Below are positions 1 through 64,000 of a stretch of 64,000 nt of DNA, piece after piece (the first letter of the stretch is position 1; each line of letters opens with the position of its first letter). A model generated the notes under the pieces. The model did no database searches. It was not told the origin of the DNA and was given only the letters and a program-made list of their open reading frames with translations. The position numbers and the translations under genes were made by a program. Origin of the DNA: Cyanophora paradoxa CCMP329 (taxonomy: Eukaryota; Plantae; Glaucophyta); the NCBI GenBank assembly GCA_004431415.1, contig QPMI01000535.1, positions 124,001 through 188,000 of the forward strand, read 5' to 3'.

Positions 1-3000
1 CCCGTACCCCTCGTCTCCCTCGGCGTCTCCTCCTCCGTCGGTCCGGCCCTGTACCCCCTCCGCCTCCCCCTCCCCCGTCTTCGCCTCTCATACCCCCCGC
101 AGCCTCCGCCCCCGCGGGCCAGTACGTCTTCTCGTGGTCCCAGGACGCCGGAGCTGCCGTACCCCCCTCGGCCTTCTCCGGCGCCTCTACCCCCGTGTTC
201 AACGTCTCGGGCGAGGCCCTCGCACCCGGGAGCTACACCTTCACGCTGACGGCCTTCGAGCCGGCCGCCGGCCGCTCCCGCTCCTTCCCCTTCCTCCTCG
301 TCGTTTCCATCGCGCCCAGTGCGCCGTACCCCCTGCCCCATCACCCCCCGCCCCGTCTTACCTTCCTGCAGTCCCCCTGCGGATCCCGGGCGGAGCCGCC
401 GTCACCATTTCGCTCTCGGTCAGCGTCGGCGTGAGCGTGAACGTCGGGCTGACGGCGCCGGCCGCCCCAGCGGCGCCGGCTTCGACGCCGGCTCTGCGGC
501 CCGGCCAGACGGTCCCCTTCGACCTCACGGGGCTCCCCGACCTCTCCCCGTACGCCTCCGTCGCGCCCTTCGTCTTCCGGTTCGAGTCCCGCCGGGCCCC
601 TTTCCATGCCGACGCTCCGGATCCAGCCCCTGAGGCCTCGCAGGTACACGGCCGGGCTCTACCGCGCCTCGTCCAACGCCTACGTCACGGTGCGATGTAC
701 CCCCGTCGAGCTTTTCCCCCCCGGCCTTTCGCTAACGCCCGGCCAGAACGTGACGGTGATCGCGGAGGCGCTGCCGCGGAACGGGCGGGCGGCGCTCGTG
801 CTGCCCGGGGCGGCCTACGTACCCCCCACCGACGAGCTCTTCTACATCCGCCTCGAGGCGAGTGCTTGTCTTAAGAGGGAAGCGAGGCCTGGAGCGCCTG
901 CCCTTATTATATCGTTTAACGCCCGTTTGATAAGACCATCTTATCGCTCAGAGGATCTACATATGATTGGTCTAAAATCAATAGGGGGGCAAGGCCTGGA
1001 GCGCCCGCCGCTCACTTTCGGCCGTCTCTCCGCGCAGCTGCGGGGGCGGGACGACGTCGTCTCCGTGCCCCTCGCCCGCAGCCACAGCCGCCGCGCCGCC
1101 CTCCAGGCCCCCGTGCTCCGCTTTCGTTTCTGCCCTTCTCTTCCGGGCTCGCCTGAGGGGGCCGGCCGCGCATACGCAGCCGGCGGGCTTCGCCGCCGTG
1201 ATCGCGTCGGGCCAGAGCGGCCCCTTCCGCCTCCTCACCTTCAAGGGCGGTGCGGACCTCTGTCCTCTTCTGTCTTTCGAAGGCGGCTCACCGCGCGCGT
1301 GCGCGCCCCGCCGGCGGCAGACTCGGCGCGGGCGGAGCAGGCCGGCTTCTGCGTGACGATCTTCAGCGGTGCGCGCGCGCTCGAATCCCGCGTCGCCCTC
1401 AGCCGGCTCGAGTAAAAGTCGCCGCAGCGGCCTCGGCGGGTATCGCCGTCCTGACGGACGCCGCGGTCGCCCTCGCCGGCGCGGGGGCCGGTCCCTACGG
1501 CTTCGGGCCCGCCGCCGCCGCTGCCGCCGGCGCCGGCGCGGCCGGCCTCGGCGCGGCCCCGTGGTCCCTCGGGGCTGCCTCCGCCTCAGCCGCCTCCGCC
1601 GCCGCCTCTTCGGCCCTCCCCCGGGTCCGCTCCTTCGAATTTGCCTCCTCCTCCTTCTCGCCCGTCCCGCCCCGACGCCGTCGGCCCCGCCTCGCAGTTC
1701 GGCTTTGGCGCAAACCTCGCCGTCCGGAGCGCCCAGTTCACCTGTCCGCCCCGGGCCCCGCCCTCCCTTTGTCCTACCGCTTTAGCCGTTCTTGGTTGTT
1801 TACGCCTCCGCCCCGCCCCCCCCCCCCCCCCCCCCCGCGCAGACTTCTCGGCGTTCTACGGGGGCCAGCGGACGGCGTACCGCAACATGTCCGCCTCCCT
1901 CGAGTGGGCAAACCTCTACTTCCGCCGTGCGCCTGTAGCTAGAAGCCCTCCCTAAAGCTAGAAGGCTAGAGGCTTCTAACTACACCTCTAACTGTGGGAG
2001 GGTCGTCTAAATATTTGTAGGACTTCCTCTAACTTCCTATAGTTAGAGGGCTTCTAGCCGAGCGGGCCAATTGCAACCCGTATAGCTACTTCCGCCGTGC
2101 CCGCCCCGGCCCCCGCCCCCGCTCCCGTCCGCTCGCCCGCCCTCCCGCCGCTCCCTCACGCCCCGGTCCCCGCGGCAGTGCCGTGGGGCAGCAGCTGGGC
2201 GACGGACCGCGCCCCCGTGCGCCGCTCCCGGGCCGCCCTCGAGCTCACCGAGATCAGGTGATCCTGAGCACACCACCCCCCCCCCCCCCCCCCCCCCCCC
2301 CCCGCGCCGGCGCTGACGGCGGGGCGGGGCCCCCGGCAGCGCGAGGGAGGGGGCGGACTCGCCGAGCGAGCGCTTCAAGGAGAGCGCCTTCTGGAGCGGC
2401 GTCGCCCTCGCCGGGGTCCGCCCCCGCCCCGCCCCCCCCTCTCGTCTTCCTGCGGATTCCCGCCCTCGATCTAGAGTCCATAGAGTCGGCACAGCTCCCG
2501 CGCCGGCCCCTCCTCTCGTCCGGCCTCCTCGCGCCGGCCTCTTGAGCGCGGCCTCGCGATCGCGGCAGGCGGCGGTGCTGCAGCTGGCGGGCCTCGCCCT
2601 GTGGGACTGGAGCCGCCTCGCCCCCCGGCTGCCCCTCGTCGGCCCCAAGGTCCGCACCCGCCGGCCACACTCGCCACGTAGAGCGGCGCCGGCGCCGGCG
2701 CTGACGGGCTCCCCCGCGCTGCGGGGCAGGTGGAGAGGAAGCCCGTCGCGCTGCGGGCGCCCCGCCTCCAGGTCGTCGTCGTCAACACCGCCGTCCAGGG
2801 TGAGCCAAGAATTAAAGGGCTGCAGAAGAAGAGGGCTCTAGAAGGGGCGGGGTGAGACGAAGGGGGCGCGGGCCTCGCTTACGCTTGCTGCTCACCGCGG
2901 GGGGCGGCAGGGTTCCTCGTGGCGGCGGTGGCGACGGCGTACCTGCGCGGCAACTCCACCCAGGCCGCCATCGCCGCCTCGTGCGCCCGCCTCGCCCCCG

Positions 3001-5919
3001 CGACCCGTCGGAGCCACATGCATCTGACCGCGGGCCTTCCCCCCTGCAGGGCCGCCGTGGGCGCCGTCGCCCTCCTCGCGATGATCGCCGTCACGCAGTG
3101 CGCCCCGACGTCGACTTAGAATTCTGCCCCCTTCGATTCTATGAAGGCCCCGACGCCGACGCCGCGGCGCCCCCCTAGGCCTTCTAGACCTGCCCCCTTC
3201 GATTAAACATTCTAAGCCCTTGTACATGTTCGAATTCTGCCCGAGCCTTGTTCGATTCTTCTTCTTCTAAGGCCGGCGCGCAGCGTCCTTTTCGTCCAGC
3301 GCGCCGTCGTCTTCGAGCGCCTCCCGGTGCGCCCCGCCCTTCGATTCCTTCAAATTTGCAGAGGGCAAGGCAGAGGACCGAGCGCGCCCCGGTCCGACCC
3401 GCAGGAGCCGTCCTTCTCGGAGCGCGTGCAGGCGGTGCTGGACCGCTGGGCGGCACCCCCGCGGGCGGCCCCGCGGGCGGCCCCGCGGACCGCCCACCAA
3501 AAGGCTGCCGGGCCCGCGGCCGGCGCCGCCGGGGCCGACGCTCTGGCGGACCGCAACACCCTCTTCCCGAGCGCCTCCCGCAAGCCATCGCAGTGCGCCC
3601 GGCGCCTGCCGCGCACCCGGGCCGCGTCGATCGCCGACGCCCGCGCCCTTGCCCGCGCCCAGGGTCGTGGTGCACGTGGTGGTGGACGAGGACGACCCGG
3701 GCCCGTCGCCGGCCACCCCGCCCGAGAGCCCCCGCGCCCGCCGGCCCGCGTTGGACGAGGACGAGGAGGACGACGTGGAGCGCTACCGCACCCGATCCGC
3801 TGAGTTCGAGCCGGCGCAGCGGCCGCCGCCCAAGGCCCTCGAGCCTTACCAGCCGGAGCCGCGGGATGCGGGGCCGCGCCCGCGGGGGCCGGACTGCCTG
3901 GAGCGTGGCTGGGCGCGCGTCGTCGCCGCCTGGGACTGGCTCTCGGCAGTCGAGGGCCGCTGGATGGCCCGCCCCGCCCCGCCCCGCCCCTCCCCGCCCC
4001 GCCCCTCTCTCTTAGGCGCGCGTGTGAGCAGGTGAACGTTCCTCCGGAGGAGCGGGGCGGGGGCGGGGGCGAGGGCGGGGACGGAGGCCGCCCGCCCTTC
4101 TTCTCGCGGCACACCTTCTACTTCGCCTTCTCCTCCCTCTTCGCCGATTGCGTGCGCAGCGCCCCGGCCCCGGCCCCTCGTCGGCTCCTGTCGCTCTCGT
4201 GCCTTCTTCGTTAGCTACTATTTATAATTAAAAATTGAATCTGGAGCGCTGTGTCCCTGAGGCGCTCTTCCTCAGAGGCACGGCGGACTGGGCTTCCTCT
4301 TCGCCTTCTGGGACAGCATCCTCAAGAAGGTGCAGTGCCGCTCAGCGACTCGGGGCTCGGTGCGCGTCGACGTCTAACCGGACTTGCGCTCCGCGCACGT
4401 GCACGCAGGTCTTCACCGCGCTCGTCGTCGGCGTCATGAGTGCGTCGTCTCTTAAAGCTTGACGTCGAAGCCTCCTTTTCCGTTAAAATGCTCGCGCCTG
4501 GAATCAAATAAATGACTCCGGCCCGCCCGCCGCGCCGCAGCGACGGAGGAGAGCGGGTCGGCGCTGGCCACGGCGCAGGTCCCGTGCCGCCCGGCCCCCC
4601 CCCCCCCCCCCCCCCCGCCCCGGCCCTCGGCCTTGCATCTAATTATAACGGCGCCGGCGGCCCCGCCCCGCCCCGCCCCGCCCCGGCCCTGGCCTCGAGT
4701 CTGACGGCGCCGGGCGCGGCGGCCACAGACGTCGGCGGCGCTCGCCATCATCGGCTTCGAGCAGGCCTGGATCCTCCTCGGGCGGCCCCTCCGGTGCGCT
4801 AAATATAATATGAATTCACGGGGCGGGTCGGCCTGGTTTCAACCTTGCTGTGGGGCGGGCAGGGAGCGGGGCAGCAACCTCGTGCTCTTCCTCGTGAACG
4901 CCGCCGACGTCGCCATCATCGCCCTCCTCCGCCGCGTGCGCCCCACTGCGCCCCACTCGTTTCCAGCATTTACCTCGCTTTCTAGCCTGTCCACCCCCCT
5001 CTCTCCCCTCGCCTGCCCTCCGCGCCCCTCTCCCCTCTCTCCCTCCCAGCGCTGACCGGAGCCCGTGGGGGCCGGGGCGGGCGCGGCAGGCGTCGCTGCT
5101 GGCGGCGGAGGAGCCGGAGGCCTCGCGCCTCGTCGACGCCGCCGTCGGTGCCGCCGCCTCCTCCGACGCTTAAGCTTCCGCGCGCTGGCGCCTGCGCCTC
5201 TCAGCCTCGTCGGCGCAGCGGTGAACTTCGCGAAGAGCGGCTTCGTGCTTCTCGTGCAGCTCGTCGCCTCCTGGGCCACCCTCGCCGTCCGCCCCGCCCC
5301 GCTCCCCGCCGAGTCTGCTTGGCCGACTCTGCTCGAGCAGGCGCTGGTGTCGAACGCGGCGGCGCTCGTCCGCCCGCGCCGCGAGCCCCGCGCCGCGGCC
5401 CTCGGCGCGGCGGCCCCGGCGTGGGACCCCTACCCGATCGCAGGCTCAAAGCTTAAGGCCGCCCCGCCCCGGCCGCGGGCCCCGGCACCGGTGCTGCCGT
5501 CCTCGGAGGACGAGGTCGAGCCGGAGCGCCGGCGGGCGCCCTCCCTGGCGGCGCGGGAGGCGCAGCGGCGGGCCTCGGTCGCCCTGTCGAAGACGAGCGC
5601 GGCGGGGCGGCCGAACGCGAAGCCGGCGCCGAAGCCCGAGCCGCCCCGAAGGGCCTCCGCGCCTCGCCCCGCGCCCGCCGCGGCCCCGCCCGCCGGCTCG
5701 GGCGGCCGTGCGCCATGGCCGGCGCCGGCGCTGGCGCTAGGGCTGCCGTCGACGTCGGAGGGCCCGAGGGCGCCCCCGGGCCTCTCGGAGGCGCTGGCGG
5801 GCCGGCGGGCCGGCGCGGGCCCTGGTCAGGGGCCCGGGGCCGGCGAGGGGCGGCGCTGGGTGCGCGTGGTGGAGGACGACTACGTCTCCAGCTTCGCCAG
5901 CCGCTACTTCATCGTCTAG
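1..5919 (+). CDS. Multi-exon multi-pass membrane protein, 5' end outside the window: beta-rich REJ/Ig-like ectodomain plus several TM segments, loosely like the fungal/algal TRP-like (PF06011-type) C-terminal domain
   Basis: Exon fragments read YVFSWSQ..EALAPGSYTFTLTAFEP (REJ/PKD-like), DFSAFYGGQRTAYRNMSASLEWANLYF, and hydrophobic segments FLVAAVATAYL, AVGAVALLAMIAV, FYFAFSSLFAD, VFTALVVGVM, NLVLFLVNAADVAIIALL and GFVLLVQLVASW. Stop TAG at 5917-5919. The family assignment is inference and the exon chain was not fully resolved. Confidence 0.5.
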
Positions 5920-5939
5920 CTGTCGTCGCCTTATCGGAA

Positions 5940-7464
5940 GTTTAGATACATAAAATTATAAGTATTGTGTATACGTAGCTAAAGAGTGTTAATAAGTGCA
6001 CGATCTGGGTCCGAAGACCGGTGTCTTCCCCTCCGTGCAAGTCTTTCGGGGTGAGCGTAATTATAACTCAGTAACTCTTCACGTCAAGCTCACGTTTACA
6101 GCCTTCATGATCATCATATGAGCAGCCCTTGCTATGTATGAGTCGATTTAGATATGTGAAGAGTACTAGTGTGTAATGCAAATGATTACTGCAAGGGGGT
6201 TGTTGGTTAACGTTCAGTTTCTGACCGCTGTATAGGTACGATTAATATTGCCGCAACGACAACGTTGTTGGTCAACGTTGTTGGTACGATTGCCGCAGTG
6301 CGCTCTAGGGCGGAATGTGGATCGGCCGCGGTAATATAAAGGATAGCTATATATATAGACGACCTCACATGCACGTGCTCGCACGATCACTTGGTGGCAG
6401 CTTAATCGGAACGCTTCGACCAGGGTCGACGTCGAGATCAAGCTAGCCACCTTCCAGAAAAATTAAGTTTGTTAAGGCCGAAGCCTTCACAAACTTTGAT
6501 CTTTGCTATCCTAACGTCGCTGTCTTCGTGCGACGTGTACGTGCAGTGTATTCGAACGGAATTTCGAACCGTCAGATTCTCAGAATCTAAAACAGCCTCA
6601 AGCTTAAGCTTAAGCTTAAGTTTACATCCTACGTATACGAGCAGCGCATTTAATTTGAACACGATCCTAGCTGAACCAGCAGCGCATTTAATTCGAGCAC
6701 GCGCAGCTGAACAGCTGAACGGACGTCGACGTAAAATCTTAAGCTAAACATATATTATATGAACGTCAACGTCAAGCGGTCGCGAGAGCTTTGAGCTACC
6801 GCTGTTGAGAAATCTAAAAGTGTCCAGCTGAGCGACGAATTCGCACAAACAATCATCATCGGCCATTCTAACTACCCTAGTACAACTGGACTGAATCGAA
6901 CGACTTTGTATTTCGATTGCAATCCGAATATCTAAAGCGAACTGAGCGCGTCATCAATGGGTCGCCGTAATCGCTTCACTAGCTATATATATAGTACCTG
7001 TTGCTCATGAAATTCACTTAATCAGATTGGATTGCGAGTGATCAATCGAATCGCTGAAAGGCGTGAATTCGAATCAAAAGACCTAGAAGACTATCATTGG
7101 AACTACCAGTTAAACAAACAATGGCGTTACTACGCACACAGAACCCAGTGAGCTAAGCTCCAAAAACATCGAGGCAAAAAAACAACTTCTGCTTTCAAGC
7201 TGCTATCGCTGTGAAGAGAAAATGAAGCTGACGTCGCAATACGGCTAACACATTTCGGATTAAAAAACTAAAAAGACTTAAGAAGACGAACTAATGACTG
7301 AGCATGCGGCCAAAGATTGAATGAAGAGAATTTGGATCACGGGCACGCTAACGAGTTGTAAAATACATGCAGGCAATTGCAAGCTTTAATCACATAACGT
7401 TAACAGCGTCCATCATGGCAGACATAAAGAAGAACTGATAGCTCAAACTGGTCGAATTTTCGCA
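5940..7464. other. AT-rich degenerate island between two convergent gene ends; possibly a decayed mobile element
   Basis: Abrupt fall in GC relative to both flanks, no intact ORF, and coding-like remnants broken by stops (EFESKDLEDYHWNYQLNKQWRYYAHRTQ* near 7065-7150). No TIR or TSD recognised. Confidence 0.35.
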
Positions 7465-7519
7465 TGCACCCTGGCTTGCTGCACCCTGGGGTGCACCCTA
7501 GGCTTGCTGCACCCTGGGG
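7465..7519. repeat. 27/28-bp tandem duplication at the 3' end of the large surface-protein gene
   Basis: tgcaccctggcttgctgcaccctgggg (7465-7491) followed by tgcaccctaggcttgctgcaccctgggg (7492-7519). Confidence 0.85.
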
Positions 7520-10500
7520 TCGGCGGCGGGCTGCGACTGGCTGTCCTCGCGATCGAGCGTTCTCCAACGGGACCCGGACGTTCGTTGCGAACGCGAAGTG
7601 ACGCGGCCCACCGGCGACGAGCCCCGGGAGCCGTCCGGCGTCCCCGGGATGGAAACGGCCCCCGACCCGGCGCTCGCCCCCGCGGACGGCGCCGGCCGCA
7701 GACGGGTACCGGCGGCGTCAGCGTCTTCGACGTGCACGTCCAACGGCAGCGCTGAGAGCTGCGAAAGCGTACGCGTGGGCCGGGAGCCGAATCAAAGAAT
7801 TGTGCACGAGCGCGACTATATAGCTAGGCCTAGGCGACTGCGCATATGGCTTACGGAAAGAACGGATCTGGATGTTGTCGCTCTGGATACAGAATAGTCT
7901 GCCGCTGAAGGCGATTCCGAGTGCTCCATGGTGCCGGCGCGGTCACTGGGGGCCCTCCGGAACGGCCGCGGCCGCGCTTGCCGCCAGTCGCTCGCGGGCA
8001 CTTGCAGAGAAGGCTGCGAGACGTGTATATGCGGCATGCTTCTCGGCGCCCGAGCGCCGCCGTGGCCGCCCGCTTGCGGAAATTGGGGAGCGAAAGCGAC
8101 GCTCTCGGCCTCCAGCGCAGAAAAGGCACCGCCGTCCGATTGCCCATCGACAGTGGTCGCCGCCCCCGGAAGATCGCACTCGGATGGAGCGCCGACAACG
8201 TCGACGCCAGCCGCTGTAGAGTGCCTTCGACGACCGTCAACTGGCGCGTGCTGTCCGACCGAGGTGTGCTCGAGCTCGAGCTCGCCATCGCTGACCGCGC
8301 CCTCCGTTCGCCCGCGCCTGCCAGCCCAGCGCTGCGAGTGGCGTCGACGTCGGCACATGTACATGTGATTAATTGCAAATTAAAAGAATAGGCTGGTCAT
8401 GAAGCGGCACAAGTACGGACCGCTTCGGCTGTGGCGAACGTCAAGACCTTTCGGTTCCGCTTGCGTGCACGCTCTTGGTCCGCACGCTTTCTCCGCCGCT
8501 GAACGATGCGTTTACGCCATGGCAAACTCGGACAGCATTGACAAAATTCAGACGGCCGTACCTTCAGCCACTTCATGAAGTCAAGGTACCTCTCGAAGGG
8601 AGTTCCGATGTAGTCCTTCGCCGCGAACGCGAGCGCCCAGATGCCCGCGATAAACTCAAGCGGGCTCTGCGCAGGTGCACAAGTCGTGAACAAGACGTGC
8701 AAACTTCTTATCTTGCGATTGCGGGGCGCACGTTCTTTGTCTTCACGTCGACGAGCAGGTACGTCGGCGCGACGCTCATGTCGACGCGGACGGCGACCTC
8801 GTTCTGCGACTGCAGCTCGGGCCTGAATGTGGCGAGGCCCACCTCGGCGCCGGAGTTCTCCTCGTTCGGAACTGACGCTTTGTAGCGCGCGCGGCCCTCG
8901 TCGCTCTTGAAGTGGACCGCGTTCAGGGCAATCGGAACGGTGATCGGCCTCGGCCCGCGGAACGCCCGGCTGCGCGTCGACGTCGCGATCGAACCGTTGA
9001 TGGCGACATCGCCAGGCAGCTGCACGGAAATCGAAGCGCGATATTGTTTGCGGTGGTATAATTCATGATAAATGAAATCGTGTAAAATACCTGGATGGCG
9101 AACTGGAGTCCGAGCGAATAGGCCAGCGTCCGAGCCGTCGAAGCTCGTGTTGTGGGGCTCGTTCTCAGAGGCATTTCCGTAGAAATGTTCCATCTTGGCA
9201 CGAGCCGGAATTGTACGAAGGGATTGATCGTTTGAACGCTCGCGAATCTGCAGAGCGTCATCGCGCATTCGTAGTGAAACTAACACCTTTCATACCTGCA
9301 TCGTCTACAAAGCCAGCTGATGGAGCACGTCGTTCTGTCCGCTGTCTGCAGTGTCGCTACGCTCGAGGCGCCGGAGAAGCCCCCTGCAGTAACGAGGACG
9401 TCGTTGTAGCCGGACTCCCTGGCCTGGCACGGGCCGAGGTAGCCCCGCACTGCAACCGTAACCGCAAAGACGCCCTGGATGTTGCCGGCCGACGGGGAGG
9501 CGCCCGGCGTCAGAGCCTGCGACGGGTTCAGCGTGGTTCACATCATTCGCATCGCGCGGTGTCCCTGTCTTACTCACCGCGGTCACGTAGTAATTCGCGT
9601 GGACGTACTCCGTAACGGTAAAAGAGACCGCGAGAACCATCAGAACCGCCACGAGGACAGTCAGGAAGGCGCCGAGCAATGTGCGCGTCTCCGACTTGTC
9701 CTGTTTTTGACCATCATCATGATTATCATCATCCGATTCGTGCGCGAGGAAATGTAACCAGACGATCTGCGTGGTCAAGATAACTCGCTGTAAGCTATAG
9801 CTACAACGCAACAATGCACATGGAATGCAAGACGCAACCCTCTGTTTCCGTCCGGCGATAATATCGGAAGGTGGCGGGAATCGCAAGGACCGTTTTTGCT
9901 CGCGTGTCTCCCCGTCCCCACCCGACTGCTCGCCTGATCAGCGAAATGAAATTCCGCAAAATGAAAGGCCGGCTACCTGATTGGTAGAGACGGGAAAGTA
10001 GATATACACGAGAGCTCCGATTCCCACTGCGCGCGCATTAATATTGCGCATGCGCGCGGTTTGAGAGACACGAACTGAAGTGCAAACAAACATGTAAAGC
10101 CCAACGAACAGGGCATGCGCACCTGCGACAACCCCGCCGACCGCAATTCCGAGGATTCTCAGGTAAAGGTTGAATAGATAATCATTCTGCAGTCGGGTCA
10201 GATCCTGCCTTTAAGACTCACGCAAAGCTTAGCGCGTCAAAATCGCGGCGGACCACGGCGGCCTCGTCCTCGATCACGGGTTCGACGACGGTCGCGTTGA
10301 ACGCGCCGTAGAGGTAGGCCGAGGCCTCCGTCTGACTCGCTCCGGTCGGCGCCGACGCGTTCAACGAGGCCTGCCGCAGGCCCCGGCCGCGAGCTGCCCT
10401 CAGCGTCCGGCGCGCGCCGGGAAGCGGCTCAACGACGCCCGCCCCGTCATCCAGAGCGGACGTTCTGCGCATACGCATCCGGATTCAGAAACCGATTGCG

Positions 10501-13500
10501 GCATCGATATCGAGATAATTATAAGTGTTTTTCGAGCGCACTCTACGTCTGGAAACACGAAGGCCGCCAGGTCGAGCGCCTCGGCCTCCGGAGCGAAGAT
10601 GTCGCTGAGCTTGATCGGCCGAGACGTGGCCACGGTGCACAGCTCGTCGCTGCTGCAGAGGAGGCACGCCGTCGAGCCGGCTTCGGGCGCATACGAGCCG
10701 GGCGGACACTGAGCGACACAACAGCTTCACTCATTGGGTTTGCAGCATCACGGGCTCTACACTTCGAACGCACAGGAGTACAGCTTGACATTGATGCGTT
10801 GCGGCTCGTTCCGGGGCTGCAAGCCTCGCAGACCGTCCGCGCAGGATCGCTCTGTTGAAGGGAGAGTCAATCAGACATCTTGCGCAGAGACCTGCAAAAT
10901 GAACATATGAAGGTCGTCGACTTCGGCGCACCGTAAATCCGGCCGCGCAAAGCTCGCAAGCTAGAGCCGCAGCGACAGAAGCCACGCTATTCAGAGGGCA
11001 AGCCTCGCAAGCAGCGGTTGTGTTGGACAGGTACTCGCCAGGGCTGCCGCGGCGAAAATTGAGACAATGATGAAGCCTTACTTAACCGTTGCACAGTGAC
11101 AAAAATGAACAGTTCAACAGTAAAAGCAGCAATATAACAGGTAACGTTCTGGCACGATTCGCACCTGCAAGGGATGCAGGAAACGCCATCCCCGCTTGTG
11201 ACGTGGCCCGACGGGCAGGGGCGGCAGGCGGCGGTCGCCTGCGCCGGGGCGTGCGATCCCGCCCCGCACCGCTCGCAGCGGAGCCCATCCGGCGACGGCG
11301 CGAACCCGGCCTCACACGCTGACTAGCGATCAGATAATTCGAATTAGAAATTCGAAATTGATTTGACGGCGCACCTGTGCAGGCCGTGCGGTCGGCCTTC
11401 GAGACCCATCCCTCGGGGCAGCGCTTGCAGATCGAAGCACCGAAAGCCTCGGCGAAATATCCCTGCGAGAGCATCAGCGAGGTCAAAAGGGAGGAAAGGG
11501 CGCTGAGAAGGGGCGATCGTACGCCAGGGCAAAGCAGGCAAGCGGAGAGGCTTGCGTTGCGGAAGCGGCCCAGGGTGCAAGGCGCGCAAGACCGCCGGTC
11601 CTCGTTGTTGACTGTTCCCTCCGCACACGGCTGTTTTCAAATTGAAAGCAGAGAGGGTCAGGTCTCGACATCGGTCTGGATCAAATTTGACGCGAAGCAA
11701 CGCACGTCGCAGGCGCCGCCCTTTCCGGGCGAGTTGGACACAGAGTTCGGCGGGCACGGCTGACACGTAGAGGAGCCGTTCGGCATGAAATTCCCCTCTG
11801 CGATATAAATTATTTTTTACAGTCTCACTCAATTTATATTTTAGGCGGCGCTGCAGTTTCAGCTGCAGTGCAAGCGGCGCACCAGTGCAGGCAATGCAGG
11901 CTTTTCCGTTGCGCGCGGCAAAAGCTGGCGAGACAAGTTATTATAAATACGCTGCACTCCAACCAACGTGATTGTTTAAAGCGCTCACAGCCGAGGGGGC
12001 ACTCCAAGCAGTCGCCTCCATGACCCGCCGGAGACCAGAAGCCTGGAGCGCACTGCAAAAAGTTTCACACTTGACCCGGCCTTGCAGAGCCACAGTCTTG
12101 GAACGTACCGGCGTGCAGAAGGACGCCCCCGCCGGCATGTGGAACCCACCAGCGCACGGCTCGCAGCGGTCGCCGGTCTCCGCCGGCACCTGCCCCTCCG
12201 GGCACCGCGTGCAGTTCGTCGCCCCGAGGCCGCCGGCGACCGCGTTTGGCGGGCAGTCCTGGCACGCCGCCCCGCGCGACGGCTGGTACATCCTGCCGCC
12301 CCCGCTCGCCCGCCCGGCGTCGCGAAGCAGCGCGGACCGGCGCCCCCGCGCACCCGACGGGGCAGGGGATGCAGAGGGTGCGGGCGGCGTTGGGGCCTGG
12401 CCGAGCGGGCACTCCTCGCAGGCGCCAAACGCGCGCGCGGCCGCCGCGACGGAGCCCGAGGGGCACGCCTGGCACGGCGCCCCTCCGACGCCTGGAATGA
12501 GCCCGGCGGGCAGTCCACGCACGCCCGCCGCTCGCCGTTCGCCACCAACCCTGCGCCACCACCAGCCCCGTCGTACGAATTCGAAAAATAAATTTCCATT
12601 TCGCTCGGCCCGCCGGCGGCGCACCCTGGGCGCAGGGGCTGCAGGCGCCCTGGGTGGCCTGGTCGGGAGCGACGGCCCCTGCGGGACACTGCGCGGCGCC
12701 CCGGGCCGCTCAGCGGGCGGCGGGTATCGCGGTTTCGCGGCTCGCGCTGTCGTGCACCGGGGCGCAGAAGGGGGCGTCGTCGGGCCGGTACGAGCCGCTG
12801 GGGCAGGGCGTGCAGGAGCGGCGGTCGGGCGCCGAGATGTGGCCTGCCTCGCACGGCTCGCACTGCCCGAAGGTGGCGGCCGAGGGCGCCTTGGTCCCCA
12901 GCGGGCACTGCTGGCACGAGCTGCCGGCGTCGGCCTGGTAGCTGCCGGCCGCGCACTCGGCGCAGCCCGTCCGGTCGTCCCTCGCCACCGTCCCTGCCCG
13001 CGGCGCGAGGTCGGTCGGTCGACCTCGACAGGCGCTGGGACCGTTCTTCTGCGCGACGCGAACCGTTGCGGCAGGGCAGGCAGACGCTCGAGCCTTGGGA
13101 CTGCGCGTGGGTGCCCGCGGGGCACTGCGAAACAAAATCAATTCGTGGGCGGCTTCGTCGGCGAATGGAGCGCGGGGCCGGCGCTCACGGGGATGCAGAT
13201 GGGGCTCTGGTCGGGCCGGTACGTCCCGCGGCGCACGGCTCGCAGCGGTCGCCGGTCTCTGCCGGCACCTGCCCCTCCGGGCACCGCGTGCAGTTCGTCG
13301 CCCCGAGGCCGCCGGCGACCGCGTTCGGCGGGCAGTCCTGGCACGCCGCCCCGCGCGACGGCTGGTACATCCTGCCGCCCCGCTCGCCCGCCCGGCGCCG
13401 CGAAGCAGCGCGGACCGGCGCCCCCGCGCACCCGACGGGGCAGGGGATGCAGAGGGTGCGGGCGGCGTTGGGGCCTGGCCGAGCGGGCACTCCTCGCAGG

Positions 13501-16500
13501 CGCCGAACGCGCGCGAGGCCGCCGCGACGGAGCCCGAGGGGCACGCCTGGCACGGCGCCCCCTCCGACGCCTGGAATGAGCCCGGCGGGCAGTCCACGCA
13601 CGCCCGCCGCTCGCCGTTCGCCACCGACCCTGCGCCGCCCGGCCCGTCAGCCCCAGCGGGCTGGCGCACGTGCTTGTGCTCGGCCCGCCGGCGGCGCACC
13701 CTGGGCGCAGGGGCTGCAGGCGCCCTGGGTGGCCTGGTCGGGAGCGACGGCCCCTGCGGGACACTGCGCGGCGCCCCGGGCCGCTCAGCGGGCGGCGGGT
13801 ATCGCGGTTTCGCGGCTCACGCTGTCGTGCACCGGGGCGCAGAAGGGGGCGTCGTCGGGCCGGTACGAGCCGCTGGGGCAGGGCGTGCAGGAGCGGCGGT
13901 CGGGCGCCGAGACGTGGCCTGCCTCGCACGGCTCGCACTGCCCGAAGGTGGCGGCCGAGGGCGCCTTGGTCCCCAGCGGGCACTGCTGGCACGAGCTGCC
14001 GGCGTCGGCCTGGTAGCTGCCGGCCGCGCACTCGGCGCAGCCCGTCCGGTCGTCCCTCGCCACCGTCCCTGCCCGCGGCGCGAGGTCGGTCGGTCGACCT
14101 CGACAGGCGCTGGGACCGTTCTTCTGCGCGACGCGAACCGTTGCGGCAGGGCAGGCAGACGCTCGAGCCTTGGGACTGCGCGTGGGTGCCCGCGGGGCAC
14201 TGCGAAACAAAATCAATTCGTGGGCGGCTTCGTCGGCGAATGGAGCGCGGGGCCGGCGCTCACGGGGATGCAGATGGGGCTCTGGTCGGGCCGGTACGTC
14301 CCCGCGGCGCACGGCTCGCAGCGGTCGCCGGTCTCTGCCGGCACCTGCCCCTCCGGGCACCGCGTGCAGTTCGTCGCCCCGAGGCCGCCGGCGACCGCGT
14401 TCGGCGGGCAGTCCTGGCACGCCGCCCCGCGCGACGGCTGGTACATCCTGCCGCCCCGCTCGCCCGCCCGGCGCCGCGAAGCAGCGCGGACCGGCGCCCC
14501 CGCGCACCCGACGGGGCAGGGGATGCAGAGGGTGCGGGCGGCGTTGGGGGCCTGGCCGAGCGGGCACTCCTCGCAGGCGCCGAACGCGCGCGCGGCCGCC
14601 GCGACGGAGCCCGAGGGGCACGCCTGGCACGGCGCCCCCTCCGACGCCTGGAATGAGCCCGGCGGGCAGTCCACGCACGCCCGCCGCTCGCCGTTCGCCA
14701 CCGACCCTGCGCCACCCGGCCCGTCAGCCCCAGCGGGCTGGAGCACGTGCTTGTGCTCGGCCCGCCGGCAGCGCACCCTGGGCGCAGGGGCTGCAGGCGC
14801 CCTGGGTGGCCTGGTCGGGAGCGACGGCCCCTGCGGGACACTGCGCGGCGCCCCGGGCCGCTCAGCGGGCGGCGGGTATCGCGGTTTCGCGGCTCACGCT
14901 GTCGTGCACCGGGGCGCAGAAGGGGGCGTCGTCGGGCCGGTACGAGCCGCTGGGGCAGGGCGTGCAGGAGCGGCGGTCGGGCGCCGAGACGTGGCCTGCC
15001 TCGCACGGCTCGCACTGCCCGAAGGTGGCGGCCGAGGGCGCCTTGGTCCCCAGCGGGCACTGCTGGCACGAGCTGCCGGCGTCGGCCTGGTAGCTGCCGG
15101 CCGCGCACTCGGCGCAGCCCGTCCGGTCGTCCCTCGCCACCGTCCCTGCCCGCGGCGCGAGGTCGGTCGGTCGACCTCGACAGGCGCTGGGACCGTTCTT
15201 CTGCGCGACGCGAACCGTTGCGGCAGGGCAGGCAGACGCTCGAGCCTTGGGACTGCGCGTGGGTGCCCGCGGGGCACTGCGAAACAAAATCAATTCGTGG
15301 GCGGCTTCGTCGGCGAATGGAGCGCGGGGCCGGCGCTCACGGGGATGCAGATGGGGCTCTGGTCGGGCCGGTACGTCCCCGCGGCGCACGGCTCGCAGCG
15401 GTCGCCGGTCTCTGCCGGCACCTGCCCCTCCGGGCACCGCGTGCAGTTCGTCGCCCCGAGGCCGCCGGCGACCGCGTTCGGCGGGCAGTCCTGGCACGCC
15501 GCCCCGCGCGACGGCTGGTACATCCTGCCGCCCCCGCTCGCCCGCCCGGCGCCGCGAAGCAGCGCGGACCGGCGCCCCCGCGCACCCGACGGGGCAGGGA
15601 TGCAGAGGGTGCGGGCGGCGTTGGGGCCTGGCCGAGCGGGCACTCCTCGCAGGCGCCGAACGCGCGCGAGGCCGCCGCGACGGAGCCCGAGGGGCACGCC
15701 TGGCACGGCGCCCCCTCCGACGCCTGGAATGAGCCCGGCGGGCAGTCCACGCACGCCCGCCGCTCGCCGTTCGCCACCGACCCTGCGCCGCCCGGCCCGT
15801 CAGCCCCAGCGGGCTGGCGCACGTGCTTGTGCTCGGCCCGCCGGCAGCGCACCCTGGGCGCAGGGCTGCAGGCGCCCTGGGTGGCCTGGTCGGGAGCGAC
15901 GGCCCCTGCGGGACACTGCGCGGCGCCCCGGGCCGCTCAGCGGGCGGCGGGTATCGCGGTTTCGCGGCTCGCGCTGTCGCGCACCGGGGCGCAGAAGGGG
16001 GCGTCGTCTGGGCGGTACGAGCCGCTGGGGCAGGGCGTGCAGGAGCGGCGGTCGGGCGCCGAGATGTGGCCTGCCTCGCACGGCTCGCACTGCCCGAAGG
16101 TGGCGGCCGAGGGCGCCTTGGTCCCCAGCGGGCACTGCTGGCACGAGCTGCCGGCGTCGGCCTGGTAGCTGCCGGCCGCGCACTCGGTGCAGCCCGTCCG
16201 GTCGTCCCTCGCCACCGTCCCTGCCCGCAGAATGAGGTCGGTCGGTCAATCTCGACAGGCGCTGGGCGCTTTTCGCGGGGCGAGGCGGACCGTTCCGGCA
16301 GGGCAGGCAGACGCTCGAGCCTTGGGACTGCGCGTGGGTGCCGGCGGGGCACTGCGAAACAAAATCAATTCGTGAGCGTCGTCGGCGAATGGAGGGCGGG
16401 GCCGGCGCTCACGGGGATGCAGATGGGGCTCTGGTCGGGCCGGTACGTCCCCGCGGCACACGGCATACAGCTCCTGCGATCGTCCGCCGAGATGTGGCCC

Positions 16501-19500
16501 GGGGCGCAGGCCGTGCAGTTGCCGAAGCTCGCCTCAACAGACGTGAATGTTCCAAGCGGACAGGCTTGGCACGTTGCTAGCTCTGAAGGCTGATATGTTC
16601 TGCAAGGCATTGACATTCGAATTCATATTCAGTTTGAAGCGCAAGTGTTATTTAATCGAACTTGGGTTTCGAATTCGCACCCAGCCGAGCACTTCCTGCA
16701 CTCCCGCCGATCGGCCGACGCGACCTCGCCCCTCGCGCAGGGCCTGCAGCGCTCGAACGTTTGCGGAGCGTCGGCCACGGAGCCGGCCGGGCAGTTCTGG
16801 CAGTCGGCGCCCGGGTACGGCTGGAACATCCTGCAGCGCGACGCCTGCTTCAGGCGAAGCCGAGAAGTAGTGTAGCTGAAGCGCCGACATCGCACCCTGG
16901 GGAGCACGGATCGCACGACGACCTCGCGGGGGTCGATGCGCTCCCGTTCGTGCAGACGCCGCAGCCGCCGAACGTGCCGCTGCTCGACGAGGCGGTCCCG
17001 AAGGGGCAAAGCTCGCACGGGCCGCCCGGGTACGCTTGGAAGCGCCCGACGTCGCACGGGCGGCAGTCCACTCGGCTCTCAAGCGATTCGTGCCCTAATG
17101 TTTCCACGTGAGCGAAAAAATTTCAAATTATGATATTCAGATTCGACAAAGACTTAGAGAGATCACCCAGGGGGCATTGCGCGCAGGAGCCATTTCCGTC
17201 GGAGCGAGTCCCGTAAGGACACTGCAAATTTAAATAAAGTCGTCAAAAAAGAATCACAGGTCATAGCAGGAGCGGCCGCGCACGAGGACGCAGGAGAGGC
17301 CCCCTTCGGGCGCGTGCTCGCCGGGCCCGCAGGGCGTGCAGCCGTCGCGAGTGTCCTCCGGGACCTGCCCCGGCTGGCACCGCCTGCACTCCCCGTACGC
17401 CCCGAGGCCGGCGAAGGTCCCCAGGGGGCACGGCTGGCACGGGGCGCCCCCGGAGGGCTGGTAGAAGCCCGCCGCGCACTTCTCGCACGCGAGCCTCCCC
17501 GGCGTCGAGACGGAGCCGGGCGGGCACGGCAGGCACGAGCCGTTCAGCTGCGTGCTGGCGACGTCCGCAAAAGTTCCCGTCGGGCACTGCAGGGTTTCGG
17601 TCGCGGAATTCAGAGAATGCGAAAGTGGCCAAGACACACCTCAACGCAGCGAGTGCCATCAACGGGCAGGTAGGACCCACGCGGGCACTCGGTGCATGAG
17701 CGACGGTCGGGAGCCGACACAGTGCCAGACGGACAGGGCGAGCATTCGCCGTAGGTGCCGTTTTGGGGCGCGAAAGTCCCGAGCGGGCACTCCAGGCAGC
17801 CCTCGCGGGGCCCTGGCTGATACGTCCTGCAAACAAATATGTCAGACGGCTCTCGTTGAGACAATTAGGGGGAATTCAAAAGTGCACACCCGGGCTCGCA
17901 GGGCGTGCACGATCCTCCGTCGCTTGAAGGCGCACTTCCCGGCTCACATGCAGAGCAGTTGCCGAGCGATCCTGCACGCGATTGTAAATATAGTGGTGAT
18001 ATCGATACAACGCCGCGGAAATTTGCACCACGTACCTCTCGGAGCGTAGAGGTACGGAGGGCACTGAAGGCAGATCGTCGCTCCGGCCCGAGGGAGGTAG
18101 AAGCCGGCTGCGTGAAAGGCGCGATAAGCTGGACTGCGTGATAAGCAAATTTGCGACACAGCAGATTCGCACGGTCGCATGGTAGGCATGGAGAGGTCCA
18201 GGCCTGAGACGGAGTGTACGCATGGTCCAGACTGCGCGCGCAAGCGATCGACGCTGGTTCGTTACACGTGCAACGATCAGCAATCAGTGCAGTTTTACCA
18301 TTTCGCGCAGCCTGCCGCCTCGTCCATCCCGAATCTGGCGTCACCGTTACCGAAAGCGATGAGCTGCGCGCAGGCTCACGCACGTATTTTCCGGGCAGTC
18401 GGTGCAGGCCGACGACGCGTTCGCAGCAAAGGTTCCGGCCGGACACGGGATGCACGCAACGCTCCCGGTCGGCGCGTAGTGGTGCTCGGGGCACACTCCC
18501 GCCTCCTCAAGGGATAGCAGGCTGCATTCCCGTGAGCCCGCGCCAAATGTAACGAAAGCTGGCGGGCTCACCCCGTTCGATTGGAGGAGTACCCGCCAGG
18601 CAGCGGCACACAGTCACCAGCGTCGAGGCTGAAAATGCCGCCCGCAAAGCAGTCCGTGCGCACGGTGAAGACTTCGGCGCTGCACACGGGGGTTTAGTAC
18701 GTACGTATTTCCAAGTTCCAAGTCAGCCCGTAATTAGAAATATCGATGCATGCCTGCGGTGCGTGAAGAAGGCGAGGCGTCGCGCCCCCAGCTGCGCGTT
18801 CGTCGCGTTCGGCCTGTCCTCCGGAACCAGAACTCCTCTGTGCCAGATCGAGCATCAATCTCAGAACTGAGCTTTAAGGTTTTGCACATGGAGCCTACCG
18901 GACGCCGGGGACGAAGCCTTTGACGACGACGACGGGCCCCATCTGCTCTCCGTCCGCGTTGAAGACCTTAAGGAGCTCCGACGAGTTGGCGTAGAGCCGC
19001 GAGAAGTCGATCTGGCGAAGAAAGGTTGCATTATATCTATTTTAGCTGCCGCAAGTTGTATCAAATATTTGCTTGCACCTTCTTGCCCGTGATGTCCACG
19101 TCGATCTTGTCCGACGCCATCCCGTCGCCGAACGGGGCCGACATGGCCTCGCGCGCGATGAAGAGCGAGCCGTCCTGGTAGGCCACGGCCCCGACGCTGT
19201 ACCACCGGCGCCGGGAGGGCGCCCAGCCCTCCTCCTCCGTCAGCTGCAGGGTTCCCGCGAGGGGCCCGCCGAGGGCCGTCATGTCCTCCCGGCTCGACGC
19301 CTCCGGAGGCCGGCTGCAAAGTAAATTAAGATTGACATGTCAGCTATGAAAAGGGCTCAAGCGTGCTTGCTGAAAATACCTGAAGCGGATGAGGGTGTCT
19401 CCGATGACATAGAAGCCGAAGCGGGGGCCGTCGGCGTAGACGCCCTCTAGGCCGCCGTACCCCGCCGACGCGTAGCGGGGGACGGCATTCTGGGCGATGA

Positions 19501-22500
19501 AGCCGTCGTCGAGGTGCAGGGACGCGTTGTAGAGGGGGAGGACGGCGTCGAGGGTGGCGGAGCTGGAGCTCGCATCGGAAGAGGCGGTGTGGACGCTCCA
19601 GGCCATGCGAACCACTGAATGAATTACTGTTCCCGGCAGGGGAATGTCTCCACGAAGATGGGGGCTGTCAAGTTCTGAAATAATTGTGTTCAATGCATCT
19701 CCTAGATATGGTCGCAGTATTGACGTCATCGCAGTTGTAACTCCAAGCGTTGCTGCATCCGGAAAAAGCGGAAAGCGAACAATGGCGCGAAGTTGGAGCG
19801 GCAACATTGGATTGGCTGGATCAGAACGCGGCTCTGGACTCAGCACATGGACAGTCGGAACAGGCGGGTAGGAAACGGAGTATCGCTTGAAGAGCGTTGT
19901 CGGGAACATCGGCGAAGAGTTTGTGGAGTGACTTGCGGGAAGAAGGTGTGCGTATCTGGCTGCGACAGACTCGCTGAAATTGGCAGGCTCAAATACGTCG
20001 AGAGGGAGTTGAACGGTGCCGGTTCCAGCGCAGAACCGCAAGTCATAAGTCGGTACATAACTGTCCATCGTAAGCACGAACTTTTCAAACTAAATCATTG
20101 TATGTTAAATCATATGCGTGATCACCTGTGCGAATGCGCAACAGAGCTTGGAACTGTTGGTGCGCTCATTAGCAAACGACGATTCGAAGTTTGCGTTGGC
20201 GTGCTTCCAGCGCACGGATCCCCGGATTTAAGACCACTGCATGTTCGAACCAGATTTTGAGGTCCACCAGTGGACGTGGATCTTAAAGATGTTGCGGCTA
20301 CCACACAGCAACGTGGTTGGTCAGTGCTGCTGCCGGGACAGCAAGCAAGTGTTTGGAGGCATCGGTTTGGATCCCATGAATCCGAATCGCAGAACTTTGA
20401 CGAGCACCGTGATGAGACAATAGGTCGCTGCAGCTGAGAAGGCAACGAACAGGCAAAAGAACTAGATTCTCCACACGTATAAGCACTTTCCAGAGATGCA
20501 GTGCCCCCGTAAAAACAGCATGTACTCTGATGTGGACCGGATGCGCATTCACCCCTGCAATTGGCAGGCGCCATGCAAGTTCCGCCATCCAAATAACATT
20601 CCGAAGCTCGTTTGCATTCGTGAAAGCCGCAGACAGTCTTGCAGCAGCATGCGGCACAGCCTCCGCACGCGCTCTCGGAAACCATCGCCCCTCCAAGACT
20701 CGCACATTCACGCCAGGATCGACAGCTGGGGAAGGCCTCTGCGTAGAGACCGCCCGGAGGAAGCTGGCAGCACACGCTTGAGCACGAAAGTGGAAGATTG
20801 ACAAATGTGACAATCTCTCTCGGTATCGGTGCTGCAGGCGGGGTATAGTCGTAATCTGAGCACGTCTCCGTGCATCCAGTAGAAACGACAGAAGTGCCGG
20901 TCGGGCATGGAGCCTGGGCACAGCTGTAGTTCGACACTATAGTACCTGTGGTCATGCTGAACCCTTGCGACATGCAACACACGTGATATACACGGCGAGG
21001 CACATAGTCCGCGCAGCCAGCGCCATCTTTGCCGAGGTTTCCTGGAGCAGCACAGCTATCACGATACCAATTTGAGCCGTAGCCGGTATTGCGCCAGCCT
21101 GCTCCTGAAGGCGGCGGGCTGCTCACGGGTACGTTCGAATACTCTAGTGAAGACTGGTGACTCCATCCGTTGGGACACAAATTACTCCATCCGGAAGAGT
21201 CCCAAGGGATCCATTCGGGGTTCTTGCTGCACATGTACGAATACGGCTCGGTTTGTGTGCGGCAGCAAGAATAGGATGGAGTCGGTTTGTAGTATTCGCA
21301 GCTTCCAAAAGAGAGGACGGAGCATACGGCATCATCAGTTGGTCCTATGGAGCTCGAGCCCTGTGAGCTGTACGCGTAGGATCCGTCCAGGATTCTGGGC
21401 ATGCACTTTTCTCGGGGCTGGCAGGTGAACGAAGTATGCGTACTGGAACTTGTGCCGGAACCTGTAGTACTAGTATAGTTGCAGCAAACGTACTCGGGAG
21501 GCTGCGCTGTCAGGCACCCTCCTCCACCGTTGCAAATCCCGTCCCACGCAGGTGTCGGATACTTTCCAGTAGCGTTGCAACCGGTGCCCCACATGCACTT
21601 GAAAGTGATGCCTGGGTCTCGGGGGTCGGACCGGCAACAGTGTAGTCGAGGGGTACTTGATGAGACTGCCGGAAGAATGGCGCCGCAGATAGAAGTCGAA
21701 GATGACGAAAGCGTGGAGTCAGCCGTGCATGTTCTCCCTGAACTTCAAGCTTGGGCAGACGCGTGGCAGGAGCAAGCTGGGGGCCCGGCCCCCCAATGTC
21801 CCCGCTGGTTCTGCGATGCTAGTACCCTCAACTCGCCGAGCTGGCCAGGAGCGGATCGCGGCGAAGACGCCCTACTGGTTATGGCAGCTGCAGACTATAT
21901 CGCCTCGGGCTACATCTCACGCATGACCGGAAACGCCCCCGGCAAACTATCGCGTACCATCCTCCCGGCAATTCGACTGCGATACGCCGCTGCCCTCTAC
22001 CTTTCAGACCTCAGCCTCACAGGACAAGGCTACAAACCACCGAAGCCCTCTTTCCCTGCCGACTGGACCGGGCCCACCCACCCACATGACTTGGATCAGC
22101 TGCATCCGTCTGCGACGCCGCCTCAACCGGAGCCCCCGTCGGCACCAATATTCGGCTCTGTCGCGGCACCCGCACTAGCCGACCCGCCCTCACCGGTGCC
22201 CACAACACGCTCCGTGTCTCCTCCCGCCTCACCACCCTCGGGGCAAGCAGGGGCGCCGAACCATCAGCTACCGCCCCCTGTACCGCCCCTCCCCCGAGCT
22301 CTATCAGAAGCCGAGAAGGCTCTGCTTCCCCAAATTCGCATCTGCTGGGGTCCAGCCCTCAACCGAGGCGACCATGCAGCGGAGAACGCCATCATCGGGC
22401 TCCCACGTGCTTGCATTACGACAGACAGCCGACCCTCCCGATCGCCTGCCCCGGACCTCTACGTCGCAGACCTCGCTCGCCTCTACACAGATCTAGACCT

Positions 22501-25500
22501 ACCCCCCGCACCTAGGGATGGGCGAGCTCGGACTATTGCAAGTGCACTTCCCCGTGGAGTCTCGGACCGTGTGGTTGATGCCTTCTTCGATGTCCTGGCA
22601 GCCCGTCCCGTGTGCCGTGGGGGCGACGTTTGCTTCCTTCCTACCGCGATCTCCACGGTCGGTGCAGGCGCCCAACCCCACACCCTGAACCCAGCACAAG
22701 CCCTGCAATATCTGCCGCCACGGCCACTACGGTCGTACCGCATGGTTTTCTTCCCTGCTCTGGTCCCGTCCCGCCTCCCGCAGCGGGAAGGCGACTCGGC
22801 CGACCACTGGGTCCTCCTTCTCATTGCCCCCAGACAACGCTCGATCCGAATCTACGACGGCGGCAACCGAAGCCGACCCGACCGAACAGCCCTCGGCCTT
22901 GACCTTGTCAGAATCTGGCTTCGAAGGGATGACGAGCCCTTCGCCCCGCCTCTCTGGACATCCTTCTCGACAGACGCCTGTGACGGCCCCATCCAGATTG
23001 CCCGCTCCTCCTGTGGGATCCTTCTCCTCATGACAGCCTACGTCCTCTCGGGTGACCCGTCGACGCAACGCCTCAGCACACTCATCCGGGACTTCCCGGA
23101 ACGGCTTCGGACCTACACCCATTTCATTATACTTGCCCTTTACCTCGGCACCACTGAAATAGGCTCCGCACCTTTCCCCCCGGATCAGCTCGCGTTTGCG
23201 ACTCCAGAAACAGCATGCGTTCCAACGCTCGGCAGCCGGCGCCGGCGAACGGTGGCAACCTTGCACCACGGTGGCATGCTGCCGACGCCGCCTGACTCTG
23301 AAATCGACGACGGAGGCGAGACCCGCTTAACACTCGAGGACAACTGGCAGGCAAGCGACAGCGAAGAGGACTCCCTCGTTGCTCACTCCTGCCCTCCCTC
23401 GCCAACGCTCATCACGTTACCAGATCCGGCAGCAGATCCCCGCCAAAATCAGACGAGGCCGCCTTCGCCCAGGTCGTAGGAAAACTGCAAAGAGAACGGA
23501 GGCTGCATCTGCCTCGCGCCGAGATTCTCTCTAACCTTACCCGCCCGGCATCGCTCCGCGCAGCTGAGGTTGCCACCCTCGCCGAAGAGAACTCAAAATC
23601 GCCCCCACCGGCCCCTGCGCCTGCCCCGACCAAGAAAGACCGGGCGCGAGCCCGCCGGGCGCCGGGAGCGGAACTGGTACCCAATCCAGCGTACGACTGC
23701 TACAACGACCAGGCCGATCGCCTCGCGAAAAGCTGCAACGATGGGCCTTTCCCTGCCCTTCTATACCTCCCCGCAGGATGCGGGTCCACCACCCCGCTCA
23801 TCCGCTATGGCACCAAGCCTGGCTCTGCGGAGCTACCGACCGGCACAGAGAGATACGCCGGCCACCTCTTGGCGTACCGCGTGAACGGAGACCCGCGCAA
23901 ACACATGGACGAGGAAGCCCACCTCGTGGATTTCATTCAGTGGAGCTGTCAACTCGAAGCTGGTAGACTCCTGCGCTTCACTGGCGGCCAAATCGACGCT
24001 GCTCTCTCCCTCATGTCCGCACACCGCAAAGATGGACGCCGCAAGACCCAAGCCGGGGTTCAGCTTCGCGCGACGCGCTCGAAACTGCTGACTGCATCTC
24101 TGGCCACGCTGCGAGTCCGTGCTCGCACGCGCCCGGACATCTATGCGGCAATCTGCCCCGAGGGACCGATTTGCCCCCGCTGCCGCCTCGCAGAGGAAGA
24201 CTTCGATCACATCTGGGTATGCCCTGCTGCTGCTACTGCCGTCAACGTCTTTCGCCTAGCCGCCCGCGAACACGTCCTTAAACACGTGATGAAACACAAG
24301 CCGACGGGACTTCGCAGCTCCTGGGACTCGCTATTCCCCTTCCTACTAGACCCTGGCATGTCCAGCCCTCCGCTCGAGTTCGCTCCGGATTGCCCACTGG
24401 GCCAGAAACTAGCTATTCTCGAAGCAGCCGACCTCCTTCATCAATTCGAATTTCGCGCTCTCTTCCAGCTTGTCGCCCCGCAAGGAATTCACGTCCTACT
24501 CCGAGCCTTCGGAGTTCGAACTCTAGCTACGACCTCGCAGCAAGCAGTGAATGGATTGGTGCAACTAGCGGACGAACATGCACGGACCATCTGGAAAACC
24601 CGCTGCGACGCAGTCATAGCCTGGGAACAGGAACACGGCATCACGTCGGGCAAAAAACGCACCAAGCGGGCTAAGGCCTCAATGCTGGCTCAGGTCTCTG
24701 CTACGCCAGCCCCGGCACCAATCCCTCTCAACCCGACTACCCGATGCCCCTCGCTCGAACGCCAACAAGTCACGGTCACGGAGTACCTCGGCGGGGCAGC
24801 TCCTGCCCTGGCGGCCGAGCTGGCGGCGTTCACCTGGAAGAAGCTGGAAGAGGAACCTACTCAACAGCCCCCCCGACGTAGCGCCCGCCTCCGCGAACTC
24901 GACGCACGACGCCCTCGCTGCGACACCTGCGGGACAAGCTTTGCCTCCGCCCGCCGGTGCCTCCGCCACCTCGCTACCGGTCTCTGCGTCGACAGCGCAG
25001 CGGGAGTCGGCTTCCAGCTAGTCCGCAATCCTAGCCCCTCCCAGCCCACGTCCTCGACGACCGACTTGGAACTACCCCTTCTCTACCCCCGCAGCCCCCC
25101 GCCCGCGTAGCGAAACGGCCTGCAGTCACGCCTGCAGCACCCCGACATCAGCTAAACGCTTCAGAGACGAGCACGGGGCCCCGCAACACCCGCCACCGTC
25201 CACCAGCAGGCCTCCACCCGTTGGCTCCAAACGCACGGTGGAGGATGACGTTACAGCCCCGGCCTCCAGCGCCAAACGTCGCCCAGGGATAACACCGTCA
25301 GAGCCGCCGAGCAGCAAACGCAAACACGCACCGGCCCTCGGAAGCCTCCAGGACAGAAACGCGGCAAGCGTGACGCCTCAGCCCGCCACCGGACCCCATT
25401 CCGGGGCTCCCTGAGGGCTCCATCTTTAAATTCTTCGCCCCAGGCGAATGGAAACCGACGGCAGAAACCACTCTGCGGCCGCCTAGCGAGCGCGCCCCCG

Positions 25501-28500
25501 CGGGCCAAGCAACCTCGAAACCCCGGAAAAAACTCCGCCGCCGCCAGCCAGCCCGACTGGAAGAGCTGCCCCCGCTGCCCCGGCCGCCGCCACCGCCCCC
25601 GAAGCCACCGCCGACGCCACTACCGACGCCCCTCCCAAGCCGCGCAAACCTCGAAAGCCCCGCAGCATACTCCAATACCTCCCAGACATGTGCGCAACCT
25701 GCGGCTGCCGTCGCATCCACCATGACGCGATCACCCCACAGGCCTGGCCCGTCTCCCACATCTGCTCTGCCCCTCCAGACACGCCCGCCAGCTTCTCAGC
25801 TCATCACTGCGCCTGTCAGCCACATATCATTTCCTTCATGTCGACCCCTCGGGGCACAACATCCTGAAATACAAAGGCTAGCAAGGAGGTCCGGGGGGGG
25901 GGGGAGGGAGGGGCGGGGGGGGAGGAGGTGGGGGTGGGGGGGGGGGGTGGCGCAGGTCTCGGAGCGCGGCGCCTCGTCCCACTGGTCGGAGCTGGACTTC
26001 GAACGGCGGCGACGACGACGGGCGCGACGACACCGTGGACTCTCCCCCCTACCGCATCTCCGCCACTATTAGATAGGACACAGCGTACCACGGCCAAGTT
26101 CTACGAGACATCAAGCGGGCATCTAGGACCGTGCAGCTCATCATGCCGCGCTCACTGCTAGAGGACCGGCGCATATTATGTTCTGGAGGCGACTCGGTAG
26201 ACTACAGCTAAAGCACCAGCTCGACACGACTAGTAGCTGTAGCACTCTTGTCACCTATCTCCTCCTGCAGTCAGCATCCCAGTATCCAGTAGGCGAGGAG
26301 CGGGGGACTGTTGTCAAGTGTGTACGAATGCAACAGGTTGTTCAAAAAAAACGTGGAGTCAGCCGTGCTCGGAAGCCCACAGGCAATAGACGATCCACAC
26401 ACGATGTTCGACTGGCAGCTTCCAGATTTGTCGTCACAGACAGACCGAAACGAGCATTTGAGGCTCTCGTAGGCATCGGTGCTGGACCATCGCGCCAGGC
26501 AGCAACAGCTTTTAGATAGACTGCAGCCTGCGCACTCCGAACTATCGACAATACTCTCAAGCGGACATGCTTGTCGCTCCGTGCATACGGGCCACAAGAG
26601 CGTGCTGTTATAGTTAGCGCAGCAAACTATCCTGACAGCAGCAAGGGCTTCCGCCTCGGCCGCCGAAATCGCACGCTGGTCGACGTATCCCTTCAGAGCT
26701 GTCGTCGTCGAAGAAGGAGCGAGACCAGCGCATGCCCCGACTCCGAATGCCGTCCCGACGCAGCCAGCGTACGGATAAAAAGCGGAGCCATTCGTATACT
26801 GATCGAAGGCTGTCGTTCCGTTGGGCACGGTGGCGGAAGAGTTGGCGAGCTGGCTGGCCATGGCCACTGCAGAGCCGGCGAACTGGTCGGCGTAACGCAG
26901 TGCGGCCAACTCGGGCGTCTCATCGCCTGTGTACAACAAGCTGCGTATTGGCATTAAGATCGAATTGAAAGCATTAAAACCAACCGCGTTTACACGCTTT
27001 AACGCTGGCTACGTATTCTCTTACCGAATGATCTCTGGCTTGGCGTAGTCCGGCCTAACAAATGTAGATGTCGAGCCCAGGCGAAGGAACGCGACGACGT
27101 CCAGAACATTAGGATCAGGCCGCCGCTCATCCGAATCCGAATTTGAAGCGGGGCCGACATCGGCGCATCCGTTTGGGTCGCGAAGGCAAAGGGGCCTGAC
27201 GAGGGTCGAGTGGAAGACAGCCATGCCGCGCCCGGCGAACGCAAAGTACTGCACGTCATACGTGTCGACGTAGCCTCCTATATCAGAGATCAGTTGAGCG
27301 AAGTCTCGAAAAAGAAAGTTCAAAGCACCGGGAGGAACTTGGCCGCTGGGGTACTGCACGACGTTCTCTTGCTCAACGGCACATCCAATGTTGTCGAGCT
27401 TAAGATGGTAGAGAACCTGTCAATAGTTCATATCACAAATTCAAAGAGCACTTCACTTAATTATAATGCATAATTACCTTGCGCTGATAGGTTTCCCATG
27501 CGGTGAAGTTAGCACCGCGCGGCGGCGGGTCAAGTGGGGACACGGAGAAGATTGTCGACGAATCGATGAGGCGTAGCAGATCGGCATGCAAAATGCAGGG
27601 GTACCAACCGTAGCTGGTCTGAATAAAAACATTAAAGAAAAAGTCATAGTCAGTCTCACAAAGAGATAACCAAAACGGCCATTCTCGCATGTACAAAGGA
27701 AAAGTCAAAAGGACAATGCTTACCTTGGATGGGGAGGTGTAGAAGTGCGCGAAATAAAGATTGGCAAAGAGGGCCGCGGCTCCAATGTTTCGGACCTGTT
27801 CACAATCGATCATCATCGTACCAAGAACAAAAACGAAACGAAGCGGATTGTACCTGGCCAGTGAATGCGGCCGCCCGCTGGATCACGCGCTGCGCGTGTC
27901 GGCCTGCTAGCCCCCTACGATAAATCAACGATTCACCGACGTCTAAGTCGTTCTCCAGGCCATGCGCATTCGGGTCGACGAGAAGATCGAGATAGTCCAT
28001 CGCGGTACCCATCATTTCGGTCCGCATGCTGCCGGTGCAGAACGATCGCGAGCTATTAATATTGCGTGCCCCAACGCAGGTTAGATTTCCGAAGTTTATG
28101 GCGAGAAACTCCAGAGCAGCGATTTCCTCGGAAGAAAGTGACTGTCCCGTCCAAGGCCACACGTTGGGATCGAAGCCTGATGCAAGACGCTTCATTCGTT
28201 GACCGACGGGATCCTCCTTTAGCTTCTGCTCCTTCCGGTCTCGCTCTTCCTTGGTCATCTTCTCGTCGAGGTTCCGCTGCCGCAGGCCCTCCATTCCGCT
28301 CCTGAATTTCAGCTCCTCAATCACCTGCGGATGCGTTAGCGAGCAATAAGGAAGCGAATTCGAAGAAAGTTTATCCGAGACGCCGAAGTCGACGGACCTC
28401 GGCCTGTATGTCAGGAAACCTTGTAAGGAAGGCAGCGGTCTCGGGGCCGATGGGGTCCGTGAATGCCACAAGGCGCGTTGCCCCTGCGGATCCACTGCGG

Positions 28501-29428
28501 TCAGCTTTGACGCTGCAGTAGAGAAACGATTATCGAATTCGGTCGAGCTGGCGCGCTCTGAAAAAGAAGGGAGTGTGACTTTAAACCTACCAATACCGGC
28601 GACGATGCGGACGTCGGGGGGAGTTGGCAGGCCCAGCTCTTCCATCCTGCGGCGCGCAATCAGAGCTGAATTGCACCAGCCGCGGAGGCCTGTAGCTATA
28701 GCTTGGGCGCGATGCGGGCTCGCCAGTGGAAGCTGATGGCCCGCAGCTCCACCAGGTCGATCTCGCTGCGACGTGCGTTAGGCGAGTAAAGCTGCGTATA
28801 TGCACAGCCCTCGACGCTGGCTTAACTAATATTGTTAACGAATTCTACAGTCAAGGGCGCAGGCGCAGGCGACTAGTACTCGGCGAGGGATCTGCTCCAG
28901 AGTGACGACCATTTGCAAATAGGCCTTCGGGGACCTACGACGGGCGCGGCACGGGAAGAAACGGGCCGAGGCTGCGGGCGGACCTGACGAAGTACTTGCC
29001 GGTGGCCTCGCGGCCGATGAACATGGCGCGGGTGCCGCCCATGCCCTCCACGTCGGCGTAATCCGGCATCAGCGCCCCCATCACCAGCTCCGTCGCCGGC
29101 GCCGTCTCCAGCCGCAGCGTCCGCCGCCCCGCCCCCGCGGATGCCCCCGAAGTCGACCCGGCGCCGAGCCCAGCGCCGAGCTGCTGCGCGTCGCCTGCGC
29201 ATGCGGTACAAGCTTAAGTATTGATATAAGCAGCGTCTTAAGCTTCTAGATCTCGCGAACAGCCCTATCATGATCATGATCACGATCAAAGACCATGAAG
29301 GCACAAGCCTACGCGTAATCTATGCATGCTCTGATCGCACCTGCGTTGAGGATGCACGCCACGAACAGCATGCCGACAAAACTCCAAAGGACGCATATGC
29401 ATGTGCGCGTATACGTATAAGTACGCAT
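7498..29428 (-). CDS. Giant multi-exon Cys-rich cell-surface protein: signal peptide, CC-rich region, GCC2/GCC3 (ephrin-receptor-like) repeats, about 3 TM segments near the C-terminus; interrupted by a LINE and possibly non-functional
   Basis: Signal-like first exon MRTYTYTRTCICVLWSFVGMLFVACILNA|G splices in phase 1 into GDAQQLGAG..RRTLRLETAP. CC-rich exons at 20122-21710 and 26370-26950. Dozens of CxxCPxGxY/F repeats at ~10900-18700. TM-like segments RILGIAVGGVVA (~10130-10160), LGAFLTVLVAVLMVLAVSFTV (~9615-9680) and LEFIAGIWALAFAA (~8620-8660). Last exon ends QQA* at 7498. Start codon and the joining of the distal exons are inferred. Confidence 0.65.
12150..16465. repeat. Tandem array of 4 x ~1.08 kb near-identical exon+intron units encoding GCC2/GCC3-type Cys repeats
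   Basis: The marker gcgcacggctcgcagcggtcgccgg recurs at 12152, 13231, 14307 and 15384 (periods 1079, 1076, 1077). Introns are copied along with exons. Confidence 0.95.
21729..25110 (+). pseudogene. Truncated, frameshifted LINE ORF: Ulp1/C48 cysteine peptidase domain, RNase H-like tail motif, CCHC (zf-RVT-like) finger, extra C2HC finger; no RT or endonuclease in the retained part
   Basis: Ulp1 signature DRVVDAFFDVL..VFFP..HWVLLLI (H 22805)..IRIYDG (D 22856)..PIQ (Q 22994)..SSCGILLL (C 23012). Frame change near 23440-23479. YNDQADRLAK at 23701-23730. CCHC at 24172-24222. CDTC..RHLATGLC near 24920-24990. Confidence 0.8.
21729..26351 (+). mobile_element. 5'-truncated non-LTR retrotransposon (LINE), 4623 bp, inserted antisense in an exon
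   Basis: Perfect 17-bp TSD cgtggagtcagccgtgc at 21712-21728 and 26352-26368; A8 tail at 26344-26351; begins mid-ORF. Removing the insert and one TSD restores the host frame (..CGLPSTADST|LSSSSTSICGAILP..). Contains the LINE ORF2 C-terminal finger CPRCRLAEEDFDHIWVC and an IWKTRC motif. Confidence 0.95.
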
Positions 29429-30101
29429 ACGTGCGCGTATGCACACATATGCATGCATATGTACAGTTTTCGCTGCAGTCGGACGCGGCTGCAGTCGCGG
29501 GCGCCGCGGCCGGCCGCGGTCTGTACTATGCATGATCATGATATCCTGTAGCTACGTGTACACATGTACACACTGTGAGAGGTGCGGTGCGCTCGTGCTC
29601 GCTATGCCTCGCGAAGATGATCTATCGGCGCCTCGACCCGCGATCGGCGAGCTCGTCGATCGATATCGCGAGTCTAGCTAGATCAGCGGCTACTAGGCTA
29701 GCATACCGCCGCGGAGCTACTGCTAGTAGTAACTTTAGCTGGCCTCACCGTGCAGATCCGTGCCGTCCGTGCTGCCTGGACGTCGACCGTGCGCATGCTG
29801 CACTAGTACTGCAGTCTGCACTGACTCTACAGTGACTCTGCAGAGTCTGCAGTGATTCATGCGCACTGGCAGCTCAGCATGCCAGGCTGCAGCTACAGCC
29901 TGCGCGCAGGCTGCACTGCGGCAGCCTGCAGGCTGCAGCCTGCATGCGCAGTGCGCACTGCGCAGTGCCGCAGTGCGGGCCTGTGCGGCTGCTCCCGCTC
30001 AGGGGTACGCGTGCGGATCCCTGAATCATCAGAATCTGCATGCGATCTGGAAAAAAGATCGGCTGAATCCAAAAATCCACTGAATCGCCCACGCGTACGT
30101 A

Positions 30102-30331
30102 CTGTAAACGTAGAAATTTTCGTCGAGACTTAATTTCGACAAAACCCGAAAATCGTGACGAAAATATGGTTCGACAGCATCAAATTTTCGTCAGCCCCGC
30201 GACTCCGCCATAGACGGGCCAGCCGTTCGTACCCCTCTCCATACAAAATTTCCGTTCGTCACAGTGCAGGTCTGACGAATATAGACGAAACTTGGAAATA
30301 AAGACGCTGTCGAAGATTCCTACGTTTACAA
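30102..30331. mobile_element. 230-bp MITE with ~23-bp imperfect TIRs and TA flanks (Tc1/mariner-type)
   Basis: Left ta|ctgtaaacgtagaaattttcgtc; reverse complement of the right end ta|ttgtaaacgtaggaatcttcgac. TA at 30100-30101 and 30332-30333. Confidence 0.75.
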
Positions 30332-30483
30332 TATATGTGCACGGCCGCGGTGCACCGCCGCATGCGCGCGCAGCACCGAATTCGAATTTGTGACCGAAAC
30401 CGTCCGACGGTCGTACGGAGACTACGGAGTTACCAGTAACTTTCTACGGATCCCGGAGTAGTACGGAGTAAAGTACTACGGAC

Positions 30484-31773
30484 TAGGCCTGGGTCCAGTG
30501 AAACCAGTGGAGGGTCGAGGGTCCCACTGCACTGACTCAGTGGAGATTTTGGCCCACTCGCACAAAGAAAAATGTATGAGGCCAGTGAGCCGGACCTCAG
30601 CCAGCGCTGCGTGGGGGGGTATCCGGCGCCAAAAAATTAGGACCCATCCGCCACCTAGTTATTTAGGTGGAACGTCGTGGGGGTACTTAACGTCGGAGTG
30701 CCGCAGGCCGCGGCGCGAAGGGCGTGCAACGTCGAGAAGCAATGCCATTATGACAATGGCCTGCGTTGCAAATGATCTCTAAACATATCGGCCTTGGGGA
30801 AAGGAGAGGCCCTTAGGTCTGTGCCTGTCCTGTCCGTGGATTCAAACTGCGATTCAGGGCAAAATTTTTGGACCTAGGTACCCGTTTTCGACCCTGGGGA
30901 GCACGATGGCCGAGGCGGTTTTCCTATGAGAGGCCTCTAATGGGCAGTAACAGCACCTCGAAAAGCATCGAAAAGCATTTTCCCGGAAAAAAACTGAAAG
31001 CGCAAATCACATTGGTCCTCCAAGTCGAATTTTAAGAATTCTTAATTTGAAAAGGCCGCACCCCATTCGCTACGAAATAGTCTCCAAATTAACGGAGCGC
31101 CACGTTGCCGGCCAGCAAATTTGTATGAGACGGGGTCGTAGTGTGCCCCGATGTGGGATTTAAAAGGATTTGATGCGTTGATTGAAAGATAATTAAAATA
31201 GACAATTTAGACAGAGCCTTATTACTACGAATTACATTCAAATGATTCATTGCTTATTATTAACCACCTCCAAAAAGCGCCGAAATTAAAGTCGTTTTCA
31301 TTCAGCTGAAACGACCAATGGGCCCCTCGGGGCCTGTACTGGGTACAACTGCGGCCGATTGGGCCCCGCATCGATATCTCTGTACCCTTGCAGCACAATT
31401 CTGTACCCTCTCACTTAAGTGTGTACCCTTGCCGAGTGGACCACCTATTTCTCCTCCCCCCTCCCCCGTAACCGCGCGCGGTTGCGGGCCCCCGTTTAAA
31501 AACAAAGAGCTGCCACCCTCACGCCTTGAAGCCCCAAGACCCAAGGCCACTCCTGCTCCGCAGGGACTCGCTTGTCGAAAGCCCGTGGAATTACGGTGGA
31601 AACAGTTTAGGCACGTAGTGCCTTGAAGCTCAGCGAGATTTAGGTCGTTTTTGGTCGTTTTTCGTACATGTAAAAGAGCACGTACCCCCCACTCACTGGT
31701 AGTCACTGAGTGAGTTTGACGCAAAATGTCCACTGACTGAGTGGACCCGGGGGCTCCACTGAACCCAGCCCTA
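30484..31773. mobile_element. Non-autonomous hAT-superfamily DNA transposon, 1290 bp
   Basis: TIRs taggcctgggtccagtg / tagggctgggttcagtg (15/17 match). Exact 8-bp TSD ctacggac at 30476-30483 and 31774-31781. Subterminal cagtg/cactg repeats, AT-richer interior, no transposase ORF. Confidence 0.9.
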
Positions 31774-32131
31774 CTACGGACTCGTACTGAGTCGTACCGT
31801 ACCGTATCGCGTACTACGACGCGTAGTACCGACCGTATCGCCGTCCGCGCCGACGGTCGATTCGCCACGCAGAATGCCACGCACGCGCAGATCCGATCCG
31901 GATTCCGGATCTGGATCCGGATTCTGGACATGTACAATCGCGATCTCGGACGATGAGTCACGCGTCGCGATCTCGCGGCCCCCGGGGGCTACAGTGCCGC
32001 TACACTGTGACAGGCCTAGGCCTACTGGTACCGGGGTAGGCTACAGCCTACTAGGCTAGAGCAGCCTAGCACTGGCTAGCAGGCCTACAGGCTACAGCAG
32101 GCCTTCAAAAAAACACATTTCTCGCGTTCAT

Positions 32132-35100
32132 CTACCAGCTGCAGGCCGCGCGATCGCGCGCGCCCCCCGGCCGCGGGGCGCCGGCGGGGCCGGGGGCGCC
32201 GGCGAGGGCGTCGAGGGCGGCGCGGGAGGCGGCGAGGGCGGCCCCGCCGCTTCCCACCGCTTCCTCGCGAAGAAGGCGGGGCAGTCGAGCGAGTCGCAGG
32301 GGACGGCCGCCGGGTCCGCCTCCCCGCTCGGGCCCCGCCGCACGCCCCGCACGCCGCCGCGAGGCGCGCCCCCTCCGCCTCGCGCTCCCGCAGCCGCGAG
32401 AGGAGGATGTACGCGGCCGCCGCCGGCTGCGCGGCGCACTCGGCGCACAGGCCTGATCCCGAGCCCGTGCTGGCGCTGGAGCCGGGGCGGGTCGCAGCCG
32501 GGCCCGGGGCCGGGGCGAGGGCGTCGCAGACGGGGCAGTGGCGGGAGAGGTAGTAGTGCTCGAGGGTGGACGAGCTCGCCGCCCCGGGCAGGCCCGGCGC
32601 CAGCAGCGAGCCGGCGGAGCCGGAGGAGGAGGAGGAGGAGGCGTGGGGGAGGATGGGGCGCGCCGCCGCCCGCGCCGGCTTCGGCATCGCGTGGTACCTG
32701 TACCCCGGGGGGCCGGCCCCGGCTCAGATCCCGGGGGGTACACGGGACGGAGAGCAGGGGGGTACCAGGCCTCGAGGTCGGCGCCGACGAGCTGGAAGAC
32801 GCGCTGGAGGGGGGGAATGATCTGTCGGCCCGTCAGCACCCAGCCCGCCCCGGACCCACCCCGGGCACGCCCGCCCCGGACCCGCCCGCCCCACGGGGGC
32901 GCACGGCCTTGGTGATGTAGTAGGCGGCGTTGATGCGGGCGCCGCCCCCGGCCCCGCCCCCGGCCAGGGACGACCTGCAAGCAGGTTCCGATAAGAGGGG
33001 CGAGGGGGGCGCCGGGGCGGGGGCAAACGGGCCCGCCGGAGCCGAGTTGGGCGCGCAGGAACTCGTGCGGCGACATCACCTGCCGGCGCCCGCGCGTCAA
33101 GCGAGCTCAGGCTTCTGGAGCGAAGGCTCGGGGCGGGGCGGGGCGCGCGTGGTCGACGAGGCGGAAGTGGGCGGCGGGGCCGGCGACCACCACGTACGGC
33201 ACCCGCTCCCCGTACCTGCCAGAGATGTCAAATCCGATCCAGGGGCCCGGCTGGAGCCGACGGGGCGGAGCGGAGCGGGGCGGGGGGGCGGGGGGCACCG
33301 GGGCTCGGCGCGGGGGTCCCCCTTGACGGAGCGGACGGTGACGGCGGCCGCCGGCGGCAGCTGGCCCCGCCCGCTGCTGCGCGTCAGAGAGAGTGGAGAG
33401 AGAGAGAGGGGGAGAGAGGGAGACAGAGAGACAGAGAGAGAGGGAGAGGAAGAGAAGGGGGGCACCTGTAGGTGCCGAGGCGGACCTCGCGCGCGAAGAT
33501 CAGATCCTGCGCCGCGATCAGCTCAAATAAGGGGCGGGGCGGGGCGGGACGGGGCGGGCGGGGCGGGGGCGGGCCTGGAGGGAGACGCGGCCCGTCATGA
33601 TCTTCGTCCACTGCTTGCACAGGTACCGCTGCCCGCCCCGCCCCGTCAGCAGGCCAGACCCTGTAGAATCCCAAGGGAGGGAGGGAGGGGAGGGGAGGAG
33701 GGGGCGGCTGCCTAGGGGAGCGCGCCAGGAGCCTAGACTCTAGACTCCCAAGGGAGGGAGGGAGGGACGGGGGGAGGGAGGGGCGGCGCGCCTTGACGCG
33801 GGAGAGGTCGGGGTCGGAGAAGAGCAGCCGGATCGCCTTCTCCATGATCCGCTGCGAGGCGGGTCGGGCCGGGACGGGTCGGGACGAGACGGCGGGCGAG
33901 GAGAACGAAAAGAAAGAAAGGGGTGCGCGTGCGCGCGCGCGCACCTGCGTCGCACCGCACTGGTCCCGCCGGATCGCCTCGATGCCCTGCGAGCGGAGGT
34001 GAGTGGGGGCGATGATGAGGATGAGGAGGAGACGGAGTGCCTTGGCGTCGAAGACGGGTACGGCCTGGCCGGGGGCCTCGAAGGCGTGCCCCACGTAGCG
34101 CTTCTTCGTGATCAGCACGCACGGGTGGAACACCTTCTCCATCTGCGAGAGCGAAAGAAGAGCGAGGTCAGAGTTGGGCGACCCGGAGGGAGAGTTCGCG
34201 CCTTGGGGCTCGGGTCCGGGCGCCCGGGATCCAAATCTAGGGAATAGCCCAGTTGGATCTAAGAGGGCCGCCTCCGGATCCGAGGCCGTCCCGACGCAGA
34301 GGAGGGGGTGGGGGGAAGGGGGGGGGGGGGGTGATGGGTGGGGGAAGGGGGGGGGGTGGTGGTGGGCGAGGCGGCTCCACATTTAGACCCCGGGCGGCAT
34401 CCCCCGGGCCCTTGGGCTCGAAAGTGGGGCGGGCCTGGAGCTTGACGGGGCGGGGGTTCGCGGCGGTGACGGCGGCGGCGATCTCGGCCCCCACCCGGAA
34501 GGCCTCCTCCCGGCTCGCCCCCGGCACCAGCACGAACATGCTGCGGCGGCCCCGACGCTCAGACGGGCGGGCGCGGGCGCTGAGCGGAGATCTAGAGCCG
34601 CGGCGGGCGGGCGCGCCTGTCGGTGTCGCCGTAGACAACGCGGGCGTTCCAGCGGCCGGACTCCACCAGCGCGATCGCTCGCGTCAGCGTGTCCCGCCCC
34701 GCCTGCGCGGCCACGACATCGATGCGTGAGACCAGGGTCTGGACCTTGAATCCGACGATCTCATCGATCTAGCAGCGAGTTTATCCCGCCTGCAGATCGG
34801 GTCTAAGACGGGCGGCGCGGCAGGCCTCGACGATGGCGTCGGCGATCTCGGCGCAGGGCATGCGCCCCGAGAAGCCCGCCGCCGTGTACCTGGCCAGAAC
34901 GAGGCTTCAGACGGACGGGGCGGGGTGGAGGGTAGAGGAGGAGCGCGGGGCCGCCCGTACCCGTAGGTGACGTTGGCGATCATCTTCAGCCCGAACTGCC
35001 TGCTCGAGCGCCCCCGACTCTCAGCAGGGGTGAGGAGGGAGAGGGAAGGGAGAGGGGCGGGGCGGGGCGGGGCGGGCCGGGCGTTGAGCATGCGGTGGAG

Positions 35101-38100
35101 GACGGGGTCCCCCCTCGCCTCCTTCATCGCCCGCTTCACCTGAGGGGGAGGGGCTCAGGAGGAGGGAGGGAGGGAGGGGGGGGAGGGGGCGGGCGGGCCA
35201 TGACGCGGGTGTCGAGGATCTCGCGGAGCATGCGCGGCAGCACCCCGGCCCGCACTGCCCGGAGGCCGGTCAGAGGAGATGGCGCGGGGTGGGCGCGGAG
35301 GGAGGGCGCGGGGCCACCCTCGGGCTTGACGAAGAGGGTGCCGTTGGGCGAGGCGTAGATCGCCTCCTCCAGCTCCCCCAGCGCCCCTAAGGAAGATAAG
35401 CAGGCGGGGAGAAGGCGGAGGCGGAGGCGGGGGTGGAGTTGGTGGGGGCGGACCCTTCGGGGGGCAGTAGCGGGGGTCGACCCCGAGGCGCCGGGGGCGC
35501 CCCGCCGCCGGCCCGCCCAGCTGCGGTTGCGAGGGCGCGTGAGGCCCGAAGAGGAGGAAGGGCGGGGAGGGGCGGGGAGGGGCGGGGAGGGGCGGGGAGG
35601 GGCGGGGCGGGCCTTGCCGAGGCAGGTGGAGAAGCAGAGGTTGTACGCGATCACCATCGAGGGGTACAGCGACTGCCCGGGGCGTGTAAGAAGGTAGAGG
35701 GGAGGAAGGGGGGGGGGGGGGGGGAGGAGGGGGCGGGGGCGCCTGGAAGTCGAAGACGATGACGGGGGAAGTGTAGAAGCGGCTCTCCGGCTCCATCACC
35801 TGAGGGGGGAAGAAAGAGAGACTAAGACGAGAAGGGGGGCGACGCGGAGGAAGAGGGGAGAGGGGAGAGGGGACCATGGGGATGCACTCGACGGCCGGCT
35901 GCGCCTCCACCTGCCCGCCCCGCCCGGCGTCACGCGAGGCAGGCGCCTGGGAGCGCGCGGGAGAGAGAAAGGGACGCCTGGCTCGCCTGGGCCTTGCTCG
36001 GGGAGAGGAGGAGGTAGTTCTGGGGCTTGGCGAGCCGCAGCATCATCGACTCCACCCGGTACTGCCCGCCCCGGTGAGAGGTGGGAGGCGGCGGGGCCAG
36101 CCGCGGGCGAGGGGCGGCGGTGCGAGAGAGGACCCGGGGCCCGCGGGCAGCGCGACTCTCCCCTAGCTCAGCTAGCTCCCTAGCTCCCTCGGACGGCGGG
36201 ACTCTCTCCTAGCTTCCCAGCTCGCCGTGGGGACCCCTTCCCGTCGGACCTGGGAGCCGCGGGCGAGGACGGCGAAGAAGTCGATGCCGAAGGTGCGCGC
36301 CAGCTCCGACGTCCGCCGCACCTGCCCGCCGCGTCGCGCGGGGCCGGGAGGAGGGGGGCGGGGGGAGAGGGGCCAGCAACAGCCAGCCGCGTCGTGCGGC
36401 CAGCGAGTCTCGTTTCAAGCGGACATCTTCGCCGCGCCTCGCAGCCAGCCAGCAGCTCTAGCCTCGGGCGGGGCGGGGCGGGGCGGGGCGGGGCGGGGGC
36501 GGACGAGGTCGACGGCCTCGAGGATGGCGAGCGTCGCCCGCGCCCGCTGCCTGCGCGCCCGTGGCGTGAGGGCGCGAAGGAGGCCGAGGGACGGCCGCTT
36601 GAGGGACGGGGCCGGCGCACGCGTAGTAGCGGGCGACGCGCCAGCGGGGCGGGGCCGGCCTCCCCGCCGCGGGGTCCGGGGGCGCCCCCGGCGCGCCCCG
36701 CCACCACCGCGTCAGCACCGAGAAGGGGTAGTGCGGCAGCCGCGTCTGGGGGGGGCCCTCAGGCGGCGAGGAAGGGGGGGGAGGGGGCGAGAAGGGGGTG
36801 CCTTGAGGAGGTGCCAGGCGACGTTCTCGAGGGAGTACATGTTCAGCTTGAGCTCCCCCCGCATCAGCCGCCACACGTTCAGCACGTGCCTGCCGGAGAT
36901 CAGGCCAGGGAGAAGGGGAATGGATAGGGGCGGACCGGCCGGAGATGTGGACGCCCGTCGCGTGGTCGACGCCGTACGCGTCCTCGCGGCGCTCGAGGGG
37001 CGTCGTCAGCCCCGGCGACCGCGAGAGCTCCCTACCCGCAGCGAGGGGAGGGTTGTTAGGCTAAGAGGAGAGGGCCAATAGGGTCGGAGGCGCAGAGCAT
37101 GCACCGCTGGAGGTCGATGCCGAGGGCCGGGGCGCGCTCGAGGAGGTACCCCAGCGAGCCGCCCTGCACCTCGTACCCCGCCAGCACGTCCGGGTCCATC
37201 CCCCGCACCAGCTCCACGAACCCTGGGGGTACGCCGTTTAGACGACAGACTAAAAGGAAAGCGAAAGGGGTACCCCGGAAGAGGGCGGGCTCGTCGGGGA
37301 AGGAGCGGGCGTCGGAGAAGGGCTCGCCGGGGTACTCCAATTTCCAGGCGGCCCGGGCTCCCGGCCCCGTCGGTGGGGGCGGGGCGGGCGGGCGGGGCGG
37401 GGGCGGGGGCATGGGGTCCGAGGGGGCGGCGGGGGCGGGAGCAGAGGCGTCCGAAGCCGACGGGGCAGGGGCCGGCGGCTGAGCCGGCGGGGGCGGGGGC
37501 TCGGGGGGCTCCGGGGGCGGGGTGCAGGGCTCGACCAGGAGGATGCCGAGGCGGGGCCGGTACTGCCCCGGCCCGTGCCCCGCCCGGTCCTGCAGCTCCT
37601 CCTTCAGAAAGGAAACGCAAAGAAGGAGGAAAGCAAGGGAAGGGGAGGAGGATACGCGCCTGTTCGGCGTCGTCGTGGACGGCGTACACGATTGCCGCCA
37701 CCGCGTCCGCCCGGGGGTCGGGCCTGATGGGGGTACACGATCAGCGAAGGGGGAAGGGGAGGAGGGGCGGCCGGCGGCGCACCGAAGCTCGCCGCGCGTG
37801 TTGGCGTGCACCTCGATGCTGCCGGAGAGGTCACAGAAGGCGAAGAAGGGGCGAAGCGAAGGGGAAAGGAGGCTTGCCTCAGGAGGGTGAGGAACTGGCC
37901 GACGTGGTGCGGCTTCGGCGGCTCTCGCGGGGCCCCCGCCCCGCCCTCCGACGGCCCTGTACCCCCCGAGGACCCCTCCGACCGGGCCGCGCCCGAGCCG
38001 CCGGCCGAAGCGGCGGCGGCGGCGCCGCCCGCCGAGGAGCGCGCAGGCGACTCGGCGGTGGGGCGGGAGGCCGGGGCGCCGCCGCCGCCGCCCCCGCCGA

Positions 38101-41100
38101 AGAAGTACCCCCGGTTGATGGAGCCGCGGTACCCCTCCGAGTACTTGGGCGAGGGCGGCCGCTCCCGCTCCGGCGTCTCCGGGTCGACGCCCCCGGCGCC
38201 GCCCTCCGCCCGGGCCCGCTTCGGCGGCGTGCCCCTGCGCTCTAGTGGTTAGTTCAGGGCGGACGTCGCGGGAGGGAGGGTAGGAGGGGGCGCGGCTCTA
38301 GATCTCTCGCACCTCGCCTCCTCCTCCTCCTGCCCTCCTTTTTGGTTCGCCGCCGCCTCGCCCGCCGCCGCCGCTTGGAGCGGTCTTGGAGCGGTCTTGG
38401 AGCGCTTGGAGGCGGTGGAGGCGGCGGCGGCGACGCGCTTGGACAGCAGCGAGAGGCGCGCGCTGCGGCGGCCGGCGCGGGGCCCCGTCAGCAGCGAGAG
38501 CTGCGGAGCGAGGAAAGGTTCAGCTGGGACGAGCAGGTCTCATAGACGGGGCGGGGCGGGGCGGGGGCGCGGGCCTGGGTGCCGCCGTCGGCGAAGGGGG
38601 CCGGGTCGTTGGCGCCGGTGCCCCGGCCCCCGCCAGCACCAGCCGCCCGTACGAGTCCACGCGCTCCGCCTGCACCGGTAACCGTTTCTTAGGACGGTCC
38701 ACGTTTTCTTAGGGCGCAAGGGGGTACGGGCTTTGACGGCGCTGCGCTGGGAGGCGGCGAGGAGCCCCTCGGCCTCGCGCTCGAGCCACGCCCGCGCCTC
38801 CCGCCCCGTCGGCGGCGCCCTCCGCGCCGGCGTCAGCGCGTACACCCGCGTCCTGCACCCGGTTCAGAGAAGCGGGGCGGGGAGGGTGGGGCGGGGCGGA
38901 GCGGAGCGGGCGCCTAAAAGGCCGCTAAGGGCGCTAGAAGAGTGCGGGGCGAGGCGGGGCGGGGCGGGCGCCTGGGGGGGGCGTCTCGCCGAGGGCCAGG
39001 AGCCCGCGCCAGTGGGCGAGGCCGCGGGGCCCCGGCAGCGGCGGCAGGCCCCTCCGCTCCCGCGCCCTCGCCACCGTCAACCGCGTGTCGAACCTGAGCG
39101 AGGGGGGTGAGGTGTTGGGGGGTGGAGGGTGGAGGGGGGAAGGAAAGGGGGTAGGGCACTCGGGGAGGGCGGGGGTCTCGGTGGAGGGTACGCGGAAGTC
39201 GCGCCCTGCGAAGTGGCGCGGGCGCGCCGGCACGTCCCGCCGGTCCCCGTAGTATGGCTCCTGCGTCGTCCGAGCCAGAAGGGTCAGATGAGCCCCAGCA
39301 GTAGTTCAGGCGAGCCCGACGCGCCTCGTGGGCGATGTGGGGCAGGCCGTAGGAGCGGAAGGTCGCGGGGAGGTCGGCGCGGGAGGGCGGGTCGACGGCC
39401 GGCCGCAGCGCGAAGAGGGGCGTCGAGGGGGCGCGCTGGGGCGCCGGCCGCGGGGCCGGAGCCGGAGGCTCAACCACGGCAAGCGAGGGGGACGGGGTGG
39501 AGGGGGAGGGGGAGGAGCCGGCGCCCTCGGCGGGGGCGGGGGGCGGGGAGGGCGGCAGCGGGGGTGGAGGCGCGGGCTGAACGGGAGGGGGAGGGGGAAG
39601 GGCCGGTCCGCGGATGAAGCGGGGAGGGGGAGTGCTGGGCCACGGGCCCGGCGGGGTGGAGTCGGGGGAGAGGGGGTGAGCTGCGGCCGGGGGGGTAGAC
39701 GGATCCTTGGCCCGGGGCGTCGAAGTAGGAGGTACAGGGGCGGGGCGGGAGCGGGGGGCGGCGGCGGCGTCTCCGGGATTTCGATGGGGTCGGGTGGACC
39801 GGGGTGGGAGGGGCCGGTCGACGGGGTCCTGGGTACAGGGGCGGAAGCGGAGGGAGGGGGGGCGGAGTCTCCGGGATCTCGATGGACGCGGGGGGCGCCG
39901 GTGCGGAGTGCGCCGGGCGCGGGGGGCTGGCCGGAGAGGCCACGTCGATGACCTCGTAAGGGGCCGGGCGGGGCGGCGGCGTGCCGGGAAGGTGGGCGGG
40001 GCGGGGCGGGGCGGAGGCCCGGGCCGGAGAGGGGGGTACCGGGGAGATCCCCGCCTCCTCGAGGGCGGCGGCGAGGGTCCGGAAGGGCCGCTGCGGCGTG
40101 CCGAGGGGCGTACCCCCAGCCGCCCGCGGCGCCCCCGGCGAGCCCCGGGGCGGCGCGGGGGGCCCCGCCTCGGCCTCTGCTTCGGCCATCTCCGCGTCCT
40201 CCTCCGCCTCGGGCAAAGGAGGGAAGGCGTCGCCGGGGCGGCCGGCGGACGCGTCGGCGGGCCCCGCGGCCCCCGCGCGCGAAGCCGCCGCCGGCGTCCT
40301 CCTCCTCCTCCTCAAGCTCTTCCCTTGCGCCCTGGACGGCCGCCCGAGGGCGGGCGGGGGCCCCGGGCCGCCTTCGGGCGGATTCCGACCGCCCAGGCCC
40401 CCCCTCCTCCCCCCCCTCCCCCTCGGGCTCCTCGACCTCGTCCCCCGCCCCCTGCGGAGCCTCAGCGGCGCAGCGGCGCAGGCGCGGGCGGGCCGCCGTT
40501 GATCGATCGCTCGCGCACCCCCTCCGCCTCCTCCCCGTCCTCCCCGCCCCCCGCCTCCTCCTCCCCGTGTTGGACCTCCTCCGCCGCCTCCTGCGGGGCG
40601 CCCTGCGGCTCGTCTCCTCCCTCCGAGCCGCGCGAGGCGGGGCGGGGCTGGAAACGCACCGCGGGGCCCGCCTCCACTTCCTCGTCCTCTTCCTCCTCGT
40701 CGACGATTACCTCCACGTGGCCGTCCCCGCCCCCCTCCTCGCCCTCCTCCACATCGTCGCCGCCGCCGGCCTCCTCCGCCTCCGCGGGCGGGCGCCGCGG
40801 CCGCCGCGGCGAGGCCGAGGCGGCGGAGGCGGCGGCGGCCTCCGGCGCCGGGCGGAGGTCCAGGGCGTAGCGGGGGACGGGGAGAGCCCTGCGCCGCCGG
40901 CCTCAGGCGGGTCGAGGGTCGAGGGGCGAGGGGCGAGGGAGGGGGGCGGACCCTTGGAGGGCGTCCGCCGCGCGCGGGGCGTCCTGCGCGCCCGAGCGGC
41001 GGCCGCGGCGCCTCCTCCTCCCGCTCCTCTTTTTCCGCCGCCTCCGCCTCCGCCTCCGCCTCCTCCATCTCGACCTCCTCGTACCCCTCCCCAGCGTCCT

Positions 41101-42762
41101 CGGGGAGCCGCTGTCCCCGCCCCTCTGCCGCCCCCGCTGCCGCCCCCGGACCCGCGCCAGGAGCCGGCCCCGCCGTAGCTTCCGCCGCCTCCGCCGCCGC
41201 CGCTCCGGCGCGCGCGCGAGCCCCGCGCCGAGCCGCCGCTGCTGCTGCCGCCGCCGCTGCCTCCGGGGCTGCCCCTGTCCCGCCTCTCAAGCACCAGGTC
41301 CTGCGCGGCTTGTTAGCGCACGGAAAGCTTTATGGACCTCCGACTTCGTTCGCTCGCACCTCGTCCTCGTCGCTGAGGAGGTCGCCCTGCCCCTCCTCGT
41401 CCTCCTCGTTCTCCTCCTCCGCGTCCTCGGCCGCCCTGCGCGCCTCCGCCGCCGCCGCCGCCTCGAAGCCCTGCGGGGCCCCATTCTAAGAGGCGGGGAG
41501 AAGGGGGGGAAGAGAGGGCGGCGCACGCGGAACTTGGGGACGTAGAAGTGGGGCCCGGCGCGCTCCTCGGCCGGCCCGAGCGGCTCGAACGCGCCCTCCA
41601 CCGCGTCGAAGAAGTGGCGCACGTAGAACGTGTCTGCCGCCCCCGCCGCCCCGGTGCTCTCAGGGAGGGAGGAAGAGGGAAGGGCGCGCTGCGATAGGAG
41701 ACGCCGCGGCGCACCGGCGTCGAGCCGCGGTGTCGGAGCGGCCGCGAGGCCGGGGCCGCCCCGCCTGCCGCCGCCGCCCATCCGATCAGATTGGTCAGAT
41801 CACATCAGATCCGATCCGAACGCAGCGGACCGGAGGGCGGCGTAGGGGAGGACGCGGCAGCGGCGCTCGACGGAGGCGACCGGGTTCTTGTCCGTGTGGT
41901 CCGACGCGAAGAGCTCCCTGCACGGGCGAGGGCGCGTGAGGCGCGGGCCGGGCTCGGCCGAGAAGGTTTCTACCGGTGGCATCTCTAGCTACGGCCACAG
42001 AGGGCGAGGGGCGGGGCCCGTCTCTCGCGAGGGGCGGGGCCCGTCTCTATCTACCGGCGGCGGGACATTTCTAGCTGGCAGCGGGCGGGCGGGCGGGCGG
42101 GCGGGCGGGCGGGCGGGCGCACTGGTCGCCGTGGAGGCCGGGGACGCGCCCCAGCGACGTGTCCTCCGGCCGGTAGAACCACCGCACCTGCGCACGCACC
42201 AGGGGGTACGGGCTCAGACGGGGGGGAGGAGGGGGGGAGGGGGAAGGGGGGGCGCCTCCATCCAGTCTTCAGGCCAGTCCTCGTCCTCCTCCTCCTCCTG
42301 GCCTCGGCCGCCGAGCAGCCCGGGGCCGAAGTCCCGCCAGAGGCGCACCACGCGCGCCACCGGCGGCGGCGGCCGCGCCGGCGCCGGCCCCGACTCCGAG
42401 CCCTGCATGGGCTCATCAAGGGAAGGAGGGTGGGGGTGGATACAAAAGACAGAACAGACGCGCGCCTCCTCGCTGCCCCCCGCGTCCTCCTCCTCCCCCT
42501 CGAGGCGCGTGAGTAGGACGCAGTCCCCGGGGCGGATCCAGGCCCCGCTCGGGATGCGCGCCCGCGCGAGGCGGCGCCGCCCACCGCCCACACCGGCCCC
42601 GCCGCCGCCTCCTCCGCCGCGCAGGCGGCTGCGGCGGGGGCGGCGGGGCGGGCCGGTGCCGGCTCGTCCTCCTCGGCGGCGTCGGAGGGCGGCGGGGCCG
42701 GCGGCGGGGCGCGGGGGAGCGCCCGTGGGAGCCGCGCCCGTGGGAGCCGCGGCCGGGGCCGG

Positions 42763-42801
<39 letters not shown>

Positions 42802-45800
42802 GGGCGGCGCGGCGGGCGAGGGCGGCCTGCTCCTCGCGGACGCGGGCGGGCGAGGGCGGCTCGGGGACTGAGGGCGGCACCGAGCTGCCCGAGGAGGAGG
42901 CGGGGGAGACGGGGGAGGGCGGGCGGCGGCGCGGAGGGGAGGCGGCCCCCGCCGGGCTCACAGCCTGTGGCCGGCCGAGGCTCGGGGGCCTGCTCCAGAC
43001 GAGGACGGGCGAGGACGGGGAGAGCGGCGTGGGGGGCACGATCTCCCCCGAGCGCCCCGCCTCGGACCCGGCCTCCGCCTCCTCGAAGGCCGCCGGGGCG
43101 CCTCGGCGCTCCGCCTCCGGGCGGCGCGGCGGGCTTCCCGGATCCTCGAAGAGGCATCCGAGGCTGGCGGCCGGGCCGGCCCGGCCCCCGCTTCCGCCCC
43201 CGCCCCCGCCGCCCTCCTCCGCCTCGCCGCCCTCCGCTTCCCGGGCGCGCGTGCGGCTGCGGGCGCGCGGGGCCGGCGCAGGCCACTCCGGCTCCTCGCC
43301 GGCCGCCGCCGCCGCCGCCGACGACGCCGCTCCCGCCCGCCGCCGCCGCCGCCGCCGCTGTAGTTGATGCGGTCCAACTCGGCCTGCTGCCGCGCCCTCC
43401 GCCGCCACTGCCGCCGGAGCGTGAGGGAGGGCGGGGATGGGGCGGGGCGGGACGGGGTGGGGTAGGACCTGCTGGTAGCGGGGGTCGGCCTTGGACTTGA
43501 AGCGGGGCACGGCGGGCGGGGCGGGCGGGGCCCGCGGGGCGACGAGCGGCGCCAGGTTCGAGATGGCTGGGGAGGGCGGGAAGGCGGGGGCGGCCGTGCG
43601 GGGCGCGCGGGGCGCGGCGCCGCCGGCACGAAGGCCGCCGCCGGGGCACGCGGGCGGGGGCGGCAGGCAGCGGGGCGGACGCATGGGACGAGGCCGGAGC
43701 CGGCGCGGGCGGGCGGGAGGAGGAGGAGGATGCGGCGGCGGGGCGGGGGCGGGGGCGGGGCCGGCGGAGGCGGAGCGGGGGCGGAAGGGGAGGCCCCAGG
43801 CGGCGCCGGCGGGGCGGGCGGAGGGGGCGCTGGTGCGGGGCGCGGGGCCGGCGCCGGCGTCGGGACCGCGTCCTCGTCCGACGAGCCGGCGGCCGCCGCG
43901 CGCCCGCGCCCTGAAGGCGGTCAGGCCGCAGGAGGAGGAGGAGGAGGGGGGGGGCGTGGGCGGGGACGGGGCGCACGTGGGACCCCGGGGCCCGCGCTGA
44001 CGACGGCGATGGGGAGTGCGCAGTAGCGCTTGCGCCCGGCCGGCGCCGGCGCCGGCGCCGGCGCCGCGGGCGCCCCCGCAGAAGCGTCGCGCCCCGCTTG
44101 CGGGCGGGGCGGGGTCCCTTGGCCCCGGCCCTCCGCTCCTTGCGCCCATCGCCCCCCGCCCCCGCCCCTCCTCCTCGTCCTCCTCGTCCCCGGCCCCGTC
44201 GTACTGCGGGATGCGCCTCGCCGCCTCCGGAGGCGGCCCCTCCCCTCGCGCCGTCTCCCTGCGCCAGATCAGAGAGCGTCCCCGGCCGGACTCGAGCCGG
44301 CGCACCGCATCTCGTCCGCCTCGCGCTGCGAGAAGATCGCCCCGTCGACGGCGCCCGCCGCCGGCTCCTGCTCTCCGGCTTCCTGGGGGAAAGGTCAAGG
44401 TGAAAGGGGTGGGGGGAGGGACAGGGGGTACGGGCTCGCCTCGCCGTCCTCTAGCTCTCGGTCGTACCCCTCGTCCCACCGCACGTCCGGCGGGGCCTCC
44501 TGCGCCCGGATCAGCGACCCTGTACCCCCCGCCCCAGGGGCCGCGGCGCGCGGGCCGCGCGCCTCGCCGCCGGCGCCGGCGCCGTCCCCGCCGCCCCGCA
44601 TCCAGTCCAGGATGCCGCCAAGCTCCTCCTCCTCGGCCTGCTGGGGGGTACGTCAGGGTACAAAGGGGCGCGGGCGGGGCACGGCACCTGCGAGGCCCGG
44701 GCGAGGGCCGCCTCGTCGACAAACGGGCCGCCGCCGCCGCCGCCTTGGGGCGGACCCTCGCTGCTGCGCCGCGCCGCCGTCTGCTGCGAGAGCGCCGCCG
44801 CCGCCGCCGCCGCCGCCGCCCACCACTCGTCCTCGTCCTGGGGCGAAGTGAGCGAAGCGGGGGATGGGGTGGAGGCGGCGGCGCGGGGGTACCGGGTCGG
44901 TCGGCGCCGGCTCGGGCGGGGCGGGGCGGGCGGGGCGGGCGGGGCGGGGCGGGGCGAGGCGGCGCGGTCTGCTGCGGAGGGCCAGGCTCGGCTGCCCCCG
45001 CCGGGCCCGGTCGCCCCGTCCTCCCCGTGGAAGTCCGCCTCGTTGGAGGGGGCACGGCCTCGGGCGCGAAGGCCCCGGCGCGGGGGCGGCGGGGCCCGGG
45101 GCGGTGACCTGCGCGGCGGGAGGGGGCGAGTGGTCAAGCGCGGGGCGGCGTGCACGCGCCTCCGGGGCCGAGGAAAGGCGCACGGGTCGGGCGAGGGCGG
45201 CGCCGGCGGCGGCTGCGGGCCCCGGGCGGCGTCGAGGCGGCGGCGGCGGCTGCCTCCAGGAACGGGTTGCTCCACACGAACCTGCCCCGAGAGGGGGGTA
45301 TGAGAAGAAGCCCGGGGAATGGCGGGGGAGGGGGGGGGAGGCGCGCGGCGGGTGTACCCCGCGTCTGGATCCTCCGGCTCCTCTTCCTCTCCCTCCCCGG
45401 CCGGCGCCGGCCGTTTCCGCTGCAGGGCGGGCGGCGGCGGTGGCGGTGGGGGCGGCGGCGGCGGGGCAGGCGGCTCTAGGCCCCCGGGGGCCCGTTCTCG
45501 GCGCGTCGGTCCTGCCGGCGCGGGTCGAGGACGGATCAAGAGAACAAGTGGCCCTGTGGCGATTCGAACCTGCGACGCGACCTCGTGCAGGCGGGCGCGG
45601 AGCGCGCGGGCGGCGGCCGTGGGCGGCGCCGGCGCCCGCGGCTGCGACTCAGGCGCCTCGGGCTGCGAGGCCAGTCCCGCCTGTCCCGCCGGGTCAGCGG
45701 TAAGGGAGACGAGGGGTACGCTGTTCTGCAAGGCGCGCCTGGCGCCGGCGCTCGCGGTCCTCGTCCCACATCGCCGCGAGGCTCTGCACCAGCTTCGTCT

Positions 45801-47255
45801 CCCGCGCCTCCCGCGCCTGGGGGTACCCCGTTCGGGGAGGGGGTACGGGGCGGGGAGGGGAGTGCTGCACGCGTACCCGGAGGGAGGAGGGGTTCGAGAG
45901 GCGCGGGTTTCCGATGGCCGCGGTGGGTAGATCCGATCGGTTCATGACGTCTGGGAGGGGGGGGTACCCGGTCGGAGGGGCATACCCCGGGGGGCAGAGC
46001 AGGGGGTACCGCACCCTCGACGGAGGCATCGAGCTCGAGCTCGCAGAGGGATACGCGTTTCGCGCCGGCCCAGGAGGGCCAAATGGCCGAAGGGGGGGTA
46101 CGAGATGCCGTCCACACGCGCGTGCAGGCGGCCGCCCCGCGCTGGGCCCCTACCACGCGCTGCGTGTACCCCGTCGCCTCTCCCTGCGAGTCTGTGGGGG
46201 TACGAGCGGTAAGGGACCGCAAAGAGGGGTACGGGGATCGGGCGCGCCGCCGTCGGGCTCGGGGGGCGGGTCGTAGCCGATGGGGGTCCAGCGCTCACGC
46301 GGCCGCTCGGGCAGCGGGGTACGGAAACGAAAAGACGATAGATTCAACAGCGCCATGCCGTACCTGCAGAGAGGGTTACTGAAGGTGAGCGGGGGCGGGG
46401 AGCTCGGGGGGGGGGGTACGCGCAGGTTGAGGTCGACGAAGAGCTGGAGGAGGAAGGGAATGTGGGCCTCGTGGGGCTGGAAAGCGCGCCCCAGCACGGC
46501 GCCGCTCTGCAGCAGCGCCGCCGCGCGGCTCACAAGGCCCGGGTTGTATCTGGTTGTACCCCCCGTCGGGCCCGGGCCAGGGGCCGCCGGCGGGGGGCGG
46601 CAGGGGGCGCACAGGTATATCTTGACGAAGAGGCGCTCGGAGGGGTAGTATCCGTAGAACGGCTTCCCCCGCACGAGCGCCACTTTGAAGATGTGTGCGC
46701 GGGAGCGGCGCCCCGCCTGCGGCGCCGCCTCCGCGCCGGCCCCGCCCGCCGCGTCGGCCGCCGCCCGCGCGGCCCCGCCGGCGATCGCCGCGATGTTGGC
46801 GCCGCGGGAGAGTTCCATTGCGCGCTCGATGCCCGCCGCGAGCGCCGTAAGGAACGTGGAGACTGCGGCGTGGAAGGGGACTGTTCGCTTCGAATTCGAG
46901 GCCGCACGCGCTCGCGGGCGGCCGCACCTTGCACGGCGTCGGTTCCAAGGTCCTCCGGGTACGGAACAAAGAAGTACGGGAAGGCCTACGCCCCGGAGGC
47001 CCGAGAATGAGCGCGGGACCTTGAGGCGCGTGCGGCGGGCAGGGGAGCGCCGCGGCACACCCTGTGGAGGTGCAAGCAGGCCTTCTGGCCCGCCGGCGTC
47101 GACCCGAACACGCGCACGACGGGCACCTCCCGCACGACGGCGCCAGTTAGCGGGCTTCGCATCGGGTCCGCGCGAGCGATCGGCGGCGCCATGTAGAAGT
47201 CCGCATTCACGATGCGGATGCTGAACGCCGCCCGCGGCGGGCTCTCCGCCGACAT
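32132..47255 (-). CDS. REV3: DNA polymerase zeta catalytic subunit, multi-exon, with an internal BAH domain
   Basis: N-terminus MSAE..FSIRIVNADFYMAPP..VPVVRVFGSTPAGQKACLHLH, FQPHEAHIPFLLQLFVDLNL, LVQSLAAMWDEDRERR, IPQYDG. Exo-like DPDVLAGYEVQGGSLGYLLERA. Pol motifs VFDFQSLYPSMVIAYNLCFST, RQFGLKMIANVTYGY, VVYGDTDSMFV, ITKKRYVG. C-terminal CPVC..CAEC and CGAC..CDSLDC metal-binding motifs. Ends ..ACSW* if one frameshift near 32250 is allowed. Confidence 0.95.
41580..42560 (-). other. BAH (bromo-adjacent homology) domain-coding exons inside REV3
   Basis: Successive exons read WIRPGDCVLL, VARVVRLWRD, VRWFYRPEDT, ELFASDHTDKNPVASVERRCRV and DTFYVRHFFDAVEGAFEPL, which is the canonical BAH motif order. 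Confidence 0.85.
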
Positions 47256-47304
47256 TTTCAAGACATCGGAACTGGGTACAGGGACGAAGCACAAGCTTTG
47301 AAGA
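47256..47304. promoter_or_regulatory. 49-bp spacer between divergent start codons; putative bidirectional promoter or overlapping 5' UTRs
   Basis: REV3 ATG at 47255 (-) and ankyrin gene ATG at 47305 (+). The regulatory role is inferred from geometry only. Confidence 0.5.
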
Positions 47305-48562
47305 ATGCCGAGCGCGGCGGCGAACCCGACAGCGAAATACGATCCCACAGCCGGTAAGCAGCGCGCTGGGGCCGACGTAACGGCCTACCGCAGTGCGCGC
47401 CTGACCGAGCCGCAGATCTCGAACGAGCCATTACAATCTCGAAAGTCGAGGCTGTCAAGTGAGCGATCTAGCGAGCCTCCTGCAACGCCGTAGGGCCGCG
47501 CGCGAGCGGCCGCCCCGCGGCAAAGTTCGCGCCGAGGTATCCCACGGTGCCAACGCGCCCCGCAGGAAAGCACTGCAGCATGGAGCGAACCTTCAGTTCC
47601 AGCCCGCGCCCGGCGTCAGCCTGCTGATGCGCGCCTGCGAGACCAAGCACACTGAGATCGTCCGGTGCGCGTGGGCGACGGGGCTTAGCTATTCGCGCCC
47701 TGAGGCGCGCCGCAGCATGCTGCTGGAGGCTGGCGCAGAGCTCGATGTGGTCTCGAACGAGGGCTACACCGCCCTGCTGGTCGCCGCCGCCGCCGGTTCG
47801 GGCGCGCGCGCGGGCGGGCGCGGGCGGCGCTGAGCGCAGCGGGCGCGCGGCAGGGAACGTGGAGACGGCGCAGTGCCTGCTGAACGCGGGGGCGAACGTG
47901 CTTCTCGGCTCGCCCGAGCGCTGGTACGACGCCATCGACGCCCTGCTCTCCTCCAGCAAGGCCGAGCAGCGCGAGCTCGCGAGGCGCGTACCCCCCATGC
48001 TTCCGCTCCATCTGGCATCCCCGCACGGGCCGATGGGGCTGGTCGCGCAGGCAAATCATGAGCCGCGGCTGCGGCCTCAGCGCCGAGACTGCGCGGCGGG
48101 ACGGCCTCTCTCTCCTCGATTGGGCCGTCCGCGAGAACAACGGGGTACGCATACACCGTCTTGCCCGCATGCATTCCGTACCCCCCTTAGAGTTGCGTAC
48201 CTCCAGGCCCGGATCGCCCTCATCCATGAGTGCACGGAGGCGCGGCGGCGGGCCGACTTCTCGCGTGACGTCACCGCCGTCGTCCAGCCCGTGCGCGCAG
48301 TACCCCCCTCCCGACGCCCGTACCCCTCCTCACCCCCTTCGCAGATACTGGAGCTTCTCGACGCCCGCGTCATCGAGCTGTTCCGCCGCGTCGAGGTACC
48401 CCCCCCCCCTCCACTCCCCGCGACGCCTCTCCCCATCCGAGCCCGTACCCCCCCCTCCCCCCCCCCTCGGCGCAGGCGCTGGGCGAGCGGCTGTCGAGGG
48501 TGGAGGAGCGCGTGGGGCACGCGCGGCCGCAGGCGCAGCCCCAGCCGCAGCAGTTCCACTAG
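47305..48562 (+). CDS. Small multi-exon ankyrin-repeat protein with a C-terminal coiled-coil-like segment
   Basis: Spliced reading MPSAAANPTAKYDPTA|DLERAITISKVEAVK|KALQHGANLQFQPAPGVSLLMRAC..MLLEAGAELDVVSNEGYTALLVAAAA|GNVETAQCLLNAGANV..LGERLSRVEERV..QQFH*. Stop TAG at 48560-48562. Confidence 0.8.
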
Positions 48563-49816
48563 CCCGCCCCGCCCCGCCCCGCCCCGCCCCGCGTCCGCGT
48601 CGGAGGCGCCTCGCACGCCGCCGAATCGTGAATTATAATTATGTATTCCGAGCTCCGCCTGAAAAGGAGAGCCGGGTGGCACTGCACTGCACGCGTACGG
48701 CCGCGCTGGCGGCGCGCGGCGGCCCGGCGGGCCGGGGTCCCGTCACCCCGTCCTGGACCCCTAGCCCCACGTGCACATCTAAATCTTGACCATGAACGAG
48801 ATCGAGAAGAGAGGCGGGGATCCCGAGGCCGCTGAGCTCCCTCCCCGAGGCCGAGGGCGAGGCCGCCGCGTCCGACCGTCGGACGGGCGTCCGCGACCGA
48901 GCTCGAGCCACGTACTGAGTCATCGTACTTCGAGAGCGGGCCAGTAATCCAGTACTAGTAATCCAGTAATCCAGTCAAAAGGCTTCAAGATTTGTAAAAA
49001 CGCGAGGAGGCGCCTTCCGCTCCGGATCCGAGGCTCCCTGCCCGGGGCAGGAGCTCGAGGTGCCCCTGCACGGAGTACATGCCCGGACAGGACCTCGAGG
49101 CGCCCACGCGGAGGGCGCGCAGGGACCGGAACCATGCGCCGCCAGCCTGGCGGGACGCCGCGGGAGACCAAAAATGTTCAAAGCTTTAATACTAGGGGCC
49201 CGGCCGCGTTTGGCGCGCCGGGGGTGCAAGGGGGGAACCGGGATCTAATGAAAGAGTCGTAGTGGCACGGGCATGCACGGGGCAGATGTAGATCGACCCC
49301 GGCCCGGCCCAGCTGCAGTAATAATCCATGCATGCCTGCCGGCGCCGGCGCCAGTGCCGCAGCTGAGACTGCTGCCAGCTGCAGGCTGGGAGATCGCGCC
49401 CCACGTGCACAGGCCGGCCCCCACTATATTGCAAGGGGGGGTACCCCCTCCCTTGCTCCCCTGGTGAATTGGTGCGGCGTACTTTCTGTGTTAGCAATTT
49501 TTGTAAGATGAGATTCTTTGCATGCACTCTCGTATAGGTGTGATCGCACCATAGCCGCTGCGAGCGGCGGAAAAAAATGCAATGGCGGGGCTGCGCAAAC
49601 ATGCCGAAGCCGCTCCTCACCTGCTATTGCTATATGCGCCAAACCACGTGCTCCTGATTGCTCTAAATGCGCTCTACAAACTCTGTCATACATGCCTTGG
49701 CTCGAGAAGCGGCGCGTCGCGCGCTAGGCCGCCTCAAGTACCTGTTGTACCGGGCGCCGAAAAAAAGCGCTCCCGAGAGTTTCAGGAGATCGTGTTACAG
49801 TACCCGTGCTTCAAGC

Positions 49817-49870
49817 TGGAGCAGGGGGGAATGGAGCAGGGGGGAATGGAGCAGGGGGGAATGGAGCAGG
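49817..49870. repeat. 15-bp minisatellite, about 3.6 copies
   Basis: tggagcaggggggaa repeated in tandem. Confidence 0.9.
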
Positions 49871-50398
49871 TGGCCATGGCAAGCGAAGAAGCGAAGCAGC
49901 TGTTACATGTGCACGAGCTCGCATGCGCAGCTCTGCTCGCGACGCCGCGTTCCGGTGCGCTTCGAATTCCGGCTGCGGCCTCGAGCTCGGGCCGCGGCGT
50001 TCCGCCTTAAGCTTCGCTCTCGGTTTCTGACGAACTCCGGTTCAAGCAGACTCCAGCTAAGATTTAGATATCGATATCGATATGTCTAGACCCTCAAGCG
50101 CAGTCACAATGAGCTGTCATGCCGGTGAGCAATTGCAAGTACGGCGCAGCCTATAGCTAGCCGCGCCGCGGCGGGCTGCCTAGGCCTCGCACGCGTACGA
50201 GTGAACGCCTAGGCCTAGATAGCTAGCCCTCAACGCCACGCGCGCGTGTCTTGACCCGCGGCCAGCGCCCCGGCCCAGCGCCCGCAGTATTCGCTGCAGC
50301 TGCAGCTGGGCCGAGCTAGCCGGCGCCACTGGGCCTCGCCCCCGCGCCGCCGCTCTCCAGAGCGCGCTGGCGCCTCGGCCCTAGGCCCTAGGCCCTAG

Positions 50399-50850
50399 GC
50401 CACCTGCCCCTCCGCTCGCTTCCCCGCCCGCCGCCCTGCCGGTTGCTTCAGCGTCGTCGACTCCAGGTTCGCTCCGCCGCTGCTGCCGCGCACCTGGCCC
50501 GGCCGCCCCCGCTGGGCCCCGCCCCCGCACGGCCGCTTTCCGGGGCGAGCTGACGCCTCGGCTCTGCGTATGTGCAGGCCTAGGCTATGCGCAGGGCCCG
50601 GCGCCACCTGCCCCTCCGCCCGCTTCCCCGCCCGCCGCCGGCGCCCTAGGCTTGCCGGCTGCTCCAGCGTCGTCGACTCCAGGTTCGCTCCGCCGCTGCT
50701 GCCGCGCACCTGGCCCGGCCGCCCCCGCTGGGCCCCGCCCCCGCACGGCCGCTGTCCGGGGCGAGCTGACGCCTCGGCTCTGCGTATGTGCAGGCTATGC
50801 GCAGGGCCCGGCGCCACCTGCCCCTCCGCCCGCTTCCCTGCCCGCCGCCG
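50399..50850. repeat. ~205-bp tandem repeat, about 2.2 copies
   Basis: cacctgcccctccgc recurs at 50401, 50605 and 50815 with near-identical intervening sequence. Confidence 0.85.
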
Positions 50851-51412
50851 CCTTCGCCTGCCTGCCTGCCCGGTCCCGCCGCCCGCGACGCCACCCCACC
50901 TGCCCGCCTCGCCCGGCAGCCAGCCTTGCCTCTCTGCCCCTCCCCCCCTCCCCCCCCTTCCGCCCCCCCCCCTCCCACCCTAAGTACCCTGCAATGTGTA
51001 CCAGTACCCCCCCTTGCACCTCCGCGCGTGGCCCGCACTTGCCACTCTTGCACGGGGCCGGGCGCGGTCTGCTAGTATGCTAACGCAGTGCCCCTAGGCC
51101 TAGCTCGTCCTTACATAAGTGCTTACAATAAAGTAAAAAAAGTAGACGACACGTACTCAGTATACTATGATAGCTAGGCCTAGCGACATCTTAATTAAAA
51201 AAAAAAAGACGACATGCGCACTTTGACCATGGCGTCAGCTGTTCTGTCATGAAGATCTGGTGTTTTCCGCGATGATCGAAATGATAAAAGAAAGCTGCCG
51301 CAACGCTGCATCGAATGCTATAGCTATCTATCGTCTTAAGATTATGCAATCACTTTAACTCACGATCGCGATCCTGCACGAATCGATTGCAACTGCAAGC
51401 TACAACTGAGCT

Positions 51413-54400
51413 TCAGTGGAATGGGACGTGGTGGTCGGCCCAGGACACGCCGCCGTCCGCGTGCAGCGCCCCTGCGCCGTGGGCGGCGTCCTCCTCCGCG
51501 TCGGCGGCGGCCGCCAGCGCCAGCGCCTCCGCCGCGGCGTGCAGCCCGCCGAACGGGTCGTCGGTCGCCTCTGCCGCCTCCGCCGCCTGCGGCCCACGGC
51601 TTCAATCGCGCGCTCCGCATTCAGAGCTGCATCGAGCCAGAGCGCACCTCGGCGACGAAAGAGTAGGGCCGCATCCCGGCGTCGACGTCGACGACGTTCG
51701 CCTCCACATCCAGGTGGTTGCTCGCCGGCTGCCCGCCATCGCCGACCTGCTCGTCCGCCCCGCCGCCGCCGCTGCCGCCGTTGTCGCCGCCGTTGTCGCC
51801 GCCGTTTCCATTGTTGCCGCCATTGTCGCCGCCGCCGCTGCCGTCCTGGGCCTGGCCGTCGGACCCCGAAGCCTCCGCGCCTGCTTGCTGCTGGTCTTGG
51901 GAACCGTCAGCTGCAGCCTGCTGGTCGGCGCCGCCCGAATCGCCGCCTGCCTGCGCCGACCCGTCCGCGCCAGGCCCGTCGGGCCCTTGGCCTTCTGCCG
52001 CGTCCGCTGGAGGTTGCTCCGGCTGCGCCGCCCGTCAGCGCAAGCTGCCAGCGACCGGCGGCATGCAGCACAAGCGGTCGCACCGGAGGCTGCTCGCCGT
52101 TGGACCCCCCCTGGCCGCCCGCGCCCTGCTCGCCGCCCTGCACCCCCAATGAGCCGACCCGCTTCGAAAAGCACACACTCACGGCCCCGCTCGGATGGCA
52201 CGCTAAAGCGAGCGGGAACGCACCTCCGGAGGCGCCTCGCCGTCCACCGCGCCGCGGACCGTGTCCTGCACGCCGTCCACCGCCTCCTGCGCGGCGCCCT
52301 TCGCCTCTTCCACCGCCTCCTTGGCGCCGTCGACCGTCTCCTGAACCGCCGCCTTGGCGCCGTCCACCGTCTCGCTGACCGCATCCTTGACGCCGTCGAC
52401 CGTCTCCTGGACCGCCGCCTTGGCGCCGTCCACCGTCTCGCTTACTGTCTCCTTGACGCCGTCGACCGTCTCTTGAACCGTGTCCTTGACGCCGTCCACC
52501 ACGTCGCTGACCGCCTCCTTGGCGCCGTCCACCGTGTCGCGAACCGTGCTCTTGACGTCCTCGAAGGTGCTCTTCGCCTCGTCGATGGTGCCCGTCACGG
52601 TGTCCTGCGAAACCCGCTCACGATCGAGACGCCGGCTGCAGCCCGCCGGCCGAGCGACGCGCGACGCCGTCCGACGCACCTTGACGTCCTGGATCGTGTC
52701 CTTCACGTTGTCCACCGTGTCCTTGACCGTGTCAACGGCCTGCGAAAGAGGTCATGATCGGCTGCGCGACGGCGACGCGGACACTCTGACGAGGCGCGCG
52801 CGCACGTCTTTCACGGTCTGCACGGCCTTGAGCCCCTTGGAGAGGCCCTTGCCGAGCTTCTTCGTCCAGGGCTTCTTGGCTGCGGCCGTGTCATCCAGAG
52901 TAGCGCCGGCTGGGGCGTGTCGGGCCGGGAGGCGGCGCACCCTTCGGGGCCTTCTTGACTGCCTTCTTCCCCGGCTTCTTGGCAGGCTTCTTCGCCGGCT
53001 TCTTGGCAGGCTTCTTCTTGGCAGACTTCTTGACGGGCTTCTTCTTGGCAGCTGTGAAGGCGACGGCATCAGACGCAGTGCAGCGAGATTCGACGCAGCA
53101 ATCGATGGAGCACCCTTCTTCACGGGCTTCTTCTTCACGGGCTTCTTCACGGGCTTCTTCCGCATGGGCTTCTTCTTCGCCATGGGCTTCTTCTTTTTGA
53201 TAGTCTTGCGCGACGAGCGGCCCCGCTTCTGCATCGACTGTGCGGCCGTCAGCGCGTGATGTCGGCGAGCGCTGGCGCGTGAACGGGCGCACCGAGCTCC
53301 TGCGGAAGAACCGCGTGTAGTGCCTGAGCTGTACCTGCCCGTCGCCATCGAGCTCGAGTCCGGAGATCGATGCCTGCGGAGCCAAGGCGCTGAAAGGGTC
53401 GATCCCCAAACCGGCCGCGTCCTCAATCTCCTCCGCCGCCTGCGGCCCACGGCTTCAATCGCGCGCTCCGCATTCAGAGCTGCATCGAGCCAGAGCGCAC
53501 CTCGGCGACGAAAGAGTAGGGCCGCATCCCGACGTCGACGTCGACGACGTTCGCCTCCACATCCAGGTGGTTGCTCGCCGGCTGCCCGCCATCGCCGCTC
53601 TGCTCGTCCGCCCCGCCGCCGCCGCTGCCGCCGTTGTCGCCGCCGTTGTCGCCGCCGTTTCCATTGTTGCCGCCATTGTCGCCGCCGCCGCTGCCGTCCT
53701 GGGCCTGGCCGTCGGACCCCGAAGCCTCCGCGCCTGCTTGCTGCTGGTCTAGGGAACCGTCAGCTGCAGCCTGCTGGTCGGCGCCACCCGAATCGCCGCC
53801 CGCCTGCGCCGACCCGTCCGCGCCAGGCCCGTCGGGCCCTTGGCCTTCTGCCGCGTCCGCTGGAGGTTGCTCCGGCTGCGCCGCCCGTCAGCGCAAGCTG
53901 CCAGCGACCGGCGGCATGCAGCACAAGCGGTCGCACCGGAGGCTGCTCGCCGTTGGACCCCCCCTGGCCGCCCGCGCCCTGCTCGCCGCCCTGCACCCCC
54001 AATGAGCCGACCCGCTTCGAAAAGCACACACCAGTGACCCCGCTCGGATGGCACGCTAAAGCGAGCGGGAATGCACCTCCGGAGGCGCCTCGCCGTCCAC
54101 CGCGCCGCGGACCGTGTCCTGCACGCCGTCCACCGCCTCCTGCGCGGCGCCCTTCGCCTCTTCCACCGCCTCCTTGGCGCCGTCGACCGTCTCCTGAACC
54201 GCCGCCTTGGCGCCGTCCACCGTCTCGCTGACCGCATCCTTGACGCCGTCGACCGTCTCCTGGACCGCCGCCTTGGCGCCGTCCACCGTCTCGCTTACTG
54301 TCTCCTTGACGCCGTCGACCGTCTCTTGAACCGTGTCCTTGACGCCGTCCACCACGTCGCTGACCGCCTCCTTGGCGCCGTCCACCGTGTCGCGAACCGT

Positions 54401-57400
54401 GCTCTTGACGTCCTCGAAGGTGCTCTTCGCCTCGTCGATGGTGCCCGTCACGGTGTCCTGCGAAACCCGCTCACGATCGAGACGCCGGCTGCAGCCCGCC
54501 GGCCGAGCGACGCGCGACGCCGTCCGACGCACCTTGACGTCCTGGATCGTGTCCTTCACGTTGTCCACCGTGTCCTTGACCGTGTCAACGGCCTGCGAAA
54601 GAGGTCATGATCGGCTGCGCGACGGCGACGCGGACACTCTGACGAGGCGCGCGCGCACGTCTTTCACGGTCTGCACGGCCTTGAGCCCCTTGGAGAGGCC
54701 CTTGCCGAGCTTCTTCGTCCAGGGCTTCTTGGCTGCGGCCGTGTCATCCAGAGTGGCGCCGGCTGGGGCGCGTCGGGCCGGGAGGCGGCGCACCCTTCGG
54801 GGCCTTCTTGACTGCCTTCTTCCCCGGCTTCTTGGCAGGCTTCTTCGCCGGCTTCTTGGCAGGCTTCTTCTTGGCAGACTTCTTGACGGGCTTCTTCTTG
54901 GCAGCTGTGAAGGCGACGGCATCAGACGCAGTGCAGCGAGATTCGACGCAGCAATCGATGGAGCACCCTTCTTCACGGGCTTCTTCTTCACGGGCTTCTT
55001 CACGGGCTTCTTCCGCATGGGCTTCTTCTTCGCCATGGGCTTCTTCTTTTTGATAGTCTTGCGCGACGAGCGGCCCCGCTTCTGCATCGACTGTGCGGCC
55101 GTCAGCGCGTGATGTCGGCGAGCGCTGGCGCGTGAACGGGCGCACCGAGCTCCTGCGGAAGAACCGCGTGTAGTGCCTGAGCTGTACCTGCCCGTCGCCA
55201 TCGAGCTCGAGTCCGGAGATCGATGCCTGCGGAGCCAAGGCGCTGAAAGGGTCGATCCCCAAACCGGCCGCGTCCTCAATCTCCTCCGCCGCCTGCGGCC
55301 CACGGCTTCAATCGCGCGCTCCGCATTCAGAGCTGCATCGAGCCAGAGCGCACCTCGGCGACGAAAGAGTAGGGCCGCATCCCGACGTCGACGTCGACGA
55401 CGTTCGCCTCCACATCCAGGTGGTTGCTCGCCGGCTGCCCGCCATCGCCGCTCTGCTCGTCCGCCCCGCCGCCGCCGCTGCCGCCGTTGTCGCCGCCGTT
55501 GTCGCCGCCGTTTCCATTGTTGCCGCCATTGTCGCCGCCGCCGCTGCCGTCCTGGGCCTGGCCATCGGACCCCGAAGCCTCCGCGCCTGCTTGCTGCTGG
55601 TCTAGGGAACCGTCAGCTGCGGCCTGCTGGTCGGCGCCACCCGAATCGCCGCCCGCCTGCGCCGACCCGTCCGCGCCAGGCCCGTCGGGCCCTTGGCCTT
55701 CTGCCGCGTCCGCTGGAGGTTGCTCCGGCTGCGCCGCCCGTCAGCACAAGCTGCCAGCGACCGGCGACATGCAGCACAAGCGGTCGCACCGGAGGCTGCT
55801 CGCCGTTGGACCCCCCCTGGCCGCCCGCGCCCTGCTCGCCGCCCTGCACCCCCAATGAGCCGACCCGCTTCGAAAAGCACACACCAGTGACCCCGCTCGG
55901 ATGGCACGCTAAAGCGAGCGGGAATGCACCTCCGGAGGCGCCTCGCCGTCCACCGCGCCGCGGACCGTGTCCTGCACGCCGTCCACCGCCTCCTGCGCGG
56001 CGCCCTTCGCCTCTTCCACCGCCTCCTTGGCGCCGTCGACCGTCTCCTGAACCGCCGCCTTGGCGCCGTCCACCGTCTCGCTGACCGCATCCTTGACGCC
56101 GTCGACCGTCTCCTGGACCGCCGCCTTGGCGCCGTCCACCGTCTCGCTTACTGTCTCCTTGACGCCGTCGACCGTCTCTTGAACCGTGTCCTTGACGCCG
56201 TCCACCACGTCGCTGACCGCCTCCTTGGCGCCGTCCACCGTGTCGTGAACCGTGCTCTTGACGTCCTCGAAGGTGCTCTTCGCCTCGTCGATGGTGCCCG
56301 TCACGGTGTCCTGCGAAACCCGCTCACGATCGAGACGCCGGCTGCAGCCCGCCGGCCGAGCGACGCGCGACGCCGTCCGACGCACCTTGACGTCCTGGAT
56401 CGTGTCCTTCACGTTGTCCACCGTGTCCTTGACCGTGTCAACGGCCTGCGAAAGAGGTCATGATCGGCTGCGCGACGGCGACGCGGACACTCTGACGAGG
56501 CGCGCGCGCACGTCTTTCACGGTCTGCACGGCCTTGAGCCCCTTGGAGAGGCCCTTGCCGAGCTTCTTCGTCCAGGGCTTCTTGGCTGCGGCCGTGTCAT
56601 CCAGAGTGGCGCCGGCTGGGGCGCGTCGGGCCGGGAGGCGGCGCACCCTTCGGGGCCTTCTTGACTGCCTTCTTCCCCGGCTTCTTGGCAGGCTTCTTCG
56701 CCGGCTTCTTGGCAGGCTTCTTCTTGGCAGACTTCTTGACGGGCTTCTTCTTGGCAGCTGTGAAGGCGACGGCATCAGACGCAGTGCAGCGAGATTCGAC
56801 GCAGCAATCGATGGAGCACCCTTCTTCACGGGCTTCTTCTTCACGGGCTTCTTCACGGGCTTCTTCCGCATGGGCTTCTTCTTCGCCATGGGCTTCTTCT
56901 TTTTGATAGTCTTGCGCGACGAGCGGCCCCGCTTCTGCATCGACTGTGCGGCCGTCAGCGCGTGATGTCGGCAAGCGCTGGCGCGTGAACGGGCGCACCG
57001 AGCTCCTGCGGAAAAACCGCGTGTAGTGCCTGAGCTGTACCTGCCCGTCGCCGTCGAGTCCGAGTTCGGAGGTAGAGGCCTGCGGAGCCAATTGCAAGGT
57101 CGGATTCGCGTGCGGCGTTGTGGCTTGCGGTGCGGGCGCGTTCGTCGCACCAGTCCGTCATGATCATCGACGGCCTGCGAGCCGGAGTCGAGCAGCAGGT
57201 TGATGAACCTGTAGATGGCGATGCCAGGCCCCGAAATGTAAGGCAACTCCGGCTCGGCCGCGTGCTTGGCCGCGGCCCCGCCCTTGGCGGACGTCGATGC
57301 CGTGTGGCTGTCCTCCTTGTGGTCGTCGTCCCACATCAACGCCTTACGGTCGCCTAGCACTGCAACGTCCGAGCGACCGTGACCGTGGTCGCGATTATGA

Positions 57401-60244
57401 TCGTGATCGTCGCCCTGCGCTCGTCGTCAGGAACGACGCACGGCACGCCAGCGAGGGCCGAGAGCACGCACCTGTCGCTCCTTCGCGCCCGCGCCCTCCT
57501 CGAGCTCCTGCGGGGGGCGTCAGACGTGGACAACCGGGCGGGCGGCGGGGTCGGCCGTCGGCCGTCGGCGGCGGCGGCGCGGCGCACCACGTCGTCGGCC
57601 CCGTCGCCGAGGACGGCGTTGAGCGTGTCGGGGCGCACGCCGCCCGAGACGAGCTTGGCGAGGAACTTGGCCTTGAGCTCATCGACGGAGGCCGCCGTCT
57701 TCTCGCCCAGCGCCGCCGCCACCTTGCCCTTGAGCTCCGCGAAGCGCTGCTCGACGCGCCCCGCGAGGACGCCCGACACGGCCGCCTTGCCGAGCTTGTC
57801 GAGCGCGTCCAGGCCGGCCTTGCCGCCGGCCGAGAGCGCCTTGGCCACCTTGTCGCCGATGGCCTTGCCGAGGGCCGTCCGGAGAGCCTCCTTGGCGGTG
57901 AGGCCCTTGGCGCGGGCCTCCGAGGCCGCCCGGGCGAGCTTCGCCATCGTCGCCGGCTTCAGCTTGCCGCCCAGAGCCTTCACGACGGCATCGGCGACGG
58001 CCTTGCCCAGCGCCTTCTCCAGCGACGCCTTCGCGGCCGCCGCCTTGCCGCCGGCCGGGCCTGCCGCCGCCTTGGTCTCAGCCGCCACGGCCGCCTTGCC
58101 GAGCTTGTCGAGCGTGCGCAGGCCGACCTTGCCGTTGGCCGAGAGCGCCTTGGCCACCTTGTCGCCGATGGCCTTGCCGAGGGCCGCCCGGAGAGCCTCC
58201 TTGGCGGTGAGGCCCTTGGCGCGGGCCTCCGAGGCCGCCCGGGCGAGCTTCGCCATCGTCGCCGGCTTCAGCTTGCCGCCCAGAGCCTTCATGACGGCAT
58301 CGGCGACGGCCTTGCCCAGCGCCTTCTCCAGCGACGCCTTCGCGGCCTCCGCCGCCGCCTTGGTCTCAGCCGCGACGGCCGCCTTGCCGAGCTTGTCGAG
58401 CGTGCGCAGGCCGACCTTGCCGTTGGTCGAGAGCGCCTTGGCCACCTTGTCGCCGACCGCCTTGCCGAGGGCCGCCCGGAGAGCCTCCTTGGCGGTGAGG
58501 CCCTTGGCGCGGGCCTCCGAGGCCGCCCGGGCGAGCTTCGCCATCGTCGCCGGCTTCAGCTTGCCGCCCAGCGCCTTCACGACGGCATCGGCGACGGCCT
58601 TGCCCAGCGCCTTCTCCAGCGACGCCTTCGCGGCCGCCGCCTTGCCGCCGGCCGGGCCCGCCGCCGCCTTGGTCTCAGCAGCGATCTTCTTCGCCTCGCT
58701 CGCCGCGACGGCGATCTTCGCGACGCCCATCTTGACGAGGTCTTTGCCGAGCGCGCGGGCGAGCTTGTCGGCCCGCGCCTTGCCCAGCGCGGCCCGCACC
58801 GCCACCTTGACCGAAGTTCCCGCCTTCGTCGCCCCGGCCACCGCCTTGCTGAGCTTCGCGAGGATGGACGGGCCGAGCTTGCCACCCAGCGCCTTCGCGA
58901 CCTTGTCGCCCGCCGCCTTCCCGAGCGCCTTCTGCAGCGCCACGGTGGCGGCCGCCGCTTTGACGGCTTTGGCGGCTGCCTTGGCCGCAGCACCGGTGAC
59001 CGCCCCCTTGACAGCAGCTTTGGCCGCTGCCGCCTTGGCCGCTGCCGCCTTGACTGCTGCCGCCTTGGCCGCAGCCTTGGCAGCTGCTGCTTTGACTGCA
59101 GCTTGGTTTGCTGCCGCCTTGGCGACCGCTTTGGCGGCTTCGGCCTTCGCCGCAGCTTTGTTCGCCGCCGCCTTTGCCGCCGCCTTTGCCGCCGCCTTTG
59201 CCGCTGCTTTGGCTGCTGCTGCCTTGGCCGCAGCTCTGGCTTCCGCCGCCTTGGCCGCCGCCTTGGCGGCTGCCGCCTTTGCCGCAGCTTTGGCGGCGGC
59301 CGCCTTGGCTGAGGCGGCGAGGCCCATTATATCGTCGAAGTCTTCGTCGATGAAGTACTCGTTGTTCTGATCGATCGCAACGCGCGCATCAGCCGGCGAG
59401 CGCGGGCGGGGGCGCTGGCACCGAGGCGCCCCTCACCTCCAGCCCTTGGGGGGCGGGGAGCGCGAGCTTTTCCAGAGCAGCGGCGCTCGTGACGACAGCC
59501 TGCAGGTGCGGCAGGATCGCGTCAACTTCGCGAGGCAAGCCGGCGCCGAGCGGCCAAGCGGAGCCGAACGGAAGGACGGACCTTGGGGGCCGCCTTGACG
59601 ACCTTCGCGAGCAGCTTGCCCTTGCCGGCGCCGGCCTTGTTCTTCTCGCCGCCGAACAGGAACGAGCGGTCGGCCTTGCTCGCGAACTTGAGCTTGTCGG
59701 AGACCTTCGCCTTCTCCTGGCGGACGCGTCACCGGGTGGAGCGCGCCGGGGGGGCGATTCGAGAGCGGCGGGCACCTTGCTCAGCCCGCTCTTCAGCTTG
59801 GCCTTCTTGTCCTGCGGGCCGGGCCGGGCGGGGGGAGCCCGTGAGCCGCGGCGAGGCCTAAGCGCACGCTCGGGGGAGGTCGGGGCCGGTTGCGGCCGCG
59901 CACTCTCTCCTGGAGCGAGTGAATCGCATTCTTCAGCTTGTCGTAGGCGCTCTGCTTCGCCTTGGGTTTATCGCCTGCGAGCGCGGCGCGGCCGGGCGCG
60001 GCCGCAGCGCGTCGGCGAAGTCGGCGCGGCGCAGGGGCGGGGCGCGCGCGACGAGCGCCGCCGTACCCTTTGGCTGCGAGCCTTTCGGCTTCTGCGGAAG
60101 AGAGCCCGCAGCGCCCGCGCCTCCCGGCGACTGCGCATGCGCACGCGAGCGAACGTCAACGTCGAGGGCAGGAGCGGACTCGGCTGGCACCGAGCGGGCT
60201 GTGAGGCACACCGACTTGATCGGCTTCGCTATCCTGGCGCCCAT
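51413..60244 (-). CDS. Very large low-complexity protein: Ala/Lys-rich helical repeats, then three in-frame copies of [H1-tail-like basic block, LEA-like 11-mer block, Gly/Asp/Asn acidic block]
   Basis: Start MGARIAKPIKSVC at 60244 (inferred). Long exon NNEYFIDEDFDDIMGLAASAKAAAAK.. Repeats KKPAKKPAKK, ETVDGAKAAVQ and GGDNGGNNGNGG. The junction exon AAEEIEDAAGLGIDPFSALAPQAS..RHYTRFFRRSS links units in frame. Last exon ends ..VSWADHHVPFH*, TGA at 51413-51415. Confidence 0.7.
51577..57091. repeat. Tandem triplication of a 1853-bp exon+intron unit
   Basis: cctccgccgcctgcggcccacggc at 51577, 53430 and 55283. Equivalent ORFs at 52203, 54056 and 55909. Only scattered substitutions between copies. 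Confidence 0.97.
57770..58680. repeat. Three ~290-310 bp coding repeats (Ala/Lys-rich ~100-aa unit)
   Basis: gcgagcttcgccatcgtcgccggcttc at about 57934, 58243 and 58531. Peptide unit KASLEKALGKAVADAVVKALGGKLKPATMAKLARAASEARAKGLTAKEALR.. Confidence 0.9.
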
Positions 60245-60811
60245 GTCAACTGCTCGCGGCTGGGACGGTCGTTGCAGCTGGAACGGTCGACGTCGCTGTA
60301 TCTGGAGTCCGGCGGTCCCTGGACGCTAGACAGGAGTCCGCGCCTCGTTGGAAGGGAGAGCTGCGACAAAACAGTGAGCGGACACGCCCGCGGTGTCGGG
60401 CACGACGCGCTCGTCGAGACGAACGAACCGGGTCACGCTACGGCGACGCTCCCGCGATCACAGCCCTTCTGCACGATGAAGCTGCACAAGCTTGGTCCAA
60501 TGCGCTGCACCCGCGGCGCCGCGGCGCCCCTGGTCGGCCGTGCGATGCGGCGGCCCACGTTCGTCGCACGCCGTCGGCCGGCTGGAACGGAGCCGCCCTA
60601 AAAGGTGCAAGAGCTGTCTTAGACTCTTAGAGTCGACGTGGGTGCAAAGGAGCGCCCGGAGAGTGACGCCGACTCGGCTTCACCAGCTGGTGCACCTCAG
60701 GGGGGAGGAATGGGGAGTACAGCATATTGTTGCTCTCGCAACCTGGAGCAAAATCTAGAGCGTTAGCGCGCGTCCCGGCTCTGGGAGAACACCCGTCCAG
60801 GCTGTACAGCG

Positions 60812-63800
60812 ATGGACAGGAAGCCGCGGGCTTCGCCCCGGGACCCCAACCCCAGCCGAACACCCCTCGTCCTGCCCATACGGCCCCAGCGAAGCCCGCG
60901 CAACCCCAGCCCTCGCCCGGGTGCAGATGCAGTGTCGCCTAGGAGACCGTCAGAGTCTAGGCTCCCGCAGAGCGTTGAGCCGACCAGCCCGACCGGCGGG
61001 TTCTTCTCTCGCGCCGGAAAGAAGATCAGCTCATGGCTTGGCAACAAGGATGAGAAGGGCGCCAGCAAGGGCGGGCCAGGCACAGCTGTCGCGCTAGTGC
61101 CAGTGCCAGTACAGGGGCCGCACCCCGCCGATCGTAAGCTGGATGTTGCAGAAATGCAGCCTCTCGGGCTGACAATGCCAACCTTCTCGGTCCGCTGAGC
61201 GCCGGTGAAGCGCGCCCAACGCTAGCTAAACTTTCAATTGCGTAGGACATGATCCTGGCGAAACACAACAAGATCCAGCCGCTGCCCGCTGAAAGCAAGC
61301 TCGTGGACATAGAATCACAAGGATTGTCAAAGCCGACAGTGAGCCTCCCCTCTGTTGCGCTCCACGGCGGCTCTGATCGGGTTGCTTTCTTGCAGGAGGG
61401 CACCTATGCCGCGCCTACCATAGCGATCCACGGCCCAGCAAATGGAACAGCGGGCGGTGCGAGAGTCACTCCGATCGCTGTGGCGCACGGCTGAGCCTTC
61501 CCGCAGGCACAGAGCTTACGTCCATATTCGGCGTGGCGCCGCCCCCTTCTGTGTACTCGGCAGCGACCAAGGCGGTTTCAACGAAGGGAGAGATCCTCCA
61601 GCAGCAGGTCTACCGCGACCTCTCGAGCCGCGCCTTTGTTTTCCGGTCTGCGGTTGTCCCCGTCCGCACTGCAGCTCCGCCGCTGACGGCGGCGGCGCAG
61701 GGAGAAGATCATTGAGGAGTTCCGCCTGAAGGACGAGATCCTGGAGGAGAACAGCGAGAACGCGCCGCAATACTCCTCCACGGAGGTCGTCCGCGGTCCG
61801 CCGCCGCCGCCACCGCCGCGCGCGCCGCCGCTGCGCCGGCGCCGACGCGCGCGGCAGACGAGAAGCTGATGACGAAGGTGCTGTTCGAGAAGCCGACGCA
61901 GCTCGTCCGCTTCAAGATCTTCAAGCGCTCTGCGGAGAACAAGGTCCGCCCCGCCGCTGGCCGGTGCCGCCGCGTGCCCGCGAGCCACCGCACCCACGTG
62001 CCTGGTGCCGCAGGACCAGAAGATCGACCGGCGCCTCATCCGCGTGCGCAACATCAACACGGTGCGCGTTCTCGTGTCGATTTCCGCGACCCTTGTTTCG
62101 TGTTGGGCTCCTTCGACGCGACCGGCAGGTCCCCTTGGGCGTGTGGGCCGCTTGGGTCGTCGACTCCAAGTTCTTCAACATCCTCGTCAAGTGCGCTTCG
62201 TGAACGTAGTTTTGCCTCGCCCGTTCGATGCAGTTTCCTTTACGTCCCTTATCTTCCTCACCGCTTTCTTCTCCTCGGCCTCCAGTGCCGCCATCATTCT
62301 GAACTGCGTGATGATGGGGATCCAAAGCGAGCTGAAGGTCCGCCTTTGCAGCAGCGGTTGCTCACGCGGCCAGCAGTCTTGCCCAGCGGCTGCTCACGCG
62401 CGGGCGCCGCAGGACGAGGACTACATGGCGGTGCGCGTGCTCAGCATGGTCGACTACCACCTCCTCATCCTCTTCGCCATCGAAATCTTCCTCAAGGCCC
62501 GCCCCCACCCCGCCCCGCCCGCCGCGCGCCGCCCAGCCGACGCTCCCTGGCTCCTCGCAGTGGATCGACAACTTCGAGAAGTTCTGGCAGAGCGGCTGGA
62601 ACATCTTCGTGCGCGCCTCGCCGCCGCCTTCACGCCGCCGCCGCCGCCGCCGCGCGCCTGACGGCGGTCGCAGGACTTCCTCGTGACGTTCCTCTCCATC
62701 ATACCCGAGATCATCGTCGCCGCCTCCGGCCCCAGTGCGCCCCGCGCGCGCGCCCCGCAGGCGTTGCGCGTCTGTTGCGGTTGACCGCGCCGCAGCGCGC
62801 GCCGGCGACAAGAACGTCATCACCATCGTCGCGCGGCAGGCTCGCACGCCCGCCCCATCTTCCAAGGTGTGGGCAGCTGACGGCCGCGCAGATCCGGACC
62901 TTCCGAGTCTTCCGAACGTTCAAGGTCGTCACGCGGTTCCGGAACCTAAAGATCATCGTCAGAACGGTCCTCGACGCCTTCGGGGTACGTGACTCTCTGC
63001 GCGGCCCGAGTGTACCCCTCGCTTCGCCGACGTACCCCGCAGCAATTCGGGTACATCGCGCTGCTGATGATGCTGCTCTTCTACCTCTACGCGGTACCCC
63101 TCTTTGTCTCGTCCTCGCCCATACCCCTCCGACGCCGCGGTTCCCCCGCAGGTCTTCGGCGTGGCGTCCTTCTCGTCCTACTCGGAGTCGAACATCCCGG
63201 GGCTGAACTACCAGCACAAGTTCTCGTGCGCCGGGCCCGCCGTCTCTTCCGAGCGGACGGGCACCGGATGACGGGACCGGCAGCGATTTCGGGGCGGCAA
63301 TGTTGACGCTGTTCCAAATGCTTACCCTCGACCAGTGGTACAAGTGCGCGTTCTGTGTGCCCAGCTTTACGCCGATCGCCGCTGAGAACGCGGTGCGGTG
63401 GCCAGGATGTGCATGGAGATATCGAAGTACACTGTGGCGCCGATCACGATCGTCTACTTCATGACGTGGGTGTGGATCGGCGCGTTCATTTTCCGCAACA
63501 TCTTCATCGGTGTCATGGGTCCGCGCCGCCCCCGCCCGGCTGCGCCCGCGAGCGATCGCCGACGGGAGCGCAGTGCGGAACTTCCGGGCGATCAGCGCGG
63601 AGCTGGCGAAGCAGGCGAAGGACGAGGCGAAGAAGCGCAAGCTCGAGCGGATGCTGAAGAAGCTCAACCAGCGCTTCAGGAACCGCGACGGGGCGACGGC
63701 GCCGGGCGAGGGCCCGGCGCTCTCGGCGAACCTGCTCGAGGCGCTGAACAAGGGCGGGGACGCCGGGAGCCAGGCGGAGAGCCAGGTCGGCAGCCAGGCG

Positions 63801-64000
63801 GGGAGCCAGCGGCAGGCCGACGACGACGCGCCGGCCAGCGTCTCCGACGAGGCCAGCCGCCCCGCCGTTCTCGTGGCCGCGGCGGGGGCTGACCGGCGCT
63901 GGGGCGGGCGTGCGCAGGGCGGGAAGAAGCAGAAGCCGGAGTCGAAGAAGGGGGTCGGCTTCGCGGCGGCCGACGAGGTGGACGAGCCCCGCGCGAAGCT
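60812..64000 (+). CDS. CATSPER2: CatSper-family single-domain 6-TM cation channel, CATSPER2-like; 3' end outside the window
   Basis: N-terminal QLVRFKI..DRRLIRVR..PLGVWAAWVVDSKFF resembles animal CATSPER2 as I recall it (QLVRFSI..PLSLWAGWV). S2-S3 EIFLKWIDNFEKFWQSGWNIFDFLVT, S4 IRTFRVFRTFKVVTRFRNLKIIV, pore LTLFQMLTLDQWY, S6 YFMTWVWIGAFIFRNIFIGVM followed by a coiled coil. ATG at 60812 is inferred. Confidence 0.85.

What the first reader, a model, noticed from the sequence alone, without database searches (positions are those of the whole stretch)
41580..42560. DNA polymerase zeta (REV3) with an embedded BAH chromatin-reader domain
Seen: a complete BAH motif series on the same strand as REV3, between the REV3 N-terminal landmarks (IPQYDG at ~44200) and the conserved PP..YGLP..PYY..DVP..G.DF segment (~39190-39390) that precedes the exo/pol domains. 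Known: BAH domains read nucleosomes or methyl-lysine (ORC1, DNMT1, Sir3, EBS/SHL); I know of no REV3 described with one. Inference: a mutagenic translesion polymerase that may be targeted directly to a chromatin state such as heterochromatin, repeats or origins, a possible route to chromatin-directed repair or mutagenesis.
Basis: partly seen in the sequence, partly recalled or inferred. Interest (0 to 1): 0.85.

Follow-up and report, generated by a model that had tools for sequence, protein, structure and literature searches.

The report
Polymerase zeta carrying a BAH domain
In the alga Cyanophora paradoxa, and in an unrelated unidentified protist, the error-prone DNA repair polymerase zeta carries a built-in domain of a type that usually binds silenced chromatin, which suggests the enzyme can dock on chromatin by itself; no binding or transcript has been shown yet.

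Summary
The window is Cyanophora paradoxa. A five-exon BAH domain (41527-42579, minus strand) lies inside the single, collinear REV3 gene (47255 to about 32128), between the IPQYDG and EPYY landmarks. Its exons score as coding, its introns are GC/GT-AG and in phase, and its only hits are methyl-lysine-reader BAHs. No RNA covers the gene; the public model breaks mid-BAH at a GC donor, and the assembly has frameshifts. Independent support: a metagenome contig of an unrelated, intron-poor eukaryote (L019) has BAH, exonuclease, polymerase and zinc finger in one stop-free frame, with the BAH in the same slot and under purifying selection between two haplotypes. BAH was absent from about 190 other REV3 proteins and 55 of 56 informative loci; several protist groups were not sampled. 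I found no paper on the fusion and no earlier scan note on it. Vertebrate REV3L carries its HP1-binding motif in the same insert, so chromatin docking is the likeliest role. Caveat: the Cyanophora domain lacks one cage tyrosine that SHL needs, so canonical H3K27me3 reading is doubtful there. Verdict: new variant of a known kind; fusion about 0.88, docking role about 0.6.

The parts
32128..47255 (-). REV3 (DNA polymerase zeta catalytic subunit) gene, many short introns; 3' end approximate
   Evidence: Pfam REV3_N, exo1, pol_B and zf-C4pol on separate pieces; collinear REV3 profile hits; tblastn of homologues
46300..47255 (-). REV3_N and POL3_N N-terminal domains
44195..44212 (-). IPQYDG landmark, upstream boundary of the insert that holds the BAH
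   Evidence: profile columns 509-526
42580..42583 (-). probable one-base assembly deletion in a G run just upstream of the BAH (coding frame switches with no room for an intron)
   Evidence: frame switch in the codon model; the short-read contig of run X1 matches up to 42582 and leaves its last 2 letters unaligned; inference
42466..42579 (-). BAH exon part 1 (IRPGDCVLL strand, then acidic loop)
   Evidence: coding score 0.19 bits/nt; collinear with L019 BAH 8-16 but not significant alone
42256..42402 (-). BAH exon 2 (VARVVRLW strand; first cage position is Pro, not Tyr)
   Evidence: PY.. motif of BAHCC1, EBS and SHL seen
42123..42187 (-). BAH exon 3 (VRWFYRPEDT; cage Trp and second Tyr kept)
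41831..41917 (-). BAH exon 4 (ELFASDHTD; His and Asp equivalent to SHL H88 and D90 kept)
   Evidence: Pfam BAH E=5.4e-4
41527..41764 (-). BAH exon 5 (DTFYVRHFFD); its first part may hold a further intron (about 41715-41657) or be skipped by an acceptor at 41657
   Evidence: coding score 0.39 bits/nt for 41655-41527, negative for 41715-41656
41360..41470 (-). acidic exon spliced in frame behind the BAH
   Evidence: GT-AG phase 0 intron 41526-41471; coding score 0.51; most of the DNA 41267-42064 confirmed by X1 contig 4
39198..39435 (-). conserved PP..YGLP / EPYY..D.P segment, downstream boundary of the insert
   Evidence: profile columns 806-844; DNA 39163-39401 confirmed by X1 contig 1
36626..37820 (-). 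family B exonuclease-like domain exons
32768..36321 (-). family B polymerase domain exons, with DFQSLYPS, K..N..YG and YGDTDS motifs present
32251..32603 (-). C4 zinc-finger region, with a frameshift in a G run at about 32315-32322 (probable assembly error)

Best explanation
One gene encodes a pol zeta catalytic subunit whose variable insert, between the IPQ.DG and PYY/PFY motifs, holds a folded BAH domain of the EBS/SHL/BAHCC1 class on long Pro/Ala/Glu-rich linkers. Shown: the domain, its position, and in L019 a single reading frame with the polymerase. Inferred: the same continuity in Cyanophora. Inferred: the BAH works as a tether that holds pol zeta on nucleosomes of silenced, repeat-rich chromatin, so that extension past lesions and hard-to-copy DNA happens there. 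This is the job that the HP1-binding PxVxL motif does from the same insert in vertebrate REV3L. In L019 the methyl-lysine cage is complete. In Cyanophora it is partial, so binding there may be weaker, less mark-specific or aimed at another chromatin protein.
For: Collinear single REV3 locus around the BAH. BAH exons score 0.19-0.39 bits/nt as coding against a median of 0.29 for conserved exons, and their introns score negative. A stop-free, frameshift-free exon chain from IPQYDG to EPYY exists, the best path includes the BAH, and skipping it costs 84-108 bits and needs a 1099-nt intron against 40-292 nt elsewhere in the gene. No intergenic-like dip: lowest 100-nt GC upstream of the BAH is 0.76, against 0.58-0.61 outside the gene. 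L019 has BAH (E=8.6e-11, 42.2 bits, above the cut-off of 30.8), exo1, pol_B and zf-C4 in one frame. A second haplotype, L082, shows 13 synonymous and 1 non-synonymous codon differences in the BAH. The L019 BAH's best PDB hits are EBS and SHL. Vertebrate PSVVL lies between the same two landmarks (PMC8561639). C. paradoxa methylates and silences repeats (PMC12344493).
Against: No RNA evidence for the Cyanophora gene. The public model stops mid-BAH. The linkers are low-complexity with probable frameshifts, so the exon chain is a permissive test. Cage Tyr is Pro in Cyanophora and the His is Tyr in L019; single changes at these sites abolish SHL binding (PMC6013494). H3K27me3 and PRC2 were not established in C. 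paradoxa (PMC5405695, older assembly). No usable structure model was obtained.
Confidence: 0.6

Rival explanations
1. The BAH is in the REV3 protein but in Cyanophora it no longer reads a histone mark. It is a protein-protein or RNA-binding adaptor, or a tolerated passenger in a permissive insert.
For: First cage Tyr replaced by Pro (PMC6013494). Large low-complexity loops inside the domain. Most REV3 proteins work without it. Unchecked scan notes describe other BAH fusions in this genome, one without a cage.
Against: Trp, second Tyr, His and Asp are all kept. All strands are present, stop-free and in frame across four introns. The L019 domain has a full cage and is under purifying selection.
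Confidence: 0.27
2. The BAH exons are not part of the REV3 mRNA in Cyanophora: they form a nested gene, a skipped cassette, or the locus is split into two genes.
For: No transcript data. The EukProt model g17514 ends inside the BAH. Frame switches flank the domain.
Against: All 17 junctions of that model use GT donors, while many introns of the conserved half use GC donors; the model stops by reading into a GC-donor intron. No in-frame ATG and no GC dip upstream of the BAH. A frameshift also interrupts the conserved zinc finger, which points to assembly error. The same architecture is one frame in L019 and L082.
Confidence: 0.1
3. The BAH was dropped into the gene recently by a BAH-carrying transposon.
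For: Unchecked scan notes report a BAH-like passenger in RAG1-like transposons of this genome.
Against: No terminal repeats or target duplication around the domain. Four phase-compatible introns. Codon use like the rest of the gene. Same slot occupied in a distant eukaryote. Two of those notes could not confirm the passenger BAH.
Confidence: 0.03

Closest known systems
REV3 / REV3L (DNA polymerase zeta catalytic subunit)
   Same: REV3_N, POL3_N, exonuclease-like, pol_B and zf-C4pol in order; catalytic motifs present; polymerase tree puts Cyanophora next to Viridiplantae, as expected for vertical descent.
   Different: A BAH domain in the insert, not seen in about 190 other REV3 proteins checked.
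Vertebrate REV3L with PxVxL motif bound by HP1 (PMC8561639)
   Same: A heterochromatin-related module in the same insert, between IPQ.DG and the PFY/PYY motif.
   Different: The vertebrate motif is a short peptide that needs an HP1 dimer and is confined to vertebrates; here a whole reader-type domain is part of the polymerase, and no binding is shown.
H3K27me3-reading BAH domains EBS, SHL, AIPP3, BAHCC1, and the TNRC18 BAH
   Same: The only sequence hits in the PDB for exons 3 and 4; Trp, second Tyr, His and Asp kept in Cyanophora; Tyr, Trp, Tyr and Asp kept in L019.
   Different: Cyanophora lacks the first cage Tyr; L019 has Tyr for the His; neither has the adjacent PHD finger of EBS/SHL; both are fused to a DNA polymerase.
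BAH-bearing replication proteins ORC1 and DNMT1/CMT (own knowledge; PMC6013494, PMC12344493)
   Same: A BAH that links a DNA-acting protein to chromatin.
   Different: No sequence hit to these BAH classes; they are an initiator and a methyltransferase, not a polymerase.

Membership tests
REV3 (pol zeta catalytic subunit) | REV3_N and POL3_N N-terminal domains | tested here: met
   E=5.3e-17 and 1.3e-17, both above cut-off
REV3 (pol zeta catalytic subunit) | exonuclease-like, pol_B and C4 zinc-finger domains in order, with catalytic motifs | tested here: met
   one probable assembly frameshift in the zinc finger
REV3 (pol zeta catalytic subunit) | REV7-binding motifs and assembly with REV7, POL31 and POL32 | not tested
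   not examined
BAH domain (PF01426) | whole-domain score above the Pfam cut-off (30.8 bits), Cyanophora | tested here: inconclusive
   single exons give 20.3 and 11.1 bits; the joined model was not searched, by the operators' rule
BAH domain (PF01426) | whole-domain score above the Pfam cut-off, L019 REV3 | tested here: met
   42.2 bits, E=8.6e-11
BAH domain (PF01426) | all motif blocks present in order | tested here: met
   five exons collinear on the L019 BAH
BAH domain (PF01426) | BAH beta-barrel fold | tested here: inconclusive
   single-sequence model of the L019 BAH had pLDDT 48 and gave no meaningful fold match
H3K27me3-reader BAH (EBS/SHL/BAHCC1) | aromatic cage Tyr-Trp-Tyr (SHL Y41, W63, Y65), Cyanophora | tested here: not met
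   Pro, Trp, Tyr (PMC6013494)
H3K27me3-reader BAH (EBS/SHL/BAHCC1) | His and Asp that read H3 S28/P30 (SHL H88, D90), Cyanophora | tested here: met
   H-T-D in exon 4
H3K27me3-reader BAH (EBS/SHL/BAHCC1) | aromatic cage, L019 | tested here: met
   Tyr, Trp, Tyr aligned to EBS and SHL
H3K27me3-reader BAH (EBS/SHL/BAHCC1) | His and Asp pair, L019 | tested here: not met
   Tyr in place of His, Asp kept
H3K27me3-reader BAH (EBS/SHL/BAHCC1) | measured binding to H3K27me3 | not testable with these tools
   needs peptide or nucleosome binding assays
REV3-BAH fusion protein | one transcript in Cyanophora | tested here: inconclusive
   no RNA run holds the gene; sequence evidence favours one gene
REV3-BAH fusion protein | one reading frame in another organism | tested here: met
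   L019:2529-6623 and L082:6628-8997

The most novel reading that the evidence does not exclude
An early eukaryotic pol zeta, at least in the ancestor of Archaeplastida and the L019 lineage, carried its own methyl-lysine-reading BAH and was steered directly to silenced chromatin. The module was lost in green plants and is absent in Amorphea, and vertebrates later re-evolved the same targeting through HP1. The two extant copies each lack a different one of the five SHL determinants, so a shared ancestor would have had all five. This would be a mutagenic polymerase that reads a repressive histone mark itself.
Probability: 0.25. Interest if true: 0.85.

Novelty: new variant of a known kind. Interest (0 to 1): 0.64.

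Why it matters
Why silenced, late-replicating, repeat-rich DNA mutates faster, and how translesion polymerases are sent there, is an open question. The one worked-out route is indirect (REV3L to HP1) and confined to vertebrates. A pol zeta with a reader-type domain of its own would give a direct link from chromatin state to error-prone synthesis. It can be tested with one small domain in vitro and, with a BAH-less allele, in vivo. Finding the fusion in two distant protists shows either an old lost feature or repeated recruitment to the same insert. The result also shows that GT-only gene prediction hides such architectures in Cyanophora.

Tried and rejected
RNA: the one run that holds the region (X1, 2012) behaves as DNA, since a contig runs through introns unspliced; three RNA-guess runs gave only short low-complexity matches. 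ESM Atlas: nothing for the half BAH; only polymerase clusters without BAH for the L019 protein. Word search with the exon 4 frame found no candidates. Viral contigs gave only viral B-family polymerases or nothing; prokaryotic genomes nothing. Contigs of four protist N-terminal fragments were too short or had no BAH; P0001, P0130 and P0331 had no contig on record. AlphaFold of the L019 BAH alone was low-confidence and its fold search meaningless. Exons 1 and 5 had no useful PDB hit. The bacterial promoter scan does not apply to a eukaryote and is not used. The zf-RanBP in Solanum REV3 models lies behind the polymerase domain, not in the insert, so it is not a parallel case. The tree neither joins Cyanophora and L019 nor rejects joining them (p-AU 0.128), so one origin against two stays open. 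The EBS paper was not held.

Full report
Source and gene. The window is GC-rich, intron-rich eukaryotic DNA. A search with an N-terminal stretch returned one 100% identical protein, P0001, which is EukProt EP00741 Cyanophora paradoxa tig00021038_g17514.t1. Pfam finds REV3_N at the 5' end, and exo1, pol_B and zf-C4pol pieces further down the minus strand. A profile built from 60 full-length REV3 proteins, laid on 45-residue tiles of the window, gives one monotonic series of hits from 47213 to 32251. There is one REV3 locus, and the region in question lies between profile columns 526 (IPQYDG) and 806 (EPYY).

The BAH. Five exons carry the motif series: 42579-42466, 42402-42256, 42187-42123, 41917-41831 and 41764-41527, with intron phases 0, 0, 2, 2 and a phase 0 GT-AG intron to the next, acidic exon. 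Searched exon by exon, exon 4 hits Pfam BAH at E=5.4e-4 and exon 3 at E=0.39, in profile order. The only PDB hits of exon 3 are BAHCC1, TNRC18, SHL and EBS, and those of exon 4 are 7cce (the AIPP3 BAH, per PMC13068663) and TNRC18. These PDB hits are weak singly, but all are BAH domains of the methyl-lysine-reader class. Exons 1, 2 and 5 are not significant alone, yet all five fall on a full BAH in collinear order.

Is it one protein in Cyanophora? There is no transcript evidence. The only run that holds the region behaves as DNA, and the RNA-guess runs laid here have no contig on the gene. The public model joins the REV3 N-terminus to the first half of the BAH and then stops. That break looks like an annotation artefact: all 17 junctions of the model use GT donors, many introns of the conserved half use GC donors, and the model ends by reading into the GC-donor intron at 42255. 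The authors used BRAKER/Augustus on a PacBio assembly and warn that the models need curation (PMC6704402). A codon model trained on the conserved exons and introns of this gene separates the two classes in leave-one-out tests and scores the BAH exons as coding in the predicted frames and their introns as non-coding. A path search from IPQYDG to EPYY finds a stop-free chain even with no frameshift allowed, includes the BAH, and loses 84-108 bits and needs a 1099-nt intron if the BAH is forbidden; other introns of the gene are 40-292 nt. This test is permissive because the linkers are low-complexity. There is no in-frame ATG close upstream of the BAH and no drop in GC such as flanks the gene, which argues against a nested or split gene. 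With frameshifts allowed the path prefers three, one of them just upstream of the BAH. A clear frameshift also interrupts the conserved zinc finger near 32315, and the short-read contig over 42415-42582 leaves its last two letters unaligned where one extra G would restore the frame. I read these as assembly errors; this is inference.

An independent case. A scan of metagenome contigs with a REV3 alignment gave 80 loci. One, L019 (JAESGV010001489.1), has a BAH in the REV3 frame. The stop-free frame L019:2529-6623 holds BAH (E=8.6e-11, above cut-off), exo1, pol_B and zf-C4pol. The BAH follows ISQLDG, the counterpart of IPQYDG, and precedes the PYY motif: the same slot as in Cyanophora. A second contig from the same sample, L082, is 98% identical in protein, keeps BAH and exonuclease in one frame, and differs by 13 synonymous and 1 non-synonymous codon within the BAH, so a chimeric assembly is unlikely and the domain is under purifying selection. 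The sample is a metagenome of a Tildeniella torsiva culture (PMC8354539). The contig is from an unidentified eukaryote with 39% GC and introns of about 31 and 36 nt; a heterolobosean amoeba is my guess only. Among 26,236 translated pieces and proteins in hand, the best non-self hits of its BAH are Cyanophora exons 4 and 3. In a polymerase-domain tree L019 falls outside Amorphea plus Diphylleia and outside Viridiplantae, on a long branch next to Cyanophora but not sister to it; a joint clade is not rejected (p-AU 0.128). For this tree each Cyanophora exon was placed on the profile on its own. One origin against two is unresolved.

How common? No BAH was found in the inserts of 44 REV3 proteins scanned with Pfam, nor in the precomputed domains of 28 and 120 further hits (the sets overlap slightly). 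Of 56 metagenome loci that reach the N-terminal domain, only L019 has one. The sample covers animals, fungi, plants, green algae, amoebozoans, Diphylleia, Thecamonas and Ichthyophonus. I identified no SAR, haptophyte, cryptist, red algal, discoban or other glaucophyte sequence in it, so the fusion may be wider than seen. Full-text searches found no paper that mentions it, and the held supplements of a eukaryote-wide chromatin survey do not list it (one file was cut when stored). The L019 protein is in public collections with both domains called by Pfam, but is named only as a family B polymerase.

Mechanism. SHL binds H3K27me3 through Y41, W63, Y65, H88 and D90, and each single mutation abolishes binding (PMC6013494). 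Cyanophora keeps four of the five and has Pro at the first Tyr. L019 keeps the full cage and the Asp and has Tyr at the His. Neither passes the full test, so I do not file either as an H3K27me3 reader; they work like one at best. Vertebrate REV3L is recruited to pericentromeric heterochromatin by a PxVxL motif bound by HP1 (PMC8561639), and in the vertebrate proteins in hand that motif lies between the same two landmarks. C. paradoxa has heavy CpG methylation on repeats and silent genes (PMC12344493); H3K27me3 and PRC2 were inconclusive on the older assembly (PMC5405695). The likeliest reading is a tether that holds pol zeta on silenced chromatin. Shown: domain, position, fusion in L019, selection in L019. 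Inferred: fusion in Cyanophora (about 0.88), chromatin docking (about 0.6 overall), methyl-lysine reading by the Cyanophora domain (about 0.3).

Left out. Earlier scan notes gave the organism lead and mention other BAH fusions in this genome; I verified the organism, not those fusions. None reports this REV3 fusion.

Verdict. A real and apparently undescribed domain variant of pol zeta, present in two distant eukaryotes, with a plausible but untested chromatin-docking role. New variant of a known kind; interest 0.64.

Noticed in passing
L019:2529-6626 and L082:6628-8997: REV3 with BAH in one reading frame in an unidentified AT-rich, intron-poor eukaryote from a cyanobacterial culture metagenome; the cleanest test case for the fusion (protein P0326).
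   Followed up: yes
window 33150-37800: Many introns of this gene have GC donors, which the public GT-only gene models miss; other Cyanophora genes are probably split or truncated in the same way.
   Followed up: partly
window 32315-32322, about 41133, 42580-42583, about 43327: Probable one-base deletions in G/C runs of the long-read assembly inside the REV3 coding sequence.
   Followed up: partly
window 41918-42122: The longest BAH intron (205 nt) holds a 23-nt tandem duplication and several short TAG/CTAG palindromic motifs; similar motifs occur in other introns of the gene.
   Followed up: no
L007:5213-11986: A chlorophyte-like REV3 has a faint PHD-like zinc-finger hit (PF13832, E=0.028, residues 932-978) in its insert; if real, a second type of chromatin-reader module in the same region.
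   Followed up: no
   Followed up: partly
window 51400-57100: Three near-identical tandem copies of a unit of about 1853 nt with an LEA-like 11-residue repeat exon and a Lys-rich, histone H1-like tail.
   Followed up: no
window 57354-59327: A 657-aa intronless Ala/Lys-rich repeat protein with 96-residue and 9-residue repeats and no clear family.
   Followed up: no
window 11900-18500: Large Cys-rich repeat gene (GCC2/ephrin-receptor-like repeats by eye) with near-identical internal duplications of about 1077 nt.
   Followed up: no
window 47459-48640: An ankyrin-repeat-like gene starts about 200 nt from the REV3 start codon on the opposite strand, so the promoter is probably shared.
   Followed up: no
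L019:7841-9058: Neighbour of the L019 REV3 with C2H2, GRF zinc ribbon, HARP and 3CxxC domains and no helicase; possibly a DNA-repair accessory protein.
   Followed up: no
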